Shown one piece after another: positions 1 through 62,270 of a stretch of DNA of 62,270 nt. A program made the position numbers and the translations under genes. The stretch is from an uncultured Bdellovibrionales bacterium. Its GTDB lineage: Bacteria; Patescibacteriota; Minisyncoccia; Moranbacterales; UBA2206. The notes beneath the pieces were generated by a model. The model was not told where the DNA came from. It ran no database searches and worked only from the letters and a program-made list of their open reading frames with translations. The stretch lies in assembly GCA_964538685.1 (NCBI GenBank), contig CAZIFD010000004.1:1-62270 (forward strand), in the 5' to 3' direction. How positions within the stretch are numbered: position 1 is the first letter of the stretch; every line of letters starts with the position of its first letter.

Positions 1-50
1 ATTTTTCAGAAATCTTTGGTAAAGTAAGTTCGAGCTTGGTTGTATAGATA

Positions 51-187
51 CACCACTACAAAACAAAACGGCTTTTTGAGAGCCAATTCGTGGGCGGCAC
101 GCAGTGCCGCCCATTGGTTTTTGTGCGGGGAATCCTTGCCGCTCGGCGCGCTGACGCGCGCCTCGCGGTTGGCCAAAACGAGGTTCG
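51..187 (-). repeat. Left arm of perfect 137 bp inverted repeat bracketing LSR-1 (partner 1777-1913)
   Basis: caccactaca...gaggttcg (51-187) is the exact reverse complement of 1777-1913; identity stops 1 nt into the tRNA-Lys acceptor stem. Confidence 0.97.
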
Positions 188-247
188 CTCTTGTGCGATT
201 TTGAAATTCTGTCTGGTATTTGCTTTGCCCATAAAAAGAATTTTTGC
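188..247. other. Leader tiled by four short segments complementary to the LSR-1 CDS
   Basis: 188-202 rc=1716-1730; 203-214 rc=1031-1042; 216-231 rc=761-776 (1 mismatch); 233-247 rc=392-406. Confidence 0.9.
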
Positions 248-371
248 TATACTGAAGTTGCGACCAACCGAAACGAGAAGCCTTTTCTAGTGGCCGTCTC
301 GGAATCAATCAAGGTTTCTCTTGGTTGGTCGCACCGGGGCGGCCATTTGAGTTTTAACTTTTTCAAAAAAT

Positions 372-1973
372 ATGGACAAAGCAATACAACCGCAAAAATT
401 CTTTTTGTACGCCCGCAAGTCCACAGATGTGGAAGATAAACAAGTGAGGTCTATTGAAGATCAAGTCGCAGAATTGCGCGCCTATGCCAAACAAGAGGGG
501 TTAAATATTGTTGAAGTTTTTATCGAAAAGCAATCGGCCAAAATTCCAGGCAGGCCAATTTTTAACGAGATGTTGGATAGAATAGAGAAAGGTGAGGCAA
601 ACGGAATTTTGGCTTGGCACGCAGACAGATTGGCGCGCAATTCTGTGGACGGCGGGCGTATTATTTATCTTTTAGATACCGGAAAACTTGCGGCCCTGAA
701 GTTTCCAACTTTATGGTTTGAAAACACACCGCAAGGAAAATTTATGCTGAACATTATCTTTGGACAAAGCAAATACTATGTTGATTCGCTTGCCGAAAAT
801 ACAAAAAGAGGTTTACGCCAAAAAGTGAAACGCGGTGAATATCCGGGAGTTGCGCCTATTGGCTACATAAACGATGTTCGTACCAAATCAATCATCTTGG
901 ACAAAAAGAAAGCTCCAATTATTCGCCGCGCTTTTGAACTTTATTCACAGGGTGATAAACGGCTCGAAGATATCGCCGACTTTTTGGCACAAAACGGAAT
1001 CTTATCTTCCGGCGGCAAGCGAATCAAACGAGACAGAATTTCTTTTATCCTTTCAAATCCTTTTTACATCGGGTTGTTTAGATATGCCGGTGAAATTTAC
1101 GAAGGCAAACATCAGCCAATAGTCTCAAAGAAAACTTTTGATAAGGTGCAGGAAGTTTTGAAGCAAAGAGGACGACCGCGCCACAAAACCAAAAATCAAC
1201 CACAGCCATTTTGCGGTCTTTTGCGTTGCGGAACTTGCGGCATGATGATAACCGGCGAATACAGAATAAAAAGGCAGAAAAACGGCAATGTCCACGAATA
1301 TGTTTATTACCACTGCACCAAAAAGCGAAAAGATTTCAAATGCCCCGAGCCCTGTATCCGCCAAGAAGAATTAGATCGTCAGTTATCCTCTCTGCTTCAA
1401 AAATTTTCTTTGCCACCGGATTGGGCGGCGGAGATGAGAAAGATGTTGGAGAAAGACAAAGTGGAAGCCGCCCAATCCGCAACCGCTTTTGTTCAAGAAA
1501 CGCGGGAGAAAATCCGCACTATTCAAACGAAGCTCCAGCGACTTCTTGATGGCTATCTTGAACAAGACATTGAACGTGAAGTATATCTCACTGAAAAAGC
1601 CAAACTCCTTTCCGAAAAGAAGTCGCTGGAGGAGCAATCTTTCAATCTTGAACAAAAGCGGACTGGCTGGCTCGAACCGATGGCAGAATGGATAAAAGAG
1701 GCAGAAAACCTGCCTAAAATCGCACAAGAGAGCAACCTTTTTGCGAAAAAGGTTGCTTGCCGAACTTTGTTCGGCTCGAACCTCGTTTTGGCCAACCGCG
1801 AGGCGCGCGTCAGCGCGCCGAGCGGCAAGGATTCCCCGCACAAAAACCAATGGGCGGCACTGCGTGCCGCCCACGAATTGGCTCTCAAAAAGCCGTTTTG
1901 TTTTGTAGTGGTGCGCCCACCAGGACTCGAACCTGGGACCGTTTGCTTAAAAGGCAACTGCTCTACCAACTGA
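372..1973 (+). CDS. Large serine recombinase (resolvase + recombinase + Zn-ribbon + coiled coil), LSR-1
   Basis: YARKS catalytic Ser motif, DRLARN, CGTCG...YYHC zinc ribbon; last 19 codons are antisense tRNA-Lys (RPPGLEPGT...). Confidence 0.95.
   Translation: MDKAIQPQKFFLYARKSTDVEDKQVRSIEDQVAELRAYAKQEGLNIVEVFIEKQSAKIPGRPIFNEMLDRIEKGEANGILAWHADRLARNSVDGGRIIYLLDTGKLAALKFPTLWFENTPQGKFMLNIIFGQSKYYVDSLAENTKRGLRQKVKRGEYPGVAPIGYINDVRTKSIILDKKKAPIIRRAFELYSQGDKRLEDIADFLAQNGILSSGGKRIKRDRISFILSNPFYIGLFRYAGEIYEGKHQPIVSKKTFDKVQEVLKQRGRPRHKTKNQPQPFCGLLRCGTCGMMITGEYRIKRQKNGNVHEYVYYHCTKKRKDFKCPEPCIRQEELDRQLSSLLQKFSLPPDWAAEMRKMLEKDKVEAAQSATAFVQETREKIRTIQTKLQRLLDGYLEQDIEREVYLTEKAKLLSEKKSLEEQSFNLEQKRTGWLEPMAEWIKEAENLPKIAQESNLFAKKVACRTLFGSNLVLANREARVSAPSGKDSPHKNQWAALRAAHELALKKPFCFVVVRPPGLEPGTVCLKGNCSTN
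1777..1913 (+). repeat. Right arm of 137 bp inverted repeat, inside 3' end of LSR-1, ending at attL-like tRNA junction
   Basis: Exact reverse complement of 51-187; contains hairpins ggcgcgc-gtca-gcgcgcc and gggcggcac-tgc-gtgccgccc. Confidence 0.97.
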
Positions 1974-1984
1974 GCTATAGGCGC
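1909..1984 (-). tRNA. tRNA-Lys(TTT), with encoded CCA
   Basis: rc = GCGCCTA TA GCTC AGTTGGTA GAGC A GTTGC CTTTTAA GCAAA CGGTC CCAGG TTCGAGT CCTGG TGGGCGC A CCA; 76 nt cloverleaf. Confidence 0.96.
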
Positions 1985-2057
1985 ATATCAAAAATATCTT
2001 ACCAAAAAATTGCAACTCTGCCATTATAACACCGCTTTAGCGTTAGTCAACCCTCTT

Positions 2058-2558
2058 TTATCTATTAATCCTTTTTTGAATCAAAACCAAAAAAAATAAC
2101 GGTAAAATCATCCAAATAAAAGGCCAAAAAGAATCAGCTAAATATCCGTAAGCTGTTGGAGAAATAAAATTCAATGCTTCTTTTTTGGGAATAATTTCAA
2201 CAATCACACTTAAAATCAGAACTACTTCCAAAAAACTCATTGCAAAAATTCGCCCCAAATATCCTGCTCCCGAACCGGAAATATAAATTTCAAAAAGCTT
2301 TTCTCCAAAAAAAGTCATTCCGGCAATAATAGCCAAAAAAATTATCGCCAAATAAGTTGAACTGCTTATCCATTCATCAGGAATGACTCCCAAAATTGCC
2401 ACACCAACATAAATATTCGCCAACATTGTAACTAGGTGATGACGACCAACAAGCAATCCCAAAAGAAAACTGACTACTACAATGACAATCAAAAGTGTAA
2501 GATCTTGGGTTAGTTCTTTGGAAATCCCCAGAACAGAAAAAAGGGAATTTAAATTCAT
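2058..2558 (-). CDS. Hypothetical multi-pass membrane protein
   Basis: 166 aa ORF with about 5 hydrophobic segments, host-like composition. Confidence 0.75.
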   Translation of the reverse strand: MNLNSLFSVLGISKELTQDLTLLIVIVVVSFLLGLLVGRHHLVTMLANIYVGVAILGVIPDEWISSSTYLAIIFLAIIAGMTFFGEKLFEIYISGSGAGYLGRIFAMSFLEVVLILSVIVEIIPKKEALNFISPTAYGYLADSFWPFIWMILPLFFLVLIQKRINR

Positions 2559-2864
2559 TTATTTTGATTTTTATTTTTTACCTCTAAAGTATAATAAAAA
2601 AAATTCTGTTTGTCATTAATATGAAGACTTGGTTCTAAAAAAATAAACCCCCCTCCGCAAAAAGCGAGGGGGGGGAGGATCTGGTGGGTTTACCACCAGA
2701 AGAAAAACAACCTTTTCAACGCCATCCCCAAGGCGTTATCTATTTTTTTCGCGATTCTGTCTATTTTTCCCATTTTTCTTTTTCCCTTTCTCTCGGTTTT
2801 TTTATTTGACCCCATATTGTATCATAAAAATATATTTTTGTCAAATAAAATATTGATTCGTGGC

Positions 2865-3968
2865 TTATATTCCCTCTTTTTTTAATTCTTCTAAGAGTTG
2901 TTTTTGTCTGCGACTGAGTTTTTTGGGAGTCGCAATTCTAACCTTCACCAAATGATTGCCTTGTCCCCGACCGTGAAGATCCGGAACTCCCTGATTCTTA
3001 ATCCGAAAGATCTCTCCCGATTGAGTTCCTGCTGGAATTTTAAGAACCAATTTTTCAAAAATTGTTTCAACTTCAATTTTTCCGCCCAGCGTTGCCAAGG
3101 AAAATGAAATTTCTTCTTCGCTCAAAATATCCAAATCTTTCCGAGAAAATTTCGGATGAGCTTTCACTCGAATATTAACATACAAATCCCCGTTGGATGC
3201 TCCTTTTGCCCCGGCTTCTCCGGCACCTTGAATGGAAATTGTTTGCCCATTCTGAATTCCAGCCGGAATTTTAATTCTGATTTTCTCTTCTTTTTTAAAT
3301 CGTCCGTCTCCACCGCACTGAGAACATTTTTTTTCATACACTTCGCCCGTTCCGGAACACTCCGAACATTCAACCACTTGAGAAAAATTACCAAAAAAAC
3401 TACGGCTGGTTTTTTGAATCCGTCCTTTTCCTTGACAAGTCGGACAAGTTTTTTTGCGAGTACCTGCTTCCCCTCCAGTTCCGCCACATTTATCACAAAC
3501 AACTGTTTTATACAAACTGATTTCTCTTTCTGCTCCTTTGGCCATTTCCGAAAAATCTATTACAACATCAACTTGAATATCCGCCCCTCGTTTTTGTTGA
3601 CTACTTCCTCTGCCTCCACCAAAAATATCGGAAAAAATATCGGAAAAATCAGAACCTCCGAAATTAAATTCAAATCCGCCCGAATTTTGTCCGCCAAATC
3701 CTTGAAATCCGGAAAAATCAAAGCCACCAAAACCTTGACTGCCTTGCCCAGAAGATCCTTGAAATGTTTGTCCAAATTGATCGTACTGAGCCCGCTTAGT
3801 TTTGTCGGACAATATTTGATAAGCTTCGTTTATTTCTTTAAATTTCGCTTCGTCTCCGCCCTGCTTATCCGGATGATATTTGTGAGCCAATTTTCTGTAG
3901 GCCTTTTTGATTTCATCATCGGTTGATCCTTTGGAAACACCTAAAATTTCATAATAATCGCGCGCCAT
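2865..3968 (-). CDS. dnaJ: Chaperone DnaJ
   Basis: J-domain HPD motif, G/F-rich linker, four CxxCxGxG repeats. Confidence 0.98.
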
Positions 3969-4015
3969 AATACAATTAACTAATTTATAATATGCTTATT
4001 TCTTTGTGGAATATT

Positions 4016-4042
4016 TGTCATTCCCGCAAAAGCGAGAACCCG
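4016..4042. repeat. REP/dRS3-like palindrome (GTCATTCCCG...GGGAAT family), degenerate
   Basis: tgtcattcccgcaaaagcgagaacc; same family at 7526, 8485, 9258, 9308, 10701. Confidence 0.65.
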
Positions 4043-4091
4043 TCCAATTATTAAAAATTCTCCTTGGATATTCTAACACTAAATAAAAAAA

Positions 4092-4118
4092 TTAGCAATC
4101 CCAAACCTTGAGTGCTAA
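4092..4118. promoter_or_regulatory. CIRCE operator (HrcA site) upstream of dnaJ
   Basis: TTAGCAATC-N9-GAGTGCTAA, one mismatch from TTAGCACTC-N9-GAGTGCTAA. Confidence 0.9.
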
Positions 4119-4133
4119 TTAGGATAATTTCTT

Positions 4134-5129
4134 CTATTCAATTATTTCCATTTCAACCGGAATTTTCCCAATTTCAATTAATCGTGTCTTACAAAAAATC
4201 CAAAATAGGAAATGAACCAAATAAACAAGCATTCTGGACAAAAGCGAACCCAGCGATAGCAAGGTTAAGAAAAGAATCACAGTCAAAACTGCCGAAATCA
4301 GTTCGCCTTTCAATTCAAAGTCATCACTCGGCAGAAAAAAATTATTAATTCGGAAATTCACCGCTTCAGAAAAAACATCCGCCACCTTTTCTTTTCCACT
4401 CAAGGTTTGACCGGAAATTTCTTCCAATTGTTCTCGTCCCGAAGCTAATATCTCGTCTCTTTTCAGTTCTTCTGTCTGATAAATTATTTCCATTTCACCA
4501 CTACTTTGTTCAATTGATTGATTTTTCAAGTATTCATTCCGATTTTTTTCATAATTTTTCCAAATGAATTCATCAACTGTCAAATTTTCATCGTCCATAT
4601 TTTCAAAACCGGGAGCAATTTCCGAAAGTGTTTTTTTCGTCCAAGAAGAAGAAATTATTTGTGAAAAATTAAACTCCGGAACCAATTCGGAAATTCCTCG
4701 CTCTTTTGACTGAAAAAAATATTGTCCGCAAACCAATAAAGCGAAAACTAAAATCAAAACCGATCTTCCCAAACGAAGAGTTTTGGTTGCATTGATCCGT
4801 AAATTATCTTCCAAATCAGCTTTGATTTTCCAAATGGAAAGAAAGAGCAATAAAATTCCTAAGAACACCAACAAAACATACAGCCAATCAAAGAAAAATA
4901 AAAGTGAAGTTAATACGACTATTGTTCCCGTAACATTTGGCCAAATGGACCGAGAAAAAATTATTGACAGAAGGGAAAATAAAACATACAAGCAAGAAAA
5001 CCAAACAACAGAAATAACCCAATTTTCGGACTCGCTGGAAGAAATCACTTTGTCAATGGAAAACCAAAAAGCGATTGCTGAAAATATGGAAAAAATAATT
5101 AAAAAAAATAATAAACCTTGCTTTTTCAT
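4134..5129 (-). CDS. Hypothetical membrane protein
   Basis: 331 aa, N-terminal TM cluster, soluble middle, C-terminal TM helix. Confidence 0.8.
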   Translation of the reverse strand: MKKQGLLFFLIIFSIFSAIAFWFSIDKVISSSESENWVISVVWFSCLYVLFSLLSIIFSRSIWPNVTGTIVVLTSLLFFFDWLYVLLVFLGILLLFLSIWKIKADLEDNLRINATKTLRLGRSVLILVFALLVCGQYFFQSKERGISELVPEFNFSQIISSSWTKKTLSEIAPGFENMDDENLTVDEFIWKNYEKNRNEYLKNQSIEQSSGEMEIIYQTEELKRDEILASGREQLEEISGQTLSGKEKVADVFSEAVNFRINNFFLPSDDFELKGELISAVLTVILFLTLLSLGSLLSRMLVYLVHFLFWIFCKTRLIEIGKIPVEMEIIE

Positions 5130-5224
5130 TTTTTATAAAATTTAACTTTATTCTAACAAATAAAAACAGGAAAAGAAAACAGGGAGACGGGGCTCTGCCC
5201 CGTTCTCCCTACTATAATACTCAT

Positions 5225-5413
5225 TCATGCCCGAGCCTCCTTTGTGGCAATAAAAAACAATTCCCTCATGCCCGGTATGGCCCAAGGCACAACAGGGAAA
5301 CCACTCTTTGAAATGTATCCATTTATCTCAACAATTATTCTTCCATCCTTAGTGTCCCAAATTATATTACCATTCAATTCTGAGTCCAACGGAAAGACAA
5401 TTATTTCACTCAT
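5225..5413 (-). CDS. Small hypothetical protein
   Basis: 62 aa ORF with GGGAG upstream and a GC-rich hairpin (5182-5209) downstream. Confidence 0.4.
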   Translation of the reverse strand: MSEIIVFPLDSELNGNIIWDTKDGRIIVEINGYISKSGFPVVPWAIPGMRELFFIATKEARA

Positions 5414-5473
5414 TTCATTGCTCCCTTTTGAGTTTCCAATAATCTAGCTCTTTTTCTATAAACAGTCAATAGC

Positions 5474-5506
5474 AAAAGCGGTCCGCTAATGAAACGGACC
5501 GCTTTT
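5474..5506 (-). terminator. Intrinsic terminator after dnaK
   Basis: aaaagcggtccg-ctaatgaaa-cggaccgctttt stem-loop with A/T tails. Confidence 0.8.
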
Positions 5507-5515
5507 AAAAATTGT

Positions 5516-7456
5516 TTATTTTTTATCTTCTTCCGAAGAAATATCCTCCTTTTTTTCCGTCTCAGCATCTTTCACCTCTCCTTCCTTCGGCTGTTCACCG
5601 GCTGAAGGTGCTTCTTGTTCATTTTTCTGTCCGCTTTGAGCAGAAGCAGTCTGAGCCGCTTCATAAAGTTTTTGTCCGATCTTTTGAGCTTCTTGAGAAA
5701 GTTCGTCAGAAGCTTTTTTAATCGCTTCTATATCATCTCCGTCTTTAACTTTCTTAAGCGCTTCAATCTTTTCTTCAACCGGTTTTTTTTCGTCAGCTGT
5801 AATTTTATCACCCGCTTCCTTCAAAGCTTTTTCAGTAGTGAAAACAAGAGTATCAGCCATATTTTTCGCTTCAACCGCTTCTTTTTTCTTTTTGTCTTCC
5901 TCTGCATGAGCTTCAGCATCTTGCTTCATTTTTTCTATTTCTTCTTTGGAAAGTCCGCTTGAAGCTTCAATGCGAATAGATTGCTCTTTACCTGTCGCTT
6001 TGTCCTTGGCTTTCACCGACAAAATTCCATTGGCGTCAATGTCAAAAGAAACTTCCACTTGAGGAATTCCTCTTGGAGCTGGTGGAATACCATCCAAAAT
6101 AAATCTTCCCAAAGTCTTATTGTCGGCCGCCATTTCTCTTTCCCCTTGAAGTACATGAATTTCAACTGAAGACTGATTGTCAGCTGCAGTGGAAAAGATT
6201 TGGGATTTGGAAGCTGGAATGGTGGTGTTCCGATCAATGAGAGGAGTTCTCACACCACCCATAGTTTCAATTCCGAGCGTTAGCGGAGTAACATCCAAAA
6301 GCAAAACATCCTTGACATCGCCTTGTAAAACTCCACCTTGAATAGCTGCGCCAAGTGCCACTACTTCGTCCGGATTGACACTGGCATTTGGTTTTTTACC
6401 AAAAAATTCTTCCACTTTCTTTTGTACCAATGGCATTCTGGTCATTCCTCCAACCATCACCACTTCATTTATGTCTCCAGTGGAAAGTTTGGCATCTGCA
6501 AGAGCTTTTTTGCAAGGTTCAATAGATTTTTCAACTAAATCCATTACCAACTCTTCCAATTTTGCCCTAGTAAGTTTCATTACCAAATGCTTAGGACCAT
6601 CAACTCCAGAAGTTATAAAAGGCTGATTAATTTCCGTCTCCATTGCTGTTGAAAGTTCAATTTTGGCCTTTTCAGCTGATTCCTTAATTCTCTGAAGGGC
6701 CAGTGAATCCTTGGAAAGATCAACTCCTTCCTGTTTTTTAAATTCATCAAGAATCCAATTAATTACTCGCTCGTCAAAATCATCTCCACCCAAAAAGGTG
6801 TCTCCGTTGGTGGATTTCACTTCTACCGTATCTCCTCCAACCTCAAGAATTGAGATATCAAAAGTTCCACCTCCAAGGTCATAAACAGCAATTTTTTCGT
6901 CATTTTTCTTATTGAATCCATAAGCTAGAGCGGCAGCTGTTGGTTCATTAATAATTCGTCGCACCTTGAGTCCGGCAATCTCTCCGGCATCTTTGGTGGC
7001 TTTTCTTTGTGAATCGTCAAAATAAGCTGGCACTGTGATTACTGCTTCTTCAATTTTTTCCCCCAATTTTTCTTCTGCATCCGCTTTTAACTTCTGAAGT
7101 ACCATAGCAGATATTTCAGCCGGTCTATATTCTTTTCCGTCCATTACAATATTCACTGAACCATTATTTCCTTCTTTCACTTCAAAAGGGAAAGTTTTGA
7201 TGGATTTTTGAACTTCTGGATCACTAAATTTGCGACCAATTAGACGCTTAGCCGAAAAAATAGTGTTTCCCGGATTGGTAACCGCTTGCCTTTTAGCCAG
7301 AAGCCCCACCAATCTTTCTCCGTTTTTGGAAATAGCTACAATGGAAGGTGTAGTTCTGTTTCCCTCTTTGTTTTCAACTATATTAGGACTACCACCTTCA
7401 ACCACAGACATAGCCGAGTTGGTAGTTCCAAGATCAATTCCGAGTATTTTACTCAT
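5516..7456 (-). CDS. dnaK: Chaperone DnaK
   Basis: [23 protein letters not shown] Hsp70 signatures. Confidence 0.99.
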
Positions 7457-7525
7457 AATATTTGAGCGATATATAACACCATTTGATGTAATATCCGCTT
7501 GATTAAATTAATTTGCTAGCTATTT

Positions 7526-7596
7526 TGTCATTCCTGACCTGATTGGGAATCCAGTCAATAATTTTTTGTATGAATTCCGCTTTCGCAAGAATGATA
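7526..7596. repeat. Inverted pair of REP-like palindromes between grpE and dnaK
   Basis: tgtcattcctgacctgattgggaatccag ... tgaattccgctttcgcaagaatgata. Confidence 0.7.
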
Positions 7597-7599
7597 CCT

Positions 7600-8478
7600 T
7601 TATTTCACTATCACTTTCACCGCCCGAATCACTCTGTCTCCAATCTTATATCCTTTCTGCGCAATTTTAGTGATTTTGTTATTATTTTCTGTATCCTTAT
7701 TCGCTTCTTTCGTGTCTATTTCCAAAGCTTCATGAATCTCCGGATTGAATTCATCTCCCACTTTTGTTTCTATCTCCATTACGCTATTTTCTTTCAAAAT
7801 ATTTTCAAGTTGCGTTTTAATGTGATTAATTCCAACCACCCAAGCTCCGTCTTTTTCTTTTTCCGGAACATGAAGAAGCGAAGCTTCAAAATTATCCACA
7901 ACCGGCAGAATTTCTAAAATAATTCTTTCTTTGGAAAATTGTTCAGCTTTTCTTTGAACTTCCAGCTGTCTTTTCTTATAGTTTTCAAAATCAGCTAGAC
8001 ATCGCTGCCAACCGGATAAATATTCATCTTTCTTTTTTTCTTCTAAATATCTTTCAATAATCGTTTTGGTGCCAATAGCAATGTCCATCTTGAACGCTCC
8101 TTCCGGATCCACCCAAACAAATTCGTCTTTCAAATATTCTTTTTCATCTAAATTTATTGCGTCTTTTTCCCCCTCATAACGACACAAAAAATCTGCAAAA
8201 ATAATATGTTTCTTTTCGGCAAGATCTTCTTGAAAAACGCTGTCTGAAAATCCGATTTTCTTTTCAATCAAAACTTCAATTCCGGCTTCTTTTTTTATTT
8301 CCCGAAGAATCACCTTTTCAAGAGTTTCTCCGAGCTCAATATTTCCTTCAAAAACAGTATATTTCTCATGGCACTTTTGATTTTTAGCCAACAAAATGAG
8401 CCCGTCTTGATTCATAATAAGCGCCCTTGCAATAACTTCAGGATGCGCACTTCTTTTAATTTCTTTTTTATTTTCCAT
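7600..8478 (-). CDS. grpE: NUDIX-like domain fused to nucleotide exchange factor GrpE
   Basis: N-term G-x5-E-x7-REIKKEAG (degenerate Nudix box); C-term GrpE motifs RCLADFENYKKR, LPVVDNFE, FNPEIHEA, GYKIGDRVIRAVKV. Confidence 0.9.
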   Translation of the reverse strand: MENKKEIKRSAHPEVIARALIMNQDGLILLAKNQKCHEKYTVFEGNIELGETLEKVILREIKKEAGIEVLIEKKIGFSDSVFQEDLAEKKHIIFADFLCRYEGEKDAINLDEKEYLKDEFVWVDPEGAFKMDIAIGTKTIIERYLEEKKKDEYLSGWQRCLADFENYKKRQLEVQRKAEQFSKERIILEILPVVDNFEASLLHVPEKEKDGAWVVGINHIKTQLENILKENSVMEIETKVGDEFNPEIHEALEIDTKEANKDTENNNKITKIAQKGYKIGDRVIRAVKVIVK

Positions 8479-8484
8479 GATTTA

Positions 8485-8514
8485 TGTTGCCATTCCCGAT
8501 TTGGGAAGATGACA
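8485..8514. repeat. Degenerate REP-like palindrome between hrcA and grpE
   Basis: tgttgccattcccgatttgggaagatgaca. Confidence 0.5.
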
Positions 8515-9252
8515 TTAAATAATATTTATAAAAATCACGACTCCCAAACTTCCGCCCAAAATTCCTTTCACAAATTCCAAAAGTGATTTATTTTTGGCGT
8601 ATTCCATTCTTTTGGGGCCAATAAGAGCTAAAATAGCCTTTTCCCCTTCTTTGTTTTTATAAGGAGAAACAACCATTGAACAATTGGAAATTTCTTTAAT
8701 TGGATTTTCTTTACCAATAAAAATTTGGGTTTTCCCCTCTTGAACTTTAGCGAAAATCTTATCAATATTCTCATCAATATAATCCAAAACTTCCACTATT
8801 CGGCAAAATTCATCTCTTTCTGAAAATTCTGGATTACTTAAAAGTTCCCGAATCCCGAAATCATAAACCTCTTTCTCGGTTCCAGTAATCGCCAAACTAC
8901 CACTAAAATTGGAAAGAACCTTGGCCATCGTCCGACTCATTCGTGATTGCTGGGCTTTGAGTTTTAGAAATTCGGTTTGTAGTTTTTTCTGTTCCGAAAA
9001 AGAAAGCACTTTGTCTTCCATAATCTCTTCCACGAAGTAGCGATAACCTTTGTCCGTCGGAATCCGTCCAGCGCTCGTATGAGGCTGAAAAAGAAATCCG
9101 ACCGCTTCCAAGTCCGCCATATCATTTCTAATAGTCGCTGAAGAAGCTTTGATGTGGTATTTTTCCACTAAAACCTTTGAACCGACCGGCTCAGCCGAAT
9201 CGGTATATTCTTTAATAACTGCCCCTAAAATTTTTCTTTGTCTTTCATTCAT
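8515..9252 (-). CDS. hrcA: Heat-inducible transcription repressor HrcA (short, 245 aa)
   Basis: EPVGSK, SSATIRNDMADLE, QPHTSAGRIPTDKGYR, IGPKRMEY; CIRCE upstream. Confidence 0.95.
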   Translation of the reverse strand: MNERQRKILGAVIKEYTDSAEPVGSKVLVEKYHIKASSATIRNDMADLEAVGFLFQPHTSAGRIPTDKGYRYFVEEIMEDKVLSFSEQKKLQTEFLKLKAQQSRMSRTMAKVLSNFSGSLAITGTEKEVYDFGIRELLSNPEFSERDEFCRIVEVLDYIDENIDKIFAKVQEGKTQIFIGKENPIKEISNCSMVVSPYKNKEGEKAILALIGPKRMEYAKNKSLLEFVKGILGGSLGVVIFINII

Positions 9253-9257
9253 CAGAT

Positions 9258-9335
9258 TGTCATTCCCGACCTGATCGGGAATCTAGTCATTAAGCTAAGC
9301 TATTTCGCTGGATTCCCGCTTACGCGGGAATGACA
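9258..9335. repeat. Inverted pair of REP/dRS3-like palindromes in hrcA leader
   Basis: tgtcattcccgacctgatcgggaatctag ... ctggattcccgcttacgcgggaatgaca (ATTCCC-N8-GGGAAT core). Confidence 0.8.
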
Positions 9336-9362
9336 GGAACAAACATTTTCATTACTGAAACC

Positions 9363-9404
9363 ATTATAAACAATAATTTAGCACTCGTCAAGCCTGAGTG
9401 CTAA
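9363..9404 (-). promoter_or_regulatory. sigma70 promoter overlapped by perfect CIRCE
   Basis: TTAGCACTC-gtcaagcct-GAGTGCTAA at 9378-9404; minus-strand TTGACG (9386-9391), 17 bp, TATAAT (9363-9368). Confidence 0.93.
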
Positions 9405-9417
9405 TTAAACTTTTTGG

Positions 9418-9699
9418 TTAATTTTTGGCTATTATTTCAACTTTTTTTGTTTTATGCTCATTTGCCGACGGACAAGGATCGTATCCCCCATCATTCCAAG
9501 GGTGGCACCGGCTTATCCTTTTTGAACCGAGATATATGCCTCTCAAAACCCCGAAACGCTTGATTGCTTGGATCGTATATTCACTGCAAGTCGGATAAAA
9601 ACGACAAGTGGCCGTTCCAAAATACTTGTGAGGAATGCCGTGATCAAAGGACAATGTTTTTTGATAAATCCTGATAATAAAAATAAAAAAACTCTTCAT
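9418..9699 (-). CDS. yidD: Membrane protein insertion efficiency factor YidD
   Basis: IRIYQKTLS, CRFYPTCSEY, RCHPWNDGGYDP. Confidence 0.93.
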   Translation of the reverse strand: MKSFFIFIIRIYQKTLSFDHGIPHKYFGTATCRFYPTCSEYTIQAIKRFGVLRGIYLGSKRISRCHPWNDGGYDPCPSANEHKTKKVEIIAKN

Positions 9700-9783
9700 A
9701 AATTCAAATTAAGCCTTTATGGACTTTTCTTCGCTCAACTGTTAGAATAATGTCATAAAATAACCCAAAAAACAAATAAATCT

Positions 9784-10692
9784 ATGCGAGAAATTCAACT
9801 TAAAAAAACCCGTTGGATAGATCTTGAAAGTCCGGCCGCCGAAGACATCTCCAAATTGCGTCAAGAATTCAATCTTCACCCACTGGTTGTGGAAGAATTC
9901 AGTGTTCCCACTCTTCGCCCCAAAGCGATTGAATATGATGACTGTCTTTATTTGGCTATTCACATTCCTCTTTACGACACCGAAAATAAAACTACCTACC
10001 CGGCAGAAATTGACATCGTTCTTACCAAAGAAACGCTCATCACTTCCCATGATCATGAAATATATCAACTCAAAGAATTTTTTAATGAATTGGGTCAAAA
10101 CGAAGAAAAAATGACTCTTTTTCAAGACAGAACTCCCGGAGCAGTTCTCCATTATTTAATTGAAATGTTGTTTGAATCTTGTTTTCCGAAAATTGACCAC
10201 ATCGTCAAAAAATTAGATCACATTGAAGATGAAATTTTTGCCGGCAATGAAAAAGAAATGGTTTTTGAAATTTCAGTCGTCAAAAGAGACATCCTAAACT
10301 TCCGTCGAACAATGAAACCACAACGATCAGTCGTTGAATCGCTAGCGCAAAGAGATTACAAAATTATTGAGAAAGATTTGAAACCCTATTATCAAGATCT
10401 CATCGGAACCAATATCCGAATTTGGAACTCATTGGAAAGCGTGAAAGAAACCATTGAATCATTGGAAGATACCAACAATTCTTTGCTTTCAAATAAATTA
10501 AATTTGATAATGAAGGTTTTGACTATTTTTTCGGCTATTATGATGCCTATGACTGTCTATTCCAACATTTTGGCAATGAGCGCTGACATTCCTTTTGGAA
10601 AAAATCCTTACGGATTTTGGATTCATATGGGAATTATGCTTGTCATTTCCGTTTTCACCATAACCATTTTCCGAGTCAAAAAATGGCTCTAA
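9784..10692 (+). CDS. corA: CorA-family Mg2+/Co2+ transporter
   Basis: WIDLESP, LHPLVVE, MKVLTIFSAIMMPMT, two C-terminal TM helices; canonical GMN reads AMS here. Confidence 0.85.
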   Translation: MREIQLKKTRWIDLESPAAEDISKLRQEFNLHPLVVEEFSVPTLRPKAIEYDDCLYLAIHIPLYDTENKTTYPAEIDIVLTKETLITSHDHEIYQLKEFFNELGQNEEKMTLFQDRTPGAVLHYLIEMLFESCFPKIDHIVKKLDHIEDEIFAGNEKEMVFEISVVKRDILNFRRTMKPQRSVVESLAQRDYKIIEKDLKPYYQDLIGTNIRIWNSLESVKETIESLEDTNNSLLSNKLNLIMKVLTIFSAIMMPMTVYSNILAMSADIPFGKNPYGFWIHMGIMLVISVFTITIFRVKKWL

Positions 10693-10700
10693 AAAAATTG

Positions 10701-10728
10701 TGTCATTCCCGTGAAAGCGGAAATGACA
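10701..10728. repeat. REP-like palindrome before cysS
   Basis: tgtcattcccgtgaaagcggaaatgaca. Confidence 0.7.
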
Positions 10729-10737
10729 ATCATCCAT

Positions 10738-12171
10738 ATGTTAAAACTATACAACACTCTCACCAAACAAAAAGAAGAATTTAAATCAATCCACCCCGGA
10801 AAAGTCGGGATGTATTCTTGCGGTCCGACAGTTTATGATTACATCCACATTGGGAATATTCGCGCCTATCTGAATGCTGATGTCCTGAGAAGATACCTAA
10901 CTTATCTCGGCTATGAAGTTCGCCACATCAAAAACATTACCGATGTCGGACACTTGACCGAAGATGACATCGGACAAGGCGACGGCGGTGAAGACAAGTT
11001 AGCCAAAAAGGCTACTGCCGAAAAAAAGACTCCGGAAGAAATTGCTCATTTCTATGAAAAGTTTTTCCGAGCAAACGAAAAAAAAATAAATATCCTTCCC
11101 GCTCATTATTTTCCTCGCGCTACTGCTCATATTCCTCAAATGATAAAAATCATTGAGAAGCTAATTAAAAAAGGCTATGCTTATGAAAAAAACGGAAATG
11201 TTTTTTTTGATGTAACCAAATTTTCCAATTATGGTCACCTTTCTGGCAACACCTTAGAAAAACTGAAAGTAGGCGCTCGCCTTGAAGAACATCCTGACAA
11301 ATTAAATCCCTGGGATTTTGCCTTATGGCTTCATGCCCCCAAAGAACACTTAATGAAATGGGAATCGCCCTGGGGAATCGGTTATCCCGGTTGGCATATT
11401 GAATGTAGTGCTATGAGCATGGAATATCTTGGTGAAACAATAGATATTCATACTGGAGGAGAAGATAATATTTTTCCTCATCACGAAGCTGAAATTGCCC
11501 AGAGCGAATGCGCCAACAACAAAAAATTTGTTAATTATTGGATTCACAATCGCCATCTCTTAGTTGACGGAGAGAAAATGAGTAAGTCCAAGGGAAATTT
11601 TTATCGCCTAGATGACATTTTAGAAAAAGGCTATACCCCCTCAGCTGTCCGACTGCTTTTGCTATCCTCCCATTATCGCAGTCAAACCAATTTCACTTGG
11701 AAAGCTATGGAACAGTCTAAGATTAATTTGGAAAAAATTTATGATTGGATAAATAATCTGGAAAATATCTCAAAAGAAAACACCTCCTTTGATTTAAAAG
11801 AAATTGATCTTGAAACTTATCAGAAAAAATTTGAGGAAGCAATGAATGACGATCTCAACACACCATTAGCTCTTTCTGTAGTTTATGAGTTAATTAACGA
11901 AACTAACAAAAAGATTTCCGAAAAAAAATTATCTTCAAATGAAGCTAAGAATATTTTCAATTTCTGGGAAAAGATAAACAAAGTTTTTGGACTAACTATT
12001 AAAAAAAATACCACTATCCCGGAAGAAATAATCAACTTGGCCCAAAAAAGAAAACAGGCAAGAGAAAATAAAGATTTTCAAAAATCCGACGAATTAAGAG
12101 CGGAAATTGAAAAAGCCGGCTATCTCATTAAAGACATTGAAAATAATAACTATCTAATTAAAAAATCCTAA
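10738..12171 (+). CDS. cysS: Cysteine--tRNA ligase
   Basis: MLKLYNTLT start, CGPTVY, HIGN, GYPGWHIECS, KMSKS; start moved from 10711 to 10738. Confidence 0.98.
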   Translation: MLKLYNTLTKQKEEFKSIHPGKVGMYSCGPTVYDYIHIGNIRAYLNADVLRRYLTYLGYEVRHIKNITDVGHLTEDDIGQGDGGEDKLAKKATAEKKTPEEIAHFYEKFFRANEKKINILPAHYFPRATAHIPQMIKIIEKLIKKGYAYEKNGNVFFDVTKFSNYGHLSGNTLEKLKVGARLEEHPDKLNPWDFALWLHAPKEHLMKWESPWGIGYPGWHIECSAMSMEYLGETIDIHTGGEDNIFPHHEAEIAQSECANNKKFVNYWIHNRHLLVDGEKMSKSKGNFYRLDDILEKGYTPSAVRLLLLSSHYRSQTNFTWKAMEQSKINLEKIYDWINNLENISKENTSFDLKEIDLETYQKKFEEAMNDDLNTPLALSVVYELINETNKKISEKKLSSNEAKNIFNFWEKINKVFGLTIKKNTTIPEEIINLAQKRKQARENKDFQKSDELRAEIEKAGYLIKDIENNNYLIKKS

Positions 12172-12335
12172 TGGGAAATTATTGTGGTTGCGGTTGCGAA
12201 ATTGATCACAATGAGAGCAAGGAAACAAAAACCCCGGAAGACAAAGTGATGGCGCTGAAAAAAGCTATCGCCAATCTGGGCTATGATGTTTCCGAGACGG
12301 CTAACGGGGAGATAAGAATAAGTCAATCGGAATAA
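12171..12335 (+). CDS. 54 aa Cys-rich small protein (not in ORF track)
   Basis: MGNYCGCGCEIDHNESKETKTPEDKVMALKKAIANLGYDVSETANGEIRISQSE; TAATG overlap with cysS stop; ends 8 nt before the next gene. Confidence 0.7.
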   Translation: MGNYCGCGCEIDHNESKETKTPEDKVMALKKAIANLGYDVSETANGEIRISQSE

Positions 12336-12343
12336 TTGAAAAA

Positions 12344-13318
12344 ATGAAAAAAAGTTTCTGGGAAAAAATAAAACACCCTATTTTAGCTTTGGCGCCAATG
12401 GCTGGAATTACTGATAGCGCCTTTCGTCAGATTTGCCGAAAATACGGGGCAGATGTGGTTTACAGTGAAATGGCCAGCGTTAGCGCGCTGTTTTTTAAAC
12501 CGGAAAAAACTCTGGAACTTTTGAAAGTTTCTCGGAAAGAAAAATTTTACGTTGTTCAGCTTTTCGGAAAAGATCCAAAACATTTTGCCAAGGCTACTCA
12601 GATTGTAAGTCAAAAAATTAAACCAGACGGAATTGATATCAACTTTGGTTGCCCAGCCAAAAAAGTTTTTAGTCATGGAAGTGGTTCTGCGCTTATGCCC
12701 CAAAAAGAATTGACTCGCAAAATTATTCAATCTGTTATAAGCAACACCGATTTGCCTGTCTCTCTTAAAATTAGAGCTGGAATAAAAAATACTACCGCCT
12801 TGGAATTCATTGAAAATGTCAAAGATTTAGACTGGAAAGCGCTGATGATTCACGGCCGAACCTATGAAGGAGGATTTTCAGGCCCAGTTAATTTTTCCCT
12901 AATAGCAAAAATAAAATCTTTGATTCCCGATAGAATTGTTTTGGCTAATGGTGGAATTCAAACCCCAGAAGACGCAGTCAAAATTTTACACGATTATTCA
13001 AATTTTGACGGATTAGGCATCGGAAGAGGTGTTTGGGGCCAGCCTTGGATATTTGAAGACATAAAAAGAATATTGAAAAATAAAAAGATTAAGACAAAAA
13101 CTTTCAATTACCTTTCAAAAATTGCCATTCTTCATGCTAAGCTTCTTGAAAAATCCAAAGGTAAAAAAGGATTCTTGGAAATAAGAAAACACCTGTCTTG
13201 GTATTTCAAAGGTTTTCCCCAAGCTTCCCATCTCCGCCAAAAATTGGTTCAGGTGGAAAGTATCCGGGAAATTAAAGCTATCTTAAAAGACCACAGTTTA
13301 TCCAAAAAACAAGGTTGA
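12344..13318 (+). CDS. tRNA-dihydrouridine synthase
   Basis: LAPMAGITD, DINFGCPAKKV, HGRT, ANGGI, GRG motifs. Confidence 0.93.
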   Translation: MKKSFWEKIKHPILALAPMAGITDSAFRQICRKYGADVVYSEMASVSALFFKPEKTLELLKVSRKEKFYVVQLFGKDPKHFAKATQIVSQKIKPDGIDINFGCPAKKVFSHGSGSALMPQKELTRKIIQSVISNTDLPVSLKIRAGIKNTTALEFIENVKDLDWKALMIHGRTYEGGFSGPVNFSLIAKIKSLIPDRIVLANGGIQTPEDAVKILHDYSNFDGLGIGRGVWGQPWIFEDIKRILKNKKIKTKTFNYLSKIAILHAKLLEKSKGKKGFLEIRKHLSWYFKGFPQASHLRQKLVQVESIREIKAILKDHSLSKKQG

Positions 13319-13343
13319 TTTAGATGTTGTTGACAGCTATAAT
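13315..13343 (+). promoter_or_regulatory. Putative sigma70 promoter of dnaB
   Basis: TTGATT-17 bp-TATAAT. Confidence 0.6.
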
Positions 13344-13367
13344 GAATAAACCTAAGATAATACCTCA

Positions 13368-14729
13368 ATGACTCAAAACACTTCTCAAAACCCAAAGCTC
13401 CCTCCGCAAAATATTGAGGCTGAAAGGTCGGTTTTAGGAGCGCTTATGCTAGACAAAGACGCCATCATCAAAGTGGCTAATCTGATTCGCATTGGTGATT
13501 TTTATAAAGAAACTCACAATCTAATTTACGAATCCATAATTGAACTTTATGAAAAAAGAGAGCCAATTGATGTTTTGAGTCTTTCCAATCGGTTGGAAGA
13601 AAAAGGACAACTGGACAAAATTGGTGGTTCTAGTTATTTGACTGAGTTGGTTACTTCTGTTCCTTCCAGTTCCAATGTCGCCCACTATGCCAAAGTAGTC
13701 CAAAAAAAATCTACCCTTAGAAAATTAATTAAGGCGGCTAGCGAAATTTTAGAGTTGGGATACAAAGAAGAAGAAGATGTAGAAAAACTTTTAGACCAAT
13801 CTGAACAAAAACTTTTTGCCGTTTCTCAAAAATATATCAAACAAGATTTTGTGCCCATTCGTTCCATCTTGGAATCAGCTTTCAACAGAATTGATGAACT
13901 TCACAAAGGCGATCACAAATTACGCGGAATTCCAACCGGATTTCCCGATCTTGATAAAATATTGGCTGGCTTCCAAAATTCCGATTTAGTAATCTTGGCC
14001 GCCCGACCATCCATCGGAAAAACTACTTTCGCTCTTGACTTGGCTCGCCAGATCGCAGTCAGGGAAAAAGTTCCCGTAGGAATTTTTTCTTTGGAAATGT
14101 CATCCGATCAACTAATTGACAGGATGCTAAGCGCCCAATCTGGTGTTGATTTATGGCGACTTAGAACCGGAAACCTCAAAACCGATGAGGGCTCGGATGA
14201 TTTCCAAAGAATCGGAGAAGCAATGGGAGTTCTTTCAGAGGCACCGATTTTTATTGATGATGCCGGTAGTGCCAATGTAATGGAAATGCGCACAATGGCT
14301 CGTCGCCTTCAATCAGAACATAATGTCGGAGCGATTATTATTGATTACTTGCAACTTATGGAAGGAAGAAGTTCCGGCGGAGACAATAGAGTTAATGAAA
14401 TCTCGGAAATTTCCCGAGCCCTAAAACAACTCGCTCGCGAACTCAATATTCCCGTCATTGCCCTTTCTCAGTTATCCCGAGCAGTTGAATCCAGAAGTCC
14501 GCAAATTCCAAAACTTTCAGATTTGCGCGAATCAGGATCCATAGAACAGGATGCTGACATTGTAATGTTTCTTTATCGGGAAGATAGGGAAAAACCGGAC
14601 ACCCCAAACAAAAACATTGTTGAAGTCCATATTGCCAAACACAGAAACGGTCCGGTCGGAAAACTGTCGCTGTATTTCAATGAAGCCTCAACCACTTTTA
14701 AATCGCTGGAAAAAGTTCACACCGAATAA
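13368..14729 (+). CDS. dnaB: Replicative DNA helicase
   Basis: PPQNIEAE, AARPSIGKT, IDYLQL, LSQLSR, DLRESGSIEQDAD; no intein. Confidence 0.98.
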   Translation: MTQNTSQNPKLPPQNIEAERSVLGALMLDKDAIIKVANLIRIGDFYKETHNLIYESIIELYEKREPIDVLSLSNRLEEKGQLDKIGGSSYLTELVTSVPSSSNVAHYAKVVQKKSTLRKLIKAASEILELGYKEEEDVEKLLDQSEQKLFAVSQKYIKQDFVPIRSILESAFNRIDELHKGDHKLRGIPTGFPDLDKILAGFQNSDLVILAARPSIGKTTFALDLARQIAVREKVPVGIFSLEMSSDQLIDRMLSAQSGVDLWRLRTGNLKTDEGSDDFQRIGEAMGVLSEAPIFIDDAGSANVMEMRTMARRLQSEHNVGAIIIDYLQLMEGRSSGGDNRVNEISEISRALKQLARELNIPVIALSQLSRAVESRSPQIPKLSDLRESGSIEQDADIVMFLYREDREKPDTPNKNIVEVHIAKHRNGPVGKLSLYFNEASTTFKSLEKVHTE

Positions 14730-14746
14730 AATTAAACTTGATTTTT

Positions 14747-15334
14747 ATGTTTCCCCAATCTTTCAAAAAATTGATTGATCAATTTGCTTCCCTTCCTTCA
14801 GTCGGACCAAAAATGGCCGAAAGACTGGTGCTTTTTCTTTTCAAACAAGATCAAGAAAAACTTTTAAGTTTTTCTAAAAGTCTCAGTGAACTCAAAAGCA
14901 ATTTGTCTTATTGTCAAAAATGTTTCAACATTAGCGAAGGCGCGCTATGTCAAATTTGCTCCAACCCGAAAAGAAATCAAAAAATAATTTGCGTAGTTGA
15001 AGAACCATTGGATATTATTGCAATTGAAAAAACCCGCCAATTTGAAGGACTTTACCATGTCCTAGGAGGAGTTCTTAATTCTTTTGAAAGCGAAATTAAT
15101 CAAAAACTGAAAATTAAAGAATTGGAACAACGGATTAAAAAAGAACAGCCCGAAGAAATTGTTTTAGCCTTAAACCCAACTACTGAAGGCGATGCTACCG
15201 GACTTTATCTCAAAAAAACATTAGCTGATTATCCAATTAAAATAACTTCTTTAGGAAGAGGACTTTCTTCCGGTGGGGACATAGAATATGCTGACGAAAT
15301 CACTTTGATTTCAGCTCTTAGAAACAGAAGATAA
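14747..15334 (+). CDS. recR: Recombination mediator RecR
   Basis: LPSVGPKMAER, C4 zinc finger, YHVLGG, EGDAT, DIEYAD. Confidence 0.96.
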   Translation: MFPQSFKKLIDQFASLPSVGPKMAERLVLFLFKQDQEKLLSFSKSLSELKSNLSYCQKCFNISEGALCQICSNPKRNQKIICVVEEPLDIIAIEKTRQFEGLYHVLGGVLNSFESEINQKLKIKELEQRIKKEQPEEIVLALNPTTEGDATGLYLKKTLADYPIKITSLGRGLSSGGDIEYADEITLISALRNRR

Positions 15335-15437
15335 GCATAAAAAAAGGGAGCTTCTGAGATTATTCTTACAAAAAAACACCGCTTAAACACGGTGATTTTT
15401 TATTTAAAAAGATATTGTGTTTTATGAAATAAACAAC

Positions 15438-15941
15438 CTAACGCTTCGCCCACTGCGGACTTCTTCGCGCTTTTTTGAAACCAGGCTTCTTTCTTTCCAC
15501 TACTCTTGAATCCCGAGTCAAAAATCCCAAATCCCGAAGAACTTTGCGGTAAACTTCGTCAAACCTCACAATTGCCCTGGAAACCGCCAATCGGAGAGCT
15601 TCGGCCTGAGAATTGACACCTCCGCCGGAAACCTTTCCCCAAACACCAAATTCTCCTCCAAGACCGGTTTTCTCAAAAGGCTCTTTCAAACAATCCCGAT
15701 GCCGTTCAATTGAAAAATAGGCATTCAAATCTTGATTATTAATCAAAACAGCCTTGCTTCCGCTTTTTTTAGTTGGAAACAGCTTAACTTGAGCAATGGA
15801 AGTCTTTCTTTTTCCCAAACCATAAAAATATTCCCCGGAAAATTCAAGCGTTTTTTTAGAAGTTTTCTTTTCAACAGGTTCCACTACTTCTTTCTTGGTT
15901 TTTTTTACAGTTGCAACTTTTTTTACTTTTTTCTCTGCCAT
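15438..15941 (-). CDS. rpsI: 30S ribosomal protein S9 (N-terminal extension)
   Basis: GKRKTSIA, GGGVNSQAEA, RVVERKKPGFKKARRSPQWAKR. Confidence 0.96.
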   Translation of the reverse strand: MAEKKVKKVATVKKTKKEVVEPVEKKTSKKTLEFSGEYFYGLGKRKTSIAQVKLFPTKKSGSKAVLINNQDLNAYFSIERHRDCLKEPFEKTGLGGEFGVWGKVSGGGVNSQAEALRLAVSRAIVRFDEVYRKVLRDLGFLTRDSRVVERKKPGFKKARRSPQWAKR

Positions 15942-15973
15942 ATAAATATATTATTTTTCCAACAATTTAAAAC

Positions 15974-16375
15974 TTAATGCGTAACTTCAATCTTATGTTC
16001 TTGTATCGCATCCTTATAAATATGTAACCTGGTCATCATTCTATCCCGAAGTTTGTTTTTGGGAAGCATTCCATAAACAGCAGACTTGATCACTTTGGTA
16101 GAATCTTTTTTCATTTGATCCTTAAGCGTTATAGACGAAACCCCTCCGGGATAACCGCTAAAACTGTGATAAATTTTTCCTTCCAGTTTGTTTCCGGTAG
16201 CTACTAATTTGTCAGTGTTTATTACTACAACAATATCTCCCCCGTCAATATTGGGAGTAAAATCAACCTTATCTTTTCCACGAAGAACCTTGACTATTTC
16301 CGTAGCCAATCTTCCAATCACCCTGCCCTCTGCATCAAAAAGATGATATTTCCGTTGAATGTTTTTTTTCGTCAT
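15974..16375 (-). CDS. rplM: 50S ribosomal protein L13
   Basis: DAEGRVIGRLAT, FTPNIDGGD, SGYPGG, GMLPKN. Confidence 0.96.
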   Translation of the reverse strand: MTKKNIQRKYHLFDAEGRVIGRLATEIVKVLRGKDKVDFTPNIDGGDIVVVINTDKLVATGNKLEGKIYHSFSGYPGGVSSITLKDQMKKDSTKVIKSAVYGMLPKNKLRDRMMTRLHIYKDAIQEHKIEVTH

Positions 16376-16411
16376 ATCGTTGTTGTTCTTGTTCTAAAAT
16401 TAGCTTGTCTC

Positions 16412-16780
16412 TTAGTTAACAAATTCTATAATTGCCATCTCTGCTCCATCACTTTTTCTTCTTTCTAATCGGATAATTCTGGTGTATCCGCTATTTCTGG
16501 ACTTAAATTTTTCCAAAAATTCTGGAGAAACAATTTTCTTAACCGCCATCTTTGGAATTAAATTATTAAGACTTCGGATGATAGCTACTCCGCCTGGTCC
16601 TTTTTCATATTTCTTAGCTTTGTTGATAATCTTGTCAATTAAGCCTTTAATTTCCTTAGCTTTCGCCTCGGTAGTTTCTATTTTTTCTTTCACAACTAAA
16701 CTGCCCAAAAGGGTTTTCAATAAAGCCTTTCTTTGCTTTCTCACTCTTCCTAATTCTCTTTTTTTCTTTAAATGCTTCAT
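16412..16780 (-). CDS. rplQ: 50S ribosomal protein L17
   Basis: IETTEAKAKE, RNSGYTRII, DGAEMAIIE. Confidence 0.96.
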   Translation of the reverse strand: MKHLKKKRELGRVRKQRKALLKTLLGSLVVKEKIETTEAKAKEIKGLIDKIINKAKKYEKGPGGVAIIRSLNNLIPKMAVKKIVSPEFLEKFKSRNSGYTRIIRLERRKSDGAEMAIIEFVN

Positions 16781-16803
16781 GACAATTAAAATCTAAAATC
16801 AAT

Positions 16804-17784
16804 TTATTCTTTCTTTAAATTAAACCCGAAATCTCCAATAGCTTTCTTAATTTCCTTGACTCCTTTTTCTCCCATTCCATCCAAATTTTTGAGTTGATCC
16901 TCGGTAAACTTCAAAATATCTTTAATTTTTGAAATCCCCTCTTTTTCAAAAACATTCAAAGTTCTGGTGGAAAGGCTTTTAAGCTCGGAAATCTCTAAAT
17001 TTTTATAATCCGCCTCTCTATCTTCATTGATTTTTTCGTGATTTTCCGCCGGTTCTCTGACAATTTCAGCAACTTTTTCTTCTTTTTCCGCCGAAAATTC
17101 GTCCAATGAGGTTAGCACCGAAAATTGATCAACCATGATTTGAACTGCTTTAGAAAAAGCCTCTTCAGGAGTCATACTGCCATCGGTAACAACCTCCAAA
17201 TTTATCTTTTCAAAATCAGTTCTTTTTCCAACTCGCATATTATCAATAGTATAGTTTACCCTTCTGATAGGAGTATAAATAGCATCTACAGCAATTACAC
17301 CGACTTCCTTTTTTTCTCTTTCCTGTTGTTCAACCGGAACATAACCAATTCCACTAGATACTTCCATTTCCATTTCAAACTCACCTTTAGGATTGGTGAT
17401 GGTCGCAATAGGAGCATCTCCATTAACTACTGAAATCTGACTTGGACATTCAATCATTGAAGCTGTGATAATCTTTTCTCCTTTAACTTTCAAGGCCACC
17501 TTAACCGGCTCGTCAGAATGCATCTCAAATCTGACTTTTTTTAAGTTAAGAATAATTTGAATAACATCTTCCAAAACATTGGGGATAGTTGAAAATTCAT
17601 GAGATACTCCCTTAATTTTAACTGAAGTTATGGCTGCTCCGGGAAGAGATGACAAAAGAACTCTTCTGAGAGCGTTTCCCAAAGTCGTTCCATAGCCAGG
17701 ATAACAACCTTCAATTACAAAATTGCTGGCGTTGTTGTCAATCTTCACAAATTTAGGCTTTTGAGGAAGTGTTATGGATTGCAT
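16804..17784 (-). CDS. rpoA: RNA polymerase alpha subunit
   Basis: GYGTTLGNALRRVLLSS, HEFSTIP, DAIYTPI, TDGS, C-terminal HhH. Confidence 0.98.
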   Translation of the reverse strand: MQSITLPQKPKFVKIDNNASNFVIEGCYPGYGTTLGNALRRVLLSSLPGAAITSVKIKGVSHEFSTIPNVLEDVIQIILNLKKVRFEMHSDEPVKVALKVKGEKIITASMIECPSQISVVNGDAPIATITNPKGEFEMEMEVSSGIGYVPVEQQEREKKEVGVIAVDAIYTPIRRVNYTIDNMRVGKRTDFEKINLEVVTDGSMTPEEAFSKAVQIMVDQFSVLTSLDEFSAEKEEKVAEIVREPAENHEKINEDREADYKNLEISELKSLSTRTLNVFEKEGISKIKDILKFTEDQLKNLDGMGEKGVKEIKKAIGDFGFNLKKE

Positions 17785-17840
17785 TTTTTTGTTGCCGCCT
17801 CACCAAAAACAAGGCGGGCGAATTTATTAATTAAATAAAT

Positions 17841-18473
17841 TTATCGGGAATAATATTCAACTACTACTTGGGGATCAATACTTAATCCCAATTCTTCACG
17901 AGTTGGCAAATTAGTTATCTTAGCTTCTTTCTTAGAAGCATCAAAAGAAATCCAGGCCGGAACATCTTTTTTGTTTTTGAGAATTTGCTCTAAATTTTTG
18001 AAATAATTTTTCTCTTTCTTGTTTTCTTTTATAGAAATTACCTGGCCAATTTTCACTTCAAAAGAAGGCACATCCACCCTTTTTCCGTCAACCGTAATAA
18101 GTCCATGATTGACAATCTGTCTAGCTTGAGGACGAGAATTTCCAAACCCTATTCTATAAACCACATTATCCAAACGAGATTCCAGTCTTTGCAAAAGCAA
18201 ATCGCCGGCAATACCTTCTTTGTTTTTCACTTCATCAAAATGTTTTCTGAATTGTTTTTCCAAAACCCCGTACATTCGCTTAATTTTTTGCTTAATTAAA
18301 AGCTGATTTCCGTATTCACTGAGATTTTTAGTTCTTTTCTTTCCATGAACACCCGGTGCATAAGCTCTTTTGGCAAAAGCACATTTAGGCGAAACACAAC
18401 GGTCACCCTTAAGAAAAAGCTTTTCCATAGCTCTTCTGCATTGTCTGCATTTTGCATCAGTATTTCTTGCCAT
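17841..18473 (-). CDS. rpsD: 30S ribosomal protein S4 (Zn-binding type)
   Basis: CRQCRR...C-x4-C, LESRLDNVVYR, ARQIVNHG, VVEYYSR. Confidence 0.97.
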   Translation of the reverse strand: MARNTDAKCRQCRRAMEKLFLKGDRCVSPKCAFAKRAYAPGVHGKKRTKNLSEYGNQLLIKQKIKRMYGVLEKQFRKHFDEVKNKEGIAGDLLLQRLESRLDNVVYRIGFGNSRPQARQIVNHGLITVDGKRVDVPSFEVKIGQVISIKENKKEKNYFKNLEQILKNKKDVPAWISFDASKKEAKITNLPTREELGLSIDPQVVVEYYSR

Positions 18474-18513
18474 AATATTGTATAAACTTCTAAATTACTT
18501 CAAAAAAAATTAA

Positions 18514-19023
18514 TTAAACTCTCCTTGGTTTTCTGGGTCGGCATCCGTTGTGAGGAATTGGAGTTCTGTCTTTGATAAGCACCAAATTAAAACCTTTCCC
18601 CGCCAAAGCTCTAACCGAAGCTTCTCTTCCACTGCCAACACCCTTAACATAAACTTCCAATTCTTCCAATCCGTACTTTTTAACTTTTTCCGCCACATTT
18701 CCAACTACCTGAGTTGCTGCGTAAGGAGTAGCTTTTTTTGCACCTTTGAAACCAAGCATCCCGGAAGAAGCCCAGCCCAAAACATTGCCAGTGAGATCGC
18801 TAATACTAATCACAGTATTGTTATAAGTACACTTAACATTGGCCTTTCCTTTGAGAATCTGCTTCTTAATCTTTTTTGTTTTCTTGGATTTTTTGGCTTC
18901 CTCTTGATTTTCAACCTTTTCAGAATTAGCCATTTCTTCGGAAACCACCAAGTCAGACGACTTTTCATTAGTCGCATCAAGCAATTCATTTTCTTTTTTT
19001 TGAATATCCTTTTCCTCGCTCAT
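18514..19023 (-). CDS. rpsK: 30S ribosomal protein S11 (N-terminal extension)
   Basis: TYNNT, GFKGAKKATPYAA, GVGSGRE, TPIPHNGCRP. Confidence 0.97.
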   Translation of the reverse strand: MSEEKDIQKKENELLDATNEKSSDLVVSEEMANSEKVENQEEAKKSKKTKKIKKQILKGKANVKCTYNNTVISISDLTGNVLGWASSGMLGFKGAKKATPYAATQVVGNVAEKVKKYGLEELEVYVKGVGSGREASVRALAGKGFNLVLIKDRTPIPHNGCRPRKPRRV

Positions 19024-19063
19024 TATATTAAAACCTTAAATTACGAAATTAAATAAAAAATTC

Positions 19064-19450
19064 CTAAGTCTTTTCGGTCTTCACTCTTCCACTACCCATT
19101 GTTCTTCTGACATTACCTCTTACTGTTCTGGTGTTAGTTTTGGTTCTTTGTCCCCTAACCGGCAAACCTTTTTGGTGCCTTAAGCCTCTGTAGCAACCGA
19201 CTTCTTTGAGTCTTTTGATATTGCCTCTAACTTCGTGCTTAAGTTCCCCTTCAACTTTAATTTTTTTCTCAACAAAATCCCTGACTTTGTTTTGCTCGTC
19301 TTCAGACAAATCTTTGACTCTTTTTAAGGGAGAAACTTCCAGCTCTTTTAAAATTTTCAAAGCCGTAGAAGGTCCTATGCCATAGACATAAGTCAATGAT
19401 ACTTCTATTCTTTTTTCGTCAGGAATATTAACTCCGGAAATTCTTAACAT
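19064..19450 (-). CDS. rpsM: 30S ribosomal protein S13
   Basis: LTYVYGIG, YRGLRHQKGLPVRGQRTKTN. Confidence 0.97.
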   Translation of the reverse strand: MLRISGVNIPDEKRIEVSLTYVYGIGPSTALKILKELEVSPLKRVKDLSEDEQNKVRDFVEKKIKVEGELKHEVRGNIKRLKEVGCYRGLRHQKGLPVRGQRTKTNTRTVRGNVRRTMGSGRVKTEKT

Positions 19451-19468
19451 AGTTTTTTTTGACTCAGA

Positions 19469-19582
19469 TTAACCTTGTCTTTGTTTATGCTTTGGATTAG
19501 AACAAACCACAAAAAGCTTTCCTTTTCGTTTTACTAACTTGCACTTATCACAAATTTTTTTCACTGATGCTCTTACTTTCAT
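19469..19582 (-). CDS. rpmJ: 50S ribosomal protein L36 (not in ORF track)
   Basis: [37 protein letters not shown]; ATGA overlap with infA. Confidence 0.97.
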
Positions 19583-19797
19583 AACCTTTGAGTGATTCTT
19601 CCCTTGGTTAAATCATAGGGACTCATTTCCACCAAGACCCTGTCGCCGGGAATCAATCTTATGTAATTAACTCTCATTCTACCGGAAATATGAGCCAATA
19701 GAGTGTGGCCATTGTCCAGCTTGACTCGGAAAGTAGTACTGGGAAGCACCTCGTCAATAATTCCCTCTAATTTTACCAGTTCCTTATCTTGAGACAT
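19579..19797 (-). CDS. infA: Translation initiation factor IF-1
   Basis: [35 protein letters not shown]. Confidence 0.97.
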
Positions 19798-19964
19798 TTT
19801 AAATTTTAGTTTTAAAAAAAATTAACAAACAAAAAAATAGACGGATTTCGCCAAGGAAAAACCTTGGGAAAATCATTTAGTCCTAATTCTTGAAAATCAG
19901 AGATTCCCTCTATTTGAAAGCCCGTATTCTTTTGTAAATACTCTACCTAGCAATATTAGCGAAC

Positions 19965-21989
19965 TTAATTCAGATTGTCAAGAGAGATAGATACCCGACT
20001 TTCATATATTGGTATTTTTCCAGTAATAAAGGGTGGCCAATACTCAACCGAAGCTTTTTCTATTTCAGAATAGGATTTCAAATAAACTTTAAGCTGTTCT
20101 TCATCTTTCCCCAATATTCCTCTTTTTAAGTTATCCAGATCAATGCTTTCTGCTGTGTTGTAAGTGGCGTGAATTCTGATTATCATTGTTCCGTTATTAA
20201 AATCAACATCTGTTTTTCCAAATTCCAGTTCTACTGAATTTTCACTCAAATTTCCCTTATCTTCACCTTGAGAAATATTGCGACCTATCAAAGAAATTAC
20301 ATTCTTTTTTTCAACAACCAAAGCTTTGACAGATAGTTTCACTTTCAAAGAAAACCTATCGGCAAGCTCGTCAACTGTGACAGAAGATTCATACTGAGCT
20401 TCATCAAAAAAGATTGCTTCATCCGGCAATATGGCGCCATCGCCAATTAATTTCTCCAGTTCTTTTTTTGCTTCCGTCTTGGCTTTTTCCAAAAGTTGAC
20501 TTTTAGCCGTATCAATATCTTTTTGAGCGACTACTTTCATTTCTTCATTACCTGCGCCACCACTTTTCATAGCTTCCGTTGATTTAGCATAAAACTTAGC
20601 ATATTTTTCCGCTCCACTACTTTTGAATCCGGGAATAGTAAATGTAGTCGGTTCAATATTGAAATCTTCTCCCGCTTCATCAGCCACCACTTCCGCTTCT
20701 ATCGTCCCTGGTTCGTTGCCTTTCATTCCCGGAACAGTCACCCCGCTCAACAAACGAAAAATTTTTCCATTTTCACTTAAAAATCTGGTTGTAGCCACCA
20801 ATGGTTGATCCGAGGAAGTATATTCGTTATATATTATTATTTTTCCTTTGGCTTTTTGATTGGAAACCGATTTTGAACCACTTGATGGAAATGTTTCTGA
20901 AATTTCCGCTTCAGCAGAAACTTGACGAGCAGGAATTATTTTGCCGACATAATCAATTTCAGATATATTGGTTTTGGCATTAATTTCAACATCCGTTTCC
21001 CCTGATTGAATCTTGGCATATATTTTGACTGATGCTTTGGGTAAGAATATATAAGCTCCCATAAAAAGCGCTACTAGAATAACCAGACCTCCAAAAAACA
21101 AAAAACCTCGCTTAAACTTTCCGGAAACAGATACCTTCCCATAATCTTCAAATTCATTTCTCTTTTTTTTGGTTTTTTTTATTTGGTTTCCCCATTCTTT
21201 GGCAACAGATTCTTGCGCCAACTTATTTTTGGAAAAAAATTCCTCCAAACGATCTACGCCTTTTTCTTTGGGAATCATTCTTCCCGAAATAATTTCCGGA
21301 GATTTTTTTGGACTTACTGTTTCAATTTCATCATCATTCAACGCAGATCCGTCAAAAGAATATTCTTCGCTCGCGGCATCTACATTCCTAATCATATCCA
21401 AAGAGCTTCGGTTTTTTTTCTTAAACATTTTTACTCCACTTCTAATCTCTTTACTAATATTGGTAACTAACTCTTTATTAGTAATACTTTCAAAATCTTT
21501 TTCCGATTGTTTCTCCGCTTCAACTATCAAATCGTCTTTCTCTCTTGAATTTTCCGAAAAATACTCTGCTGATCCGATTTCAATAATCTTGGATTGATTA
21601 TTTTTTTTCGCTCTGGTTTTTTGACTTTTTTTCTCTTCTTCGGCTTCCTTTTTTTCATCTTCAAAAGCCATTACTTCTTCCAGCCCTTCATCCAACTTCT
21701 GCTGAACCAAAATTCCTGCTTTTTCTATGAGCATTTTTCCCAGTTTATCTTGAGTAACGATCATTATCTGCTTTTTCAAACTATCTGCTTCTTTTTTGAG
21801 CAATTTCAAATTAACAATGCTTTGAATCAAAAGCGCTCGCTTGGGAACCACAATAATCACTTCTTCCGCCTTGGCTTTTCTGATTCTATCCACAATTGAA
21901 GTTATTTCTTCATCTATATCAATATAAAATGTCTGATGCACAGTATTAATTTTAGAATTAAAATTTGAAAATATTTCTCTAATAAACAA
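19965..21989 (-). CDS. Large membrane-anchored hypothetical protein, C-terminal half possibly baseplate-J-like
   Basis: 674 aa; charged low-complexity middle, one TM helix near residue 300, beta-rich C-half (AKGKIIIYN, ATTRF, VTVPG, VVADEAG). Family assignment from recollection, not a search. Confidence 0.6.
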   Translation of the reverse strand: MFIREIFSNFNSKINTVHQTFYIDIDEEITSIVDRIRKAKAEEVIIVVPKRALLIQSIVNLKLLKKEADSLKKQIMIVTQDKLGKMLIEKAGILVQQKLDEGLEEVMAFEDEKKEAEEEKKSQKTRAKKNNQSKIIEIGSAEYFSENSREKDDLIVEAEKQSEKDFESITNKELVTNISKEIRSGVKMFKKKNRSSLDMIRNVDAASEEYSFDGSALNDDEIETVSPKKSPEIISGRMIPKEKGVDRLEEFFSKNKLAQESVAKEWGNQIKKTKKKRNEFEDYGKVSVSGKFKRGFLFFGGLVILVALFMGAYIFLPKASVKIYAKIQSGETDVEINAKTNISEIDYVGKIIPARQVSAEAEISETFPSSGSKSVSNQKAKGKIIIYNEYTSSDQPLVATTRFLSENGKIFRLLSGVTVPGMKGNEPGTIEAEVVADEAGEDFNIEPTTFTIPGFKSSGAEKYAKFYAKSTEAMKSGGAGNEEMKVVAQKDIDTAKSQLLEKAKTEAKKELEKLIGDGAILPDEAIFFDEAQYESSVTVDELADRFSLKVKLSVKALVVEKKNVISLIGRNISQGEDKGNLSENSVELEFGKTDVDFNNGTMIIRIHATYNTAESIDLDNLKRGILGKDEEQLKVYLKSYSEIEKASVEYWPPFITGKIPIYESRVSISLDNLN

Positions 21990-21996
21990 ATTTTTA

Positions 21997-23265
21997 TTAT
22001 TTTTGCATCATCTTGACCGCCCGACGCAAAATTCCGGCCATCATTTTTTCTTCCCCGACTAAATCCAAAACCAAATTGGCCAACCCCATCGGAGTAATGT
22101 CTTGAGGATCCTTAAGCTCTCTAGTTTCATCAATTATATTGGCTACATCCTTGGGTTGCAAGAAGCTCACCTGAGGAGATTTGGCAAAAGGTAAATTTTT
22201 AATCCACCGTGGAGAATTGAGAGCTTTTTTAATTCCAGGCAAACCGGAGCCTCCACCACAAAGAAATAATTTATGTGGCAAAAGATCGGAATCAGAAAAT
22301 TCACCAAGAGCCAATTCCACACCCGAAAGCCAAACACTGCAATCATCTTCCAAAATTTTTTCAATTTTCATTGTTACTTCTTTTCCGAGACGCCCTTCCG
22401 CGTACTTTATTTTTAACCTTTCAGCTTCGTCAAAGTTGATTCCCAATTCTTGCGCCAGTCTTTTAGTAAAAGCTCTGCCACCCAACGCAAACATCTTAGT
22501 TCCTTCCAATCCGCCATTTCGCACTACGGCAATATCAGTCGTTCCGCCTCCAATGTCAATAAAAACAGCACTGAAATCTAAGGCATCGTCAATTCCCATT
22601 GATCGCGCTACTGCATACGGTTCAGCCGCAATATTCAAAAGATCCAATTTCAATTCATCAGCAATACTTTGAAGAGCTCCCAGATGAATCATCGGTGCAT
22701 AAGCGTTAAAAACTGAAATAGAAACATCTTTTCCTTGAAACCCGATTGGATTAGTCACTCTATAACCGTCAATCCGAACATCAACAATTGCTGCATTAAT
22801 AAGCTTAACTTCAATTTCACTGTGTCCCGTCTCCCACGCCAATTGCTGGCGGATTCTATCAAAAGCTTTCCATTGAACTTTTTGAATGATATTTTTGAGT
22901 TCCGGCAAATCAATTCTTTGTTCCGTCCGAATTCTTTCATAATGAACTGTGGTCGTCGTACCCTTCACCAATTCCCCGGCAATTCCAATTATGGCTTTTT
23001 CCACTTTTTTAATTCCAGCCATTTGTTTGGCAATCTCAATCGCCCGTCTGGAATTTTCAATCACACCAGCAATGTTGGCCACTGCTCCGCTTTGCATATC
23101 AGCAAGTCCTTGTTTGGCGCGCCCAACTCCCTTGACAATTCCATTGCCTGTTTCTTTGTTAATCTTAAAAACAAGAGCTTTCACTACTTCTGTTCCGATA
23201 TCCAGCGACAAAAGATAATCTGATGAAGTATGATTAAAACCTAAAATTTTGGAAAAAATTCCCAT
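21997..23265 (-). CDS. FtsA-like actin-fold ATPase
   Basis: LDIGTEVVK, AEPYA, IDIGGGTTD, LCGGGSG actin-family motifs. Confidence 0.85.
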   Translation of the reverse strand: MGIFSKILGFNHTSSDYLLSLDIGTEVVKALVFKINKETGNGIVKGVGRAKQGLADMQSGAVANIAGVIENSRRAIEIAKQMAGIKKVEKAIIGIAGELVKGTTTTVHYERIRTEQRIDLPELKNIIQKVQWKAFDRIRQQLAWETGHSEIEVKLINAAIVDVRIDGYRVTNPIGFQGKDVSISVFNAYAPMIHLGALQSIADELKLDLLNIAAEPYAVARSMGIDDALDFSAVFIDIGGGTTDIAVVRNGGLEGTKMFALGGRAFTKRLAQELGINFDEAERLKIKYAEGRLGKEVTMKIEKILEDDCSVWLSGVELALGEFSDSDLLPHKLFLCGGGSGLPGIKKALNSPRWIKNLPFAKSPQVSFLQPKDVANIIDETRELKDPQDITPMGLANLVLDLVGEEKMMAGILRRAVKMMQK

Positions 23266-23371
23266 TCCTTAATCGTTTTTATTTTTAGTTTTCTTGTTTG
23301 ATTATATAACAAAAAGCTTTTTATGACAAAACAAACGCACTTATTTTAGACATTTTTTAATACTAAACAAA

Positions 23372-25261
23372 CTATTCCAAAACCGCCTTTATTCTTCGCA
23401 CTCCAGCACTTGAAGATTCTTCTTTTTTAATTCTAAAGTGACCCAACTCTCCGGTATTTTCCGTATGCGGACCGCCACAAATTTCCCGACTGAAAGCCAG
23501 ACCTCCTTGGGCGGATTCCAAGCCAATTGTGTACACTTTCACTTTTTCGCCATATTTTGATTCAAAAACTCCCATCGCTCCTTGAGCCTTAGCTTCATCC
23601 AAAGTCATTTCTTCACAAATTACCGGCAAATTTTTTTCAATTTGTTCATTAACCAGTCTTTCCACTTCTCGCTTTTCCTCATCTGTCATTTTTTCGTTAT
23701 GTGAAAAATCAAATCTGAGTCTTTCTGATGTAATATTGGATCCTTTCTGCACTACATGATCACCTAAAACTTTTCGGAGAGCCGCCAAAAGCAAATGAGC
23801 CGTTGTGTGAAGTTTGGTTGTTTCTTTCCCGGCATCAGCAAGTCCACCCTTAAACATTCCGGCTGAAGCCGTTCTTGAAAGCTCTTGATGTTTTTTAAGC
23901 CTATCATTAAAATCATCCAGTATCTTACTATTAATATATACTATTTCCCTCTTGTCTAATTCCTCGAAAAACATTTCTATAGGGAATCCGTATGTTTGAT
24001 ATAAATCAAAAGCCATATCACCATTTACAACATACATTATTTCACTATCATTCTTATTTTTTTCTCTTACAAATAATTCTAATTTATCAAATTCCCTCAA
24101 TCCTTTTTCCAAAGTCTTTCTGAATTTTTCTTCTTCTTTTTGAATTTCATCTAAAATCAATTGTTGATTGTCTTTCAGTTCTTTATAAAAATCACCGTAA
24201 TTTTTAATCACTGTTTCGGCAATCTGAGAAGTAAAGTTATTTTCAATTCCCAAAATTTTTCCGTGTCGCACCGCTCTGCGAATAAGCCGACGCAGAATGT
24301 ATCCGCGATCGGTGTTTCCCGGCAAAACTCCGTCTGCCAACATAAAAACGGTCGCTCGCAAATGATCGGCAATAATTCTGAAAGATTTTGTCAGATCGTT
24401 TTCTTCATATTTTTTCCCGGAAAGCTCGGAAATATTTTCAAGGATTGGCTGAAAAAGTTCGGTTTCAAACACATTTCCCTTGCCAGAAAGAACCGTCAGC
24501 GTCCTTTCCAGTCCCATTCCTGTATCCACATTTTGTTTGGCCAGTTTTTCATAATTTCCCTCCGAAGTTTTGTTAAACTCCATAAAAACATCATTCCAAA
24601 TTTCAATCAAACGAAAATTGTCAACCAAGTCAGAAAATTTTCCTGTTATTTCTCCTTCTTCCGGTCGCGTATCGTAAAACATTTCAGTATCTCCTCCACA
24701 AGGTCCGGTTACACCAGCAATCCAAAAATTATCGTCCACCCCGAGCGGAATAATTCTGACATTGTCTTCAATAATTTCATCTTCTCCCGCCACCGCCACA
24801 TCCATTCCAGCCATTTCCTTGAAAACTTTTTTCCAAATTTGAATAGCTTCTTCGTCTCGCGGAATTCCATCTTCACCCTTGAAAGTCGTTACGAAAAGCT
24901 TTTTTGGATCAAGACCCAAACCATTTTCTTTGTCAATCAAAAATTCAAAGCTCCACTCAATCGCCTCTTTTTTGAAATAATCTCCAAAACTCCAATTCCC
25001 CAGCATTTCAAAAAAAGTCAGATGGCGATTATCGCCTACATCTTCAATATCGCCTGTTCGTACACATTTCTGTACATTAGCCACTCTACTCCCTCCAGGA
25101 TGCTTTTCTCCCATTAAATAAGGCACTAAGGGATGCATTCCAGCCGTCGTAAAAAGCGTAGAAGCGTCATTCTCCGGCACCAAAGAAGCACTAGGCAAAA
25201 TTGTATGCCCCTTTGATTCCATAAAACGCAAAAATTTTTCTCGCAACTCTTTAGCTGTCAT
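23372..25261 (-). CDS. alaS: Alanine--tRNA ligase lacking C-Ala domain
   Basis: FTTAGMHP, HLTFFEMLGN, DTGMGLER, editing HTTAH...CGGPH, ends at GVRRIKAV. Confidence 0.95.
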   Translation of the reverse strand: MTAKELREKFLRFMESKGHTILPSASLVPENDASTLFTTAGMHPLVPYLMGEKHPGGSRVANVQKCVRTGDIEDVGDNRHLTFFEMLGNWSFGDYFKKEAIEWSFEFLIDKENGLGLDPKKLFVTTFKGEDGIPRDEEAIQIWKKVFKEMAGMDVAVAGEDEIIEDNVRIIPLGVDDNFWIAGVTGPCGGDTEMFYDTRPEEGEITGKFSDLVDNFRLIEIWNDVFMEFNKTSEGNYEKLAKQNVDTGMGLERTLTVLSGKGNVFETELFQPILENISELSGKKYEENDLTKSFRIIADHLRATVFMLADGVLPGNTDRGYILRRLIRRAVRHGKILGIENNFTSQIAETVIKNYGDFYKELKDNQQLILDEIQKEEEKFRKTLEKGLREFDKLELFVREKNKNDSEIMYVVNGDMAFDLYQTYGFPIEMFFEELDKREIVYINSKILDDFNDRLKKHQELSRTASAGMFKGGLADAGKETTKLHTTAHLLLAALRKVLGDHVVQKGSNITSERLRFDFSHNEKMTDEEKREVERLVNEQIEKNLPVICEEMTLDEAKAQGAMGVFESKYGEKVKVYTIGLESAQGGLAFSREICGGPHTENTGELGHFRIKKEESSSAGVRRIKAVLE

Positions 25262-25272
25262 AGAATAATTAA

Positions 25273-25551
25273 CTAAGAAATTTTTACACTGTCAATAACC
25301 GTTCTTAAAATTTTTTTTATTTCAAAATCCTCCATGTCAATCTCTAATTTTCCATTCATACTATCCATTTCACTGGCAATATTGGAAACTATTTGATGCA
25401 ATCTTCGTTCCAATTCACCAACTTTTCTTTTTTGAATAGCTATTTCCCTTTCAATTGATTGTTTATCTTGTCCTTCTTTCCCCTGCAAAGCTTCTTGGAA
25501 AAATTTGTCCTCAATAACCTTGGACAGATCCGACTTAATTGATACTTGCAT
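25273..25551 (-). CDS. Hypothetical coiled-coil protein
   Basis: 92 aa ORF co-oriented with neighbours. Confidence 0.65.
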   Translation of the reverse strand: MQVSIKSDLSKVIEDKFFQEALQGKEGQDKQSIEREIAIQKRKVGELERRLHQIVSNIASEMDSMNGKLEIDMEDFEIKKILRTVIDSVKIS

Positions 25552-25578
25552 ATTTTTTAGATTAAAAAATTAATAAAA

Positions 25579-25863
25579 TTAGAATCCGCTCATTGTGTTT
25601 ATTTCTTTCTTGAGTTTTTTTGTTTGATTCTCCGCTTCAATTATTTCACTTTCCAATTTCTTAAATTTTTCTTTTGCTTCCTGAAATTCCATTGTTGCCC
25701 TCTCAAGGTCCTTTCTTTTTCTTCTAATTTCAACTTCCAAATCCTGCTTTTGTCTTTCCATTTTCCGAAGGTCGGATTCAAGCATAGCCAGCTCATTTTG
25801 AAGAGCGTGTTTTTTGACACTGGAATTTTGATTGCCTGAATTGGGATCGCTATATTGATACAT
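25579..25863 (-). CDS. Hypothetical coiled-coil protein
   Basis: 94 aa, heptad-rich. Confidence 0.65.
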   Translation of the reverse strand: MYQYSDPNSGNQNSSVKKHALQNELAMLESDLRKMERQKQDLEVEIRRKRKDLERATMEFQEAKEKFKKLESEIIEAENQTKKLKKEINTMSGF

Positions 25864-25873
25864 TTTATATTTC

Positions 25874-26938
25874 TTAATCTTTAATAATTCCCCCTCCCAA
25901 AACTTCTCCTTGAGAAGAAAAAAATACTGCCGATTGACCCGAAGCTATTCCTGATTGCAATTTTTCAAAGACAATATTTGTTCCTCCGGCACTATCTTCG
26001 CTTATTATAGCAGAAATTGGTTTTTGTTGATACCTAATTCTAATCAAAGCCTGATAAGGAAATTTTGGCTTTTCCAAAATCCAATGAACTTTTTCAATTT
26101 CAATTTTCCTTTTTAAAAAATTGGTTGCCACTTTTTCATTGGAAACAAGCAAAAAATTATTATTGAAATCTTTAGCTACCACAAAATATGGTCCGACACC
26201 TCCGATATTAATTCCTTTTCTTTGTCCAATAGTATAAAATGACAATCCTTGGTGCTCCCCGATTTCTTCGCCTTTTTCATTGATTATTTTTCCCTTTTTA
26301 GAAAAAATATTAGCTTCCAGAAACTTTCTAGTATTATTTTTTTTCAAAAAACAAATATCTTGAGACTCTTTCTTTTCCAGAAAATCCAATCCGAACTTTT
26401 GAGCTATTTTTTTTACTTCAATTTTTTTTAATTCTCCCAAAGGAAAGATTAATTTTGACAGCTCTTTTTGATTCAAGGTGTAAAGAAAATACGATTGATC
26501 CTTGATCTCGTCAAAACCTTGCCACAAATTAAATCTCGGTTTTTTACCGCGGATTCTGGCATAATGACCGGTTGCCACCCAGTCAGCTTTTTGCTTTTTC
26601 ATTTCCTCAAAAAGCACTTTTAATTTAAATTTTTTATTGCAAAAAACGCAAGGATTGGGAGTGCGACCGGATGAATATTCATTTAAAAAATAACCAACCA
26701 CTTCTTTTTTAAACTCCTTTTGAACATCAATGATTTTCAAATCAATTCTGAGCTTATTAGCCACTCGTTTAACATCCCGCAAAGAATCTTTGTCGGAAAG
26801 ACCCTTTTCTTTCCAAAGACGCAAAAAAACACCCCTAACCTCAAATCCTTGCTCCCTAAGAAGAATTGCCGCCACCGAAGAATCTATGCCACCAGACATA
26901 CCTAATATAATTTTCTTTCTTTTTTCTTGATTTTGCAT
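25874..26938 (-). CDS. mnmA: tRNA 2-thiouridylase MnmA
   Basis: MSGGIDSS, TPNPCVFCN, ATGHYAR, KDQSYFL, ESQDICF, GQSAVF. Confidence 0.95.
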   Translation of the reverse strand: MQNQEKRKKIILGMSGGIDSSVAAILLREQGFEVRGVFLRLWKEKGLSDKDSLRDVKRVANKLRIDLKIIDVQKEFKKEVVGYFLNEYSSGRTPNPCVFCNKKFKLKVLFEEMKKQKADWVATGHYARIRGKKPRFNLWQGFDEIKDQSYFLYTLNQKELSKLIFPLGELKKIEVKKIAQKFGLDFLEKKESQDICFLKKNNTRKFLEANIFSKKGKIINEKGEEIGEHQGLSFYTIGQRKGINIGGVGPYFVVAKDFNNNFLLVSNEKVATNFLKRKIEIEKVHWILEKPKFPYQALIRIRYQQKPISAIISEDSAGGTNIVFEKLQSGIASGQSAVFFSSQGEVLGGGIIKD

Positions 26939-26993
26939 ATTCTCCTATTCTTTAGCAATAAAAAAACAAAAAAGCAACCCCCTGATCGCTTTT

Positions 26994-28811
26994 TTATCTA
27001 TCAAGACTTTTACCCTTGAATTTCTTCGGACCAATGTACTGAATCTGGGAAAGACTGATTGGCTTTTCCTTGGAAACAAAAGTTTGAGAAATTATTTGTT
27101 GATTTTCTTTATTTTCAATTTTTGTTGCTTTGTTTGAGTTCTGTTTTTCTTGCTTTTTTTCTTCTTGAATTTGTTTCTTTTTTTCTTGAAGCCGTTGATA
27201 ATCCTTAAGACACTCCCTACAAAAGGCCGGTTTTTTTGGATCAGGCTTAAAAGGAACCCAGATTTCTTCTTCGCAAGTATCGCAAACAGCAAAATAAAGA
27301 GTTCTGCCATTATCATCAATTTTGGTTTTTGATTCTTGTTGACCCGAAGCAACAACTTCATTTTCAGAAATGTTTGGCGTGTTTTCTGCCAACTTTTTTT
27401 TCTCTTGAATTGATTCTGGTTGTTTATTTTTAGAAACAAAAATTTTCTTTGCCGGTTTTGAAAGATCCTTGTTTGGCAATTGGACTGATTCTGAAAAAGA
27501 TTCGCTTTTTCCTTCTCTGAAGACTTCTATCCCGCTCCAGCGAGAAATTTTTTCTTCTACGCTTTCTCTGGATTTTCCATATCTCTCCCGAGAGCTGTTT
27601 ATTACTTTTTCTTCATTCTCCATCGTATCCGTTAAATCAGCCGGCGGAAGTGTAGTGGCTGAAAAAGCATCGCCGGCTATTCCATCTATCATTAGCTTCA
27701 AGTAAATGTGATATTTTTCCAGATTGACAATGTCGTTCATTAGAAACACCGGGTCAAATTCCTTTTCCAAATGTTCCGCATCTTCCGCTCCCACCCGAAA
27801 AGAAACCATTGTTCCAACATTACCAAAAACCGCATCTCTAACCGTAGTATTGCCGTCAAAAACCAATTGATTAATGTACTGATGAGCTAAGATCAAATTG
27901 AGACGATATTTTCTGGCTTCTGATAAAATATTAGCAAAAGATTCCGTGGCAAAATTTTGAAATTCATCCACATATAAATAAAAATCGCTTCTGTCTTTTT
28001 CTTCCATTTCCACTCTTCCCATAGCCGCCAACTGAATTTTAGTAATTATCATTCCACCCAAAAGCCTCATTGAATCTTCTCCGATTTTTCCTTTGGACAA
28101 ATTGACAATCAATATTTTTTGATTATCCATAATGTCTCGCATATCAATAGTTGACTTGGGTTGCCCGACAATATGGCGAATAACGGAAGAAGATAGGAAT
28201 TGACCCACTTTGTTTTGAATAGCCGCTACTGCTTCTTTTCTAAAGCGGTCTTCCCATTGATCAAATTCATTAATCCAAAAAGATTTAACCACTGGATCTT
28301 TAATTTTTCCATAGACTCTTTTTCTGAAATCCTTGTCAAACATCATCCGATTCACTCCCAGCATAGTTGATCCGGGATAATCCAAAAGAGCCAAAATCGT
28401 ATTGTTAAGAATATACTCCATTCTAGCGCTCCAAACATCCGGCCAAATCTTTTTAAACACTCCCATCATCCCTGATGCCACTAAGTTCTTTTTATCCTCC
28501 GCCACCGATTCTAAAATATTAAAAGCTATCGGAAATTCACTGTCAGCCGGATTAAAATAAATTACATCATTAATACGATTGCTCGGAACCGCTCTCAACA
28601 TTTTTTCCGCAAATTCTCCATGAGGATCAACCACACAAACCCCTTCGCCATTTCTGATGTCCTGTATGGCCATATTTTCCAACATATTGGATTTTCCCAT
28701 TCCGGTCTTTCCGATCATATACATATGTCTCCGACGATCATCCCGTTTGATTCCGAAAATCCGCTCCTGATTTCTGAAATTGGTTTTAGCAAAAAAATTT
28801 ATATCGTTCAT
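26994..28811 (-). CDS. VirB4/TraG/HerA-like P-loop ATPase with C-terminal CxxC-x17-CxxC domain
   Basis: Walker A GKTGMGKS, VVDPHGE, Walker B YVDEFQ, RKY, CDTC...CREC. Confidence 0.85.
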   Translation of the reverse strand: MNDINFFAKTNFRNQERIFGIKRDDRRRHMYMIGKTGMGKSNMLENMAIQDIRNGEGVCVVDPHGEFAEKMLRAVPSNRINDVIYFNPADSEFPIAFNILESVAEDKKNLVASGMMGVFKKIWPDVWSARMEYILNNTILALLDYPGSTMLGVNRMMFDKDFRKRVYGKIKDPVVKSFWINEFDQWEDRFRKEAVAAIQNKVGQFLSSSVIRHIVGQPKSTIDMRDIMDNQKILIVNLSKGKIGEDSMRLLGGMIITKIQLAAMGRVEMEEKDRSDFYLYVDEFQNFATESFANILSEARKYRLNLILAHQYINQLVFDGNTTVRDAVFGNVGTMVSFRVGAEDAEHLEKEFDPVFLMNDIVNLEKYHIYLKLMIDGIAGDAFSATTLPPADLTDTMENEEKVINSSRERYGKSRESVEEKISRWSGIEVFREGKSESFSESVQLPNKDLSKPAKKIFVSKNKQPESIQEKKKLAENTPNISENEVVASGQQESKTKIDDNGRTLYFAVCDTCEEEIWVPFKPDPKKPAFCRECLKDYQRLQEKKKQIQEEKKQEKQNSNKATKIENKENQQIISQTFVSKEKPISLSQIQYIGPKKFKGKSLDR

Positions 28812-28831
28812 TTTTTATTTAAAAATGTTTC

Positions 28832-30094
28832 TTATTGAATTGGCAAATTAAACGGAGCTGTTCCTCGCTTGGAATCCACCCTGGAAACCGACGGACTTTT
28901 AACATCCATATCCGGAAAATGAAAAAGGGTCGCTAATTCCCGAACTGATAAAGTAATATTAACCCCATCCATACTTCTATCTTTGTATCTTTGATAAATC
29001 AACCGTTTTCTAAAAGATGACCGTGAATCTTTGAAAACATAATTAGCATAAGTCTTGCTCTTGTCGTTTGGCTTAAAATTATTAAGATTTAAATCATTAA
29101 ATTGTTTGAAAGCTCCCATAAAAGAAGAAACGAAAGATTTTTGAAAATTCTCTTTTCTTCCCAAATAAAGCACCCTCACTTTGGTTTTAAAATGATTGAA
29201 GCCCAAATTTTCCTCCACCGCTTTCAGAACTTCTTTTTCCACCGGCGTCAAACGAAATTCCAAAGGGGCCTGTTCGGCCTTAGCTGACCCAGCGAATTCC
29301 ACCGGTCCCAAAAATCCTTTTGGGACACTTTTTAAAACATCAGCAATATGGGAAAAAGCGCTTTTGCTTTCCGCCACCCCTCTACCTGCCAATTCCTGAA
29401 TTACTTTAATTTCATCTTTTTTCCAACCTTCACCCAATGGTTCAATCACATATTGAAGCCAGATATGTTGATTTGGTGGCAAAGATCCAAAAACTTCTGT
29501 TATCCCTCCAACCGGATCAATCATCCTGCCAGTAATGTCTTCTTCAAATTTTTCATAAGTTTTGATTGGATAGGCGTCTGGCATTAAAAACTCCATATCC
29601 GCTCCCCACAAATCCCAGTTTTTGTTAGGTATGGTTTTTGGAAATTTTTTAGTATAATCCTCAACTTCTATTATTTCCGATTCCGGATATTGAGCATAAA
29701 TTTGAGCTTCAATTAAATTTCTGAATTGTTTTTGAGTTCTGATATAAAAATGCACTCTTCCCTCTTCACCTACCATCTCTAACGAAAAACGATGAGTAAA
29801 CGCCCCTTTAAGGTACACATCGAAAGTATTGTAAGTTGTTAAAATTCCTGCCATTGACCAAAATAGTGGCTCCATTAATTTGGGACTTTTTTCAATTTCC
29901 CGAGGAGGAATAACCTCCAAAACCGTCCATTCCAATCCAGATAACCAAGAAAATTTAGACTTGGCTATCACAAAATCCATCCAAAGAAATTTGAAAACAT
30001 AAAAAAAAGCTATTGGAAAAATTATCCACCCCAGATAGTGAATCACTGTTCCAATAGCTTCAAAATACGCAAACATTCCCAAGACACTTTCCAT
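28832..30094 (-). CDS. Conserved hypothetical membrane-anchored protein, partner of the ATPase
   Basis: 420 aa, N-terminal TM, FSLEMVG, QIYAQYP, ELATLFHFP. Confidence 0.7.
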   Translation of the reverse strand: MESVLGMFAYFEAIGTVIHYLGWIIFPIAFFYVFKFLWMDFVIAKSKFSWLSGLEWTVLEVIPPREIEKSPKLMEPLFWSMAGILTTYNTFDVYLKGAFTHRFSLEMVGEEGRVHFYIRTQKQFRNLIEAQIYAQYPESEIIEVEDYTKKFPKTIPNKNWDLWGADMEFLMPDAYPIKTYEKFEEDITGRMIDPVGGITEVFGSLPPNQHIWLQYVIEPLGEGWKKDEIKVIQELAGRGVAESKSAFSHIADVLKSVPKGFLGPVEFAGSAKAEQAPLEFRLTPVEKEVLKAVEENLGFNHFKTKVRVLYLGRKENFQKSFVSSFMGAFKQFNDLNLNNFKPNDKSKTYANYVFKDSRSSFRKRLIYQRYKDRSMDGVNITLSVRELATLFHFPDMDVKSPSVSRVDSKRGTAPFNLPIQ

Positions 30095-30129
30095 TTTTGT
30101 TTTAGCTAATTTTTTTAACCCTTCAAAAA

Positions 30130-31167
30130 CTACTTCTTGACCTCAAACAAATCTTTCTTTTTGACAAAAAATCGGTCGTTATTCAAATTAATCATCACGG
30201 TTGCCTTTTTGACTTTTCTCGTTTTGAATATTTTTTCAAAAATATCTTCCTTGCTAAGTGGACCGTTTTCCTTGAGAATATCCCGTAAAACCTCTCGCAC
30301 TGTTCCTTTATTATATCCCCATTCAGAAAGAGCATAAATACCCCGTCCGATTAAAACAAATCTGTCATCCTTAATTAACTCATTATGAACCGTTTGGGGA
30401 TGAGACTTTCTAGAAGAAAGTCCATATTCGTCAATCAAATTGGCTATTCTGGAAAAATGAAGCGGTTTTTTGGTTTCTTTGAGCACTAAATAAATCTTGT
30501 CTTTAGTGTTTTTAGGTTTTATTTCAGGCCAAGAACATAATCCCCATTTCCCAAACTTATTAGAACAAACCTCGGATAAAGTTTCAAGGAAAAATTCAAT
30601 TGTCTTTTTGTCTAATTCCGGCAATTTGGCAGAAATTTCTTTAATCAAAAAAGCAACAGAAGTAGGACTTTTTTTCTCTTTCAAAAGTTTTTTGGCAACT
30701 TCATCAACCTTCTCAACTTTATCCAAAATACTTCTGGAAATCAACCAAGATTTTTCAATAATTCCCTTGATTTCAACAATTTGAATATCATTACTGCAAT
30801 CAGCAAAAAATAAAGCGGAATTTTTTTCTTTCGGCGTATTGTCTTTGAGATTATCAAGAAACCAATTCTGATTAATTATACCATTTCTTGATTCAATCTC
30901 CAAAACAATTTTATTTTTTGCAGTAATAACTTCCAATGGCAAACCACTTTTTCCAAAGACTTTTTTTAAAGAATCAGCGATGATTTGTCTGACCCGTTCC
31001 CGAGTTATGCCATACTCCTTCCCAATACTATCCAAAGTACTAGGCTTTCCATTCAAAAGACCGAATCTTTTTTTGACAATTTCCCGAGATCTGGGAACCA
31101 ATTCTTCCAATGATTTATTAGCCAAATAAAAAAAAGACTTTTTCATCAATTCTTCTCTTGTTTCCAT
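30130..31167 (-). CDS. Sigma70 region-4-like HTH plus C-terminal winged-HTH protein
   Basis: TLDSIGKEYGITRERVRQI; TVHNELIKDDRFVLIGRGIYALSEWGY. Confidence 0.75.
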   Translation of the reverse strand: METREELMKKSFFYLANKSLEELVPRSREIVKKRFGLLNGKPSTLDSIGKEYGITRERVRQIIADSLKKVFGKSGLPLEVITAKNKIVLEIESRNGIINQNWFLDNLKDNTPKEKNSALFFADCSNDIQIVEIKGIIEKSWLISRSILDKVEKVDEVAKKLLKEKKSPTSVAFLIKEISAKLPELDKKTIEFFLETLSEVCSNKFGKWGLCSWPEIKPKNTKDKIYLVLKETKKPLHFSRIANLIDEYGLSSRKSHPQTVHNELIKDDRFVLIGRGIYALSEWGYNKGTVREVLRDILKENGPLSKEDIFEKIFKTRKVKKATVMINLNNDRFFVKKKDLFEVKK

Positions 31168-31299
31168 CTAAATTAACTTAAAAAATATTAACTATACCCC
31201 TTTTAAATTTCAACCAACCATATCACACAAATCCATATTTTGTCAAGGGAAAACAAAAACCCCCTAAAACTGGGGGGCCAAACTATTGAAAATTACGGC

Positions 31300-32304
31300 T
31301 TACAATCCGTATTTCGCTTTATTGGCGTTATGTTCGTCCAGCGTAACAGAAAAAATTGTTTTTTCCGTCGCCGGATCGCTTAAGAAAAAATTATAATTGG
31401 AATCTTTTGGATAGATAGATGCCATAATAGCCGAAATTCCCGGATTGGAAATCGCTCCCGGAGGAAGTCCACGATTAATGTAGGTATTGTAAGGAGAATC
31501 CACCCGAGTATCTTCAAAACTAAACTGTTCTTTGGTTTTTGAAAGAGCGAAAGAAACTGTGGCGCAACTTTGAAGAGCTTGACCAATTTTTATTCGATTC
31601 CAAAAAAGACCGCTCACCAACTCTCTATCCTCATAACTATTCACTTCCCTTTCCACTATACTGGCCATAATTATGACCTGATCCAAAGTACGCTTGTCTT
31701 TCAAAATAGCATCTAACATCTTTTGATTTACCTTGAAAGAAAAATTGTCCAGCATCTTTTTGATAATTTCTTCGGCAGAACTATTTTCTTCAAAAAAATA
31801 GGTGTCCGGAAAAAGATACCCCTCTAGACTCTCCATTTGACTCTCCCGCAAAAAAGAATAATCATTTTTAAAATAATTGGGATTATTCACCAGTTTCAAG
31901 AAGCCATCTCCGTCCAAACCTTTTTCTGTCAATCTTTCCGCCATTTTCTTGCTAGTCCAACCTTCCGGAAAAGTTATTTTAATATCCGTGCTTTGAGCGG
32001 TGGTGATAATGGAAGCGATTTCCGGAATGGTCAATGATCCAGAAATCAAATATTCACCCGGCAAAACTTTTTCTTCTAGATCTTTTTTCTTGAGATAATA
32101 AAAGAAAAAATATTTATTTCCAATCAGCTGTTCGCTTTTGAGCTTGGTAGCTATTTCATCTACGCTTTCCCCTTTTAATATTTCTAATTTAATTGAATTG
32201 GAATTTTCTCCTTGGGCATAAAAAACTTGATAGTGAAAATAAAAAAAGACAGTCACCAAAACAATCATTCCCAGTAAAATAAAAATTCCTAATTTTTTCT
32301 TCAT
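31300..32304 (-). CDS. mltG: Endolytic transglycosylase MltG
   Basis: ITFPEG, LEGYLFPDTY, MASIVERE, SPYNTY, GLPPGAISNPG. Confidence 0.95.
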   Translation of the reverse strand: MKKKLGIFILLGMIVLVTVFFYFHYQVFYAQGENSNSIKLEILKGESVDEIATKLKSEQLIGNKYFFFYYLKKKDLEEKVLPGEYLISGSLTIPEIASIITTAQSTDIKITFPEGWTSKKMAERLTEKGLDGDGFLKLVNNPNYFKNDYSFLRESQMESLEGYLFPDTYFFEENSSAEEIIKKMLDNFSFKVNQKMLDAILKDKRTLDQVIIMASIVEREVNSYEDRELVSGLFWNRIKIGQALQSCATVSFALSKTKEQFSFEDTRVDSPYNTYINRGLPPGAISNPGISAIMASIYPKDSNYNFFLSDPATEKTIFSVTLDEHNANKAKYGL

Positions 32305-32314
32305 TAAAAAATAA

Positions 32315-32932
32315 TTATTCCATTATTAAGGGCACGAAAGCAAAACCGGGAAATTGTTCTTCATAAAATTCTGCTTCTCCTTTTTTCTCTAAAAAAAATA
32401 AACTATTTCTAGTTGGAACAACCATCCTGCCATCAACCTTAAGTTGCTTCTTAAGTTCTTCAGAAATTTTATCTGCCATAGCTGAAACCAAAATTCCATC
32501 GTATGGAGCTTCTTTTGAAAAACCGCTACTTCCGTTGCCTTGATAAAATTGAGCGATGCCTTTTTTCACATAACCCAACTTGTTTGCATTTTCTTCTCCC
32601 ATTTTTCTGAGTTCGTCAACCAATTCAACCGCAATAACTTTTCCTTTTTCACCCACAATATGCGAAAGAAGAGCCGTTGTCCAGCCAGATCCGCTTCCCA
32701 CATCCAAAATTTTCTGTCCTCGCTTAGGATTCAAAAGTTCCAACATAATCGCCACCGTAGTCGGCTGAGAAACAGTTTGTCCATAGCCAATCGGCAAAGC
32801 CACATCCGATTCCGCCACCAATTCAAATTCCTTAGGAACAAATTCAACCCGGCTAACTTCGGAAAAGGCCTCAATGACCAAATCGCTTTTGAGATAACCA
32901 TCTTTAATCAACTGGTTAACCAATTCGCTCAT
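32315..32932 (-). CDS. pcm: Protein-L-isoaspartate O-methyltransferase
   Basis: PIGYGQTVSQP, LDVGSGSGW, APYDGI, FAFVPL. Confidence 0.93.
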   Translation of the reverse strand: MSELVNQLIKDGYLKSDLVIEAFSEVSRVEFVPKEFELVAESDVALPIGYGQTVSQPTTVAIMLELLNPKRGQKILDVGSGSGWTTALLSHIVGEKGKVIAVELVDELRKMGEENANKLGYVKKGIAQFYQGNGSSGFSKEAPYDGILVSAMADKISEELKKQLKVDGRMVVPTRNSLFFLEKKGEAEFYEEQFPGFAFVPLIME

Positions 32933-32949
32933 ATATATTGGTAAAAAAA

Positions 32950-33390
32950 TTATAATCCAATAATTTGAATCAAAACATCCCTGGTTCTGGACCCATCGGT
33001 TTCCACTAGAAAAATACTTTGTTTTTCCGTAATTAAAATTTTTCCTTTTTCAATCGGCAAAGTCTGGCTCACTCCCAAAAACATCGCCTTGCAATGAGAA
33101 TGTCCATTGCTCCGACCGTCGGAAACCTTGGAACGACTAATTTCAAAAAGATCATGAGAATAACTATCGCCAACTGGAATCAAACGATACAATACCCGCA
33201 TAAAATCCCTGACGAGCATCGGCTCATTGTGATTTACTACAACACCAGCTGTTGTGTGAGGAGAATAAATTAAAACCTGACCTTCTCTAATTCCGGAATT
33301 GGAAACTATTTCTTCCACCTTTTCAGTAATATCCAAAAATTCCATTTGCCCTTTGCTTCGCACTTCTATTTTTTGTTTAAATATTTTCAT
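32950..33390 (-). CDS. yjbQ: YjbQ/UPF0047 family protein
   Basis: HTTAG, NGHSH, QSIFLVETDG. Confidence 0.88.
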   Translation of the reverse strand: MKIFKQKIEVRSKGQMEFLDITEKVEEIVSNSGIREGQVLIYSPHTTAGVVVNHNEPMLVRDFMRVLYRLIPVGDSYSHDLFEISRSKVSDGRSNGHSHCKAMFLGVSQTLPIEKGKILITEKQSIFLVETDGSRTRDVLIQIIGL

Positions 33391-33394
33391 TTTT

Positions 33395-34516
33395 TTATTT
33401 TATCACTTTGGCTACCGCTTGAAAAACTTTTTTGTCTAAAGCGTCTGGTATTATTTTAACAGCAGTCGGTTTTTTTATCAACGCAGCAATCGCTTGAGCG
33501 GCTTTTATTTTATGATCCTCGGTGATTTTTTCCACTTGATTATCAAGAGCTCCTCTAAAAATTCCCGGAAAAGCCAAGACATTATTTAGCTGATTGGGAA
33601 AATCACTTCTGCCTGTTGCCACCACCCTAGCACCACCATTTTTAGCAACATCCGGCATAATTTCCGGAGTTGGGTTGGAAAGAGCAAAAACAATTGAATC
33701 CTTGTTCATCGTTTTTATATCTTGACTTTTTAAAAGTTTGGGAGCTGAAACTCCAATAAAAATATCTGCTCCAACCAACGCCTCCCTAAGACTCCCTTGA
33801 TTTTTTTCTAAATTAGTTAAATTGGCAATTTCCATTTTGGCCGGATTCATTCCGATTTTTCTTTCTTTAAAAATTATTCCCGTGCTATCAACCGCCAAAA
33901 TATTCTTGGCTCCTGAGAGAATCAGTAATTTTATGATAGCTGTTCCAGCCGCTCCGGTTCCGGAAACTACAATTTTTACTTGACCGATTTTCTTCTTCAC
34001 CACCCGAAGAGCATTAATAATCCCTGCCAAAACCACGATAGCTGTTCCATGCTGGTCATCATGCATCACCGGAATATCCAGCTCTTTTTTAAGTCGCTCC
34101 TCAATTTCAAAACAACGAGGCGCCGAAATATCTTCAAGATTGATACCCCCAAATCCCGGGGCCAACATTTTTACAGTTTTTATAATTTCTTCCGTATCTT
34201 GAGTAGCCAGAACTATTGGAAAAGCATCTACTCCGGCAATTTCCTTAAAAAGTAAAGCTTTGCCTTCCATAACCGGAAGCGCCGCTTCTGGTCCAATGTT
34301 CCCCAATCCCAAAACCGCGCTTCCATCAGAAATAACCGCCACTGTATTTTTTTTGATAGTATATTCTCTAACTAATTTTTTATTTTTGGAAATAGCCAAA
34401 CAAACATCCGCCACACCGGGAGTATAAAGAACTTTTAGATTTTTCTTACTTAATTTTTGCTTGCTTCTTATTTCAATTTTTCCTCCCAACTTCTTGCTAA
34501 GTTTGATTGGATCCAT
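33395..34516 (-). CDS. NAD(P)-dependent malic enzyme
   Basis: YTPGVA, DGSAVLGLGN, VMEGKA, NLEDI, HDDQHGTA, TGRSDFPNQ; start reassigned to MDPIK. Confidence 0.93.
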   Translation of the reverse strand: MDPIKLSKKLGGKIEIRSKQKLSKKNLKVLYTPGVADVCLAISKNKKLVREYTIKKNTVAVISDGSAVLGLGNIGPEAALPVMEGKALLFKEIAGVDAFPIVLATQDTEEIIKTVKMLAPGFGGINLEDISAPRCFEIEERLKKELDIPVMHDDQHGTAIVVLAGIINALRVVKKKIGQVKIVVSGTGAAGTAIIKLLILSGAKNILAVDSTGIIFKERKIGMNPAKMEIANLTNLEKNQGSLREALVGADIFIGVSAPKLLKSQDIKTMNKDSIVFALSNPTPEIMPDVAKNGGARVVATGRSDFPNQLNNVLAFPGIFRGALDNQVEKITEDHKIKAAQAIAALIKKPTAVKIIPDALDKKVFQAVAKVIK

Positions 34517-34533
34517 ATTTTTAGGATAAAAAA

Positions 34534-35463
34534 TTATTTTGATTTCAAATACCTGAAAACTCCTTCGGATGCAATAGCTCCTTCGGAACAAGCTGTTAAT
34601 ATTTGACGAAATTTATTTGATCCGGTTGTAATATCGCCTGCGGCAAAAACCCCCGCCACATTAGTACTTTGATCTGGATTAGTTTGAATAAATCTTTTTT
34701 CATCAACCGCTACTCCGATTTTTTCCGCCAACTCCACTCCCGGTTCCGATCCAATTTCCACAAAAACTCCGTCAATCTGAATATTTTTTTTACCAGAAAA
34801 TTCTTTATCCAAAACAACCTCTTGCACCTTTCCTTCTCCTTTTATTTCCAAAATATTAGTTTCGGTGATAATTTCTATTTTCTCCTCTTTAGCAACCTTG
34901 TCTAGCCAAAAAGGCTCGGCTTTTAATTCGCTTCCCCTGTAAACCAAAAAAATCTTCTTAGCAAACTGCGCCAGCTGAAGAGCTGAAACCACAGCCGAAT
35001 TTCCTCCGCCAACCACCAAAACAACTTTATCCCGAAAAAACATTCCATCACAAGTGGCACAATAAGATACCCCCTTACCGGTAAATTCTTTTTCTCCAGG
35101 TATGTTCATTTTTCGGTAAACTGTTCCCATTGCCATAATTACAGCTTCAGAGTAATAAATATTAGCTCCTGTTTCTGTTTTCCAGCCATCCTCCGCCTGA
35201 GAAATAGCTACGGCTGATTCCGTTCTAATTTCCGCTCCCAAATCTTTGGCTTGTTCGGAAAATTTCTGAATCAATTCGGCGCCAGAAACCGAAGAAAATC
35301 CAGGATAATTTTCAATTTTCCAAATCTCATTCATCTGTCCCCCAACTTCAAATCCCAAAACCAGATGATTTATTTTATAACGCGAAGCATAAATTGAAGC
35401 CGCTAATCCAGCCGGACCGGCGCCAACAATAATCAAATCATAATGTTTTTTTTCTTCTAACAT
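34534..35463 (-). CDS. trxB: Thioredoxin reductase
   Basis: GAGPAG, GVSYCATCDG, GGGNSA, FAAGD; start reassigned to MLEEKK. Confidence 0.9.
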   Translation of the reverse strand: MLEEKKHYDLIIVGAGPAGLAASIYASRYKINHLVLGFEVGGQMNEIWKIENYPGFSSVSGAELIQKFSEQAKDLGAEIRTESAVAISQAEDGWKTETGANIYYSEAVIMAMGTVYRKMNIPGEKEFTGKGVSYCATCDGMFFRDKVVLVVGGGNSAVVSALQLAQFAKKIFLVYRGSELKAEPFWLDKVAKEEKIEIITETNILEIKGEGKVQEVVLDKEFSGKKNIQIDGVFVEIGSEPGVELAEKIGVAVDEKRFIQTNPDQSTNVAGVFAAGDITTGSNKFRQILTACSEGAIASEGVFRYLKSK

Positions 35464-35492
35464 AAATAAAATCCCCCTGCAAAAAAAAATTA

Positions 35493-36620
35493 TTAAATCC
35501 AATTTTGTATCAAATAAACTCCCACAAAAAACATAATAGCGCTCATTGTAATTCTAATCAATTTTTCATTGGCAAATCTCAATTTTGATCCTTGTTTAAA
35601 TAACATTTTTTCGTTTTTTATTCCAAATATCAACAAGAAGATTGCCACCATTGGTAAAAGAAAAATAAAATTATACAAGATAAATCCCATTATGGTCTTG
35701 AATAAATTCTGATCCAAAGAGAATATTTTTGCCGTAGACAAATAAGGACGACTAGCGCAAGGCAATAAGAAAAAAACTGAAAAAAAGCCTAAGACGAAAC
35801 TTCCCCAAGGATTAAAAATTTTTCTAAAAAAAGAACCACTTTTTTCAAAAAATAATTCCCAGTCGCAACCGAAAAATTTTTTTTTCGGAAAAACATTTTT
35901 CAATCCGAATATTCCAATAATTATTGAAATAATTCCCATACTGATAGAAATAATTTTTGAAAAATGAGACAAATTCAAAAAAGCTCTGGAAAATCCGATA
36001 CCCACCAGAAGATAAGCCCCATAAACACCGACAATAAAAGCTAATCCGGAAAAAAAACCTTTTCTCTTACTGCCAACAAAAAAAATTAAATTTAAAAGAA
36101 CAACAATAACCGCAAAAGAACAAGGACTCACCGAATCAATCAATGAAGCGCCAAGAAGCATAGAAAAAGAAACTGGATTTTCAATTGAAAACTGAGAGCT
36201 TCCTGTTTCCTGATATTTTTCAATTTTCTTTTTCACTTCAAGCGGAATAGGATAATTCATATCTTCAACCGCTTCCATTTTTTCAGAAAATCTTTCCTTA
36301 ATTGACTGGCTTCCAATTAACATTTCACTACCGAAAACTATCGCCGGCCAGCCTCGCTTTTCCTCATTAACTCCAAAAACATCAAAAAATTCATTCAGGT
36401 AATTGAGATTATATGGCCCACTAACTTCAATTTTTTTTATTTCATATTTTTCATAAAATCCTTGGGAGGAAAAATATTCATTCACTTCCTCGCACAAAGA
36501 ACAACTCTCAGAATAGAAATAAAGCGCTTTCTTTTTTTCATCTTGAGCCAAAGCCAAAGAAGGAAATAAAAGCAACAACCACAAAAAAATAAAGTAAATT
36601 TTTTTCATTTTTATTAACAA
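35493..36620 (-). CDS. Thioredoxin-like domain fused to CcdA/DsbD-like membrane domain
   Basis: Signal peptide, CSLC, WPAIV; TM domain with DSVSPC and LLPCASRPY. Confidence 0.8.
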   Translation of the reverse strand: MLIKMKKIYFIFLWLLLLFPSLALAQDEKKKALYFYSESCSLCEEVNEYFSSQGFYEKYEIKKIEVSGPYNLNYLNEFFDVFGVNEEKRGWPAIVFGSEMLIGSQSIKERFSEKMEAVEDMNYPIPLEVKKKIEKYQETGSSQFSIENPVSFSMLLGASLIDSVSPCSFAVIVVLLNLIFFVGSKRKGFFSGLAFIVGVYGAYLLVGIGFSRAFLNLSHFSKIISISMGIISIIIGIFGLKNVFPKKKFFGCDWELFFEKSGSFFRKIFNPWGSFVLGFFSVFFLLPCASRPYLSTAKIFSLDQNLFKTIMGFILYNFIFLLPMVAIFLLIFGIKNEKMLFKQGSKLRFANEKLIRITMSAIMFFVGVYLIQNWI

Positions 36621-36631
36621 AAGTAAACTAG

Positions 36632-37345
36632 CTATTTTCCAAACCTCCGACTTCGCTGAGAATAGTCATTCAAGGCTTCATCTAATTTCTCCGGAGTAAA
36701 ATCAGGAAACTTTTCTTCACTAAAATAAAGTTGAGAATTGGCCGTATCCCACATCATAAAACCAGCCGAAAGATGAGGTTCCCCGCCAGTCCGAATCAAA
36801 TAATCCACTGCCGGCAATTGACTGGTCATTAAATTTTTTTTCACAATCTCCGCCGTTATCTTGGCGCCCTTGTCCAATGTTTCGTGTATTTTTTCAATAG
36901 CTTCCAACATCTCATCGTCCCCGCTATACGCCAACAAAAAATTTAAAACTTTTTTCTCAAAGTGCCTGGTTTTTTCCATAATCTCCCGCAAAGTTTTTTT
37001 GAGTGATTCCGGAAATTGGCTTTCCCATCTTCCAATTATGTTTACCCGTATCTCGTTATCATACAAATCGTCCCCTTCCAACAGTCTTTTGAAATAACGC
37101 TTATAAATATCCAAAAGCGCCATCTTTTCCTGAACCGGTCGCTTGGTGAGATTGTCCACCGAAGATCCCCAAAAAGAAAGACAATAAACACCCTTTTCAA
37201 AAGCAAATCTGGTAAGCTTTTCAATATTTTTTGCGCCCTCTTCGTGCCCCATCCACGGTTTCAATCCCCGCTCTTTTGCCCAACGCCGATTGGCATCGGG
37301 AATGATTACTAAATGTTCCGGCAACTCTTTTCTTTTCTTTTCCAT
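36632..37345 (-). CDS. uppS: Undecaprenyl diphosphate synthase
   Basis: IIPDANRRWA, NLTKRP, YLIRTGGE, HLSAGF. Confidence 0.93.
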   Translation of the reverse strand: MEKKRKELPEHLVIIPDANRRWAKERGLKPWMGHEEGAKNIEKLTRFAFEKGVYCLSFWGSSVDNLTKRPVQEKMALLDIYKRYFKRLLEGDDLYDNEIRVNIIGRWESQFPESLKKTLREIMEKTRHFEKKVLNFLLAYSGDDEMLEAIEKIHETLDKGAKITAEIVKKNLMTSQLPAVDYLIRTGGEPHLSAGFMMWDTANSQLYFSEEKFPDFTPEKLDEALNDYSQRSRRFGK

Positions 37346-37387
37346 AATTAAATTTTAACTTGAAAAATAAAACTATCTTCAAACAAA

Positions 37388-38455
37388 CTAAGTTTCTCGA
37401 GTACTTATATATTCAGCCAGTCCGAGAAAAAATTCCTTGGATTCATTTTTTATTTTCAATTTATTAATTTCTTTTTGGCTTTTTTGAATCAATTCCTGCA
37501 TTAAATTTTTAGCAAAATCCAAAGAACCAGTTCTAATAACAATCTCTTGAAAATTTTTAATGTCCCTTGAAGTCAAATTTTTATTTGCAATCAAAGCTTG
37601 TATTTTTTTTCTGTCTGATAAACTGCCTTTTTCAATCGCTTTCAACAAAAGAACTGTTTGTTTTCCTTCTCTAATATCAGATCCGACCAACTTTCCTATT
37701 TTTTTCTCCGTACCAAAAATTCCTAAAATATCATCTTGAATCTGAAAAGCCATGCCCAAAGGAATAGAAAAATTACTAAAACCGTCAAGAATATCCTTAG
37801 AAGCGCCACCCAAAATTCCCCCCAGATGCAGTGGTCCTTCAAAAGTGTATCGGGCTGTTTTATATTCATATATTTCTAGCACTTCTTTCATTGTCGCTTT
37901 TTTTCTGTAGCCCATATAAAAATCCTTAGCCTGACCAACAATAGTAAAAGCCACTATGTCTTGCAACTTTGAAAGCGCCTTAATCACAAGATCGGGCTCA
38001 AAATTGGAGTTAAAAAGAACTTGATTACCAAAAGCCGCTATCATATCTCCGATAATAAGCGCCATTGAATTTCCAAAATGCAAAGAATCTTCCTTGGGGA
38101 AAAACCTTTTTCCCATTTTTTCATAAGAATAATTGATAGTATCTTCACCATGACGCATAATATCTCTATCCATAATATCATCATGGACAAGCAAAAAAGC
38201 ATGAATAATTTCAACACTGATACAGGTTTTTAGCATTTTACGCTTATCATCCCCGCCTGAACCAATATAGCCATAATACATTACTGCCGGACGCAATCTT
38301 TTCCCTCCGGACATAATATTTTTTTTCACTTTTTCCAAGGCCTCTCCGATCAATTTGTCTTTCGGAGAATATTCTTTAATTTTAGCGTCTAAAAAAAGCT
38401 TTATTTCTTTATCAACTTCTTTTTTGAATTCAGCCAGATTATTTTTTATATCCAT
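37388..38455 (-). CDS. Trans-polyprenyl diphosphate synthase
   Basis: GGKRLRP, HDDIMDRD, KTA, FQIQDD, DIREGKQT. Confidence 0.92.
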   Translation of the reverse strand: MDIKNNLAEFKKEVDKEIKLFLDAKIKEYSPKDKLIGEALEKVKKNIMSGGKRLRPAVMYYGYIGSGGDDKRKMLKTCISVEIIHAFLLVHDDIMDRDIMRHGEDTINYSYEKMGKRFFPKEDSLHFGNSMALIIGDMIAAFGNQVLFNSNFEPDLVIKALSKLQDIVAFTIVGQAKDFYMGYRKKATMKEVLEIYEYKTARYTFEGPLHLGGILGGASKDILDGFSNFSIPLGMAFQIQDDILGIFGTEKKIGKLVGSDIREGKQTVLLLKAIEKGSLSDRKKIQALIANKNLTSRDIKNFQEIVIRTGSLDFAKNLMQELIQKSQKEINKLKIKNESKEFFLGLAEYISTRET

Positions 38456-38507
38456 AGGAAATATTAGTTTTCTTTAGTTAATAATAACTCATTTTTAAAT
38501 CGTTTAC

Positions 38508-38543
38508 AAGCAAAAAACAGGACTCCTCCTGTTTTTTGCTTGC
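38508..38543. terminator. Terminator-like hairpin downstream of tRNA-Glu
   Basis: aagcaaaaaacagg-actcct-cctgttttttgctt. Confidence 0.7.
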
Positions 38544-38565
38544 CTTAATTTTCCAGAAAAATCAG

Positions 38566-38641
38566 TACCGCCAAGGGGATTCGAACCCCTGATTTCCAGG
38601 ATGAGAACCTGGCGTCCTAGACCGGGCTAGACGATGGCGGC
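38566..38641 (-). tRNA. tRNA-Glu(CTC), CCA not encoded
   Basis: rc = GCCGCCA...CCAGG TTCTCAT CCTGG...GGTTCGAATCCCCT TGGCGGT A, followed by CTG. Confidence 0.95.
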
Positions 38642-38702
38642 ATAAGAAAACTTGAAAAACAAAGATATTCTTGCACAAAAAAAATGAAAAGGCAACTGAA
38701 AA

Positions 38703-40004
38703 TCAAACATCCCTGACTGGAACCTTTTTCCAATCTTTGTTTTGTCGCGGAATCAATTTTTCCGCTTCCTCCGGATGAAGCATTACTTCTTCCAATATTT
38801 TTTCCATCCTTGTGCCCTGAGAACCCTTGACTAAAACCAAATCATCCGGACGCAAAAATCGTTGAAGACATTTTCCAGCTTCTAATGAATTTCTAAAATG
38901 AATCATCTTATCTTCAGGAAAGCCTTTTTTTCGCAATTCATCAATTGCTAATTTCATCCGACTACCCACTCCGATAAAAATATCTCCTTTAATTTCCAAA
39001 AATTTTCTAGCCACTTTTCTGTGTCCTTCTTCCATTTCCGCTCCCAGCTCCAACATATCACCCAAAACCACAATTTTTCTTTTTGATTCTATTTCTCCAA
39101 ATACTGTTAAAGCGGCCAGTGCCGAAACTGGAGAAGAATTGTAAGTGTCGTCAATCAATAGTGAATTTTTTATTCCAAAAATCAAATTCATCCTTCCGAC
39201 CGGAGAAGAAAAATTTTCCAAAGCGAAAGCAATTTCCAAAAGATTCATTCCCAATTCAATTCCAACCGCCACCGCTGAAAGAGCGGCGTATATTTGATGC
39301 TTGGCTAAAATATTATTAAGCCGAACAGGCAAGTTGGTACCTTTGTAATTCAATTTAAAACTAATTCCTTTGATCAGTTTATTTTCATAATTATAAAAAA
39401 TCTCTTCTGCTCGTAAATCAGAATCTTCTGAAAAACCAAAGGATAACGATCTGATTTTTAATTGCTTTTTGGTTTTCAGCAATTGTTCATCATCGCCATT
39501 TAAAACCGCCAGTCCATTCGCGGGAAGACTTTTTACTAAAAAGCTTTTTTCTTTCAGCACGCCTTCAATGTTTCCGAAAAATTCCAAATGGCTTTCGGAA
39601 ATATTGGTTATTATGCTTATTTTTGGTTTTATAAATTCAGTTAAATATTGAATATCTCCCGGTCTGTCCGCCCCCATTTCCAAAATCAAAATCTTTGGAT
39701 ATTTGATTGGAAAAATCATCATCCCAAGCCATTTCAAAAAAATAATAACCCACTTGAAAATAGATTTTCCGCCTGTTTCAACTCCCAAAACCGTTAACGG
39801 AATTCCGATTTCATTATTATAATTTTTTTCATTTTTTCTAACTCTAAATTTTTTTGAAAGCACTGCAAAAACCGCTTCCTTGGAAGATGTTTTCCCTACC
39901 GACCCAGTAATACCAACAATCAAAGGTTTATATTTGACCAGCAAAGTTTTTGCCATCAATCTAAGAACTTTCTCCAAAATTATTATTTTTTTTGCTTTTT
40001 CCAT
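38703..40004 (-). CDS. murF: UDP-MurNAc-tripeptide--D-Ala-D-Ala ligase
   Basis: GITGSVGKT, NYNNEIG, LEMGAD, DDTYNSSP, GDMLELG, KGS. Confidence 0.9.
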   Translation of the reverse strand: MEKAKKIIILEKVLRLMAKTLLVKYKPLIVGITGSVGKTSSKEAVFAVLSKKFRVRKNEKNYNNEIGIPLTVLGVETGGKSIFKWVIIFLKWLGMMIFPIKYPKILILEMGADRPGDIQYLTEFIKPKISIITNISESHLEFFGNIEGVLKEKSFLVKSLPANGLAVLNGDDEQLLKTKKQLKIRSLSFGFSEDSDLRAEEIFYNYENKLIKGISFKLNYKGTNLPVRLNNILAKHQIYAALSAVAVGIELGMNLLEIAFALENFSSPVGRMNLIFGIKNSLLIDDTYNSSPVSALAALTVFGEIESKRKIVVLGDMLELGAEMEEGHRKVARKFLEIKGDIFIGVGSRMKLAIDELRKKGFPEDKMIHFRNSLEAGKCLQRFLRPDDLVLVKGSQGTRMEKILEEVMLHPEEAEKLIPRQNKDWKKVPVRDV

Positions 40005-40010
40005 ATATTT

Positions 40011-41933
40011 TTAGTTTTCAGTTTCTTTATTTTTATCTTCTTCTTTAACTTTTTTTTCCTCCTCTTTAATTTCTTCTTTCTCTTCTTTTTCTTTTTGCAA
40101 CAAAAATTCTTTCAAAACATGTGTTGAGCGAAAATCGTCCAAATCTTTTTGTGTGTATTCTTTAGTTGGTTCAATATTATAATATTCTAACAAAAATTTC
40201 ATCAATTCTCCAAAAGCTGGCGCCGCACTGGATTCAGCCCATTCCACTGCCTTGGGATTGTCCATTCTTACTACAATAACAAATTTAGGATCATCCGCCG
40301 GACCAAAACCAGCAAAAGATCCAATAGAAATTCCTTCTTCATAGCCCTGCTTTTCTTGACTAGCCACTTGAGCTGTACCGGTTTTTCCGCCTATCACATA
40401 ACCCGGAACGCCAGCCCTTTTGCCATGACCTTTTTCCACCACACTCACAAGCATATTAATCATGTCCGAAGACGCTTTGGGAGAAATTACTCTTCGTATT
40501 TCTTCCGGTTCAATATTTTTTTCCTGACCGGTTGAATCAATTTTCTTTTCAATTATTTGAGGCTTCATAAGTCTCCCACCATTAGCAATAGCACTATAAG
40601 CCGCTGCCAGCTGAATCGGAGTAGTTGTTATGCCTTGTCCAAAAGAAACAGTAAAAAATTGAATATCGCTTTTCAGATTTTTTAGATTATTAATGTTTCC
40701 TGAAGCTTCCCCGAAAAGATCCACTCCCGTAGCTTTTCCAAACCCGAATCTTTTTATATATTCAGCAAAGTCTTTATTACCAACCAGTTTTTCCGCAAAA
40801 ATCACTCCTGTATTCAGGGATTTTTCCAAAACTTCAGTCATTGTTTGAACACCATAAGCTTTATAGTCGGAATTCATAATGGAAAATCCAGCTTCTTTCA
40901 CCACTCCAGTATCAGTATAAGTAGTTTCGGGCGTTATTTTTCCGTTATCCAAAGCCGCCGCCAAAGTAAAAGTCTTAAAAACACTTCCTGGTTCATAAGC
41001 ATCATTAACCGCCAAATTGCGAAAAGCAGCCATATCTGAAACTTTGGAATATTCATTAGGATTAAAAAATGGATAATTAGCCATCGCTAATATTTTTCCA
41101 GTATAAGGCTCCATAACAATAATCGTTCCACTATCAGCTTCAAACTTTTTCATTGCTCCCTCAAGTATTTTTTCTGTTTCAAATTGAACGATGTGATCAA
41201 TCGTTAAAACCAAATCCTCACCATTCTCAGCTGAATCTAAAACTCTATCTCCAATAGTTATCCAACCCCCGGAAGCGTCTTTGTTTTGAAAAATGTTTCC
41301 TTCTTTTCCTCGGAGATCATCTTCAAATTCTCTTTCAATTCCATATTTTCCACCAAACTTATCCCCGCTCCAACCGACAAAACCCAACACATTGGAAGCC
41401 AATTCTCCGGCTGGATAATAACGATAGGATTCATCCATCAGTCTAATGCCATCCAGCTTTCTTTCTTGAATATTTTTTATTTCTTCTTCACTCAATCTAT
41501 GCTTCAAAACTTCATACATATCATCAGGCCGATCAAGCTTTTTTCTAACTTCATCCCTTTCTAATCCTAAAACCGAAGAAACAAAATCAACTGCTTCGTC
41601 TAAATTTTTTATTTCTTTGGGAACTGCATAAGCCATTTTGGTTTCTCTATTTACCGCTACTGAATATAATTTATCTTTTTCTTTTAAAAAAATCTCGCCT
41701 CTTTCCGGAATAAGCTCCCTAAAAATTGAATGTTGATTTTCAGACAAATCCCGATATGAAGAAAAAGAAATTATTTGCAATGAATAAAGCCGAAAAACTA
41801 TAGCCAGACCAATTAAAAAAAACAGAAAAAACAAGATTAATATCCTTAAATCAAAAAGGGGTGCGCCTTCTTCTTTCCCCAGAGAACAAGAATCACCCCA
41901 AACATATTGTCCTTTTCCTAGTTTACCTTTCAT
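40011..41933 (-). CDS. ftsI: Class B penicillin-binding protein (FtsI)
   Basis: RGEIF, EPGSVFK (SxxK), SLN, KTGTAQ; dcw position. Confidence 0.9.
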   Translation of the reverse strand: MKGKLGKGQYVWGDSCSLGKEEGAPLFDLRILILFFLFFLIGLAIVFRLYSLQIISFSSYRDLSENQHSIFRELIPERGEIFLKEKDKLYSVAVNRETKMAYAVPKEIKNLDEAVDFVSSVLGLERDEVRKKLDRPDDMYEVLKHRLSEEEIKNIQERKLDGIRLMDESYRYYPAGELASNVLGFVGWSGDKFGGKYGIEREFEDDLRGKEGNIFQNKDASGGWITIGDRVLDSAENGEDLVLTIDHIVQFETEKILEGAMKKFEADSGTIIVMEPYTGKILAMANYPFFNPNEYSKVSDMAAFRNLAVNDAYEPGSVFKTFTLAAALDNGKITPETTYTDTGVVKEAGFSIMNSDYKAYGVQTMTEVLEKSLNTGVIFAEKLVGNKDFAEYIKRFGFGKATGVDLFGEASGNINNLKNLKSDIQFFTVSFGQGITTTPIQLAAAYSAIANGGRLMKPQIIEKKIDSTGQEKNIEPEEIRRVISPKASSDMINMLVSVVEKGHGKRAGVPGYVIGGKTGTAQVASQEKQGYEEGISIGSFAGFGPADDPKFVIVVRMDNPKAVEWAESSAAPAFGELMKFLLEYYNIEPTKEYTQKDLDDFRSTHVLKEFLLQKEKEEKEEIKEEEKKVKEEDKNKETEN

Positions 41934-41967
41934 TTTTTTGTCCTCTTTTGAAAAACAGCAGAAAAAA

Positions 41968-42369
41968 TTATTTCAGAGCGATAGGACCGTTAATCTCAAC
42001 ATAAGAAACATCTTTTGAACTAACCAGATTCAATCCTTCCACATCTCTTTCTATTGTATGCATAGATTTAAGCTCTGTCTCTTTTATCTTAAGTTTTTTT
42101 CCATTTTCTTCTAAAGACTGTATCTTATTTTCAATTTCTTTTATCTCAAATCCTTTGGTAGCCAAATCATTTACTTGATAAAGATAAATAAAACCACTTA
42201 AAAAAAAGATTATCAAAACCAAAGAAGCCACTGAAACCACTCCCACTCTAGCGTTTCCCGCATAATTATCCAATCCGCCTTTCTGACCGGACAAATAAAA
42301 ACCACTTGAGCCGTTTCTAACTCTTCTTGATTTTAAATAAGAATTTTTCTCGCCGAAAACTCTTGCCAT
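41968..42369 (-). CDS. FtsL-like protein
   Basis: Single TM plus coiled coil, between rsmH and ftsI. Confidence 0.7.
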   Translation of the reverse strand: MARVFGEKNSYLKSRRVRNGSSGFYLSGQKGGLDNYAGNARVGVVSVASLVLIIFFLSGFIYLYQVNDLATKGFEIKEIENKIQSLEENGKKLKIKETELKSMHTIERDVEGLNLVSSKDVSYVEINGPIALK

Positions 42370-42422
42370 GAATTTTAGCTCCCCCTAAAATTCTGCTTTC
42401 AACAGAAATTGTATTTTTATTT

Positions 42423-43361
42423 TTATTTTTTTTCACAAACCCGAAGCTTAGCACTTCTGGATCTGGGATTTTCTCTTATTTCTTTTTCCGCAGGTAAAAC
42501 AGGTCTCTTGGTTACAAGACTCACCAACGGCGACCTCCCGCAAACACATTGAGGAAAATTTTCCGGGCAAATACATCCCCCTGCATTTTCCCGAAATTTA
42601 TGTTTAACTATCCTGTCTTCTAATGAATGAAATGAAATTATGGCTAATCGTCCAAATGGATGCAAAACACTTATTGCTTCATCAATCATTTTTTTCAGAT
42701 TGGAAAGCTCTCCATTAACCTCAATCCGAATGGCTTGGAATATTCTGGTAGCCGGATCAATCTTTTTGTGAAATCTTTTCGGAATTGCCTCTTGCGCAAT
42801 CTCCGCCAACTCAACAGTTGTGTCAATCATCTTTTCCGCTCTTCTTTCAATAATTTTTCTAGCAACGAGAGAAGCAAATCTTTCTTCTCCGAATTCCCTG
42901 AATATTCTTTCCAGATCGCATTTTTCATATTCATTAACCACCTTCCAGGCTGTTAATTCATTTTCCCTTGAAAGTCTCATGTCTAAATCGGATTCTTTCT
43001 GAAAACTCATTCCATATTCCGGATCTTCCAGTTGATCGGATGAATATCCCAAATCTGCCAAAACACCGTCAACCTTGTTTATTCCCAACTTGTTTAATAT
43101 GCTTTCTAAATTGGAAAAATTGTCATTTATCAAAAAAACATTATCCTTTCTCTCCGATGATTCAATTTTTTTCTCAAATCTTTCAATGTTTTTTTTGTCC
43201 CAATCAATAGCAATTAATCTTCCGGTCTTTCCTATTTTTTTTAAAATTTCTTCCGAATGTCCTCCTGAACCGAGAGTTGCGTCAACAACGACTAATCCTT
43301 CCTTAAGATTTAACCCCACTATTGATTCTTCCAATAATACTGGCGTATGCTTGATTTTCAT
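42423..43361 (-). CDS. rsmH: 16S rRNA m4C1402 methyltransferase
   Basis: HTPVLL, DATLGSGGHS, FQAIRIEVN, SFHSLED, NPRSRSAKLR. Confidence 0.97.
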   Translation of the reverse strand: MKIKHTPVLLEESIVGLNLKEGLVVVDATLGSGGHSEEILKKIGKTGRLIAIDWDKKNIERFEKKIESSERKDNVFLINDNFSNLESILNKLGINKVDGVLADLGYSSDQLEDPEYGMSFQKESDLDMRLSRENELTAWKVVNEYEKCDLERIFREFGEERFASLVARKIIERRAEKMIDTTVELAEIAQEAIPKRFHKKIDPATRIFQAIRIEVNGELSNLKKMIDEAISVLHPFGRLAIISFHSLEDRIVKHKFRENAGGCICPENFPQCVCGRSPLVSLVTKRPVLPAEKEIRENPRSRSAKLRVCEKK

Positions 43362-43429
43362 CCAAATTTCCGAACGAATCTCAAAATATTCAAAAATACG
43401 GAATAATTCAAGATTTGCTCAAAATAAAT

Positions 43430-43864
43430 CTAATAAACTCCCAATTTTCCCAGTTGTTCAGCAATCTCATCGGTATTTTTCTCCGCCGATTTTTTATATT
43501 CATTCCATTTGTTTTCGTCCCAAATTTCTAATCTGTTGAAGAGTCCGGCAATCACAACATTTTTGGAGAGTCCGGCATATTCTTTCAAATAATCCGGAAC
43601 CAAAATTCTTCCCTGTTTGTCAATTTCCACATCAATAGCGCCAGTCAACATCAAGCGGACAAAACTTCTGGTTCCCGACTCCCCCATCGGTAAATTACCC
43701 AATTTCTCCGCTAACTCGTTCCAAACTTTCACTGGATAAATAAACAAACATTTATCCAATCCGCGCGTAACTACAACTTTATTTTTTAAGTCGCCCCGAA
43801 ACTTGGCCGGAACCGCCAATCTTTTCTTCGGATCAATTGAATGAGAGTATTCTCCAATAAACAT
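43430..43864 (-). CDS. mraZ: Transcriptional regulator MraZ
   Basis: MFIGEY, DPKKRL, DKQGRIL, LEIW. Confidence 0.97.
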   Translation of the reverse strand: MFIGEYSHSIDPKKRLAVPAKFRGDLKNKVVVTRGLDKCLFIYPVKVWNELAEKLGNLPMGESGTRSFVRLMLTGAIDVEIDKQGRILVPDYLKEYAGLSKNVVIAGLFNRLEIWDENKWNEYKKSAEKNTDEIAEQLGKLGVY

Positions 43865-43869
43865 ATATT

Positions 43870-43898
43870 CCCCACTTTATGACACTTAGTAGCAACTT
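43870..43898 (-). promoter_or_regulatory. Three 10 bp-periodic repeats, likely MraZ binding sites
   Basis: Minus strand aagttgctac-taagtgtcat-aaagtgggg directly before the mraZ start. Confidence 0.6.
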
Positions 43899-44027
43899 AA
43901 ATCTATTTTAACCCACCAACTATTACTCGTCAAACACTTTTCCCTATATTTAAAAAACAAAAAAATAGCCCAAATAAGCTATCATCATAAAAGTTATCAA
44001 CACTCTATCCACAAAAAGCATTAATTT

Positions 44028-44966
44028 TTATTTTTTTATTTGACGCAAGGAAATTTTTCCAAATTTCCGCGCCTTAGAATTATATTTTAAAAGCATAGAC
44101 TTGATTTTTTTCTCTGTCCATTCTTTTTTTTCTTCTAAATAGTTGCGAACTAAAATAATCGGACCGGGAACCTCACAAGCTTCAAACAAAAAATCATCAT
44201 TTTGAGATATTTTTTTCAATCTTTCATTTTCATCTTTATTTCTTCCCACTACAAAACAATGGTTCTTCTCCCAAATTTTCCTGCCGACTTTTAGAAGTTC
44301 TATGTCATTGATTTCCAAATTTTTCTTTTTTTCCAACAACTCTTTTAGGTTGTCAGAAAAAATTTTTTCCGTTAAAAGACAACCGCCTGAAGGAGTGGAA
44401 AATTTTTTCAGTTTGTATTTTTTTGCCAAAGCCAATTGAATTTTCCGATTTCTTCCTGAAATTGAAAGTAGTTTTTCCCTGTCAATTAATTTATCTTTTT
44501 CCATTTCAGTTTCCAAAAGTAATCCGGCTGAAAGCGGACGAAGGATTTTTCCCTGCAAACCAGTTTCTTTTTCAATGATTTGAAGCGCTTGTTTGTTTTG
44601 GCTCATTGGTCGCTCACCCAAAACCTCGCCCGTTGCCAAAAAATCAAATTTTCCTTTTTTCAATTCTTCCTTAGCTATTTGAAGCATCAGCGCGTGGCAA
44701 TCAATGCAAGGATTCATATGTTTGCCAAAACCATACTTAGGATTTTTTAGCATTTTCAAATAAACAGAGGAAAAATTTCTAATTATTAGTTTGATTCCTA
44801 TTTCCCGAGCCGATTCTTCTGCTTCTTTGGAACCGAAAAACGGACTCACAAAAACCAGCCCGCAAACTTGAACTCCTTGTTCTTCTAAAATTTTAACTGC
44901 CAAAATAGAATCCAGTCCGCCGGAAAATAACACTAGCGCTTTTATTTTTTTAGATTTTTTTTCCAT
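44028..44966 (-). CDS. PP-loop tRNA thiolase-like protein (ThiI/MnmA-like)
   Basis: SGGLDS, NPCIDCH, ATGEVLGERP, PSGGCLLT. Confidence 0.8.
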   Translation of the reverse strand: MEKKSKKIKALVLFSGGLDSILAVKILEEQGVQVCGLVFVSPFFGSKEAEESAREIGIKLIIRNFSSVYLKMLKNPKYGFGKHMNPCIDCHALMLQIAKEELKKGKFDFLATGEVLGERPMSQNKQALQIIEKETGLQGKILRPLSAGLLLETEMEKDKLIDREKLLSISGRNRKIQLALAKKYKLKKFSTPSGGCLLTEKIFSDNLKELLEKKKNLEINDIELLKVGRKIWEKNHCFVVGRNKDENERLKKISQNDDFLFEACEVPGPIILVRNYLEEKKEWTEKKIKSMLLKYNSKARKFGKISLRQIKK

Positions 44967-45077
44967 AAATTAAATTCCAATTATCCTATCATTTTCAGAT
45001 ACTTATGGCAAACAATAAAGAAAAAAGACCAAGCCCGATTGTCTGGAGCTTGATCTCCAAAAAAATAATCAAAAAAA

Positions 45078-45581
45078 TTATTCAACTACCTTAAATTTTT
45101 CTTTTGGCGCTCCGCAAATCGGACAAGTGTTCGGCGCTTCATTTCCGATTGTGTGTCCGCAAACTTGGCAAACAAAATATTTGTTTATTTCAATATCATT
45201 TCCAGAAACAACTTTTTCAAAAGCCTCTTTATACATTTCGCCATGTCTTTCTTCTACCTTGCCCGCCCACTCAAAAACTCTTTTAGCCTTCATTTCACCT
45301 TCATTTTCCGCTTCTGCCACAAAAACCGGATACATTTCTTTCGCCTCATGATTCTCTCCGGCAATTGCCGTTGACAAATTGTCTTTGGTTGATTTTATTT
45401 CCCCCAAATTATACAAATGATTCGTGGCATGAACTGTTTCACTTTCTGCTGTTGCTCTGAAAAGTTTGGCGACACCCGGCATATTTTCATCTTCCGCTTG
45501 CTTGGCAAAAGCTAAATATTTCCGATTAGCCTGCGACTCTCCCGCAAAAGCTGTTTTTAAATTATCGTTTGTTTTTGACAT
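45078..45581 (-). CDS. Rubrerythrin
   Basis: FAGESQA, ETVHA, GENHE, EERH, C-terminal CQVC...CPIC. Confidence 0.93.
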   Translation of the reverse strand: MSKTNDNLKTAFAGESQANRKYLAFAKQAEDENMPGVAKLFRATAESETVHATNHLYNLGEIKSTKDNLSTAIAGENHEAKEMYPVFVAEAENEGEMKAKRVFEWAGKVEERHGEMYKEAFEKVVSGNDIEINKYFVCQVCGHTIGNEAPNTCPICGAPKEKFKVVE

Positions 45582-45616
45582 TTTTTTATTTTTAATTGAT
45601 TAGCACTTGATTCATT

Positions 45617-45871
45617 TTACCACAGTTCCTTTTTTAATTCTTGTTTCAAATTATCGTCTATATTGTCCGGCAATAAATCTCCTTTAGGATTATACTTAGT
45701 AGCTTCAAAATAAATAAAATTTTCCGCTTTGGAAACAATTTTTTTAACAATTGGTCGCATTGAGTCTCTTATTTTCAGTCTTCCCGAATCAACCTTAAAC
45801 AAAAACAAAGACAATATTATTGAAAATATTCCCAAAAATATCACAAATCCAATCATTATTCTTTTTATCAT
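45617..45871 (-). CDS. Small membrane-anchored hypothetical protein
   Basis: 84 aa, N-terminal hydrophobic helix. Confidence 0.6.
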   Translation of the reverse strand: MIKRIMIGFVIFLGIFSIILSLFLFKVDSGRLKIRDSMRPIVKKIVSKAENFIYFEATKYNPKGDLLPDNIDDNLKQELKKELW

Positions 45872-45892
45872 ACATTTGTTTCTGTAGAAATA

Positions 45893-46687
45893 TTATCCCT
45901 CTAAACTGCAATCCTCGCAAATATCAGGAATTTCTTTCATCCCCTTTTTTCCATCCTTTTTCCAGGCTCTGAAAGAATTGTATTTCATCGTGTCCAATAC
46001 TAAAATTTTTTCGTCTCGGTTCGGTCTTCTGGAAGACTTGGAATAATAGACCAAATAACGAGGTTTTTTTATGAAAGAAAGCGCTTCCGCCAAATCAAAA
46101 AGGTCGCCAACCACCAGATCCATATTTTTTTCAAAATCGTCAAAAGGACTAACTTCAAAAATCATATTTACATTACCATCCCGATTATTGATCAACATAT
46201 CCGCTTCAACATAGCGTTTGCTTTCTTGTCCGCCAATCTTCACATATCGCCCCAGTTCAATGCAGTGCAAGGGATATTTTAAATTTTCAATTAATTTAAT
46301 GTAGAGTTGGGCTTTGATTAGTTCTTCTTCTTTGTGCTTAAGTTCTTCCTGATTTTTCCCGTCAGAAAGATAAACTACTTTTGATTCATCCCGAATAACA
46401 AAAATTTTAGGGAAAACCTGAGGATTTTCAGCAATATAATTTCTTCGCAAATTATCCTTAACCCAAGAAGCTCTTTCTTTTTGATTCAAGGTTCCAAAAA
46501 CATTTTTAGACAATTCTTTGGAAACCTGATAAGTTAAATATTCAAATTTTTCCGCTGAAACAATCACCGCCTTGGGTTTTCCTCTTTCAGTGAGCGTGTA
46601 ATAGATGTTAGGTTTTTGAACTTCGTCCACAATGGAAAATATATTTTTTCTTCCTTCTGAAACAGAAAGAGTGTTTTTGGTTTTCAT
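45893..46687 (-). CDS. Phd/YefM antitoxin-like domain fused to restriction-endonuclease-like (HsdR-N-type) domain
   Basis: N-term LSVSEGRKNI...LTERGKPKAVIVS; C-term EE...LKYP...EADMLI...FEVS. Confidence 0.6.
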   Translation of the reverse strand: MKTKNTLSVSEGRKNIFSIVDEVQKPNIYYTLTERGKPKAVIVSAEKFEYLTYQVSKELSKNVFGTLNQKERASWVKDNLRRNYIAENPQVFPKIFVIRDESKVVYLSDGKNQEELKHKEEELIKAQLYIKLIENLKYPLHCIELGRYVKIGGQESKRYVEADMLINNRDGNVNMIFEVSPFDDFEKNMDLVVGDLFDLAEALSFIKKPRYLVYYSKSSRRPNRDEKILVLDTMKYNSFRAWKKDGKKGMKEIPDICEDCSLEG

Positions 46688-46811
46688 ATTGTTTTATTAT
46701 TTTAATTTAAATTTTATTCAAAAAAATAAACAAAAAAAACTGCCATCTTTTCAGCATAATCATTCCTCCTTTATAAAACAAATAACTTAAGTACATTGTA
46801 GCGTACTTGTT

Positions 46812-47480
46812 TTATTTCATCCAGCCTTCACATTTGAGACTCAAATAACTGTGAGATGAAACAATTACATGATCCACTATTTCAATTCCCATTATTTTTC
46901 CCGCCTCTTGCAGTCTGTTGGTAATTTCAATGTCCTCATCTGATGGTTCAGTCGCACCGGACGGATGATTGTGAGCTAAAAGAATTTGCGCGGCGCAATT
47001 GCGCACTGCCGATTCAAAAACTTCTCTTGGATGAACCAAGCTGGCATTTAGCGTTCCAATGGAAATTATTTCTTTCTGAATTTCCTGATTTCTAGCATCT
47101 AAATAAAAAACTATAAAATGTTCTCGCTTGCTTGCACGAATTTCTTTGAGATTTTCCCAAACATCCTTGGGAGACAAGATAATATCAGTTTTTTTATCTT
47201 TCAAAAATCTTTTTCCGAGTTCAAAACAAGCAATTATTTCTGAAGCTTTGGCTTTTCCAAGACCATCAATTTTTTCCAAATCGGAAAAAGAAGCTTCCAA
47301 AATTTTATTACCGGGAAATGTGCGAAGAATTTTTCTGGATAATTCCAAAACTCCCAATCCTCTAATTCCGTTTTGAAGAATAACCGCCAAAAGTTCGGTA
47401 TCGGTTAGTTTTTCCGGACCGTATTTTTCTAATTTTTCCCGAGGACGATCTGATTTGAAAAGAGTTTTTATTTTATTCAT
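46812..47480 (-). CDS. radC: RadC/JAB-domain protein
   Basis: PREKL, HhH GLGKAKA, VHPREVF, AHNHPSG, DHVI. Confidence 0.95.
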   Translation of the reverse strand: MNKIKTLFKSDRPREKLEKYGPEKLTDTELLAVILQNGIRGLGVLELSRKILRTFPGNKILEASFSDLEKIDGLGKAKASEIIACFELGKRFLKDKKTDIILSPKDVWENLKEIRASKREHFIVFYLDARNQEIQKEIISIGTLNASLVHPREVFESAVRNCAAQILLAHNHPSGATEPSDEDIEITNRLQEAGKIMGIEIVDHVIVSSHSYLSLKCEGWMK

Positions 47481-47609
47481 TTTTTTAGAACAATTATTAT
47501 TTTGTACCTAAAAATGTTTTTCTGGTGTTATTCTAACATTAATCTTATTTTTCGTCAAAAAAATAGTCCCGAGAGACTATTTTTTAAAAATGCTAGAATA
47601 TTTTATTTT

Positions 47610-48074
47610 TTAGGGAGTATATTTAGCACATCCGGATTTGCCAGTAAAATTAAATTCAGAATAACCCAAATTCCACCAAGTGGAAGCATCTATATTCTGA
47701 CCACAAATTATATAAGTTTCTAATTGTGAACTATAGATAGAAAAAAACCACCTATCTAAATCTATATTACTGCCTATTCCACCTGGCATATAAATAAAAC
47801 TAGTATCAACAATGTCTGGATAATTTTCACTGCCCAAACAAACTTCCGTCCCACCCGCACCAGAAGCGGCTGGATCAATCAGATCTTTTCCATCCATAAC
47901 ACAACTACTTGCCACCTTACTAAGCGACTGCATAGTTGAAAAAGCTTGAGCTATTTTAGCCTTTTTTCTGGCATTGGAAAGCGACACTAAAACTGTCGCC
48001 GCCAAAATTCCAATAATAGCGATTACAATTAAAAGTTCAATTAAGGTAAATGCTTTGAGTTTATTTTTTTTCAT
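47610..48074 (-). CDS. Type IV pilin-like protein
   Basis: Class III signal KAFTLIELLIVIAIIGILA; Cys pairs; low GC. Confidence 0.9.
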   Translation of the reverse strand: MKKNKLKAFTLIELLIVIAIIGILAATVLVSLSNARKKAKIAQAFSTMQSLSKVASSCVMDGKDLIDPAASGAGGTEVCLGSENYPDIVDTSFIYMPGGIGSNIDLDRWFFSIYSSQLETYIICGQNIDASTWWNLGYSEFNFTGKSGCAKYTP

Positions 48075-48168
48075 TGATATTTTTTATTTTTCAAGCACCC
48101 TTAGTTTTATAGATTATATCACATTATTTTCTTTTTTACAAAAATTTGTATAAAATTCGCTCTAATTT

Positions 48169-48879
48169 TCATTTTTTTAAATACTTTTTTCTTTTATTTT
48201 CAGGAAATCTTTCAATTGCATAGCGAAGCATTGTCCGAGGCATTTGCTGATAATATTTATCCAAAAAATTTTCCTCAGTTTTTTCGTTGCATTTTTTTCC
48301 CACCTCCCGAAGCATCCAACCGCAAGCTTTGTGAATCAAATCTTCTTTGTCTTCCAACAACAATGCGATCAATTCAAAAGTATCTTTATATTCTCCGTTT
48401 TTTATGAATTCAAAAGTTGAAATAATGGCGATTCTCCTCTCCCAAATATTTTTCGATCGGGCTAATTTATATAAAATTTTTCTGTCTTTTTTTAATAAAA
48501 AACTTCCTAAAATATTGGGAGCCGATAAATCAACCAAGTCCCAATTGTTAATTTGCTTGATATTTTTAAGATAAAGTTGGCAAATTTTTTTCTTTTCTTT
48601 TTCACTCCCATTTTCAAATTTTTTAACTAAAATTAAAAGCGCAATCAAACGCTCTTCGTGATAACTGCTTTCCAAAAGACTAGCAATCTCCGTCAAGGAC
48701 AGCTTTTCAAAATATTTCCCAACCAGTTGCCTCTGAAGTGGAACCGTTATTCCTAAAAATTTATCCCCCTCACCATATTCCCCTTTTCCCGTCTTGAAAA
48801 ATCTGGAAAGAATCTTGGCCTTTTCAGGATTCTTGAGATTTTTAATTTCTCTGACTATTTCTTTAAAATTCTCTTCCAT
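48169..48879 (-). CDS. DNA alkylation repair protein (AlkD-like HEAT repeats)
   Basis: FFKTGKGEYGEGDKFLG, NNWDLVD, WERR, HKACGWMLRE, RTMLRYAIE; start reassigned to MEENFK. Confidence 0.9.
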   Translation of the reverse strand: MEENFKEIVREIKNLKNPEKAKILSRFFKTGKGEYGEGDKFLGITVPLQRQLVGKYFEKLSLTEIASLLESSYHEERLIALLILVKKFENGSEKEKKKICQLYLKNIKQINNWDLVDLSAPNILGSFLLKKDRKILYKLARSKNIWERRIAIISTFEFIKNGEYKDTFELIALLLEDKEDLIHKACGWMLREVGKKCNEKTEENFLDKYYQQMPRTMLRYAIERFPENKRKKYLKK

Positions 48880-48918
48880 ACTAACAATTTCATTAAAAAA
48901 CCTGCCTGATAGAAAAGT

Positions 48919-49019
48919 GTCGCATTTACTGAACGAAGCTCGAACCTTTTTTGAGCAACAAATTCTGCCGTGAACGGCAGAAACCCGCCCAGCGTCTCCG
49001 CCCGCCGATACTCGGCGAG
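48919..49019 (+). repeat. attR-like junction plus L segment; diverged inverted copy at 60296-60387
   Basis: Shared ctgaacgaagctcgaac and tccgcccgccga-a/tactcggcgag. Confidence 0.85.
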
Positions 49020-49102
49020 CAAAGCAAAACAATTTTCTTTCAATTTTTTATCGCCCGCCCGCCAAATTTTTCTTAAAAGGAATTGAAAATTGTTTTGCTT
49101 TG
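49020..49102 (+). repeat. 83 bp unit U (18 bp terminal inverted arms), copy 1
   Basis: caaagcaaaacaattttc-47 nt-gaaaattgttttgctttg; copies at 54903-54985 (identical, minus) and 60213-60295 (3 substitutions, minus). Confidence 0.95.
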
Positions 49103-49246
49103 ACGTCTTGATACCAAGACGGCGGAAACGCTTCGCTACGCCAATTTTATTTTTCGGGCGGGGCGGAAAAAAAGGGGGGGTCTGGGGGGAATTCCGCCCC
49201 GCCCTCTCTTTTCCGCTTTCACTTTTTTCGCTGGCGCTGGAGGCCG
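49020..49246 (+). repeat. Left arm of perfect 227 bp inverted repeat bounding cassette 1 (partner 54759-54985)
   Basis: Exact reverse complement, including homopolymer lengths A7, G7, G6. Confidence 0.95.
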
Positions 49247-49270
49247 TGCCAACTTCATTGGCGCGCCACC

Positions 49271-50086
49271 TTATAATTTTTTTATTGTTTCCGATCCGTT
49301 GGTAGAAATTATTACTGGAGCGACGCCTTTTGTTCCAATAACATATGTTGCCACATTTACTATTTCTCCCTTTTTAGCAAATTGAGCCATTGCTCCGGTC
49401 GTCATCACTACTTTCGGAGGCATGGGGACTGCATAAGTATCAGCGACACCACCCTTTGAAGAATTGTAAACCGAAACCGATTGATATTTCTCAACGCTAG
49501 CTTTGGTCATTATATTGCCTGGCAATTCAGCACTTCCCTGCAGACAATCAGGATGTGTTTTGTTAATTTTTAATCCTAAAATCAGTGACGAAATAAAAAG
49601 GCGTTTTATCTCTTTACGATCTCTTGCTAAAGTTTCGGAATCTTTAACATCCCTTATTTTTTTATTTCCGTATTCGATATCCAACCTGCTCTCAATTAAA
49701 TTATCCTTATTCTTGTCAGGGTCAAACCCTAAATCAAAAATCGGAAATTTGTTTTGTTTGTATAATGCAACTTCCTTTTCATTAAGTAACGTTCTTGTTA
49801 TTAAACACGTTAAATCTCCTTTTTCCAAAAATTTGGATAAACTTCCTCTTGCTTCAACCTTTCTATTATCTTCCCCTTCAATTACAAATGTCTTTATCCT
49901 GTTTATCCAATTATTACCGTTAATTTTTGTTACTATTACTTGTTCCCATGGCAAAATATCGCTTTTTCTTAAAATGCCTTTTGGAATTACCAAGCCCTCG
50001 GCAATTTCGTCCTGTTTAAAAGTATTCCTGCAATTGGTGATAACAAGGTTGTGGATAGCGCTTCTTTTGAAAATTATTTCTTTCAT
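49271..50086 (-). CDS. Tandem double PanD-like (pyruvoyl decarboxylase fold) protein
   Basis: Domain 1 RSAIH...DILPWEQV...NRIKTFVI...GD; domain 2 QGSAELP...DTYAV...GAMAQ...GE, with the Gly-Ser cleavage motif only in domain 2. Confidence 0.75.
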   Translation of the reverse strand: MKEIIFKRSAIHNLVITNCRNTFKQDEIAEGLVIPKGILRKSDILPWEQVIVTKINGNNWINRIKTFVIEGEDNRKVEARGSLSKFLEKGDLTCLITRTLLNEKEVALYKQNKFPIFDLGFDPDKNKDNLIESRLDIEYGNKKIRDVKDSETLARDRKEIKRLFISSLILGLKINKTHPDCLQGSAELPGNIMTKASVEKYQSVSVYNSSKGGVADTYAVPMPPKVVMTTGAMAQFAKKGEIVNVATYVIGTKGVAPVIISTNGSETIKKL

Positions 50087-50186
50087 AAAATTCAGCATTA
50101 CCTTATCACATTGCGCAATATAAGTAATTTTTAAAAATTAAATCCTATGCAATTATAATACGTCTTTTTCTATAAAAAATCAATGA

Positions 50187-50676
50187 AAACCACTAGCTTA
50201 TACGCTAGTGGTTTCTATCCTGCCGTCTAACGACGGCTAGAACAACTTGAGGTTTTCCATATCTACCTGTCGGTTGCTTTGGTTTTGAATATACTTACGG
50301 ATGGCAAATTCATTGATGCCAATGGTAGAAACAAAGTAGCCCCGTGCCCAGAGACTGCCTTTGGGGAATTTTTTAGGCGGTATGACAAGATACAAGTGTA
50401 TATGCTCGTCGCCAATGTGCCATTCGAGAATTTTAATCCCCTTCCATTTGGCAATGAACTTGAATATTCTCTTAAGTTCTAGTTTAATGTAAGTATCTGC
50501 CATTACCTTGCCTCGGTATCTGGGAGTCCAAACTACATGATACTGACAACAGTAAGTGCAGTGCTCTAGTTTATAGAGTTTGGTCAACATAAAATCACCT
50601 CCTTGCTAGTGGGTGATTTTATTATATTCCAAGAGCTAACGCTCTAAACGCACACACCGGCTGACGCCGGTGGTTT
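50187..50676 (-). mobile_element. IS200/IS605-family element, transposase-only, internally deleted
   Basis: tnpA ORF flanked by hairpins aaaccactagc-ttatac-gctagtggttt (50187-50214) and accggc-tgac-gccggt (50656-50671); exact ends uncertain. Confidence 0.7.
50237..50590 (-). pseudogene. tnpA: IS200-type Y1 transposase TnpA with in-frame internal deletion
   Basis: YHVVWTPRYR, HUH motif EHIHL, LWARGYFVSTIG, KYIQNQ; segment normally between IPPK and FP is missing. Confidence 0.8.
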
Positions 50677-50691
50677 ATCTGGTTAAAAAAA

Positions 50692-50723
50692 AGGAGCGGC
50701 TCTCTTTTAAGATTACCGCTCCT
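50692..50723 (-). terminator. Hairpin after radical SAM genes
   Basis: aggagcgg-16 nt-ccgctcct followed on the minus strand by a T-run. Confidence 0.6.
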
Positions 50724-50727
50724 GAAT

Positions 50728-52260
50728 TTAGAGTCTGCGCGTTACAGACCTTCCCAAGCGCTCATTGATGGATTTCACCTTGCGGTGCATTTCATCAAGT
50801 AACGCATTCGGGTATGGCCATACCCCCGTCTTCCGAGAGAATAAACAATGCTCGAACGGCGCAGTCGGGTAGAGCTGCCGCCACGAACGCCGATATTCTC
50901 GCGTGACAGGAGAGAGGGTCAGAAAGATCGCTTGGTGCAAGAATTGCTGCTCAAGACACTCTGTGATGAATCGGAAAGTTTCTTCCAATTCGCACGGCCT
51001 TTCGGCAGGCTGTCCATTTGTTTCGGGAAAACCGCCTATGAAAAAGCCCTCACGATTGGTCGTTTGCAGATTCTCCTTGGCAAACTCGAGAACTTTCCGC
51101 ACCACAGACAAGGTATGCGGCTTTCTTATCATGCGAAGTACTCTGTCGTTTCCGTTCTCGCATGGAAACGCGATGTGCCGTACATTGCCGTTCTGACTGA
51201 ATTGCCGGAGCAACCGGAAGTTTTCCCTAGTCATTGACTCGAAAGTAAGGCCGTTGGAAAATCCGATCTGGTACCCCGCGCTGGCTACTTGAGAAAGAAT
51301 CTCAAAAGCCAAGTCGCGAGAGGAGTTGTTTCCGCCGCCGAAATTGTTGTCCATAAAGTCAATGTAGTTGATGCCGAAAAGGCAATCAAACTCATTGATG
51401 ATTTCCATGGTGTTCTCGACAGCGTACCTTACGAGCCGCTTATCTGTGTCGCAAAAACTGCAGTCAAAACCGCAACCGTACGACGTCAGAAGTGGCAGGT
51501 AGGCAACAGGCCCCTGAATGCCAAGGATGGTACCGATTCGTCCGGCGTGAGGATTACCGACAAAGGAGTAAAGATCCAATGCTTTTTCCCTCCCAACAAC
51601 TTCCACTCGCGGAAGCAAGTTGTAGTCGGGAATTGCGAAATGATCGGGTTGAAACTCGGACAGACCGGAAAATTCAACACGACCATTGAATCTGCGAGCC
51701 ACTCCTTGCGGCAAGTTACCCATAGCTGGTTCGTCAAAACAGCGTAGTAGAGAAGTTATCACCGGCTGACCCGGGCCAACAACGACATAGTCAATTGCCG
51801 GAATTTCTCCGATAGGAAACGGAGTATTGCCGAGGATTTCTTCGTACCACTGCGAAGCTTCATGTCCGCCCAGAATAATGGGCGTTGCAGGAAATGCTTC
51901 CTTCAGGGCCTTAGTTGTTTTTGCCACTTCGCCTCGATCAACTACCGTGCAACAGCTCATGCCGATCACATCCGGCTCACGCTTGACCACTTCGTCTACG
52001 ATCTCCTCGATCCGCAGTCCAGTTTTCCAGTAAGGAATCCCGTCAAGTTCCTCAATCGCTACCGGATTATAGGAAGAATCAAGGATACCTTTTTTTAAAC
52101 CCTCGGCCGCCGCGTCAAAGAGAAATGCTTCGTAGCCATTTCTTTTGGCTTCCGCCAAAACAGAAATGGCTCCCAATGGCGGGTGAATGCGGGGCGGAGT
52201 TCCAGCTGGAGAGACTGCGCGAGGTGTTACAATGACAAACCTCTCTATCTTTCGTTTCAT
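50728..52260 (-). CDS. B12-binding-domain radical SAM enzyme
   Basis: PPLG, PDVIGMSC, IILGGHEAS, CGFDCSFC, DNNF, CENG, FFIGGFP. Confidence 0.9.
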   Translation of the reverse strand: MKRKIERFVIVTPRAVSPAGTPPRIHPPLGAISVLAEAKRNGYEAFLFDAAAEGLKKGILDSSYNPVAIEELDGIPYWKTGLRIEEIVDEVVKREPDVIGMSCCTVVDRGEVAKTTKALKEAFPATPIILGGHEASQWYEEILGNTPFPIGEIPAIDYVVVGPGQPVITSLLRCFDEPAMGNLPQGVARRFNGRVEFSGLSEFQPDHFAIPDYNLLPRVEVVGREKALDLYSFVGNPHAGRIGTILGIQGPVAYLPLLTSYGCGFDCSFCDTDKRLVRYAVENTMEIINEFDCLFGINYIDFMDNNFGGGNNSSRDLAFEILSQVASAGYQIGFSNGLTFESMTRENFRLLRQFSQNGNVRHIAFPCENGNDRVLRMIRKPHTLSVVRKVLEFAKENLQTTNREGFFIGGFPETNGQPAERPCELEETFRFITECLEQQFLHQAIFLTLSPVTREYRRSWRQLYPTAPFEHCLFSRKTGVWPYPNALLDEMHRKVKSINERLGRSVTRRL

Positions 52261-52312
52261 GATTTTACCTCCTTTTCAGAAAAAGAGGCGGCAAGAAATG
52301 AATCCCGCCGCC

Positions 52313-53566
52313 TCAGGTGGTTGAACTACCGCTTTTCCGCATTGTCTCATAGAGGCAGTTGGGATCCTGCTGATCGTAGTTGCCCCAGAAGTAGAAGCGA
52401 TTAGCTGGACATTCGTTTTTACAGAGACGATTGCAGCTATCGCATTCGCGGGGTTGACGAATCGCCCGAACGGTTTGGAATTTATTCCCGACTTTTCCTT
52501 GCCAAAAATCTCTGATGGTTCCATCTTGGTAGATTTTCCCAAAAGAGAAGGTTGGCCCGAAGAAAACGCAGGGACTTATCTTGCCGTTGGCGTCAATGTG
52601 CATGGAACGGTTAGCCGCTCCGCACATTCGTCCGCGCAAGAGTTTCTGCAACACCCCAGCTGGCTGGCTGAACATCATGCCTTCGTCCATCAGCACATAC
52701 GGTAGCACTTTTGGGCTATTAAGGTATTCCAGTACCTTGAGATAACGCGGGGAGTCTTGAGGGCTTAGCATTGTTTGATTATGCACAGCCCTGCCGGCCG
52801 GCCTGCAGTAGGAGAATTTGATTTTTACTCCTCTGCTTCTAGCCAGTTCTACTAACTCCGGCACATTATCCAAGTTTTGTGGTAACAGCGTAGTCCGCAA
52901 AAGTACATTGACGCCGCCTTCCTTGAGTGTTTCAAGAGCGGCGAGTGCTTTCCGGAAATGACCAGAACCACGCAAGCTGTCATTGACCGCTTCCATGCCC
53001 TCAATACTTACCGAGGTGCGAATTTTGGCATTAGCAAGCAAGTCAACTGTTTGCGGGGTTACTACTGCACTGTTCGTGCTGATTGTGAGAAAACATCCGG
53101 CTGAACGGAGCAGGTTAATGATGATTTCAAAATCAGGATGAAGAAAAGGATCGCCACCGCCGATTTTGACGTACATAACACCCAGCTTCTGAATTTCCGC
53201 CGCAAGTTTCTTAATTGTCGCCACGGGCAAAGATGTTTTTAGGCCTCGTCCCGCTTCCGACAAACAGAAAGGACATTGGAGCGAACACGCCAGCGTGATG
53301 TCGAGGTAAATCTTGAACGGAGCCGAATAGGCGTTTAGGACTGGCGAATTGTGAACAATCCGAACTGCCTTGTCACTTAATTTCTGCCCGACAAACTGTC
53401 CGATAAGATCGGGCTGTGCCGAATCGAAGGGAATCCACTGCGGAGATTGCAAAGTATGAACTTTCAACACTCCGCTATTGGAATCAAACTCCACCAGTTT
53501 ATCGACTTCCTCCTCTCGTAAAGAGGAAAAGCCGAAGCTGGTGTTTTCCAGCCTTATGATCTTCAT
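52313..53566 (-). CDS. Radical SAM enzyme with SPASM domain
   Basis: CSLQCPFC, GGDPF, STN, CGAA...ISPC, CDSC-x3-C-x3-C. Confidence 0.92.
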   Translation of the reverse strand: MKIIRLENTSFGFSSLREEEVDKLVEFDSNSGVLKVHTLQSPQWIPFDSAQPDLIGQFVGQKLSDKAVRIVHNSPVLNAYSAPFKIYLDITLACSLQCPFCLSEAGRGLKTSLPVATIKKLAAEIQKLGVMYVKIGGGDPFLHPDFEIIINLLRSAGCFLTISTNSAVVTPQTVDLLANAKIRTSVSIEGMEAVNDSLRGSGHFRKALAALETLKEGGVNVLLRTTLLPQNLDNVPELVELARSRGVKIKFSYCRPAGRAVHNQTMLSPQDSPRYLKVLEYLNSPKVLPYVLMDEGMMFSQPAGVLQKLLRGRMCGAANRSMHIDANGKISPCVFFGPTFSFGKIYQDGTIRDFWQGKVGNKFQTVRAIRQPRECDSCNRLCKNECPANRFYFWGNYDQQDPNCLYETMRKSGSSTT

Positions 53567-53581
53567 GGCTTTTCCTCCTTT

Positions 53582-54232
53582 TCAGTCGAGAATTCGGGAA
53601 GTCAGTATGTCTGCTTTCAGGCAACGGGCGGCGGCGATGGCCGTACCAATCGGCTTGAGAATTCCGTCATCGGGCAGATCAATCCTTGATGTGATTTTTC
53701 CGCCTGCTTTTTGGAATTCTTTGACTGACATTGGCTTTTCCGCTATCTGCAAAAGCAATTCTGCTTCCAGCTCAATGAGAGCAGGGTCGTCGATCGGCCT
53801 AATCTCGCCAGAGGTAAATCTTCCAGCATAGATCAGGACATTAGTGAACGGTTTGCGGCCGGCTTCGGCGCGCGGACTGCGAAAGATAATGATAGGCAGA
53901 GGCTCATTCGTCAGATCGGTAGCAAGATATATTTTTTCAATGGACTCCGAGTCCATCAAAATTGTCTCATCGCCGTGATGATCCGCGATGTCCACGTCTG
54001 ACCCAACTTCCTCAATCGCTTCCCGATGCAACGAAGCACCTGGCAATTCGTTCGGTTCCAGTTTTCCACCAATCCCGCCAAAAGGCAGGATTGAAATACC
54101 CTCTTCGGTCTTACCCCAACGGTGGGGTTGCTTTAAAGTAAAGCAGAAACCGAAGCCGCGGGTTGCTAGCAAACCAGTCCCCAGATCCGCTTCGGGATCC
54201 TGAAGAAACTGTTCCAGTTTATGCTCATTCAT
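53582..54232 (-). CDS. NUDIX hydrolase
   Basis: Perfect Nudix box GKLEPNELPGASLHREAIEEVG; start reassigned to MNEHK with AGAGGA RBS. Confidence 0.9.
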   Translation of the reverse strand: MNEHKLEQFLQDPEADLGTGLLATRGFGFCFTLKQPHRWGKTEEGISILPFGGIGGKLEPNELPGASLHREAIEEVGSDVDIADHHGDETILMDSESIEKIYLATDLTNEPLPIIIFRSPRAEAGRKPFTNVLIYAGRFTSGEIRPIDDPALIELEAELLLQIAEKPMSVKEFQKAGGKITSRIDLPDDGILKPIGTAIAAARCLKADILTSRILD

Positions 54233-54365
54233 TTCTGTATCCTCTTTAGGTTTTTGGTTGTCAATGTGCTCACCAGAACGCTCTAGCTTGACGTTGTATT
54301 TTATAGCAAAAAGGCGTATTTTGTCAAGGATATTGTGTATTTTAGAGATAAATGGATTCATAAGC

Positions 54366-54575
54366 TTATTTGAGCAAAATATCAACAGAAACACCTAATG
54401 CTTTGGCAATTCTTTGAACAGTATCAATAGTCGGGCTTTGTATTCCGCCCGATTCAATTTTAATAATTGTGGCATGAGCCACATCTGCCAATCTTGCAAG
54501 TTTGTCTTGCGATAAACCTTTTTCCTTGCGGTATTTCTTTATGTTTTTTGCAATAGTTGGAATTATTTTTGACAT
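54366..54575 (-). CDS. XRE-family HTH regulator (cassette 1)
   Basis: NIKKYRKEKGLSQDKLA...IIKIESG...PTIDTVQRIAKALGV. Confidence 0.93.
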   Translation of the reverse strand: MSKIIPTIAKNIKKYRKEKGLSQDKLARLADVAHATIIKIESGGIQSPTIDTVQRIAKALGVSVDILLK

Positions 54576-54588
54576 TGTGATATGTTAA

Positions 54589-54610
54589 TATCTATACTAT
54601 AATATAGATA
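54589..54610. promoter_or_regulatory. Palindromic operator candidate upstream of XRE-1
   Basis: tatctata-ctataa-tatagata; half-site atatctata repeated near 54624-54632. Confidence 0.5.
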
Positions 54611-54758
54611 GTAATTTATCTTTCAGTAAATATCTATATTATTATGATACACAATTTTTATTTATTAGTAAATGGGAGTTCTTTGTCGTTGCCCGCGCAC
54701 GGGTGGGTTGGAGCAAGGGCAACATCCTTTTCGGCGGCGCATTTCGCTTTGCGAAATG

Positions 54759-54985
54759 CGGCCTCCAGCGCCAGCGAAAAAAGTGAAAGCGGAAAAGAGA
54801 GGGCGGGGCGGAATTCCCCCCAGACCCCCCCTTTTTTTCCGCCCCGCCCGAAAAATAAAATTGGCGTAGCGAAGCGTTTCCGCCGTCTTGGTATCAAGAC
54901 GTCAAAGCAAAACAATTTTCAATTCCTTTTAAGAAAAATTTGGCGGGCGGGCGATAAAAAATTGAAAGAAAATTGTTTTGCTTTG
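54759..54985 (-). repeat. Right arm of 227 bp inverted repeat of cassette 1 (includes U copy 2 at 54903-54985)
   Basis: Reverse complement of 49020-49246. Confidence 0.95.
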
Positions 54986-55118
54986 ATGTTTGGCTTAACG
55001 CCAAACGGCGGAAACGCTTCGCTTCGGCTCGGGCGTGGCGGAATTCCTCCCCCCAACCCCCTCCTTCCGCCACGCCCTCGCTCGGACTGCTCTTTTTTTC
55101 GGCGGAATTGGAGGCCGT
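54968..55118 (+). repeat. Left arm of perfect 151 bp inverted repeat bounding cassette 2 (partner 60080-60230)
   Basis: Exact reverse complement; diverged homolog of the cassette-1 arm. Confidence 0.95.
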
Positions 55119-55141
55119 GCCAATTTCATTGGCGCGCCGCC

Positions 55142-57961
55142 TCATTTCTGAATTAAATACTCCTCAAGTTTCTCAAGAATATTATCAACAGTCAATTGGT
55201 CTTTTGGCGAACAACCGACAATATGATCAATGTATTTATCTTTTTTCAATTCAGTCAAAATGTTCGCACTCTGATTTCCTTTGCCGGAATGGTGATAAAT
55301 TTGACCTGTGATAATTACATTGTATTTTGTTTGCCCTTTTTTCAATCCACCCAAGACATCGCTATTCCTGATTTTGGAATTGCCAAAAAACGCAACATCC
55401 CAATCAGTCGCTTTCAATCCGTATTTTGCGAAAAAACCTCTCAATTTTTCTCTGATTAAATCCTCGCCAACAACTTCGCCCAAAATACAAATATTGAACG
55501 GAGACGGAATTTTGATATTTTCGGCTTCTTCTTTCGCGCCAGCTTTCGGTTGAAATGCCAGAGCTTCTTTCAAACCGCCGATTGTCGCTTGCGCGTTTTG
55601 CAAATCAAGTTTCAAAATTTCATTTTCAAGTTTTTTGTCGTCGAGATTTTTAATAGCCTTTGTCAGCTCGCCCTCGTATAATTCAAGCAATTCCTGATCT
55701 TCTTTTGACTTTTCCGCCTGTTTTTCGGAAACAATTTTACGACTTTGGGTATATCTAACTAAATTTTCTTCAAATTGAGGTTTGAAACTTGCTAAATCTT
55801 GATTTTTTAGAGCGACAAAAAACTTGTAGTAATCAGACGGCGAAATAATGTAAAAATAAAAATTTTCTTTGCCTTTGTATTCTTTTTGATATTTTTTCCC
55901 TGCGTTTAATTTGAGCAAGTTTTCATTTTTGAAGTCTCGGTCATCTTTAATTTCAACAACAAGGGTGTCTTTTTTCGTTTTTATTACAAAATCAGGATAA
56001 AAAGCGTAATAACTGCCGTGGCTATTGCCGTTTTTCTTGTAGGCAATTCCAAAATACTTGCTTTCTGAAACGCCATTTTTAAACCACCACAAAACATCGT
56101 TGTCGGTCTTTTCCAGTTCATCAATAAATACTTTTTCGGGCTTGGACCATTGCTGTTTTCCGTTTTTATCTCGTTTTACAAAGTAAGGTTTCAAAACCGA
56201 TTTTTTGATAGTTTTGATTTCATCAAAATTTTCAAAAACGCTTATTATATCCGGCACTTGCCAATTTTCATTGGGGATAACTTCGTCTGCTTTTTCAGGC
56301 AACGATTTATATTTACCTTTTGCTGTTTCAATAAGTTCTATAAATTCACCTTTATTGACTGGATTCAAAACAATCGTTGCGATTTCGTCCTCGTTATCAA
56401 TTCCAAACGCTTTTTTGAAAAACGAACGCAAGCTTGATTTGATAATTTCAGTCGGGCGACCACCGCCAGTAAACGGAAAAGTTAGAGATTTTATAAATGC
56501 CGTGTATTCGGCGCAAACTTCCTCGCGGTCTCTTACAATTGCGCCTTTCTTTTGAAAATCAACGGCTTGCTTTTTATCAATTTCGGAAATTTGCCCCTCA
56601 AAACCAATATCTTTTTTGAAAACTATTTTGCCGATGTTGATTTTCTTTTCTTTGAATTTCAATTCATCGCCAGCTTGAAACAAACAATCCTTAAATTCAC
56701 CCGACAATCTAAATAATTCTCTTTTTCTTCTGATATGTTCGCTTGGCAGATAAATATCTTTATAAATCGTATTGTCGCGCACCATTTGATCTTTGCTGAC
56801 ATAATCCTTTGCTAAATCTTCAACAATTTCAAAATTATCAGAAGCCGTATAAACATAGCCGATATTCAAAGCGGGATAATTTTCGTAATGCTTTTGCTCT
56901 GGCATACGCATAATACGGCCAAGCGTTTGGATATTGAAAACATAATTTTCGGCGTTCCATTCCCGTTGAAGCAGTAAAATGCTGGCGCGTGGGCAATCCC
57001 AACCTTGTGCAATAGCTTCTTTGAATACTAAAACATCAACTCCGCTATCGTGATTTTCAAGGTAATCAAGATTTTTCTTTTTATCTTTTTCGGCAAGCCA
57101 AAGAGCAAGTTTTCCATTTTCAATCGTTATGCCGTCTTTGTTCAAAATTTCAATGATTTTGTCTTCCGGCTCTCTAATATCCGATTTCTTTTTCTTTGGT
57201 ATTTGGATTAAAAGCAAAGGATTTATATCGGTCTTGGCTTCTTCGTAAAGCCGTTTTAATTCCTTTCGTTTTTTCAACGCTTCACGAACAATGTCCTCGT
57301 TTGTCTGCACTCGGCCAAGTCCAGGATTTATCTGTATCCCTTCCTTAATCATTCCCTCGGCCACAACTTCGCTTAATTTGACGGTTATTTTGTGGTCATT
57401 GGTTACGCCCTCTTTTGGCGTGGCCGAAACTTCAATCGTCGATTTTGGGCTAATCATGTTGACGATTTCTTGCGACTTGCTTGTTTTTGCCGTTCTGTGG
57501 CTTTCGTCAATTATCAAAACAATGTTTCTGCCCTCGTCTCTCGTATTTTCGGCAACTTTGCTTAAATTCCAATCCTTTTCATTGTCGGACATAAAAAGCG
57601 AAATACCCTCTTTATTCAAAGAATCCCAGTTCACAAAAACAATCTGGTTTTGCTCAATTATATTGTTTTGAATTTCGTTAATTCCAATGCAATCAAGCAG
57701 TCGCTCATTTTCAAAATGCTTTTCCAGTTTTTCTTTTCTTTGTTCGTTTAGTGCGTTTACTGAAATCCAAACAAAAGCTAATTCCTTTTGACCGCCAAGC
57801 TCTTTTACTATTCGCGACATTGCTTCGGCAAGCATAATTGTTTTACCTGCGCCAGTTGGAGCTTGAAAAACAATCAATTTTGGGTCTTCATCTTCAATAT
57901 ACCCAACGGAAGTTGAGACAAGTTCTTTGATGTATTTTTTTTGATATGCTAAATCTTTCAT
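55142..57961 (-). CDS. Type III restriction enzyme Res subunit with C-terminal extension
   Basis: QAPTGAGKT, IIDESH, SATP, EAIAQGWD, QTLGRIMR, PD...VEIK nuclease; 4 nt overlap with mod. Confidence 0.9.
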   Translation of the reverse strand: MKDLAYQKKYIKELVSTSVGYIEDEDPKLIVFQAPTGAGKTIMLAEAMSRIVKELGGQKELAFVWISVNALNEQRKEKLEKHFENERLLDCIGINEIQNNIIEQNQIVFVNWDSLNKEGISLFMSDNEKDWNLSKVAENTRDEGRNIVLIIDESHRTAKTSKSQEIVNMISPKSTIEVSATPKEGVTNDHKITVKLSEVVAEGMIKEGIQINPGLGRVQTNEDIVREALKKRKELKRLYEEAKTDINPLLLIQIPKKKKSDIREPEDKIIEILNKDGITIENGKLALWLAEKDKKKNLDYLENHDSGVDVLVFKEAIAQGWDCPRASILLLQREWNAENYVFNIQTLGRIMRMPEQKHYENYPALNIGYVYTASDNFEIVEDLAKDYVSKDQMVRDNTIYKDIYLPSEHIRRKRELFRLSGEFKDCLFQAGDELKFKEKKINIGKIVFKKDIGFEGQISEIDKKQAVDFQKKGAIVRDREEVCAEYTAFIKSLTFPFTGGGRPTEIIKSSLRSFFKKAFGIDNEDEIATIVLNPVNKGEFIELIETAKGKYKSLPEKADEVIPNENWQVPDIISVFENFDEIKTIKKSVLKPYFVKRDKNGKQQWSKPEKVFIDELEKTDNDVLWWFKNGVSESKYFGIAYKKNGNSHGSYYAFYPDFVIKTKKDTLVVEIKDDRDFKNENLLKLNAGKKYQKEYKGKENFYFYIISPSDYYKFFVALKNQDLASFKPQFEENLVRYTQSRKIVSEKQAEKSKEDQELLELYEGELTKAIKNLDDKKLENEILKLDLQNAQATIGGLKEALAFQPKAGAKEEAENIKIPSPFNICILGEVVGEDLIREKLRGFFAKYGLKATDWDVAFFGNSKIRNSDVLGGLKKGQTKYNVIITGQIYHHSGKGNQSANILTELKKDKYIDHIVGCSPKDQLTVDNILEKLEEYLIQK

Positions 57962-62270: not shown

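What the first reader, a model, noticed from the sequence alone, without database searches (positions are those of the whole stretch)
188..247. LSR-1 leader is a 60 nt mosaic of colinear antisense pieces of its own gene
Seen: directly inside the 137 bp arm, four almost contiguous blocks are reverse complements of CDS 1716-1730 (15 nt), 1031-1042 (12 nt), 761-776 (16 nt, 1 mismatch) and 392-406 (15 nt), in exactly nested order. They tile 58 of 60 positions. Inference: they act as clamps that zip the single strand into a rod with large loops. An alternative is a relic inverted gene copy reduced by deletions. In RNA, the clamp on codons 7-12 could also repress translation.
Basis: partly seen in the sequence, partly recalled or inferred. 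Interest (0 to 1): 0.9.

Follow-up and report, generated by a model that had tools for sequence, protein, structure and literature searches.

The report
Recombinase gene zipped by antisense clamps
The 60 bases upstream of this serine-recombinase gene really are a patchwork of antisense copies of four pieces of the gene. They belong to a conserved, gene-wide network of perfect base-pairing 'clamps' shared by about a hundred related tRNA-linked elements, which suggests these elements spend part of their life as folded single-stranded DNA.

Summary
Confirmed, and larger than reported. The four antisense blocks at 188-247 are real: 54 of 60 nt lie in antisense words of 11 nt or more, against a shuffle mean of 0.8 and maximum of 14. 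They continue the perfect 137-nt inverted repeat (51-187 / 1777-1913) that brackets a large serine recombinase (LSR) gene abutting tRNA-Lys. All 13 perfect inverted repeats of at least 11 nt in the unit are nested, six of at least 12 nt lying within the coding sequence. A second LSR (45% identical, 60384-62221) and 104 units from other assemblies share the architecture. The pairing is maintained in evolution: 42 pairs change on both sides, and synonymous variation is suppressed inside the clamps. It does not behave like mRNA structure. The blocks lie upstream of a conserved promoter, with block 3 holding the -35 box and block 4 the spacer. G:T and A:C mismatches are equally common, whereas a genuine 5'UTR hairpin shows 12:1. 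Some cargo cassettes carry clamps too. Best reading: intrastrand DNA pairing that folds the element into a branched hairpin during a single-stranded stage. The role of that stage is inferred. The relic-copy and translation-repression readings are not supported. I found no description in the literature.

The parts
1..50 (+). Conserved left flank: a mimic of a tRNA 3' end (GTTCGAGC at 28-35, then 15 nt up to the CACCA at 51-55), inverted relative to tRNA-Lys
   Evidence: Nearly the same 45 nt precede the left arm in most related loci, whichever tRNA lies on the other side. The GCTCGAAC motif occurs 6 times in the window against 0.84 expected.
51..187 (.). Left arm of the perfect 137-nt inverted repeat. 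It carries an intrinsic terminator (90-114 plus a T-run) facing inward.
188..202 (.). Leader block 1, pairs with 1716-1730 (15/15)
   Evidence: Six of its pairs change on both sides in relatives.
203..217 (.). Leader block 2, pairs with 1028-1042 (14/15; perfect over 203-214 / 1031-1042)
   Evidence: Present in 21 of 36 aligned units and absent where the CDS partner differs.
216..231 (.). Leader block 3, pairs with 761-776 (15/16). Contains the predicted -35 box TTGCCC at 225-230.
   Evidence: Nearly invariant on both sides in 36 units.
233..247 (.). Leader block 4, pairs with 392-406 (15/15, codons 7-12). It is the 17-nt promoter spacer, with an extended -10 TG.
248..253 (+). Predicted -10 box TATACT. 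A249, T250 and T253 are invariant in 36 units.
258..345 (+). Structured 5'UTR: co-varying, G:U-tolerant hairpins (259-269 / 323-333 and inner stems), ending in a terminator-like stem at 326-345
   Evidence: No Rfam match.
372..1973 (+). Large serine recombinase ORF (Resolvase, Recombinase and Zn_ribbon_recom domains). It runs through the right arm, and its stop codon lies inside the antisense of tRNA-Lys.
392..406 (.). CDS partner of block 4
469..645 (.). Intragenic clamp 469-482 / 632-645 (14 nt) enclosing clamp 537-547 / 603-613 (11 nt)
761..776 (.). CDS partner of block 3 (codes FGQSKY)
781..1027 (.). Intragenic clamp 781-795 / 1013-1027 (15 nt). It closes the segment skipped between blocks 3 and 2, forming a three-way junction.
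1028..1042 (.). CDS partner of block 2
1043..1697 (.). Large branch closed by 1043-1054 / 1686-1697. It holds clamps 1417-1429 / 1467-1479 (13 nt), 1483-1498 / 1646-1661 (16 nt) and 1533-1547 / 1617-1631 (15 nt).
1716..1730 (.). CDS partner of block 1
1731..1776 (.). The 46 nt skipped between block 1 and the arm. They form two local hairpins: 1731-1742 / 1746-1757 (12 bp) and 1758-1764 / 1768-1774 (7 bp).
   Evidence: for the first hairpin. The second was read from the sequence.
1777..1913 (.). Right arm. It encodes the last 46 codons before the tRNA and carries the tRNA's terminator on the minus strand (1874-1850).
1909..1984 (-). tRNA-Lys(UUU). Its last 5 nt (CACCA) are the outer end of the arm.
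60384..62221 (+). Second unit of the same architecture (LSR-2, 45% identical). It has 158-nt perfect arms. Leader blocks 60575-60588, 60609-60623, 60624-60637 and 60654-60667 pair with 62049-62062, 62004-62018, 61114-61127 and 61064-61077. It also has seven intragenic clamps of at least 12 nt, and it abuts a tRNA 3' end at the window edge.

Best explanation
The 60-nt mosaic is the continuous strand of a segmented long-range duplex. Together with the 137-nt arm it gives about 200 nt that pair without interruption with the far arm and then with four short linkers of the recombinase gene. The gene segments between the linkers bulge out as side branches, each closed at its base by its own perfect 11-16-bp clamp. 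This architecture is shown to be a conserved, selected property of a whole family of tRNA-adjacent LSR units. My inference is that the pairing takes place in DNA, not in the mRNA. When the element is single-stranded, either strand would collapse into a compact branched hairpin. That stage could be an incoming strand after DNA uptake, a replication intermediate, or the lagging-strand template. The fold would bring the two ends together and make the arm, promoter and leader region double-stranded. Its likely benefits are protection of the strand from nucleases and from SSB or RecA, and restoration of a duplex regulatory, priming or recombination region. These benefits are speculative. Replication template switching within the fold probably supplies the perfect, sharp-edged, wobble-free repeats, and selection keeps them. 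Status of each step: the pairing, its conservation and its constraint are shown; DNA rather than RNA is inferred from three indirect tests; the biological role of the fold is a hypothesis.
For: One nested fold:
- All 13 perfect inverted repeats of at least 11 nt in the unit are nested.
- In 104 units, only 23 of 5457 repeat pairs cross.
- Units carry a mean of 10.1 perfect inverted repeats of at least 12 nt, against 1.4 in flanking controls and 0-2 per equal window elsewhere in this genome.
- Predicted ssDNA folding energy gives z = -9.1 for LSR-1 and -23 for LSR-2, against -1.6 to +0.3 for controls. The minimum-energy fold contains nearly all clamps, with 65-74% of bases paired against 50-57% in controls.

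Conservation:
- 91.3% of cells are paired, against 39-49% when partners are slid.
- 42 pairs (283 cells) change on both sides, and 0 of 500 shuffles reach that.
- Block 1 exists as CTCTTGTGCGATTTT, ATCCCTTGCGGTTTT, ATCCAATGCAATTTT and ATCACTTGCGATTTT, matched on both sides each time.
- Synonymous codon entropy is 0.43 bits inside clamps and 1.06 outside (p = 4e-13).
- A mosaic leader is family-wide: a median of 40 of the first 70 nt after the arm are antisense words of the unit's own CDS, in 100 units.

DNA rather than mRNA:
- A conserved promoter puts the blocks upstream of the transcription start.
- Terminators in both arms stop outside transcription from entering.
- Mismatches in clamps are G:T 186 against A:C 198, and 32 against 41 in the leader blocks. 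The 5'UTR hairpin of the same units shows 12 against 1.
- Nested clamps also occur in unrelated cargo genes of sister cassettes.
Against: - There is no direct evidence that a single-stranded form exists.
- No replication, relaxase or packaging gene lies in the unit.
- Serine recombinases are known to act only on duplex DNA. I could not construct a productive route from a folded single strand to integration.
- The promoter and transcription start are predictions.
- Blocks 3 and 4 never vary, so they give no covariation evidence. Their conservation could be due to promoter function and to conserved peptides (FGQSKY, KFFLY).
- Mismatch counts are not phylogenetically independent.
- Some relatives near 50% identity have no clamps (L051, L061), and several cargo cassettes have none.
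- No strand asymmetry was found that would identify one functional strand.
Confidence: 0.45

Rival explanations
1. RNA-level fold-back inhibition. Transcripts that enter from outside would contain the left arm and the leader. These would pair with the far arm, with codons 7-12 and with other CDS segments, so read-through RNA would be silent or cut by RNase III. The gene's own, shorter mRNA would be translatable. This is the logic by which IS10 and IS50 protect themselves from external promoters (Davis, Simons & Kleckner 1985, from my own knowledge).
For: The leader lies upstream of the predicted transcription start, so only foreign transcripts would carry it. The terminators in the arms show that insulation from outside transcription matters here. 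Block 4 pairs with codons 7-12 and is invariant. In this window, 220-233 can alternatively pair with the start-codon region 371-384 (13/14).
Against: The clamps, including the leader blocks, show no G:U tolerance (32 G:T against 41 A:C). The bona fide RNA hairpin in the same units shows 12 against 1. Three of the four blocks pair 400-1350 nt from the ribosome-binding site, where they cannot affect initiation. The left-arm terminator would stop most read-through before the leader is made. Intragenic clamps and clamps in cargo genes are left unexplained.
Confidence: 0.17
2. A non-adaptive by-product. The long terminal inverted repeat makes the region fold on the lagging-strand template. Repeated intrastrand template switching then creates and homogenises short perfect inverted repeats, which have no function of their own.
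For: The repeats are perfect Watson-Crick, sharp-edged, strand-symmetric and without wobble bias. Multi-nucleotide differences are matched on both sides. Template switching is documented to create and maintain perfect stems and to homogenise repeat arms (PMC8794818, PMC5453318, PMC8604942). Clamps also appear in cargo genes that share only the location.
Against: Clamp positions are conserved across 36 units that are 70-80% identical. Synonymous sites inside them are strongly constrained between lineages, and homogenisation of two arms within a lineage does not predict that. Cassettes with equally long arms can have no clamps (L045, L119, window 49247-54758). Units whose arms have decayed keep their clamps (L016, L040, L133). 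Reading the sequence, I saw no microhomology at the block junctions.
Confidence: 0.2
3. A relic of an inverted copy of the gene, reduced by four deletions.
For: The colinear order of the blocks and their contiguity with the 137-nt arm are what a deleted inverted copy would look like.
Against: The blocks co-evolve with their partners over long divergence. The leader contains a conserved promoter. The same logic with different sequences occurs in a 45%-identical paralog and in about 100 units. Intragenic clamps cannot be relics.
Confidence: 0.02
4. An assembly or amplification artefact, such as a fold-back chimera.
For: The feature lies at the very start of the window. Inverted repeats do break assemblies, and two related contigs are obvious palindromic misassemblies (L086, L093).
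Against: The architecture recurs, with intact reading frames and divergent sequences, in about 100 assemblies from many projects. Several are deep inside contigs of 100-800 kb.
Confidence: 0.01

Closest known systems
Integron attC sites and the folded attP(+) of CTX phage (recombination sites that exist only as folded single-stranded DNA)
   Same: Function rests on intrastrand pairing of inverted repeats in single-stranded mobile DNA. The structure is conserved more than the sequence. Cassettes sit in arrays next to the recombinase gene.
   Different: Those sites are local hairpins of 60-140 nt with essential extrahelical bases, are strand-specific, and are used by tyrosine recombinases through single-strand exchange. 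Here the enzyme is a serine recombinase. The pairing spans a whole 1.9-kb gene, is perfect and is strand-symmetric. No recombination on the fold is shown.
Single-strand origins and single-strand promoters (ssoA/ssoU of rolling-circle plasmids, ssi signals, Frpo of plasmid F; from my own knowledge)
   Same: Folded ssDNA rebuilds a duplex promoter that RNA polymerase uses for priming or early expression. Here the -35 box and the spacer of the LSR promoter lie inside two predicted helices, and the -10 box is left unpaired.
   Different: Those are compact local hairpins in non-coding DNA and work in one strand only. Here the complementary strands are coding segments 150-550 nt away. No priming is shown.
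Recombinase genes bracketed by inverted repeats: Hin/Gin invertible segments and the yeast 2-micron plasmid FLP/IR system
   Same: A site-specific recombinase gene sits between two identical inverted repeats that plausibly contain its sites.
   Different: In 25 loci scanned, the tRNA always follows the right arm, so no second orientation is seen. The arms are 100-190 nt, contain the 3' end of the gene and a terminator, and are supplemented by internal clamps that those systems lack.
Fold-back inhibition and antisense control of IS10/IS50 transposase
   Same: Sequences near the element's end are complementary to the start of the transposase message. They silence transcripts that start outside the element.
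   Different: That is a single short RNA helix at the ribosome-binding site. Here there are four blocks, mostly far from the site, no wobble tolerance, and many clamps with no relation to initiation.
Hairpins created and maintained by replication template switching (PMC8794818, PMC5453318, PMC8604942)
   Same: Perfect stems with sharp ends, and multi-base compensated differences between lineages.
   Different: Described for local stems of tens of nt. Here the partners lie up to 1.5 kb apart, form one nested gene-wide design, and are under between-lineage constraint.
tRNA-integrating genomic islands with a large serine recombinase (relatives: SPbeta SprA/YokA, A118 integrase, CcrB, XisF)
   Same: The domain architecture is the same, the gene abuts the 3' end of a tRNA gene, and cargo cassettes (restriction-modification, radical SAM) lie beyond it.
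   Different: All matches are far below the family cut-offs, for example 123 bits against a cut-off of 900 for CcrB. Known islands have short direct repeats at their ends, not 137-nt inverted arms plus an internal inverted copy of the junction.

Membership tests
Large serine recombinase | N-terminal resolvase catalytic domain, followed by a recombinase domain and a zinc-ribbon domain | tested here: met
   Pfam PF00239 (88.5 bits), PF07508 (66 bits) and PF13408 (39 bits) in that order, for both LSR-1 and LSR-2. Solved relatives are SprA/YokA and A118 integrase.
Large serine recombinase | Recombination between short duplex att sites with a 2-bp crossover | not testable with these tools
   The sites are only inferred, from the tRNA-3'-end-like motifs GGTTCGAGC...CACCA at the unit borders.
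tRNA-integrated genomic island | Integrase gene next to the 3' end of a tRNA gene | tested here: met
   tRNA-Lys at 1909-1984(-) shares CACCA with the arm. The same arrangement, with nine other tRNA types, holds in 22 of 25 related loci.
tRNA-integrated genomic island | A displaced copy of the tRNA 3' end in direct orientation at the far end of the island | tested here: inconclusive
   For the LSR-2 island, a tRNA-3'-end-like sequence in direct orientation lies at 48919-48950. For LSR-1 the far end is outside the window. The copy next to the unit (1-55) is inverted, not direct.
Invertible DNA segment (Hin/Gin type, 2-micron type) | Both orientations of the segment occur | tested here: not met
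   All 22 loci with a detectable tRNA have it after the right arm. No minus-strand matches of interior segments appear among 46 homologous units. A minor subpopulation cannot be excluded without reads.
Integron cassette / attC | Tyrosine recombinase IntI and a local imperfect palindrome with extrahelical bases | tested here: not met
   The recombinase is of the serine type. The repeats are perfect and long-range.
IS200/IS605-type single-strand transposon | HUH Y1 transposase and subterminal hairpins | tested here: not met
   There is no HUH gene in the unit. A Y1_Tnp gene lies elsewhere, in the cargo of the LSR-2 island (50237-50590).
Cis-acting mRNA leader structure that represses translation | Leader and target are on the same transcript | tested here: not met
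   The predicted promoter (-35 at 225-230, -10 at 248-253) has invariant key bases in 36 units and puts the start near 260, downstream of all four blocks. This is a prediction only.
Cis-acting mRNA leader structure that represses translation | Helices tolerate G:U pairs on the transcribed strand | tested here: not met
   Leader blocks show 32 G:T against 41 A:C. The 5'UTR hairpin control shows 12 against 1.
Single-strand origin / single-strand promoter (sso, ssi, Frpo) | Folded ssDNA forms a duplex -35/-10 region that is used by RNA polymerase | tested here: inconclusive
   The -35 box and spacer are inside predicted helices 216-231 / 761-776 and 233-247 / 392-406 of the ssDNA fold, and the -10 box is unpaired. 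Use by polymerase is not testable here.
Known RNA families (Rfam 15) | A match to a curated covariance model | tested here: not met
   Only the tRNA passes. Two sub-threshold chance hits were seen.

The most novel reading that the evidence does not exclude
These tRNA-linked serine-recombinase islands of Patescibacteria and neighbouring phyla may be the first serine-recombinase mobile elements adapted to a single-stranded DNA life stage. The most plausible route is spread by natural DNA uptake, which delivers either strand at random. Each cassette would fold through its arms and clamps into a compact hairpin. That would shield it, bring its flanks together and rebuild a duplex promoter and site region. 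The recombinases are 70-85% identical across very distant candidate phyla, which would fit such promiscuous transfer. A still more exotic variant: in the folded mRNA, the unpaired linkers plus the arm form a discontinuous antisense sequence of about 200 nt against the element's own promoter and left arm DNA. That sequence could act as an RNA guide or an autorepressor.
Probability: 0.25. Interest if true: 0.9.

Novelty: categorically new. Interest (0 to 1): 0.8.

Why it matters
A protein-coding gene whose whole sequence, plus a purpose-built leader, is constrained to form one nested set of perfect, wobble-free helices is something I know only from viroid-like or single-stranded viral genomes. 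I have not seen it for a chromosomal recombinase gene.

If the fold acts in single-stranded DNA, it would reveal an unknown stage in the life of a very abundant element. More than 7,800 relatives were scored at E <= 1e-20. These organisms have barely characterised mobile elements and are thought to depend on DNA uptake. It would also extend the principle of 'folded single-strand substrates' from tyrosine and HUH enzymes to elements carrying serine recombinases.

Practical points:
- The arms explain why these loci break metagenome assemblies.
- The family offers many natural LSRs that target the conserved 3' ends of tRNA genes.
- The clamps are a strong test case for separating mutational origin (template switching) from selective maintenance of nucleic-acid structure inside coding sequence.

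Tried and rejected
- Rfam search of 1-2100 at E <= 1 found only the tRNA.
- Six literature searches found no description of this architecture. The last one supplied only the template-switch papers.
- Viral contigs gave one distant relative at 41% identity, so the element is not typically viral.
- Looking for flipped orientation found none in 25 loci, and no inverted interior segments among homologs.
- I tested strand asymmetry of hairpin loops, since GNA triloops are unusually stable in DNA. The result was 17 GNA against 12 TNC, which is not informative.
- I tested whether helices extend through G:T wobbles. Continuations were 10 G:T against 17 A:C, so they do not.
- I looked by eye for microhomology at the four block junctions, as serial template jumps would predict. 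None was seen.
- I tried to build a mechanism in which the arm duplex of a folded single strand serves as a serine-recombinase site. Double-strand exchange with a chromosome would leave a hairpin-capped broken chromosome, so I rejected it by reasoning.
- The direct repeat 373-384 = 761-772, which gives block 3 an alternative partner at the start codon, is not conserved in relatives. I treated it as specific to this window.

Full report
OBSERVATION. The four matches are exactly as described:
- 188-202 is the reverse complement of 1716-1730 (15/15).
- 203-214 is the reverse complement of 1031-1042 (12/12; 14/15 if extended to 203-217 / 1028-1042).
- 216-231 is the reverse complement of 761-776 (15/16).
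- 233-247 is the reverse complement of 392-406 (15/15).

The blocks are colinear, nested and cover 58 of 60 positions. They begin at the first base after the perfect 137-nt inverted repeat 51-187 / 1777-1913. Words of at least 11 nt antisense to the coding sequence (CDS) cover 54 of the 60 nt. Shuffled leaders give a mean of 0.8 (max 14, n = 2000). Unrelated stretches of the same window give a mean of 1.5 (max 22). Sense-strand matches give 0.

CONTEXT. The gene at 372-1973 is a large serine recombinase (LSR) with Resolvase, Recombinase and zinc-ribbon domains. It is only distantly related to SprA/YokA, A118 integrase, CcrB and XisF. Its last 46 codons before the tRNA are the right arm. The arm ends on the CACCA 3' terminus of tRNA-Lys (1909-1984, minus strand), and the reading frame only stops inside the antisense of the tRNA. 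Each arm carries an intrinsic terminator that faces into the unit: 90-114 plus a T-run on the plus strand, and 1874-1850 on the minus strand. The right-arm copy is the tRNA's own terminator. Together the two copies shield the interior from outside transcription. The 50 nt to the left of the unit mimic a tRNA 3' end (GTTCGAGC, 15 nt, CACCA) in inverted orientation. They are conserved in related loci whatever the neighbouring tRNA, so they travel with the element.

THE MOSAIC IS PART OF A GENE-WIDE DESIGN.
- All 13 perfect inverted repeats of at least 11 nt in 51-1913 are mutually nested.
- Six of at least 12 nt lie entirely in the CDS: 469-482 / 632-645, 781-795 / 1013-1027, 1417-1429 / 1467-1479, 1483-1498 / 1646-1661, 1533-1547 / 1617-1631 and 1731-1742 / 1746-1757. 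Synonymous or dinucleotide shuffles of the CDS give 0.13.
- The rest of the window has 0-2 such repeats per equal length.

The gene segments that the leader 'skips' are themselves closed domains. Segment 777-1030 is closed by 781-795 / 1013-1027, which makes a clean three-way junction with blocks 2 and 3. Segment 1043-1715 is closed by 1043-1054 / 1686-1697. Segment 1731-1776 is two small hairpins.

The left arm plus the leader is therefore one uninterrupted strand of about 200 nt that is paired throughout, facing a partner strand interrupted by four branches. Folded as ssDNA, the interior has an energy 9 SD below shuffles, and the minimum-energy structure contains nearly all clamps. Controls give z = -1.6 to +0.3. 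In the LSR units 65-74% of bases are paired, against 50-57% in controls.

GENERALITY. The second recombinase of the window (60695-62269, 45% identical) has 158-nt perfect arms and abuts another tRNA 3' end. It has four leader blocks with different sequences and seven intragenic clamps of at least 12 nt, with z = -23. The gaps between its leader blocks are filled by local hairpins.

Among 160 related loci from genomes and metagenomes, 104 have detectable arms, often of exactly 137-139 nt. Their interiors hold on average 10.1 perfect repeats of at least 12 nt, against 1.4 in flanks, and only 23 of 5457 repeat pairs cross. In 100 LSR units, a median of 40 of the first 70 nt after the arm are antisense words of the unit's own CDS. 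The mean is 0.6 nt for sense words and 16.8 nt for antisense words of another unit's CDS. Of 25 loci scanned, 22 have a tRNA of ten types directly after the right arm. Some relatives near 50% identity lack both arms and clamps, and units with decayed arms keep their clamps.

EVOLUTIONARY MAINTENANCE. On an alignment of 36 units that are 70-82% identical, the 177 pairs I specified are formed in 91.3% of cells, against 39-49% when partners are slid. Both sides change in 42 pairs (283 cells, against 35-66 when slid), and no shuffle out of 500 reaches this. Block 1 carries six such pairs, with four distinct 15-mers matched on both sides. Block 2 exists in 21 of the 36 units and is missing where the CDS partner differs. 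Blocks 3 and 4 never vary, so they are uninformative on this test. At codons whose amino acid is conserved, codon entropy is 0.43 bits inside clamps and 1.06 outside (p = 4e-13). This is nucleotide-level constraint. A decaying relic of an inverted gene copy is therefore excluded.

WHICH MOLECULE? Four observations argue against the gene's own mRNA.
1. A sigma-70-type promoter lies in the mosaic: TTGCCC (225-230), a 17-nt spacer with an extended -10 TG, then TATACT (248-253). Block 3 holds the -35 box and block 4 is the spacer. The critical -10 bases are invariant in 36 units, and variants with a roughly 23-nt insertion keep a correctly spaced -35. Transcription should therefore start near 260, downstream of all four blocks.
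2. The arm terminators should stop transcripts that enter from outside.
3. Mismatches in the clamps are G:T 186 against A:C 198, and 32 against 41 in the leader blocks. Helices do not continue through wobbles (10 against 17). The genuine 5'UTR hairpin of the same units (259-269 / 323-333) shows 12 G:T against 1 A:C. The pairing is thus Watson-Crick only and strand-symmetric, as expected for DNA or for a copying process, and not for a sense RNA.
4. Nested perfect clamps also occur in unrelated cargo genes of neighbouring cassettes: L004 709-2135 has seven (4.9 per kb), L120 has five, and window 55119-60079 has five. Other cassettes have none. The property therefore belongs to the mobile DNA, not to regulation of one gene.

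MECHANISM. The pairing, its nesting, its conservation and its constraint are shown. I infer that the pairs form within single-stranded DNA of either strand. They would collapse the unit into a branched hairpin whose stem is the arm plus leader. This would juxtapose the element's ends and make the arm, promoter and leader region duplex. The purpose is a hypothesis: protection of an incoming or replicating single strand, priming or early expression from a rebuilt promoter, or easier passage of a large heterology during uptake-driven recombination. Replication template switching is a documented source of perfect stems and of one-step compensated changes (PMC8794818, PMC5453318, PMC8604942). It probably supplies the repeats, and selection retains them.

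The weaknesses are clear. No single-stranded form has been observed, and the unit has no replication or transfer gene. Serine recombinases use duplex sites. I also could not derive a productive integration route from a folded strand, because exchange with a chromosome would leave a hairpin-capped break.

RIVALS.
- RNA fold-back inhibition of read-through transcripts, as in IS10/IS50, fits the position of the leader and block 4. It fails the wobble test and explains neither distant blocks nor intragenic and cargo clamps.
- A purely mutational by-product of template switching fits the perfect, symmetric repeats. It does not fit conserved positions, synonymous constraint, clamp-free cassettes with long arms, or clamp-rich units with decayed arms.
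- An artefact is excluded by about 100 independent assemblies.

WIDER ARCHITECTURE (inferred). Three tRNA-3'-end-like sites alternate in orientation: far end, cargo, inverted internal junction, LSR unit, tRNA. This is seen at window 48917-62221 and in L004 560-4015. The internal junction is an inverted copy of the attP that excision would create. The recombinase segment and the cargo segment are therefore each bracketed by inverted repeats, formally like the 2-micron plasmid. However, I saw no second orientation.

COMPARISON AND NOVELTY. The nearest ideas all share one aspect and fail a defining feature:
- folded ssDNA sites (attC, CTX attP);
- single-strand origins and promoters;
- IS608-type hairpin ends;
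- inverted-repeat-bracketed recombinase genes;
- IS10 fold-back inhibition;
- template-switch hairpins.

The full comparison is in the membership table. The library searches found no description. I therefore rate the architecture as new in kind, with its function unresolved.

Noticed in passing
window 258-345: The 5'UTR of LSR-1 is a conserved structured RNA candidate. It has co-varying, G:U-tolerant stems (259-269 / 323-333 and inner stems; GGCCGTCTCGG...CCGGGGCGGCC) ending in a terminator-like hairpin at 326-345 followed by TTTGAGTTTT. RNA fold z = -3.7 and there is no Rfam match. It may be an unnamed attenuator or autoregulatory site.
   Followed up: partly
window 90-114 (+) and 1874-1850 (-): Each arm of the inverted repeat contains an intrinsic terminator facing into the unit. 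The right-arm copy is the terminator of tRNA-Lys and lies inside the recombinase reading frame (peptide NQWAALRAAH). The stem co-varies in relatives.
   Followed up: partly
window 1914-1973 and 62222-62269: Both recombinase reading frames run through the arm without a stop and end only inside the antisense of the adjacent tRNA gene. The protein tail would therefore depend on which tRNA the unit sits next to.
   Followed up: no
window 48917-62221: A 13-kb island sits upstream of LSR-2. A module of about 330 nt occurs four times in alternating orientation: 48919-49274, 54674-54985, 54968-55145 and 59996-60387. This gives perfect inverted repeats of 227 nt and 151 nt around two cargo segments. 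One segment holds an aspartate-decarboxylase-like gene, two radical SAM genes (B12-binding and SPASM) and a NUDIX gene. The other holds a type III restriction subunit and a DNA methylase. The far end (48919-48950) mimics a tRNA 3' end in direct orientation with the tRNA at the window edge.
   Followed up: partly
window 50237-50590 (-): An IS200-like Y1 (HUH) transposase gene, an enzyme that works on single-stranded hairpin DNA, lies in the cargo of the LSR-2 island (Pfam PF01797, 73.6 bits). This is a single instance, and no link to the clamps was established.
   Followed up: no
L004 709-2135; L120 798-2288; window 55119-60079: Cargo cassettes with unrelated genes also carry mostly nested perfect inverted repeats of 12-20 nt at 3-15 times the background density. 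Other cassettes (L045, L119, window 49247-54758) carry none.
   Followed up: partly
L086 1-4651; L093 1-2983: These contigs are giant palindromes (1550-nt and 698-nt 'arms') around a unit interior. The assembler most likely followed the same flank out of both copies of the inverted repeat. Many related contigs also end inside the left arm.
   Followed up: partly
window 188-1776 and 60542-62063, against the rest of the window: The recombinase units have about 43-44% G+C, against 36-40% in housekeeping regions of the window. This is consistent with foreign origin.
   Followed up: no
window 373-384 and 761-772; 220-233: TGGACAAAGCAA occurs at the start codon and again at the partner of block 3. 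Block 3 could therefore alternatively pair with the start-codon region (13/14). The repeat is not conserved in relatives.
   Followed up: partly
related loci L001-L160: The recombinase is 70-87% identical across contigs assigned to many different candidate phyla, including Saccharibacteria, Paceibacterota, Magasanikbacteria, Uhrbacteria, Moranbacteria and Blackburnbacteria. More than 7,800 relatives score E <= 1e-20. This points to recent and wide horizontal spread.
   Followed up: no

What the first reader, a model, noticed from the sequence alone, without database searches (positions are those of the whole stretch)
761..1782. Clamp targets and repeat boundaries fall on homologous codons in two diverged recombinases
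Seen: LSR-1 clamp at FGQSKY versus LSR-2 clamp at VAFGQ (overlapping homologous sites). LSR-1 clamp at KIAQE versus LSR-2 clamp at EKLAL (same register after the W[LI]EP motif). Both long repeats start at the second base of the S/T codon in G-[ST]-N (tCGAACC, aCGAACC). The DNA sequences differ, yet each leader matches only its own gene. Inference: this is whole-helix covariation, implying selection or a copying mechanism rather than random decay of a duplicate.
Basis: partly seen in the sequence, partly recalled or inferred. Interest (0 to 1): 0.85.

Follow-up and report, generated by a model that had tools for sequence, protein, structure and literature searches.

The report
Recombinase leaders mirror their own genes
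Two diverged recombinase genes, each parked against the end of a tRNA gene, carry upstream an inverted copy of their own 3' tail plus four short stretches complementary to their own coding sequence; about 80 related elements share this layout and it changes together with each gene, which points to a base-pairing control not described for this enzyme family.

Summary
Each large serine recombinase (LSR) gene in the window is flanked by a perfect inverted repeat (137 nt and 158 nt). The inner edge of the repeat is the second base of the S/T codon of G-[ST]-N. Each leader also holds four exact matches of 11-15 nt complementary to its own gene (0 of 1000 shuffles) and none to the other gene.

In 160 related loci from Patescibacteria, 80 of 90 with enough flank have the repeat. 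The short blocks cluster at a few homologous codons, always collinear. The K[IL]A helix shows 3-4 Watson-Crick pair types at five positions, with sharp edges.

The context changes the reading. These are tRNA-3'-end-abutting LSR elements whose reading frame has no stop codon of its own. The upstream arm is part of a mirror image of the tRNA junction. The blocks lie upstream of the likely promoter -10 box, so they are probably not in the main mRNA.

Best guess (about 0.4): upstream or read-through RNA carrying these blocks pairs with the recombinase message and silences it, as in fold-back inhibition. DNA-level explanations are not excluded. I found no published description.

The parts
27..50 (+). 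LSR-1 left flank: tRNA T-loop mimic (AAGTTCGAGCTT + 13 nt) abutting the upstream repeat arm
   Evidence: A GTTYDR motif sits at a fixed 23 nt from the upstream arm in 72/86 loci. It mirrors the tRNA T-loop, which sits 19 nt beyond the downstream arm.
51..187 (+). LSR-1 upstream repeat arm (IR-L): reverse complement of the gene's 3' tail plus the tRNA's CACCA end. Contains an inward terminator-like hairpin at 90-124.
188..247 (+). LSR-1 antisense blocks, nearly contiguous: K 188-202, R 203-214, F 216-227(232), N 233-247
225..253 (+). Promoter-like site TTGCCC-17-TGcTATACT, built from the F block (-35) and the N block (spacer)
   Evidence: A -10 box at the same place in relatives.
264..350 (+). 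Conserved pseudoknot-like 5'-UTR motif: P1 GCGACCAACC/GGTTGGTCGC; loop GTGGCCGTCTCGG pairs with CCGGGGCGGCCA
   Evidence: Read by eye from sequences of 18 loci in several clades, where the stems change together. Not counted formally.
372..1973 (+). LSR-1 reading frame. Conserved protein ends near FGSNL (1781). The frame stays open through the repeat and stops inside the antisense of tRNA-Lys.
392..406 (+). Target N' (codons 8-12, QKFFL)
761..778 (+). Target F' (FGQSKY; exact match 765-776)
1031..1042 (+). Target R' (RDRIS)
1716..1730 (+). Target K' (KIAQE)
1777..1913 (+). LSR-1 downstream repeat arm (IR-R): C-terminal tail coding. On the minus strand it is the trailer and terminator of tRNA-Lys.
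1909..1984 (-). tRNA-Lys(ttt). Its 3' CACCA is the outer 5 nt of IR-R.
59685..59900 (-). XRE-type HTH gene divergent from the LSR-2 leader
   Evidence: The same neighbour occurs in L161, L163, L164 and L166.
59891..59919 (+). Promoter-like site TTGACG-17-TATAAT pointing into the leader
   Evidence: 11/12 match.
59996..60390 (+). GC-rich structured region ending in the T-loop mimic (60360-60390)
60384..60541 (+). LSR-2 upstream repeat arm
60575..60667 (+). LSR-2 antisense blocks: E 60575-60588, K 60613-60623, G 60624-60637, F 60654-60667, separated by small local hairpins
60695..62269 (+). LSR-2 reading frame (runs off the window). Targets at 61064-61077, 61114-61127, 62004-62014 and 62049-62062.
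62064..62221 (+). LSR-2 downstream repeat arm
62216..62270 (-). 3' part of a tRNA gene cut by the window end (…GGTTCAATTCCGGGCAGCCCGACCA)
   Evidence: Sequence read. Complete tRNAs sit at this place in relatives.

Best explanation
What it is (shown). Each gene is the recombinase of a small element of Patescibacteria that sits with its 3' end against the CCA end of a convergent tRNA gene.
- The reading frame has no stop codon of its own.
- Its last ~45 codons, together with the tRNA's NCCA, are repeated in inverted orientation upstream of the gene, next to a conserved imitation of a tRNA T-loop. The upstream side is therefore a mirror image of the tRNA junction.
- Directly inside the upstream arm lie 3-5 short blocks complementary to distant parts of the same coding sequence, in mirror order.

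How it works (inferred). The blocks and the upstream arm act by base pairing with the recombinase message.
- Any plus-strand RNA that enters from upstream carries up to ~200 nt of antisense sequence. This could be the GC-rich leader RNA reading through the arm, or, in LSR-2, the only evident transcript from the promoter at 59891.
- That RNA would pair with the message at nested sites: codons 8-13, FGQSKY, RDRIS, KIAQE and the 3' tail.
- This would close the message, block its translation or expose it to double-strand-specific RNases.
- Transcripts from the gene's own -10 box, which lies just downstream of the blocks in the LSR-1 type, would be free. This is the logic of fold-back inhibition in IS10/IS50 and of the hok mRNA.
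- Complementarity of the short helices would be kept by compensatory selection. The long arms are probably also homogenised by gene conversion.
For: - Non-chance, own-gene-specific complementarity in both genes.
- Family-wide excess of complementary over direct or reversed matches: 97 vs 10 vs 3.
- Clustering at four homologous sites and collinearity.
- Compensatory changes with sharp helix edges at K, and at K, G and E in the LSR-2 clade.
- Own vs non-own fit.
- Patches of 11-18 nt separated by insertions and deletions are too short for RecA-type conversion [inference], so pairing itself must be selected.
- Lower synonymous diversity at targets.
- Mismatches inside well-formed blocks lean to G.U on the plus strand: 40 vs 24.
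- A strong upstream promoter and no terminator before LSR-2.
- Local hairpins between LSR-2-clade blocks keep their structure with different sequences.
- A hairpin plus T-run is inserted between the R and F blocks in L034, L148 and L157, as expected if RNA is made across K and R.
Against: - In the LSR-1 type the blocks lie between a good terminator-like hairpin in the upstream arm (90-124) and the -10 box, so little RNA may contain them.
- The N helix covers codons 8-12, not the ribosome-binding site or the start codon.
- Mismatches in the long repeat show no wobble bias: G.U 51, A.C 46, others 106. The bias in the blocks is weak (about p = 0.06 by my own binomial estimate; loci are not independent).
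- The blocks are absent from clades of 50-60% identity that still have the repeat.
- K pairing decays together with repeat identity, 0.95 to 0.86.
- The mirror symmetry extends into the untranslated tRNA-like flank, which looks like a DNA duplication.
- There are no expression data.
Confidence: 0.4

Rival explanations
1. DNA relic kept alike by copying. An ancestral inverted duplication of the right end (tRNA junction plus part of the gene) was whittled down by deletions. The long arms are kept identical by gene conversion. The short blocks survive because they now serve as promoter parts (-35, spacer, upstream region), and their match to the gene is a by-product of occasional conversion or of recent spread of young copies.
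For: - The mirror order of blocks, and the mirror of the tRNA T-loop beyond the repeat.
- The F and N blocks coincide with the -35 and spacer of the promoter-like site.
- Mismatches in the repeat look neutral, with half being transversion-type.
- Block pairing declines with repeat identity, as expected for ageing copies.
- In L036 the K block fits another subclade's gene rather than its own.
Against: - Block edges are homologous across subclades, so the blocks are old. Yet K, G and E differ at up to 5 of 15 positions between subclades and still match their own gene.
- No known conversion process copies 11-18 nt patches that lie 46-900 nt apart in the donor and abut each other in the recipient [inference].
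- The LSR-2 clade keeps block E across a 33-60 nt insertion.
Confidence: 0.27
2. Pairing acts in DNA rather than RNA. One option is a folded single strand during replication or transfer that brings the two ends together for the recombinase, as with folded attC or CTX-phage sites. Another is the message hybridising to its own promoter DNA (an R-loop over the -35 and spacer) as feedback.
For: - Strict Watson-Crick complementarity with little wobble.
- The blocks sit on the promoter.
- The repeat arms are GC-rich and contain internal palindromes.
- The arrangement is a continuous ~200-nt rail on the leader side.
Against: - Serine recombinases are only known to act on double-stranded sites [established knowledge].
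- No flipped or excised forms were seen in the ~60 loci scanned for tRNAs or in the flank read-outs.
- There is no precedent for promoter R-loop feedback of this kind.
- Nothing here tests it directly.
Confidence: 0.15
3. Invertible switch. The recombinase, or homologous recombination, flips the segment between the two arms, turning its own gene relative to outside promoters.
For: - Perfect inverted arms flank the gene and its leader.
- Relatives are often auto-annotated as 'DNA invertase Pin-like'.
- Contigs frequently break at the arms.
Against: - In the ~60 loci scanned, nearly every one has the gene's 3' end, never the leader, facing the tRNA. No right flank looks like the T-loop mimic.
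- Inversion would not explain the short blocks.
Confidence: 0.08
4. Chance or assembly artefact.
For: - One locus (L106) has a 697-nt 'repeat' that is a contig-end artefact.
- Assemblers can collapse near-identical repeats, which inflates the share of 100% identities.
Against: - 80 of 90 loci from many assemblers and studies have the repeat, and 52 of them are imperfect.
- LSR-2's upstream arm lies 60 kb inside the contig.
- Shuffle tests.
Confidence: 0.02

Closest known systems
Fold-back inhibition of transposase messages (IS10/IS50) and the fbi element of hok mRNA [from my knowledge of the literature; the paper searches returned no description of this case]
   Same: - Sequence just upstream of the element's own transcription start is complementary to the start of the coding region, so only transcripts entering from outside fold back and are silenced.
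- The hok mRNA pairs its 5' end with its 3' end.
- Pairing is kept by compensatory change.
   Different: - Here there are 4-5 nested helices spread over 1.5 kb plus a 137-158-bp end-to-end duplex.
- The ribosome-binding site itself is not covered.
- The enzyme is a large serine recombinase.
- Nothing has been tested experimentally.
Large serine recombinases of integrative elements (A118 integrase, SPbeta SprA/YokA, CcrA/B, XisF)
   Same: Domain set Resolvase + Recombinase + zinc ribbon. Distant sequence matches to SprA, A118, CcrB and XisF. Sits at a junction with a host gene.
   Different: - All NCBIfam scores are far below the family cut-offs.
- Abuts the 3' end of tRNA genes of many identities.
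- The reading frame lacks its own stop codon.
- The junction is mirrored upstream, with long inverted arms and own-gene antisense blocks.
tRNA-gene genomic islands (Islander-type, tycheposons)
   Same: Recombinase gene next to a tRNA gene that stays intact. Accessory genes (XRE regulator, methyltransferase, radical-SAM genes) lie on the other side.
   Different: - Those mostly use tyrosine integrases and leave a direct repeat of the tRNA 3' fragment at the far end.
- Here no direct copy of the tRNA end is in the window. The tRNA-like fragment is inverted and family-conserved rather than target-derived.
Hin/Gin-type invertible segments
   Same: A serine recombinase gene lying between inverted repeats. 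Cis-acting sites lie inside the recombinase coding sequence (the enhancer in hin/gin).
   Different: Those have short 26-bp sites, a small recombinase, and both orientations occur. Here only one orientation is seen, and the gene-internal sites are defined by complementarity, not by protein binding.
IS110 bridge RNA / seekRNA
   Same: A structured non-coding leader upstream of a recombinase gene, with segments complementary to the element's own DNA.
   Different: A different enzyme class (DEDD vs serine). Bridge RNA loops match the target and the element ends over ~10 nt, whereas here the matches are to the recombinase's own coding sequence and 3' tail. No evidence of guiding.

Membership tests
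Large serine recombinase | N-terminal resolvase catalytic domain with the serine motif, recombinase domain, zinc-ribbon domain | tested here: met
   Pfam PF00239, PF07508 and PF13408 are above their cut-offs in both proteins. YARKST with S17 is nearly invariant.
Large serine recombinase | Catalyses integration or excision between short att sites | not testable with these tools
   Only integrated copies were seen. No circular or empty sites were recovered.
tRNA-integrating genomic island | Recombinase adjacent to an intact tRNA gene | tested here: met
   tRNA-Lys 1909-1984. A convergent tRNA abuts the gene in nearly all ~60 loci scanned.
tRNA-integrating genomic island | Direct repeat of the tRNA 3' fragment marking the far end | tested here: not met
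   No second copy of the LSR-2 tRNA end within 62 kb at up to 3 mismatches. For LSR-1 the contig ends 50 nt left of the repeat, so this cannot be judged.
Insertion sequence with terminal inverted repeats | The inverted repeats are the termini of the mobile unit | tested here: inconclusive
   The right arm ends at the tRNA. Family-wide conservation continues 300-380 nt left of the left arm, so the left arm is probably internal.
Insertion sequence with terminal inverted repeats | Target-site duplication | not tested
   No empty sites were available.
Invertible DNA switch | Both orientations present in populations | tested here: not met
   Only one orientation in the ~60 loci scanned for tRNAs and in the flank read-outs.
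Fold-back / cis-antisense translational control | Complementary segment located upstream of the element's own transcription start | tested here: inconclusive
   For the LSR-1 type this is met by prediction only: -10 box and 5'-UTR motif lie downstream of the blocks. For LSR-2 no internal promoter is predicted.
Fold-back / cis-antisense translational control | Pairing covers the translation initiation region | tested here: not met
   The nearest helix covers nt +21 to +35 of the coding sequence (392-406), not the ribosome-binding site or the ATG at 372.
Fold-back / cis-antisense translational control | Pairing conserved through compensatory change | tested here: met
   K helix. LSR-2 clade K, G and E blocks.
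IS110-type bridge RNA system | DEDD (RuvC-like) recombinase with a leader RNA matching the target and the element ends | tested here: not met
   The enzyme is a serine recombinase. The matches are to its own coding sequence.

The most novel reading that the evidence does not exclude
The leader and its upstream GC-rich, tRNA-like RNA are not just a brake. They would form a nucleic-acid 'staple' that physically gathers five distant parts of the element (as RNA:DNA or folded DNA) and takes part in the recombinase's reaction or in regenerating the mirror copy. That would make this a serine-recombinase element that uses programmed base pairing with its own gene, with the tRNA-end mimic standing in for the target.
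Probability: 0.1. Interest if true: 0.92.

Novelty: new variant of a known kind. Interest (0 to 1): 0.72.

Why it matters
- Large serine recombinases are widely mined as genome-integration tools, and their regulation in nature is poorly known.
- This is a very large family (each of the two searches returned over 6,500 database proteins at its E-value cut-off) from the little-studied Patescibacteria.
- It combines several unusual traits: insertion against the CCA end of many different tRNA genes, a reading frame closed only by host DNA, a mirrored junction, and a leader that co-evolves with short stretches of its own coding sequence.
- If the pairing is regulatory, it is the most elaborate fold-back control yet seen for a mobile-element enzyme, and it can be tested directly with reporter fusions.
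- If the pairing acts in DNA, it would be a new principle for this enzyme class.
- The neighbouring structured RNAs are also undescribed candidates (no Rfam match).

Tried and rejected
- Minus-strand mini-protein sharing the recombinase tail (ORF 6-308). In relatives the frame upstream of the arm usually closes within 5-20 codons and mostly has no start codon. The K and R blocks are read out of frame. Rejected.
- Known RNA families. No Rfam hit at gathering or relaxed thresholds, other than the tRNAs.
- Phage origin. No relatives of LSR-2 in the viral contig collection.
- Classical attL with a direct tRNA fragment. Not found.
- G.U versus A.C asymmetry as a test of RNA versus DNA. Flat in the long repeat and only a weak plus-strand lean in the blocks. 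Not decisive.
- Block pairing versus repeat identity. Both decline together, which does not separate the hypotheses.
- Synonymous-site test. Significant, but other windows (residues 343-368, 427-441) are as constrained or more so, and AT-rich codon bias confounds it.
- Diversity-generating retroelement or template/variable-repeat idea. The arms are inverted and identical. I did not specifically search the window for a reverse transcriptase; none turned up among the ORFs I scanned. Not pursued.
- Literature searches found no description of this architecture.
Full report
**1. The observation**

The window is a whole 62,270-bp contig. It looks like a Patescibacteria (CPR) chromosome, with dnaK, dnaJ and grpE-type genes nearby. 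It begins and ends with a large serine recombinase (LSR) gene.
- LSR-1 is at 372-1973 and LSR-2 at 60695 to beyond 62269.
- Both have Resolvase, Recombinase and zinc-ribbon domains.
- They are 45% identical. KIAQES aligns with KLALSN, and GSN with GTN.

Each gene is flanked by a perfect inverted repeat:
- LSR-1: 51-187 / 1777-1913 (137 nt).
- LSR-2: 60384-60541 / 62064-62221 (158 nt).

In both, the inner edge is the second base of the S/T codon of G-[ST]-N, followed by CGAACC.

Each leader has four exact complementary matches of 11-15 nt to its own gene. None of 1000 dinucleotide shuffles gives four. There are no same-strand matches to the own gene, and neither leader has a complementary match to the other gene.

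In both genes they are collinear with the gene in mirror order. In LSR-1 they abut each other and the repeat: 188-202, 203-214, 216-227 and 233-247.

**2. It is a family trait**

LSR-1 has over 7,800 database relatives at E <= 1e-20 and LSR-2 over 6,500 at E <= 1e-60. Those that carry names are mostly annotated as Patescibacteria lineages. I fetched 80 genome loci, 80 metagenome loci and 8 LSR-2-clade loci.

The long repeat:
- Of 90 loci with enough flank, 80 have an inverted repeat of 66-304 nt (median 137) between the leader and the gene's 3' end. A 697-nt case, L106, is a contig-end artefact.
- Identity is 100% in 28 loci, 98-99.9% in 17, 90-98% in 21 and below 90% in 14.

The short blocks:
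- Complementary leader-to-own-gene matches of 11 nt or more number 97, against 10 for same-strand and 3 for reversed controls.
- They pile up at LSR-1 residues 8-13 (N), 130-136 (F), 219-224 (R) and 448-454 (K).
- In the LSR-2 clade the blocks are at QVAFGQ, KRGIR, EKLA[LS]S and [AV]EKIG.
The other blocks differ.

**3. Covariation**

On an alignment of 89 distinct leaders, made without reference to the genes, the K helix is 15 bp long.
- 60-82 of about 85 sequences are paired at each position.
- There are 3-4 Watson-Crick pair types at five positions.
- Pairing drops to background one base outside the block.

Leaders fit their own gene better than other genes: K 0.89 vs 0.72, R 0.82 vs 0.60. 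A synonymous ATT/ATC difference between L023 and L038 is matched by A/G in the leader. In the LSR-2 clade the K, G and E blocks change with their own codons.

The F, R and N blocks hardly vary, so they say little either way. Target codons have lower synonymous diversity than other conserved codons (0.18 vs 0.33, p = 0.002). Other windows are equally constrained, and codon bias confounds the test.

Because block edges are homologous across subclades, the blocks are old. Because they still match their own diverged genes, either pairing is selected or something copies them.

**4. What the thing is**

- *tRNA junction.* In nearly every locus the gene's 3' end abuts the CCA end of a convergent tRNA gene of almost any identity: Gly, Val, Lys, Glu, Arg, Thr, Leu, Phe, Cys, Ile, Tyr. 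The outer 5-6 nt of the repeat are the tRNA's NCCA.
- *No own stop codon.* The reading frame stays open through the whole repeat in 96 of 97 loci (33-49 of 97 for other frames). It stops a median of 61 nt further on, inside the antisense of the tRNA.
- *Mirrored junction.* Left of the upstream arm, 72 of 86 loci have a T-loop-like GTTYDR motif at a fixed 23 nt. It mirrors the real T-loop, which lies 19 nt beyond the downstream arm. The upstream side is thus a mirror image of the tRNA junction.
- *Upstream GC-rich region.* Family-wide similarity continues 300-380 nt further left and then stops. This GC-rich region contains a hairpin, GGCGGAA-[G-rich loop]-TTCCGCC, whose stem shows GC-to-AU compensations. 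It has no Rfam match.
- *Neighbours.* An XRE-type regulator gene often lies divergently upstream, followed by accessory genes.
- *Terminators.* In LSR-1 each repeat arm carries the same inward-facing terminator-like hairpin, at 90-124 on the plus strand and 1874-1840 on the minus strand. The element therefore supplies the terminator for tRNA-Lys and for whatever enters from the left.

**5. Where the blocks sit relative to transcription**

In LSR-1 and many relatives the N block is followed by a -10 box (TGcTATAAT or TATACT). Then comes a conserved 5'-UTR motif of about 100 nt whose stems change together between clades. The F block supplies a -35-like TTGCCC.

The blocks are therefore upstream of the likely start of the main message and downstream of the arm's terminator. 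This contradicts a simple '5'-UTR clamp'.

In LSR-2 the only good promoter (TTGACG-17-TATAAT, 59891-59919) lies upstream of the whole leader, and no terminator intervenes. There the blocks would be transcribed.

**6. RNA or DNA?**

- Mismatches in the long repeat: G.U 51, A.C 46, other 106. This is no wobble signature, but single mismatches in a 137-bp duplex would be nearly neutral.
- Mismatches in well-formed short blocks: G.U 40, A.C 24, other 53. This is a weak lean to the plus strand.
- K pairing falls from 0.95 to 0.86 as repeat identity falls from 100% to about 82%, as expected for ageing copies under any model.
- No locus shows the flipped orientation, so an inversion switch is unlikely.
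- A minus-strand mini-protein is not conserved.

**7. Best explanation and rivals**

I favour, at about 0.4, antisense or fold-back control. RNA entering from upstream carries the arm and the blocks and pairs with the recombinase message at nested sites, silencing it. Transcripts from the gene's own promoter escape. This works like fold-back inhibition in IS10/IS50 and the hok mRNA, but with many more helices and without covering the ribosome-binding site.

The rivals are:
- A DNA relic of an inverted duplication, kept alike by conversion and reused as a promoter (about 0.27). It is weakened by the lack of any mechanism that could copy 11-18-nt patches.
- Pairing in DNA, as a folded single strand or a promoter R-loop (about 0.15).
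- An inversion switch (about 0.08).
- An artefact (about 0.02).

**8. Comparison with known systems, and novelty**

The proteins are LSRs by domain content but score far below all curated subfamily cut-offs. The nearest solved relatives are SprA and A118 integrase. The elements resemble tRNA-gene islands but lack the direct tRNA fragment. They resemble insertion sequences with terminal repeats, but the left arm is internal. Searches of the paper library found no description of this architecture.

I rate it a new variant of known kinds: an LSR integrative element with fold-back-type control. The mechanism is unresolved.

**9. Caveats**

- All sequences are metagenome assemblies.
- Perfect identities may be inflated by repeat collapse.
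- Loci are phylogenetically related, so counts are not independent.
- Promoters and terminators are consensus predictions only.
- The pseudoknot was read by eye, not counted formally.

Noticed in passing
window 372-1973; 96 of 97 related loci: The recombinase reading frame has no stop codon of its own. It stays open through the whole downstream repeat arm and ends a median of 61 nt further on, inside the antisense strand of the tRNA gene. The protein's C-terminus therefore depends on what the element is joined to.
   Followed up: partly
window 27-50 and 60360-60390; also 48916-48946 (-): A conserved imitation of a tRNA T-loop plus NCCA lies at a fixed 23 nt left of the upstream arm in 72/86 loci. 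It mirrors the real tRNA junction. One copy, at 48.9 kb, stands without a recombinase.
   Followed up: partly
window 59996-60359; 48919-49270 (-); 54674-55145: A GC-rich, modular repeat of about 300-400 nt occurs in three copies in an AT-rich genome. It contains a covarying hairpin with a G-rich loop (GGCGGAA…GGGGGGTGTGGGGGG…TTCCGCC). It has no Rfam match and is conserved upstream of recombinases of both clades. It is a candidate new structured RNA.
   Followed up: partly
window 49020-49246/54759-54985 and 54968-55118/60080-60230: Two further perfect inverted repeats (227 and 151 nt), made of the GC-rich element, bracket two accessory segments of about 5 kb. One holds radical-SAM genes; the other holds a methyltransferase plus a 939-aa protein and an XRE gene. 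With the LSR-2 repeat they form a chain of inverted repeats.
   Followed up: no
window ~264-350; same position in L005, L006, L009, L013, L014, L029, L034, L056, L059, L062, L064, L071, L073, L077: A conserved 5'-UTR motif follows directly after a -10 box. It is a long hairpin (P1 GCGACCAACC/GGTTGGTCGC) whose loop (GTGGCCGTCTCGG) is complementary to the sequence just 3' of the hairpin (CCGGGGCGGCCA), making a pseudoknot. The stems change together between clades. No Rfam match.
   Followed up: partly
window 90-124 (+) and 1874-1840 (-): Identical inward-facing terminator-like hairpins in the two repeat arms. The right one would terminate tRNA-Lys, whose promoter-like site is at 2050-2023.
   Followed up: no
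LSR-1 residues 343-368, 427-441, 449-470: Windows of very low synonymous diversity outside the four blocks. These may be further nucleic-acid-level constraints within the gene.
   Followed up: no
L034, L148, L157 leaders; L148:981-1284/2876-3179; L036: A GC hairpin plus T-run is inserted between the R and F blocks in three loci. In L148 the repeat is 304 nt and reaches about 165 nt beyond the usual 137-nt arm, into where the tRNA gene should lie (not checked with a tRNA scan). In L036 the K block fits another subclade's gene rather than its own, so it may be a recombinant.
   Followed up: no

What the first reader, a model, noticed from the sequence alone, without database searches (positions are those of the whole stretch)
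49103..49270. Cassette arms show compensatory base changes, a flipped loop and a four-way junction
Seen: arm A has gggcgGggcggaa...ttccgccCcgccc and arm B has gggcgTggcggaa...ttccgccAcgccc (compensatory pair). First hairpins differ but both pair (gtcttg-atac-caagac versus gtttggc-ttaac-gccaaac). The loop of the large hairpin is G-rich in A and C-rich in B, i.e. reversed in orientation. Where each long stem ends, both sides carry a small hairpin (55119-55133 and 60063-60079) and pairing resumes (55134-55141 gcgccgcc with 60055-60062 ggcggcgc; same in cassette 1 with one mismatch). Established: flip/flop loop isomers mark hairpin-transfer replication in parvovirus ITRs. Inference: a conserved DNA structure is processed here.
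Basis: partly seen in the sequence, partly recalled or inferred. Interest (0 to 1): 0.7.

Follow-up and report, generated by a model that had tools for sequence, protein, structure and literature searches.

The report
Hairpin-rich inverted ends of recombinase-linked gene cassettes
The "arms" are the long, hairpin-studded inverted ends of gene cassettes in a 13-kb island that a serine recombinase inserted at a tRNA-Pro gene; the family is widespread in ultra-small (CPR) bacteria, and its hairpins are conserved but do not flip as parvovirus ends do.

Summary
Arm A and arm B are homologous hairpin mosaics, each present twice as a perfect inverted repeat (227 and 151 nt) around a cargo segment.

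With about 150 related loci the hairpins prove to be conserved by pairing rather than by sequence. H1 has three alternative stems. H3 has 7 of 13 pairs with changes on both sides.

The flip/flop reading fails. Loop orientation is tied to stem lineage: 11 of 11 A-type stems are G-rich, and all others but one odd locus (over 110) are C-rich. Both ends of an element always carry the same isomer.

The four-way junction is geometrically possible. Its 8-bp "resumed pairing" shows no compensation, and a local fold competes with it.

The arms are part of 150-500-nt terminal inverted repeats (O-X-arm) of cargo cassettes without a transposase. These cassettes lie beside a large serine recombinase that is itself bracketed by an inverted repeat.

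A related strain has the empty site, so the island (48919-62217) sits at the CA of the tRNA-Pro CCA end. Cassette outer ends mimic the tRNA 3' end, with the T-loop box moved 5 bp outward, the known attP-versus-attB geometry.

What the hairpins do remains inferred. No description was found in the papers searched.

The parts
48919..49019 (+). O: outer terminus of the left inverted repeat and left boundary of the island. Its outermost ~30 nt mimic the tRNA-Pro 3' end (GTTCGAGC box plus GCGA/CA).
   Evidence: The empty-site contig in run X26 joins 48918 to 62218. O is homologous to O ends in more than 100 loci.
49020..49103 (+). X hairpin: 17-bp A/T-rich stem (AAAGCAAAACAATTTTC) with a 47-nt loop. 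Other copies lie at 54899-54985 and 60209-60295.
   Evidence: The exact stems occur in 149 loci of CPR genomes and metagenomes. Loop orientation relative to O is fixed in 154 of 157 copies, flipped in 2 (L081, L115) and mis-called by the script in 1 (L045).
49104..49247 (+). Arm A, part of the finding's interval: H1 at 49105-49120, conserved box GGCGGAAACGCTTCGCT, large hairpin H3 at 49156-49204, a T-rich tract, then GGAGGCCG.
   Evidence: Forms a perfect inverted repeat with 54759-54898.
49248..49270 (+). Inner-left end (IL) of cassette 1: small hairpin hpL GCCAACTTCATTGGC plus the 8-mer GCGCCACC. The last cargo ORF stops at 49271.
   Evidence: Conserved in 33 IL ends.
49271..54394 (-). Cassette 1 cargo: PanD-like protein, IS200-like Y1 transposase fragment, B12-binding radical SAM, SPASM radical SAM, NUDIX-like protein. 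GC is about 0.49 against 0.35 in the backbone.
54670..54758 (+). Inner-right end (IRt) of cassette 1: conserved GTTGCCCGCGCACGGGTGGGTTGG..GCAAGGGCAAC hairpin, 8-mer GGCGGCGC (54733-54740), small hairpin hpR (54741-54757).
   Evidence: Direct repeat with 59996-60104 at 88%. Conserved in 43 IRt ends.
54759..54985 (-). Arm A' plus X': right inverted repeat of cassette 1, 100% complementary to 49020-49246.
   Evidence: A 227-nt unitig at 27.6x against 14.6x in the flanks.
54986..55141 (+). Arm B plus IL of cassette 2: H1 GTTTGGC-TTAAC-GCCAAAC, H3 at 55031-55077, hpL at 55119-55133, 8-mer at 55134-55141. Arms on both sides of one X occur only here among 157 X copies.
55142..59682 (-). Cassette 2 cargo: Type III restriction-modification system (res 55142-57961, mod 57958-59682).
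   Evidence: A res/mod pair (res 93%, mod 66% identical at protein level) lies in inverted orientation relative to the recombinase in L134.
59996..60230 (-). IRt of cassette 2 (59996-60079), arm B' (60080-60208) and the first 22 nt of X' (60209-60230); the repeat arm itself is 60080-60230, 100% complementary to 54968-55118.
60209..60389 (-). X' (60209-60295) and O' (60296-60389). O' ends in ...GGTTCGAGCTTCGTTCAGCAATTGCGAC-CA, a tRNA-Pro 3'-end mimic with the GTTCGAGC box 29 nt from the end, against 24 nt in the tRNA.
60384..60541 (-). R': inverted copy of the recombinase 3' region. It starts with CGACCA.
   Evidence: The same layout recurs in about 25 loci.
60695..62269 (+). Large serine recombinase with Resolvase, Recombinase and Zn_ribbon_recom domains (N-terminal YARKST). 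The ORF runs on through R into the tRNA.
   Evidence: More than 6000 relatives. Homology to the window's second LSR ends at about residue 466, where R begins.
62064..62221 (+). R: right arm of the 158-nt perfect inverted repeat around the recombinase. It ends in TGGTCG and overlaps the tRNA end.
   Evidence: A 158-nt unitig at 21.2x against 9.2x.
62216..62270 (-). 3' part of a tRNA-Pro gene, cut off by the window end. The crossover lies at the CA of its CCA end (62216-62217 on the + strand).
   Evidence: Read from the sequence. Full tRNA-Pro genes sit at the same junction in 12 loci.

Best explanation
The interval 49103-49270 is the inner two thirds of the left terminal inverted repeat (O-X-arm-IL) of a cargo cassette.

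Shown:
- Window 48919-62217 is an insertion at the CA of the CCA end of a tRNA-Pro gene.
- It holds two cassettes without a transposase (a radical-SAM cluster and a Type III R-M system) and a large serine recombinase (LSR) gene.
- Each of the three segments is bracketed by its own long inverted repeat.
- The architecture recurs in many CPR/Patescibacteria genomes and metagenomes, with different cargo.
- Sister LSR subfamilies do the same at tRNA-Ser and tRNA-Lys.

Inferred, step 1: the LSR moves the island, and probably single cassettes, by conservative recombination at the CA dinucleotide. The outermost ~30 nt of each cassette end (O) would be an attP-type half-site. It copies the tRNA's last 5-6 nt and its T-loop box GTTCGAGC, but with the box 4-5 bp further from the crossover than in the tRNA. 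Because both cassette ends must present this half-site pointing outwards, terminal inverted repeats follow necessarily.

Inferred, step 2: the remaining 200-300 nt (X, H1, H3, hpL/hpR) is a mosaic of hairpin modules kept by pairing. I take them to act as extruded DNA hairpins or a fold-back in single-stranded or cruciform DNA, as an accessory architecture for cassette handling. Their near-identity within an element would come from concerted evolution between the two ends, not from hairpin-transfer replication.

The inverted loop of arm A is one old inversion inherited by the A lineage. The c1|c2 junction (A'-X'-B) is a one-off deletion between the identical 18-nt X stems of two tandem cassettes.
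For: Island and target:
- The empty-site contig in X26 joins 48918 to 62218, with a TG repeat at both junctions.
- The distal R arm abuts tRNA-Pro in 12 loci.
- The LSR has the three defining domains, and LSRs 81-94% identical sit beside O ends in about 25 loci.

Cassettes:
- Cargo differs between loci: R-M systems, ion transporters, metal resistance. None encodes a transposase.
- Whole elements carry inverted repeats of 295-516 nt.
- A cassette without a recombinase sits directly at tRNA-Pro in L046.
- An O'-CA-O tandem junction is seen in L081.

Half-site mimicry:
- The GTTCRA box lies 24 nt from the end in tRNA-Pro, tRNA-Ser and tRNA-Lys.
- It lies 29 (22 of 22 loci), 29 and 28 nt from the end in the cognate O ends.
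- The 5-bp shift of the zinc-ribbon-domain motif between attP and attB is documented for LI integrase (PMC3783163).

Hairpins:
- Covariation in H3, three H1 stems, compensated hpL/hpR variants, fold z-scores.
- Loop orientation is fixed by lineage.
- Repeat identity is 79-100% over loci.
- The A'-X'-B junction is unique among 157 X copies.
Against: - No experiment or read-level evidence shows the LSR acting on O or R ends, and no circular cassette junction was seen.
- The right half of the presumed attP (R') has no T-loop-like box.
- The two junctions around the recombinase gene carry the core dinucleotide in opposite polarity, which one standard integration of a recombinase-only circle does not give (note).
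- In L046 the tRNA-proximal junction uses a CA 6 nt further inside O, giving a spacing of 23.
- Compensatory changes in DNA palindromes can arise mutationally by template switching, so covariation does not prove function.
- Much of the H3 covariation is a two-clade split (B versus C types).
- Chimeric, non-pairing stems exist (L001, L111, L140).
- Perfect repeat identity and cargo orientation in short-read assemblies can be shaped by the assembler. L066 and L105 show symmetric contig ends.
Confidence: 0.6

Rival explanations
1. Parvovirus-like rolling-hairpin (hairpin-transfer) replication. The arms would be terminal hairpins that a nickase resolves, producing flip and flop loop isomers.
For: One loop is inverted between arm A and arm B. 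The hairpins are conserved. An IS200-like HUH fragment lies in cassette 1.
Against: - Orientation is fixed by stem lineage: 11 of 11 A-type against over 110 of the others, with one exception (L081).
- Both ends of each element are the same isomer.
- The hairpins are internal to a 330-nt repeat, not at a DNA terminus.
- No Rep or nickase is encoded. The IS200 fragment is truncated and absent from the same cassette in other metagenomes (a 504-nt skip).
- Repeat identity drops to 79-90% in some elements.
Confidence: 0.03
2. Integron-like, structure-specific recombination. The arms would fold in single-stranded DNA (as attC sites do), and the folded form would be the actual recombination substrate for cassette capture and excision.
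For: Pairing rather than sequence is conserved in H1, H3, hpL and hpR. Cassettes lack a promoter-independent mobility gene and are tightly bounded by the ends. Mismatch types show no RNA-strand asymmetry (G.T 16 against A.C 11), which fits a DNA-level structure.
Against: The only recombinase is a serine recombinase, which acts on duplex sites. There is no IntI-type tyrosine recombinase and no R/L box pattern. The crossover maps to the outer CA, 100-330 nt away from the hairpins. Cassettes are bounded by inverted repeats, not by one palindromic site per cassette.
Confidence: 0.1
3. Invertible segments (shufflon or 2-micron style). The long repeats would be substrates for inversion of each segment, switching cargo expression or orientation.
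For: Each segment is bracketed by near-perfect inverted repeats. Cargo lies in both orientations relative to the recombinase across loci: IRt-proximal in about 17, IL-proximal in about 6, and L134 against the window for a related R-M pair. Such inversion would also homogenise the repeats.
Against: The orientation of a segment between perfect repeats is not resolvable in short-read assemblies. The recombinase segment has one orientation in about 25 loci, including loci where R and R' are only 95% alike. No opposite-strand joints appear in the source run. The promoter-like A/T-rich region lies inside the cassette.
Confidence: 0.1
4. The hairpins are transcriptional or RNA-level elements (insulating terminators, RNA stabilisers, or a small RNA) that happen to sit in the repeats.
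For: GC-rich 13-bp stems are followed by T-rich tracts in the inward direction. Arm words occur in metatranscriptomes, with H3 at a depth up to about 350. IRt lies upstream of most cargo operons.
Against: No Rfam family matches beyond chance hairpin hits. There is no excess of G.U over A.C mismatches on either strand. The T-run is 16-20 nt from the stem in B and C types. The terminator scan finds nothing in the arms. The RNA evidence is unstranded and could be DNA carry-over.
Confidence: 0.12
5. Selectively neutral palindromic DNA. Nested small palindromic insertions would be kept self-complementary by template-switch correction, with only the outer ~30 nt functional.
For: Extra hairpins are inserted into loops and spacers in some loci (L025, L040, L088, L003). 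Chimeric stems and single mismatches are tolerated. Hairpin inversions are a known mutational class.
Against: X stems, the box GGCGGAAACGCTTCGCT, the H3 loop and the inner ends are nearly invariant across CPR lineages and across two LSR subfamilies that are only 44% identical. That is more conservation than neutral DNA should keep.
Confidence: 0.05

Closest known systems
Staphylococcal cassette chromosome (SCC/SCCmec) elements with Ccr large serine recombinases
   Same: An LSR inserts cargo cassettes at the 3' end of one conserved gene. Cassettes stack in tandem, some lack the recombinase, R-M systems are typical cargo, and element ends carry inverted repeats. This comparison rests on my own knowledge; SCC papers appeared but were not read.
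   Different: The target here is a tRNA 3' end, not rlmH. The repeats are 150-500 nt, near-perfect and built of conserved hairpins. The recombinase gene has its own inverted repeat. The hosts are CPR bacteria. The LSR was not tested for Ccr membership.
Tycheposons of Prochlorococcus (bioRxiv 10.1101/2020.12.28.424599)
   Same: Cargo-carrying integrative elements at tRNA genes of streamlined genomes. They show successive integrations at one site and remnants of partial tRNAs. A minority (27 of 937) use a large serine recombinase.
   Different: Tycheposons are flanked by direct partial-tRNA repeats, and many carry replication genes. No long structured inverted repeats and no repeat-bracketed recombinase are described there.
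Serine integrase attP/attB sites (LI/A118, phiC31, Bxb1)
   Same: A 2-bp crossover. The half-sites carry the same distal motif, shifted 5 bp between attP and attB (PMC3783163). Here the T-loop box is 24 nt from the end in the tRNA and 28-29 nt in O.
   Different: Known att sites are 40-50 bp. Here the half-site is the tip of a 330-nt repeat. The second half of the presumed attP (R') lacks the motif.
Integron attC sites
   Same: Cassette boundaries are imperfect palindromes conserved in structure rather than sequence.
   Different: Integrons use a tyrosine recombinase (IntI) acting on folded bottom strands, with one attC per cassette and a crossover inside the folded site. None of this is seen here.
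Parvovirus/AAV inverted terminal repeats (flip/flop)
   Same: A hairpin with an asymmetric loop that exists in two orientations.
   Different: The two orientations here are lineage-fixed, not mixed. The hairpin is not terminal. There is no Rep nickase and no single-stranded linear genome.

Membership tests
Large serine recombinase integrative element | Recombinase with Resolvase catalytic domain, Recombinase domain and zinc-ribbon domain | tested here: met
   PF00239, PF07508 and PF13408 are all above their cut-offs. The N-terminal YARKST motif is read.
Large serine recombinase integrative element | Insertion at a specific site with a 2-bp crossover and no longer target duplication; an empty site exists | tested here: met
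   An X26 contig joins 48918 to 62218. Only TG is shared by both junctions and the empty site. tRNA-Pro sits at the same junction in 12 loci.
Large serine recombinase integrative element | attP and attB half-sites share a distal motif displaced by about 5 bp | tested here: met
   The GTTCRA box is 24 nt from the end in three tRNAs and 29, 29 and 28 nt in the cognate O ends, with 22 of 22 Pro-type loci at 29. The rule is taken from PMC3783163. Only the left half-sites could be tested.
Large serine recombinase integrative element | The recombinase actually recombines these sites | not testable with these tools
   Needs an in vivo or in vitro assay. No circular junction reads are available.
Parvovirus-type hairpin-transfer termini (flip/flop) | Both loop orientations occur at comparable frequency, independently at the two ends | tested here: not met
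   11 of 11 A-type stems are G-rich. 57 of 57 B-type and all but one (L081) of the other ~50 arms are C-rich. The ends of one element are identical isomers.
Parvovirus-type hairpin-transfer termini (flip/flop) | Hairpin at the physical end of a linear genome, with a Rep/NS1 HUH nickase | tested here: not met
   The hairpins lie 85-185 nt inside a chromosomal repeat. The only HUH-like ORF is a truncated IS200 fragment, absent from the cassette elsewhere.
Integron cassette / attC | IntI tyrosine recombinase and one attC per cassette, with the crossover in the folded site | tested here: not met
   No tyrosine recombinase is in the island. Each cassette has two inverted ends. The crossover is at the outer CA.
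Integron cassette / attC | Structure conserved, sequence free | tested here: met
   Three H1 stems. 7 of 13 H3 pairs have changes on both sides.
Site-specific inversion system (shufflon, Hin/Gin, 2-micron FLP) | Both orientations of the bracketed segment coexist in one population | tested here: inconclusive
   Both cargo orientations occur across loci, but short-read assemblies cannot phase them. No opposite-strand joints in X1 contigs. No long-read runs were found.
Known RNA family | Match to an Rfam covariance model at gathering score | tested here: not met
   Only two tRNAs in the window reach gathering score. Low-scoring miRNA-precursor hits are generic hairpin matches.

The most novel reading that the evidence does not exclude
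CPR bacteria, which largely lack classical conjugative elements, may run a phylum-wide cassette exchange system driven by serine recombinases.

- Cargo cassettes would be bounded by long hairpin-built inverted repeats whose tips are attP half-sites imitating the 3' end of the target tRNA.
- The structured arms would work as DNA (cruciform, or fold-back of single strands taken up by competence) to present, protect or pair the two cassette ends.
- That would make it an integron-like, structure-dependent capture system built on a serine rather than a tyrosine recombinase.
- The repeat-bracketed recombinase gene would sit exactly between two att half-sites.
Probability: 0.2. Interest if true: 0.85.

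Novelty: new variant of a known kind. Interest (0 to 1): 0.6.

Why it matters
How CPR/Patescibacteria exchange genes is poorly understood. A recent survey of their genomic islands does not mention recombinases, tRNA targets or repeats (PMC12455944).

This family is very common. It carries defence and transport genes and has a clear, testable grammar: a tRNA end, a CA crossover, and a mimic half-site with a 5-bp shift.

If the recombinase and its short mimic sites behave as inferred, they give natural pairs of attB and attP for three tRNA targets. They would also give a handle for following cassette flow in uncultured bacteria.

The hairpin arms are a clean natural case for separating selected DNA structure from mutational self-correction of palindromes.

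Tried and rejected
- Assembly artefact for the window's repeats: rejected. They are separate unitigs at about twice the flank depth, and the three repeat pairs have different flanks.
- Symmetric repeats that run to both contig ends in L066 and L105: probably the assembler walking back out of the same flank. I did not use them as evidence for repeat length.
- Phage or viral origin: two scans of viral contigs with arm and X patterns found nothing.
- Known RNA family: none.
- Intrinsic terminators in the arms: the simple scan finds none, though its loop limit of 3-8 nt excludes H3.
- RNA-level structure: the test on G.U against A.C mismatch asymmetry gave no signal. RNA runs hold arm words, but only as unstranded contigs.
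- Long-read evidence for isomers or circles: no Nanopore run could be listed.
- The IS200-like Y1 fragment as the mobilising enzyme: rejected. It is truncated and absent from the same cassette in runs X2 and X25.
- The four-way junction as a conserved inter-end pairing: no compensation, and a local fold is available.
- Literature: five searches and two papers read in part gave no description of this architecture.
- A single standard integration event as the origin of the R'/R repeat around the recombinase: I could not make it fit the polarity of the core dinucleotide. It stays unexplained.

Full report
**1. The observation**

The interval 49103-49270 reads as follows: GTCTTG-ATAC-CAAGAC (H1), the box GGCGGAAACGCTTCGCT, a large hairpin GGGCGGGGCGGAA / 23-nt G-rich loop / TTCCGCCCCGCCC (H3, 49156-49204), a T-rich tract, GGAGGCCG, a small hairpin GCCAACTTCATTGGC, and GCGCCACC.

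Arm B (54986-55141) has the same order. Its H1 is GTTTGGC-TTAAC-GCCAAAC. Its H3 is GGGCGTGGCGGAA / C-rich loop / TTCCGCCACGCCC.

- The arms are halves of perfect inverted repeats: 49020-49246 with 54759-54985 (227 nt), and 54968-55118 with 60080-60230 (151 nt).
- A third repeat, 60384-60541 with 62064-62221 (158 nt), brackets a recombinase gene.
- As single-stranded DNA the arms fold better than all 200 shuffles, with z = -3.7 and -4.7.
- In the source run (activated sludge, X1) the repeats are separate unitigs of exactly 227 and 158 nt. Their depths are 27.6x and 21.2x, against 14.6x and 9.2x in the flanks. They are real two-copy sequences.

**2. The surroundings**

From left to right the region holds:
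- a DNA-alkylation-repair gene;
- O (48919-49019), the hairpin X (49020-49103), and arm A;
- cassette 1, with a PanD-like gene, an IS200-like fragment, two radical-SAM genes and a NUDIX-like gene (GC 0.49);
- A', X', and B;
- cassette 2, with Type III res and mod;
- B', X', O', and R';
- a 524-aa large serine recombinase (LSR), then R;
- the 3' end of a tRNA-Pro gene on the minus strand.

The backbone is an ordinary bacterial chromosome with DnaK, CysRS, AlaRS, a Mur ligase and a PBP.

**3. It is an insertion**

A contig of run X26 comes from a strain 95-99% identical in the backbone. It joins 48918 directly to 62218. Only the dinucleotide TG (CA in the tRNA sense, the CA of CCA) is shared by the empty site and both junctions. 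That is the signature of a serine-recombinase crossover.

**4. It is a family**

- The exact X stems occur in 29 loci of GTDB genomes, mostly CPR/Patescibacteria MAGs of many classes.
- A module map shows a recurrent layout: tRNA-Pro | R | LSR | R' | O-X-arm-(IL or IRt) | cargo | arm'-X'-O' | flank.
- The distal R abuts a tRNA-Pro gene with anticodon CGG, GGG or TGG in 12 loci.
- Cargo varies between loci: Type II and III R-M systems, P-type ATPase, Na/Ca exchangers, an ArsR/thiol-disulfide cluster. It never includes a transposase.
- Whole elements have repeats of 295-516 nt.
- Over 33 repeat pairs, identity ranges from 79 to 100%, and 11 pairs are perfect.
- R and R' range from 80 to 100% identity. 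They are 95.6% alike in two long contigs fetched through recombinase homologues.
- The recombinase has more than 6000 relatives.

**5. The hairpins are conserved by pairing**

- H1 exists as three unrelated stems at the same place: GTCTTG/CAAGAC (65 copies), GTTTGGC/GCCAAAC (63) and GTCCCGC/GCGGGAC (14). Only 12 copies are imperfect.
- Within A/B-type arms, H3 is 99.2% paired. Position 6 is U:A (43), G:C (3) or A:U (1), and position 2 is G:C or A:U.
- Across B- and C-type arms the loop is conserved. Seven of 13 stem pairs carry changes on both sides. Pairing is 96.5% against 81% in shuffles and about 50% with slid partners. None of 500 shuffles reaches the covariation score.
- hpL (T:A to C:G) and hpR (C:G to T:A) have compensated variants too.

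Caveats apply. Much of the H3 signal is one B/C split. Chimeric non-pairing stems exist (L001, L111, L140). G.T and A.C mismatches are equally common (16 against 11), so nothing points to an RNA read from one strand. Template switching can restore DNA palindromes without selection.

**6. The loop does not flip-flop**

I oriented every arm from X inwards.
- All 57 B-type H3 loops are C-rich.
- All other stem types (about 50 arms) are C-rich except one odd locus (L081).
- All 11 A-type loops (stem GGGCGGGGCGGAA) are G-rich.
- The two ends of an element always agree.

Inversions of other hairpins occur but are rare: X in 2 of 157 copies, and the hpR loop AAA to TTT in 3 of 43. This is the pattern of occasional hairpin inversion followed by descent.

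**7. The four-way junction**

GGAGGCCG-N-[hpL or hpR]-GCGCCGCC is conserved in 33 left and 43 right inner ends, so the drawing is possible. However, variants of the 8-mer are not matched at the other end of the same element; 4 of 11 end pairs have mismatches. The minimum-energy fold of arm B pairs the 8-mer with the GGAGGC of its own end. I leave this inconclusive.

**8. What the outer end is**

O' ends in GGTTCGAGCTTCGTTCAGCAATTGCGAC-CA, and the tRNA-Pro ends in GGTTCAATTCCGGGCAGCCCGAC-CA.

- An LSR subfamily 44% identical to this one sits at tRNA-Ser. Its cassette ends finish in ...GTTCGGATTTTGTCCAAAAGGTACCGCCA, against tRNA-Ser ...GTTCGAATCTCTCCCCCTCCGCCA.
- A third LSR, 45% identical, lies in this very window at 372-1973. 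It is bracketed by a perfect 137-nt repeat (51-187 with 1777-1913), abuts tRNA-Lys, and is preceded by ...GTTCGAGCTTGGTTGTATAGATACACCA, against tRNA-Lys ...GTTCGAGTCCTGGTGGGCGCACCA.
- In all three cases the last 5-6 nt are the tRNA's.
- The T-loop box lies 24 nt from the end in the tRNA, but 29, 29 and 28 nt from the end in the mimic. For the Pro type this holds in 22 of 22 loci.

[quoted passage not shown] The cassette tips therefore look like attP-type half-sites for a recombinase whose attB half-site is the tRNA end.

A cassette that presents this half-site outward at both ends must have terminal inverted repeats. Joined ends (O'-CA-O) would form a symmetric attP. Such a junction is seen between two cassettes in L081. 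L046 shows a recombinase-less cassette directly at tRNA-Pro.

**9. What remains inferred or open**

- That the LSR moves single cassettes is an inference.
- The function of X and the arms, 200-300 nt beyond any known LSR site, is not shown.
- I favour a DNA-level role for extruded or folded-back hairpins, with concerted evolution keeping the two ends alike.
- The rivals are inversion switching, transcriptional insulation, integron-like single-strand recombination, and neutral self-correcting palindromes. None is excluded, except hairpin transfer, which is nearly so.
- The inverted repeat around the recombinase gene is unexplained. Both of its junctions read "tRNA-like half-site, CA, R'" in inverted orientation, so the core polarity is opposite at the two sides. 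Yet the gene has one orientation in about 25 loci.
- In L046 the tRNA-side junction uses a CA 6 nt further in.
- The c1|c2 junction of the window (arms on both sides of one X) is unique among 157 X copies. It is best read as a deletion between the identical 18-nt X stems of two tandem cassettes.

**10. Comparison and novelty**

Functionally the island resembles SCC elements and tycheposons in three respects: site-specific insertion next to a conserved gene end, stacked cargo units, and units without a recombinase. It differs in the long structured inverted repeats, the tRNA-mimic tips with attP spacing, and the repeat-bracketed recombinase.

Five literature searches found no description. I rate it a new variant of a known kind.

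Noticed in passing
window 1-1984: A second island end of the same kind. An LSR (372-1973, 45% identical to the one at 60695) is bracketed by a perfect 137-nt inverted repeat (51-187 with 1777-1913). It abuts tRNA-Lys (1909-1984, minus strand) and is preceded at 20-55 by a tRNA-Lys 3'-end mimic. The island itself lies left of the window.
   Followed up: partly
window 50184-50687: The IS200-like Y1 transposase fragment (ORF 50237-50590) sits in a 504-nt stretch that is missing from otherwise 95-99% identical copies of cassette 1 in landfill runs X2 and X25. It is therefore a secondary insertion into the cassette.
   Followed up: partly
window 55089-62093 against 47000-54711: In the source run, cassette 2 and the recombinase have a unitig depth of 9.2-11.8. 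The backbone and cassette 1 have 14.3-14.6. Part of the population may lack cassette 2 and the recombinase module, but no joining contig was seen.
   Followed up: no
window 54690-54725 and 60012-60047; L002 523-605: The IRt motif GTTGCCCGCGCACGGGTGGGTTGG.GCAAGGGCAAC also occurs away from any inverted repeat, upstream of a serpin gene in L002. It reaches a depth of about 2400 in run X15, far above the rest of the arm. It may be an independent promoter-proximal or mobile module.
   Followed up: no
window 62064-62269: The recombinase ORF has no stop codon before 62269. It reads through the R arm and into the tRNA-Pro gene. Homology to paralogues ends at about residue 466, where R begins, so the tail of about 55 residues is probably incidental and changes with the junction.
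   Followed up: partly
L066 1-516 and 5824-6339; L105 1-435 and 7510-7944: In these contigs the inverted repeat runs symmetrically to both contig ends, through unrelated flank and, in L066, through an old tRNA-Pro fragment and R remnant. Most likely the assembler left the repeat through the same flank twice. This is a warning for repeat lengths taken from short-read contigs.
   Followed up: partly
window 49169-49191, 55044-55064: The H3 loop is two runs of 5-7 G (or C) separated by 2-3 nt, and it is conserved across stem types. It could form a G-quadruplex or i-motif on one strand.
   Followed up: no
window 26994-28811: The backbone carries an ORF with TrwB/TraG-type coupling-protein and HerA-like domains plus a zinc finger. 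This may bear on how DNA moves between these cells.
   Followed up: no
L025 ~213-244, L040, L088, L003, L140: Extra perfect hairpins are inserted inside the H3 loop or between H3 and the inner end in some loci. Stems chimeric between arm types occur in L001, L111 and L140. The arms evolve by module insertion and by recombination within loops.
   Followed up: partly
window 1-48000: GC skew is strongly negative (-0.2 to -0.35) and almost all genes lie on the minus strand. The skew collapses inside the island.
   Followed up: no

What the first reader, a model, noticed from the sequence alone, without database searches (positions are those of the whole stretch)
49271..54232. Uncharacterised NUDIX + SPASM radical SAM + B12 radical SAM + pyruvoyl-decarboxylase cluster
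Seen: four co-oriented enzyme genes in cassette 1. The NUDIX and radical SAM genes are visibly GC-richer than the host, with strong RBSs. An IS200 remnant and a hairpin separate them from the PanD-like gene. Established: CPR generally lack cobalamin and most cofactor synthesis. Radical SAM plus decarboxylase steps occur in phage thymidine hypermodification, and viperins make antiviral nucleotides. Inference: a nucleotide or small-molecule modification pathway, possibly defensive since the sister cassette is an R-M system.
Basis: partly seen in the sequence, partly recalled or inferred. Interest (0 to 1): 0.68.

Follow-up and report, generated by a model that had tools for sequence, protein, structure and literature searches.

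The report
Mobile radical-SAM operon linked to valyl-tRNA synthetase
A real, conserved and horizontally mobile four-enzyme gene set of unknown product sits here in a Patescibacteria genome. Its relatives elsewhere lie next to the valine-charging enzyme ValRS far more often than chance allows, which points to an undescribed valine-related radical chemistry rather than to a known pathway.

Summary
Four co-oriented minus-strand genes are present: a NUDIX-type hydrolase (53582-54232), an MftC-like SPASM radical SAM enzyme (52313-53566), a cobalamin-binding radical SAM enzyme (50728-52260) and a tandem PanD-like pyruvoyl decarboxylase (49271-50086). The first three are 47-50% GC against 37.5% for the window. 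A 504-bp IS200 derivative and a terminator hairpin separate the third gene from the fourth.

It recurs in dozens of Patescibacteria contigs in several gene orders. In gut Alphaproteobacteria a DUF512-type cobalamin radical SAM replaces the B12 enzyme. The hydrolase slot is filled by NUDIX-like, ordinary NUDIX or HD proteins. No known pathway, PADLOC defence model or paper matches.

The unexpected result is that bona fide ValRS genes lie directly beside the cluster in 9 of 53 dereplicated loci, in at least five lineages. These include a second in-operon ValRS, a co-transferred GC-rich ValRS, Val T-boxes and tRNA-Val genes. The SPASM enzyme's nearest characterised relatives are MftC, which acts on a valine beta-carbon.

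Best reading, moderate to low confidence: a valine/ValRS-linked, nucleotide-handled small-molecule pathway, possibly a ValRS-directed antimetabolite, carried here on an HTH-controlled cassette. A defence role is neither supported nor excluded.

The parts
54366..54575 (-). XRE/C-protein-type HTH regulator, first gene of the cassette
   Evidence: Pfam HTH_3 66.8 bits. PADLOC capH and 'Control_protein' models. Present upstream of the NUDIX-like gene in L012, L014, L016/L033, L032, L035/L036 and L017. About 75% DNA identity to the HTH and upstream region of the R-M cassette.
54576..54680 (-). HTH promoter/operator region with the palindrome ATCTATA..TATAGAT
   Evidence: Read directly from the sequence. 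A role as operator is inferred.
54233..54365 (-). Promoter (TTGACA ~54328, TATAAA) and 5' leader of the NUDIX-SPASM-B12 unit. Gene callers read it as an N-terminal extension.
   Evidence: Sequence. More distant homologues start at the internal Met. Residues 20-41 of the AF2 model have pLDDT below 50.
53582..54232 (-). NUDIX-type pyrophosphohydrolase, 216 aa, divergent family
   Evidence: NUDIX box GKLEPNELPGASLHREAIEEVGS is invariant across 24 homologues. Pfam NUDIX 20.4 bits against a cut-off of 21.1. AF2 pLDDT 85. Foldseek probability 1.0 to MutT-type NTP/(d)CTP pyrophosphohydrolases.
52313..53566 (-). MftC-like SPASM radical SAM enzyme, 417 aa
   Evidence: Pfam Radical_SAM 87 bits and SPASM 36.7 bits. 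Best NCBIfam match is MftC at 150.5 bits, cut-off 265. True MftC proteins are among the nearest outgroups.
50728..52260 (-). Cobalamin-binding (class B) radical SAM enzyme, 510 aa
   Evidence: Pfam B12-binding 42.6 bits and Radical_SAM 40.1 bits. CX3CX2C motif CGFDCSFC. No NCBIfam equivalog is reached; the best is a P-methyltransferase family at 68.9 bits against 575. The family is tight, 76 clusters at 45% identity or more.
50685..50723 (-).
   Evidence: Conserved in type A loci.
50184..50687 (-). IS200/IS605-type element with hairpins near both ends and an internally deleted tnpA (50237-50590, 117 aa)
   Evidence: Pfam Y1_Tnp and NCBIfam transpos_IS200, each in two stretches. Empty-site joint 50183|50688 in runs X2 and X4. 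Hairpins.
50150..50183 (-). Own promoter of the PanD-like gene (TTGATT-17-TATTAT/TATAAT), left intact by the IS insertion
   Evidence: Sequence. Conserved in L001, L005, L012, L014, L016 and L032.
49271..50086 (-). Tandem-domain PanD-like protein, probably a pyruvoyl-dependent amino-acid alpha-decarboxylase
   Evidence: Pfam Asp_decarbox, two stretches. The alignment to E. coli PanD places Gly188-Ser189 on the Gly24-Ser25 cleavage site and Thr221-Tyr222 on Thr57-Tyr58. These residues are invariant or nearly so in 28 homologues. AF2 pLDDT 93.5; Foldseek to PanD gives TM 0.80-0.87.
49020..49246 (.). Left arm of the 227-nt perfect inverted repeat bracketing the cassette
   Evidence: The unitig has twice the depth of the cassette in run X1, 27.6 against 14.6.
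54759..54985 (.). Right arm of the 227-nt perfect inverted repeat
49223..49274 (.). 3' boundary repeat with hairpin, also found after the Res gene of cassette 2 (55094-55145)
   Evidence: Conserved after the PanD-like gene in type A loci.

Best explanation
The region is one conserved functional module. It encodes a cobalamin- and radical-SAM-dependent pathway for a small, amino-acid-derived molecule that is functionally tied to valine and valyl-tRNA synthetase (ValRS). In this window the module travels on a mobile cassette controlled by an HTH regulator.

Shown:
- The cassette has three transcription units: the HTH gene, NUDIX-SPASM-B12, and the PanD-like gene.
- The catalytic motifs of all four enzymes are intact.
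- The module is conserved and spreads horizontally.
- Both the cobalamin radical SAM enzyme and the phosphohydrolase have been replaced by non-orthologous equivalents in some lineages.
- The module is non-randomly adjacent to ValRS, tRNA-Val and Val T-boxes.

Inferred mechanism:
1. The PanD-like protein cleaves itself at Gly188-Ser189 to form a pyruvoyl group. It then decarboxylates an aspartate-like alpha-amino acid. The N-terminal pseudo-domain supplies the equivalents of PanD Lys9 and Arg54.
2. The MftC-like SPASM enzyme abstracts a hydrogen from an unactivated carbon, as MftC does at a valine C-beta. It then forms a C-C bond or carries out an oxidative step.
3. The cobalamin enzyme adds one or more methyl groups to an sp3 carbon.
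4. The NUDIX-type enzyme (ordinary NUDIX or HD elsewhere) cleaves a pyrophosphate or nucleotide handle from an intermediate or the product. This step could be maturation or self-protection.

My preferred reading of the purpose is a valine-mimicking, probably adenosine- or nucleotide-linked antimetabolite aimed at ValRS. Extra ValRS copies, hydrolases and exporters would then serve as self-protection in the loci that carry them. The product and the order of steps are not established.
For: Co-occurrence:
- NUDIX-SPASM-B12-PanD recurs at 60-96% identity in Falkow-, Magasanik-, Gracili- and other Patescibacteria contigs with unrelated flanks.
- PanD-SPASM-B12 recurs at 40-53% identity, with host-like GC, among core genes.
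- A high-GC organism has all four genes in a divergent layout plus a Tmk-like kinase.

Replacement by analogous enzymes:
- Alphaproteobacteria carry a DUF512/PDZ radical SAM, the SPASM enzyme (31% identity) and the NUDIX-like enzyme (35-40%). DUF512 is a proven cobalamin-binding domain (PMC11659888).
- The hydrolase slot holds the NUDIX-like protein, an ordinary 175-aa NUDIX (L054/L058) or an HD protein (L029).

ValRS link:
- NCBIfam-validated ValRS genes sit directly beside the cluster in L008, L027, L041, L043, L048, L057, L070, L074 and L075, in different orders.
- L027 has a second, divergent ValRS (54% identity) inside the operon, while the other copy sits behind a Val T-box.
- In L041 the ValRS shares the cassette's anomalous GC, 0.49 against flanks of about 0.35.
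- tRNA-Val(TAC) is adjacent in L057 and L074.
- Binomial tail: 2.5e-10 for 9 of 53 loci, and 5e-5 if only 5 lineages are counted as independent.

MftC relationship.

Self-protection and export flavour:
- ABC exporters lie beside the cluster in L044, L052, L058, L066, L067, L071 and L075.
- Peptidases of family S66 (LD-carboxypeptidase family; from memory, the microcin C immunity enzyme MccF also belongs to it) occur in L041 and L046.
- Frequent gene decay fits an accessory function: L001/L003, L007, L013, L020, L031.
- In L017 the same HTH plus NUDIX-like pair is joined to a SAM hydroxide adenosyltransferase and a dikinase-like enzyme. This points to SAM- or adenosine-derived substrates.
Against: - No product, substrate or ligase/transferase step is identified.
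- The window's own cassette has neither a ValRS nor an exporter. A toxic product would need another form of immunity.
- In L070 a Val T-box, ValRS and the cluster lie in one direction with no predicted terminator between them. That layout looks more like a supply operon than a toxin operon.
- The editing-site and catalytic motifs of all cluster-linked ValRS genes look normal, so nothing marks them as resistant or specialised.
- Adjacency to ValRS is seen in only 9 of 53 loci. Part of it may be inherited synteny within Patescibacteria.
- The NUDIX substrate cannot be read from the fold.
- Some PanD-like homologues stand alone or sit in peptide-type clusters.
Confidence: 0.4

Rival explanations
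1. Anti-phage defence. On infection the radical SAM enzymes turn a nucleotide into a chain-terminating or otherwise toxic analogue, as viperins do. The NUDIX enzyme trims or detoxifies it, and the HTH acts as a controller as in R-M systems.
For: - The cassette lies beside a type III R-M cassette that has a homologous HTH and upstream region.
- R-M or other defence-type genes flank relatives in L002, L004, L050, L073 (HsdM, helicase, patatin) and L074 (SIR2).
- In the Magasanikbacteria locus, different R-M cassettes are inserted next to the cluster.
- Nucleotide kinases and hydrolases occur nearby.
- The cassette is mobile and flanked by recombinase genes.
Against: - PADLOC gives only generic radical SAM and NUDIX hits (pVip 38.7 bits, over part of the protein).
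- The more divergent versions with host-like GC sit among housekeeping genes.
- Defence offers no explanation for the links to ValRS, tRNA-Val and the T-box.
- Mobile islands gather unrelated cargo, so the neighbourhood argument is weak.
Confidence: 0.15
2. Maturation of a ribosomally made peptide (RiPP) or of a protein. The MftC-like SPASM enzyme and the cobalamin methylase modify a peptide whose gene lies elsewhere or has been missed. The PanD-like and NUDIX proteins are accessory.
For: - The SPASM enzyme's relatives are peptide maturases: MftC, PqqE, SkfB, CteB.
- The alphaproteobacterial cobalamin enzyme carries a PDZ domain, which typically binds peptide C-termini.
- PanD-like homologues in L066, L067 and L071/L072 sit with AgrB, a conserved 48-53-aa ORF (..TMCGKNH..), an ABC exporter and SPASM enzymes.
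Against: - No conserved small ORF exists in the NUDIX-SPASM-B12-PanD or PanD-SPASM-B12 clusters. The only conserved small ORF after the PanD-like gene lies in the cassette boundary repeat and recurs after the R-M cassette.
- Genes in the PanD-SPASM-B12 clusters overlap and leave no room for one.
- The SPASM enzyme has no recognisable peptide-recognition (RRE) partner.
- A pyruvoyl decarboxylase needs a free amino acid.
- The swapping of nucleotide hydrolases is not explained.
Confidence: 0.15
3. Supply pathway. The enzymes build valine, or a valine-derived cofactor, from a common precursor in organisms that cannot make branched-chain amino acids. One possible route is C-methylation of an aspartate-, alanine- or aminobutyrate-type skeleton, followed by decarboxylation and a radical rearrangement. 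The product feeds ValRS directly.
For: - Val T-box -> ValRS -> PanD-SPASM-B12 lie in one direction in L070, with no predicted terminator.
- tRNA-Val and ValRS are adjacent to the cluster.
- A Leu/Val/Phe-type amino-acid dehydrogenase lies beside ValRS in L074, and relA/spoT lies upstream in L027.
- The clusters with host-like GC sit in core-genome context, and their hosts are genome-reduced organisms.
- The PanD-like protein keeps the equivalents of the Asp-binding residues Lys9 and Arg54.
- From memory: cobalamin radical SAM enzymes such as TokK build isopropyl groups by repeated methylation.
Against: - The chemistry is unprecedented, and a nucleotide hydrolase has no evident role in it.
- The distribution is patchy, genes decay often, and the module is carried on mobile cassettes. 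All three are unusual for an essential supply route.
- A supply route gives no reason for a second ValRS (L027) or a co-transferred ValRS (L041).
Confidence: 0.12

Closest known systems
Mycofactocin maturase MftC (TIGR03962) and the mft system
   Same: SPASM radical SAM enzyme. MftC is the best NCBIfam match (150.5 bits), and true MftC proteins are among the nearest outgroups. From memory, MftC abstracts a hydrogen from a valine C-beta and couples this to a decarboxylation. Both themes recur here, as the ValRS link and a separate decarboxylase.
   Different: The score is below the family cut-off of 265. No mftA, B, D, E or F genes are present, and no precursor peptide. The partners here are a cobalamin radical SAM, a NUDIX and a PanD-like protein.
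Class B (cobalamin-dependent) radical SAM methylases acting on nucleotide-tagged substrates (Fom3 with FomD in fosfomycin biosynthesis; TokK/ThnK; PoyC). Their properties are cited from memory.
   Same: N-terminal B12-binding domain plus radical SAM core. TokK is the only PDB sequence hit, and it is weak. As in Fom3/FomD, a hydrolase that could remove a nucleotide handle is present.
   Different: No equivalog is reached; the best score is 68.9 bits against 575. No phosphonate genes are present. The substrate is unknown. In Alphaproteobacteria a DUF512-type cobalamin enzyme takes its place.
Aspartate 1-decarboxylase PanD, and CrpG (beta-methylaspartate decarboxylase, cited from memory)
   Same: Double-psi beta-barrel fold with TM 0.80-0.87. 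The Gly-Ser self-cleavage site and the Thr-Tyr pair are conserved.
   Different: Two fused PanD domains with complementary sets of residues. TIGR00223 scores 31 bits against 106. There are no panB or panC neighbours. It partners radical SAM enzymes, ValRS or exporters.
OxsA/OxsB oxetanocin pathway (cited from memory)
   Same: A cobalamin radical SAM enzyme paired with a small nucleotide phosphohydrolase. An HD protein fills that slot in L029.
   Different: No sequence relationship was detected. Two further enzymes are present here, and the ValRS link has no counterpart.
Antibiotic gene clusters that carry a resistant aminoacyl-tRNA synthetase copy (mupirocin/IleRS, agrocin 84/LeuRS, albomycin/SerRS; cited from memory)
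   Same: An extra or co-transferred synthetase inside or beside the cluster (L027, L041). Exporters and hydrolases lie nearby. The cluster is mobile and patchily distributed.
   Different: No ValRS-directed natural product of this kind is known to me. The cluster-linked ValRS genes show no recognisable resistance signature. The window's cassette has no ValRS.
Prokaryotic viperins (pVip)
   Same: Radical SAM enzyme in a defence-island-like neighbourhood, with nucleotide-handling partners.
   Different: Only a generic partial HMM match of 38.7 bits. The SPASM architecture, the cobalamin enzyme, the decarboxylase and the ValRS link are all foreign to pVip systems.

Membership tests
Aspartate 1-decarboxylase (PanD) | Double-psi beta-barrel fold | tested here: met
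   AF2 pLDDT 93.5. Foldseek to PanD structures gives TM 0.80-0.87 and rmsd 1.5-2 A. Both halves match Pfam Asp_decarbox.
Aspartate 1-decarboxylase (PanD) | Gly-Ser self-cleavage site giving the pyruvoyl group, plus the Thr57/Tyr58 equivalents | tested here: met
   C-terminal domain: LQG188-S189 and T221-Y222. S189, T221 and Y222 are invariant and G188 nearly so in 28 homologues. Cleavage itself was not testable.
Aspartate 1-decarboxylase (PanD) | Single ~120-140-aa domain reaching the family score (TIGR00223 cut-off 106 bits), with Lys9 and Arg54 in the same domain | tested here: not met
   31 bits. The protein is a tandem of two domains. By my own reading of the alignments, the Lys9 and Arg54 equivalents (K11, R67) lie only in the N-terminal pseudo-domain, which lacks the Ser.
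Mycofactocin system (MftC) | TIGR03962 score of at least 265 bits | tested here: not met
   150.5 bits. True MftC outgroups score 373-428 bits.
Mycofactocin system (MftC) | Neighbouring mftA precursor, mftB, mftD, mftE and mftF | tested here: not met
   None in the window or in about 50 related loci.
Class B cobalamin-dependent radical SAM | B12-binding domain plus CX3CX2C radical SAM core | tested here: met
   Pfam PF02310 42.6 bits (cut-off 32.1) and PF04055 40.1 bits (cut-off 29.5). Motif CGFDCSFC.
Class B cobalamin-dependent radical SAM | Membership of a characterised subfamily (PhpK, Fom3, TokK, BchE, HpnR, PoyC and others) | tested here: not met
   All NCBIfam scores are far below their cut-offs. 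The TokK hit has E=0.0016.
NUDIX hydrolase | NUDIX box GX5EX7REUXEEXGU and the alpha/beta/alpha NUDIX fold | tested here: met
   The box is invariant in the family. Foldseek probability 1.0 to MutT-type enzymes. The Pfam score is just under the cut-off, 20.4 against 21.1.
Prokaryotic viperin defence (pVip) | Match to the pVip models over the full length | tested here: not met
   38.7 bits over residues 86-204 only.
IS200/IS605 | Y1 (HUH) transposase and hairpins near both ends | tested here: inconclusive
   The HUH motif and the Tyr-containing C-terminal motif are present by eye, but the match comes in two stretches with about 35 aa missing between them. Hairpins at both ends. An empty site exists in relatives. 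The element is probably not autonomous.
Integron gene cassette | Tyrosine integrase IntI and attC sites | tested here: not met
   The adjacent recombinases are large serine recombinases. The boundaries are 150-230-nt inverted repeats.
Phage thymidine hypermodification | Phage-borne cluster with 5-hmdU kinase and transferase genes | tested here: not met
   No relative of the PanD-like or NUDIX-like proteins in the viral contig collection. None of those genes is present here.

The most novel reading that the evidence does not exclude
The module is a radical, cobalamin-dependent route coupled to ValRS or tRNA-Val. It makes valine, or a valine-derived mycofactocin-like cofactor, in auxotrophic Patescibacteria and reduced Alphaproteobacteria. 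That would be a new way to obtain a proteinogenic amino acid or a redox cofactor without the classical pathways.
Probability: 0.12. Interest if true: 0.92.

Novelty: new variant of a known kind. Interest (0 to 1): 0.7.

Why it matters
Patescibacteria are thought to lack most biosynthesis and to depend on their hosts. Here a conserved module built on two radical SAM enzymes, one needing scavenged cobalamin, spreads among many of their lineages. An analogous version has arisen in gut Alphaproteobacteria.

The repeated physical coupling to ValRS, tRNA-Val and Val T-boxes gives a concrete and testable handle on its function. The product might be a ValRS-directed antimetabolite, a route of valine supply, or a mycofactocin-like valine-derived cofactor.

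Any of these outcomes would add new radical SAM chemistry. It would also add a tandem PanD-type pyruvoyl enzyme and a divergent NUDIX family. And it would say something new about how ultra-small bacteria compete or feed.

Tried and rejected
- PADLOC scan of all cassette proteins: only generic hits.
- Rfam on the window, at gathering and E-value thresholds: no riboswitch or T-box in or near the cassette, only tRNAs and chance miRNA hits on the repeats.
- Sequence search against the PDB: weak, uninformative hits for the B12, SPASM and NUDIX proteins.
- Viral contig scans with the PanD-like and NUDIX-like profiles: nothing.
- Seven literature searches on combinations of the enzyme names, DUF512, Patescibacteria, T-box/valS, mycofactocin and synthetase self-resistance. 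None described the cluster. The only useful hit was the DUF512 = cobalamin-binding paper.
- Search for a precursor peptide after the PanD-like gene. The only ORF conserved in type A loci lies in the cassette boundary repeat and recurs after the R-M cassette, so I rejected it as a precursor.
- Test for a crippled editing or catalytic site in the cluster-linked ValRS genes: motifs intact.
- Count of unique substitutions per ValRS: biased by uneven sampling of relatives, so not used.
- The apparent absence of the left flank from run X1 was an artefact. One search shows it at depth 14.3, equal to the cassette.
- I first read the adjacent synthetase as LeuRS from its Pfam domains. NCBIfam shows ValRS in every case.

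Full report
**1. What is in the window**

Six minus-strand ORFs fill 49271-54575. The host is a Patescibacteria genome. Pfam and NCBIfam identify them as follows:

| Coordinates | Product |
|---|---|
| 54366-54575 | XRE-type HTH regulator |
| 53582-54394 | NUDIX-like ORF |
| 52313-53566 | SPASM radical SAM enzyme |
| 50728-52260 | B12-binding radical SAM enzyme |
| 50237-50590 | 117-aa IS200 TnpA remnant |
| 49271-50098 | protein with two Asp_decarbox (PanD) matches |

- GC content: the three central enzyme genes are 47-50% GC. The PanD-like gene, the HTH gene and the window are 34.5%, 34.8% and 37.5%.
It has a Shine-Dalgarno sequence, and a TTGACA/TATAAA promoter lies in the supposed N-terminal extension. 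More distant homologues begin at this Met, and the extension does not fold.
- AGGAGG-type ribosome-binding sites precede the SPASM and B12 genes.
- After the B12 gene comes a terminator-like hairpin with a T-run. Then comes a 504-bp IS200-type element with hairpins at both ends. Then comes an intact TTGATT-17-TATAAT promoter for the PanD-like gene.
- Close relatives in two landfill metagenomes carry the empty site 50183|50688. The terminator-promoter spacer is conserved in other loci.
- The IS insertion is therefore recent and sits between two transcription units without breaking either.

**2. The proteins**

*NUDIX-like protein*
- The NUDIX box is invariant in the family.
- It folds with confidence (pLDDT 85). 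It matches MutT-type NTP/(d)CTP pyrophosphohydrolases at Foldseek probability 1.0 but with modest TM scores.
- It belongs to a small divergent family: 58 clusters, all those that carry a name from Patescibacteria, plus 33-40% relatives in Alphaproteobacteria.

*SPASM enzyme*
- It scores best on the mycofactocin maturase model: 150.5 bits against a cut-off of 265, with the next family at 92 bits.
- An exhaustive HMMER search finds about 30 clusters (at 50% identity) of close family members. Beyond those lies a continuum in which true MftC proteins appear among the nearest outgroups, scoring 373-428 bits on TIGR03962.

*B12 enzyme*
- It has both Pfam domains and the CX3CX2C motif but reaches no characterised subfamily.
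- Its family is tight and nearly confined to this cluster type.

*PanD-like protein*
- It is a fusion of two PanD domains. AF2 gives pLDDT 93.5 and Foldseek gives TM 0.80-0.87 to PanD structures.
- The C-terminal half keeps the Gly-Ser self-cleavage site and the Thr-Tyr pair. The N-terminal half has lost the Ser but keeps the equivalents of PanD Lys9 and Arg54.
- I infer a pyruvoyl decarboxylase with a composite active site for an aspartate-like amino acid. Self-cleavage was not testable.

**3.

I examined 77 related loci, which dereplicate to 53 groups including the window. They came from protein searches, contig look-ups and collection scans. The genes recur in several layouts:

- **Type A:** [HTH]-NUDIX-SPASM-B12-PanD at 60-96% identity, in unrelated flanks of many Patescibacteria classes. 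The three GC-rich genes and the AT-rich PanD-like gene show the same contrast everywhere.
- **Type C:** PanD-SPASM-B12, or B12-SPASM-PanD, at 40-53% identity and host-like GC, among core genes.
- **L073:** a high-GC organism with all four genes in a divergent layout plus a Tmk-like kinase.
- **Type B:** gut and rumen Alphaproteobacteria with a DUF512/PDZ radical SAM, SPASM and NUDIX-like genes, plus an unknown 345-aa protein or a PIG-L deacetylase.
- **Type D:** PanD-like gene, a 48-53-aa ORF, an ABC exporter and SPASM enzymes, sometimes with AgrB.

Further points:
- DUF512 is an experimentally shown cobalamin-binding domain (PMC11659888). Type B has therefore swapped in a non-orthologous cobalamin radical SAM enzyme.
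- The hydrolase slot is filled by the NUDIX-like protein, an ordinary 175-aa NUDIX (L054/L058) or an HD protein (L029).
- Such replacements argue that the functions, not just the genes, are selected together.
- Split or deleted genes in several relatives show that the module is dispensable.

**4. The unexpected link to ValRS**

A class I synthetase lies directly beside the cluster in nine dereplicated loci. NCBIfam identifies every one as ValRS, above the curated cut-offs.

| Locus | Order |
|---|---|
| L008 | NUDIX -> ValRS -> unknown 345-aa protein (inside the alphaproteobacterial operon) |
| L027 | B12 -> ValRS#1, then a Val T-box -> dUTPase -> ValRS#2 |
| L041 | ValRS -> SPASM |
| L043 | ValRS -> NUDIX |
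| L048 | PanD -> ValRS |
| L057 | tRNA-Val, ValRS -> PanD |
| L070 | Val T-box -> ValRS -> PanD |
| L074 | PanD, tRNA-Val, ValRS; an amino-acid dehydrogenase lies beside the ValRS |
| L075 | ValRS -> PanD |

- I read the specifier of both T-boxes as GUA (Val) from the alignments. This is my reading, not a tool call.
- In L041 the ValRS shares the cassette's anomalous GC.
- In L027 the in-operon copy is only 54% identical to the T-box-controlled copy. That second copy is 88% identical to the ValRS of L070.
- Against a rough null of 0.75% per locus, 9 of 53 gives a tail of 2.5e-10. Counting only five independent lineages gives 5e-5.
- The window itself has no ValRS.

**5. The mobile setting**

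- The cassette is bracketed by a perfect 227-nt inverted repeat (49020-49246 and 54759-54985).
- The neighbouring type III R-M cassette is bracketed by a 151-nt repeat, and a large serine recombinase by a 158-nt repeat.
- In the source-like activated-sludge run the 227-nt unitig has twice the depth of the cassette. The left flank (14.3) and the cassette (14.6) have equal depth.
- The repeat is therefore real. Its perfect identity may be a product of assembly. Inversion cannot be assessed from contigs.
- Both cassettes begin with homologous HTH genes and upstream regions and end with the same hairpin repeat.
- Serine recombinases also flank the cassette in L002, L032 and L036. The 90% cluster of the window's recombinase has 189 members across Patescibacteria.
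- In L017 the same HTH plus NUDIX-like pair precedes a dikinase-like enzyme and a SAM hydroxide adenosyltransferase instead of the radical SAM genes. This hints that the NUDIX-like enzyme handles SAM- or adenosine-derived compounds.

**6. Interpretation**

What is shown:
- a conserved, mobile, modular pathway;
- two radical steps, one dependent on cobalamin;
- a probable pyruvoyl decarboxylation;
- a nucleotide (pyro)phosphate hydrolysis;
- a strong genomic link to ValRS and tRNA-Val.

What is inferred is the chemistry and the purpose.

I favour a valine-mimicking, nucleotide- or adenosine-linked small molecule directed at ValRS, for these reasons:
- MftC-type enzymes attack a valine C-beta (from memory).
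- A second or co-transferred synthetase is the classical mark of self-resistance in antibiotic clusters (from memory).
- Exporters, S66 peptidases and interchangeable nucleotide hydrolases fit export and self-protection.
- The patchy, mobile and decaying distribution fits an accessory weapon.

The main counter-evidence:
- the supply-like layout T-box -> ValRS -> cluster in L070;
- the core-genome setting of type C;
- the unremarkable motifs of the linked ValRS genes;
- the lack of a ValRS or exporter in the window's cassette.

Three readings remain open. A defence role is suggested only by neighbourhood. A RiPP role lacks a precursor in types A and C. A valine or cofactor supply role is chemically unprecedented.

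**7. Novelty and verdict**

No library model, defence catalogue or paper describes this combination. I rate it a new variant of a known kind: a radical SAM/cobalamin biosynthetic cluster, with an unusual tandem PanD enzyme, a divergent NUDIX family and a previously unnoticed coupling to ValRS.

- Interest: 0.7.
- The general statement, one functional valine/ValRS-linked small-molecule pathway, seems likely to me.
- Confidence in the best explanation as written, including the antimetabolite purpose: 0.4.

Noticed in passing
window 49020-49246 / 54759-54985; 54968-55118 / 60080-60230; 60384-60541 / 62064-62221; 51-187 / 1777-1913: Four pairs of perfect inverted repeats, 137-227 nt long. They bracket, in turn, the radical SAM cassette, the type III R-M cassette and each of two serine recombinase genes. 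The 227-nt unitig has double depth in the source-like run. The perfect identity may come from assembly. Whether the segments invert is unknown.
   Followed up: partly
window 372-1973 and 60695-62269; tRNA-Lys 1909-1984; partial tRNA 62219-62270: Two paralogous large serine recombinases (45% identity) sit at the two ends of the window, each next to a tRNA gene. The 90% cluster of the second has 189 members across Patescibacteria, which suggests a widespread integrative element.
   Followed up: partly
window 55142-59900 against 54366-54767: The neighbouring type III R-M cassette (Res 55142-57961, Mod 57958-59682, HTH 59685-59900) shares its HTH gene and upstream region (about 75% DNA identity) and its 3' hairpin repeat with the radical SAM cassette. 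The two cassettes share a common 'chassis' with different cargo. Short contig joints in a landfill run suggest forms that lack one or the other cassette.
   Followed up: partly
L027 14103-14319; L070 4214-4403: T-box leaders (144 and 118 bits) whose specifier I read as GUA (Val) control ValRS genes beside the cluster in two Patescibacteria contigs. L027 has two ValRS genes only 54% identical, one of them inside the radical SAM operon.
   Followed up: yes
L008, L019, L020, L023, L025, L026 (Alphaproteobacteria MAGs): An analogous cluster uses a 670-aa radical SAM enzyme with PDZ and DUF512 (cobalamin-binding) domains in place of the B12-binding enzyme. It also has an unknown 330-348-aa protein with no Pfam match, or a PIG-L deacetylase in L026.
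   Followed up: partly
L017 9065-13132: The same HTH plus NUDIX-like pair (71% identity) is followed by a PPDK_N/PEP-utilizer dikinase-like protein, an unknown 263-aa protein and a SAM hydroxide adenosyltransferase (DUF62), not by radical SAM genes.
   Followed up: no
L035/L036 (between the B12 and PanD-like genes): A different insertion sequence (341-aa rve-type integrase) sits in the same terminator-promoter spacer where the window has its IS200 derivative. This spacer tolerates or attracts insertions.
   Followed up: partly
L066, L067, L071/L072; protein P0173: PanD-like homologues are followed by a conserved 48-53-aa ORF (..TMCGKNH..), which is fused in frame in P0173. An ABC exporter and SPASM enzymes follow, with AgrB upstream in L066 and L071/L072. 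This is a peptide-type cluster built around the same PanD-like family.
   Followed up: partly
window 48880-49032: The AlkD-like DNA-repair ORF (48169-49032) is extended at its N-terminus by about 50 codons that lie in the cassette boundary repeat. The Pfam match starts at residue 61, so the true start is probably near 48879.
   Followed up: no
window 49215-49254 (minus strand) and 55086-55125: A small ORF beginning MKLARPPAPAKK starts 17 nt after the PanD-like stop. An equivalent ORF start lies in the copy of the same repeat just past the Res gene of cassette 2. It lies in the boundary hairpin and is more likely a DNA site than a gene.
   Followed up: partly
L001-L004, L015, L037, L038: In a Magasanikbacteria lineage a PduO-type cob(I)alamin adenosyltransferase gene follows the cluster. 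In some of these contigs the B12 radical SAM gene is split, and different R-M cassettes are inserted just upstream.
   Followed up: no
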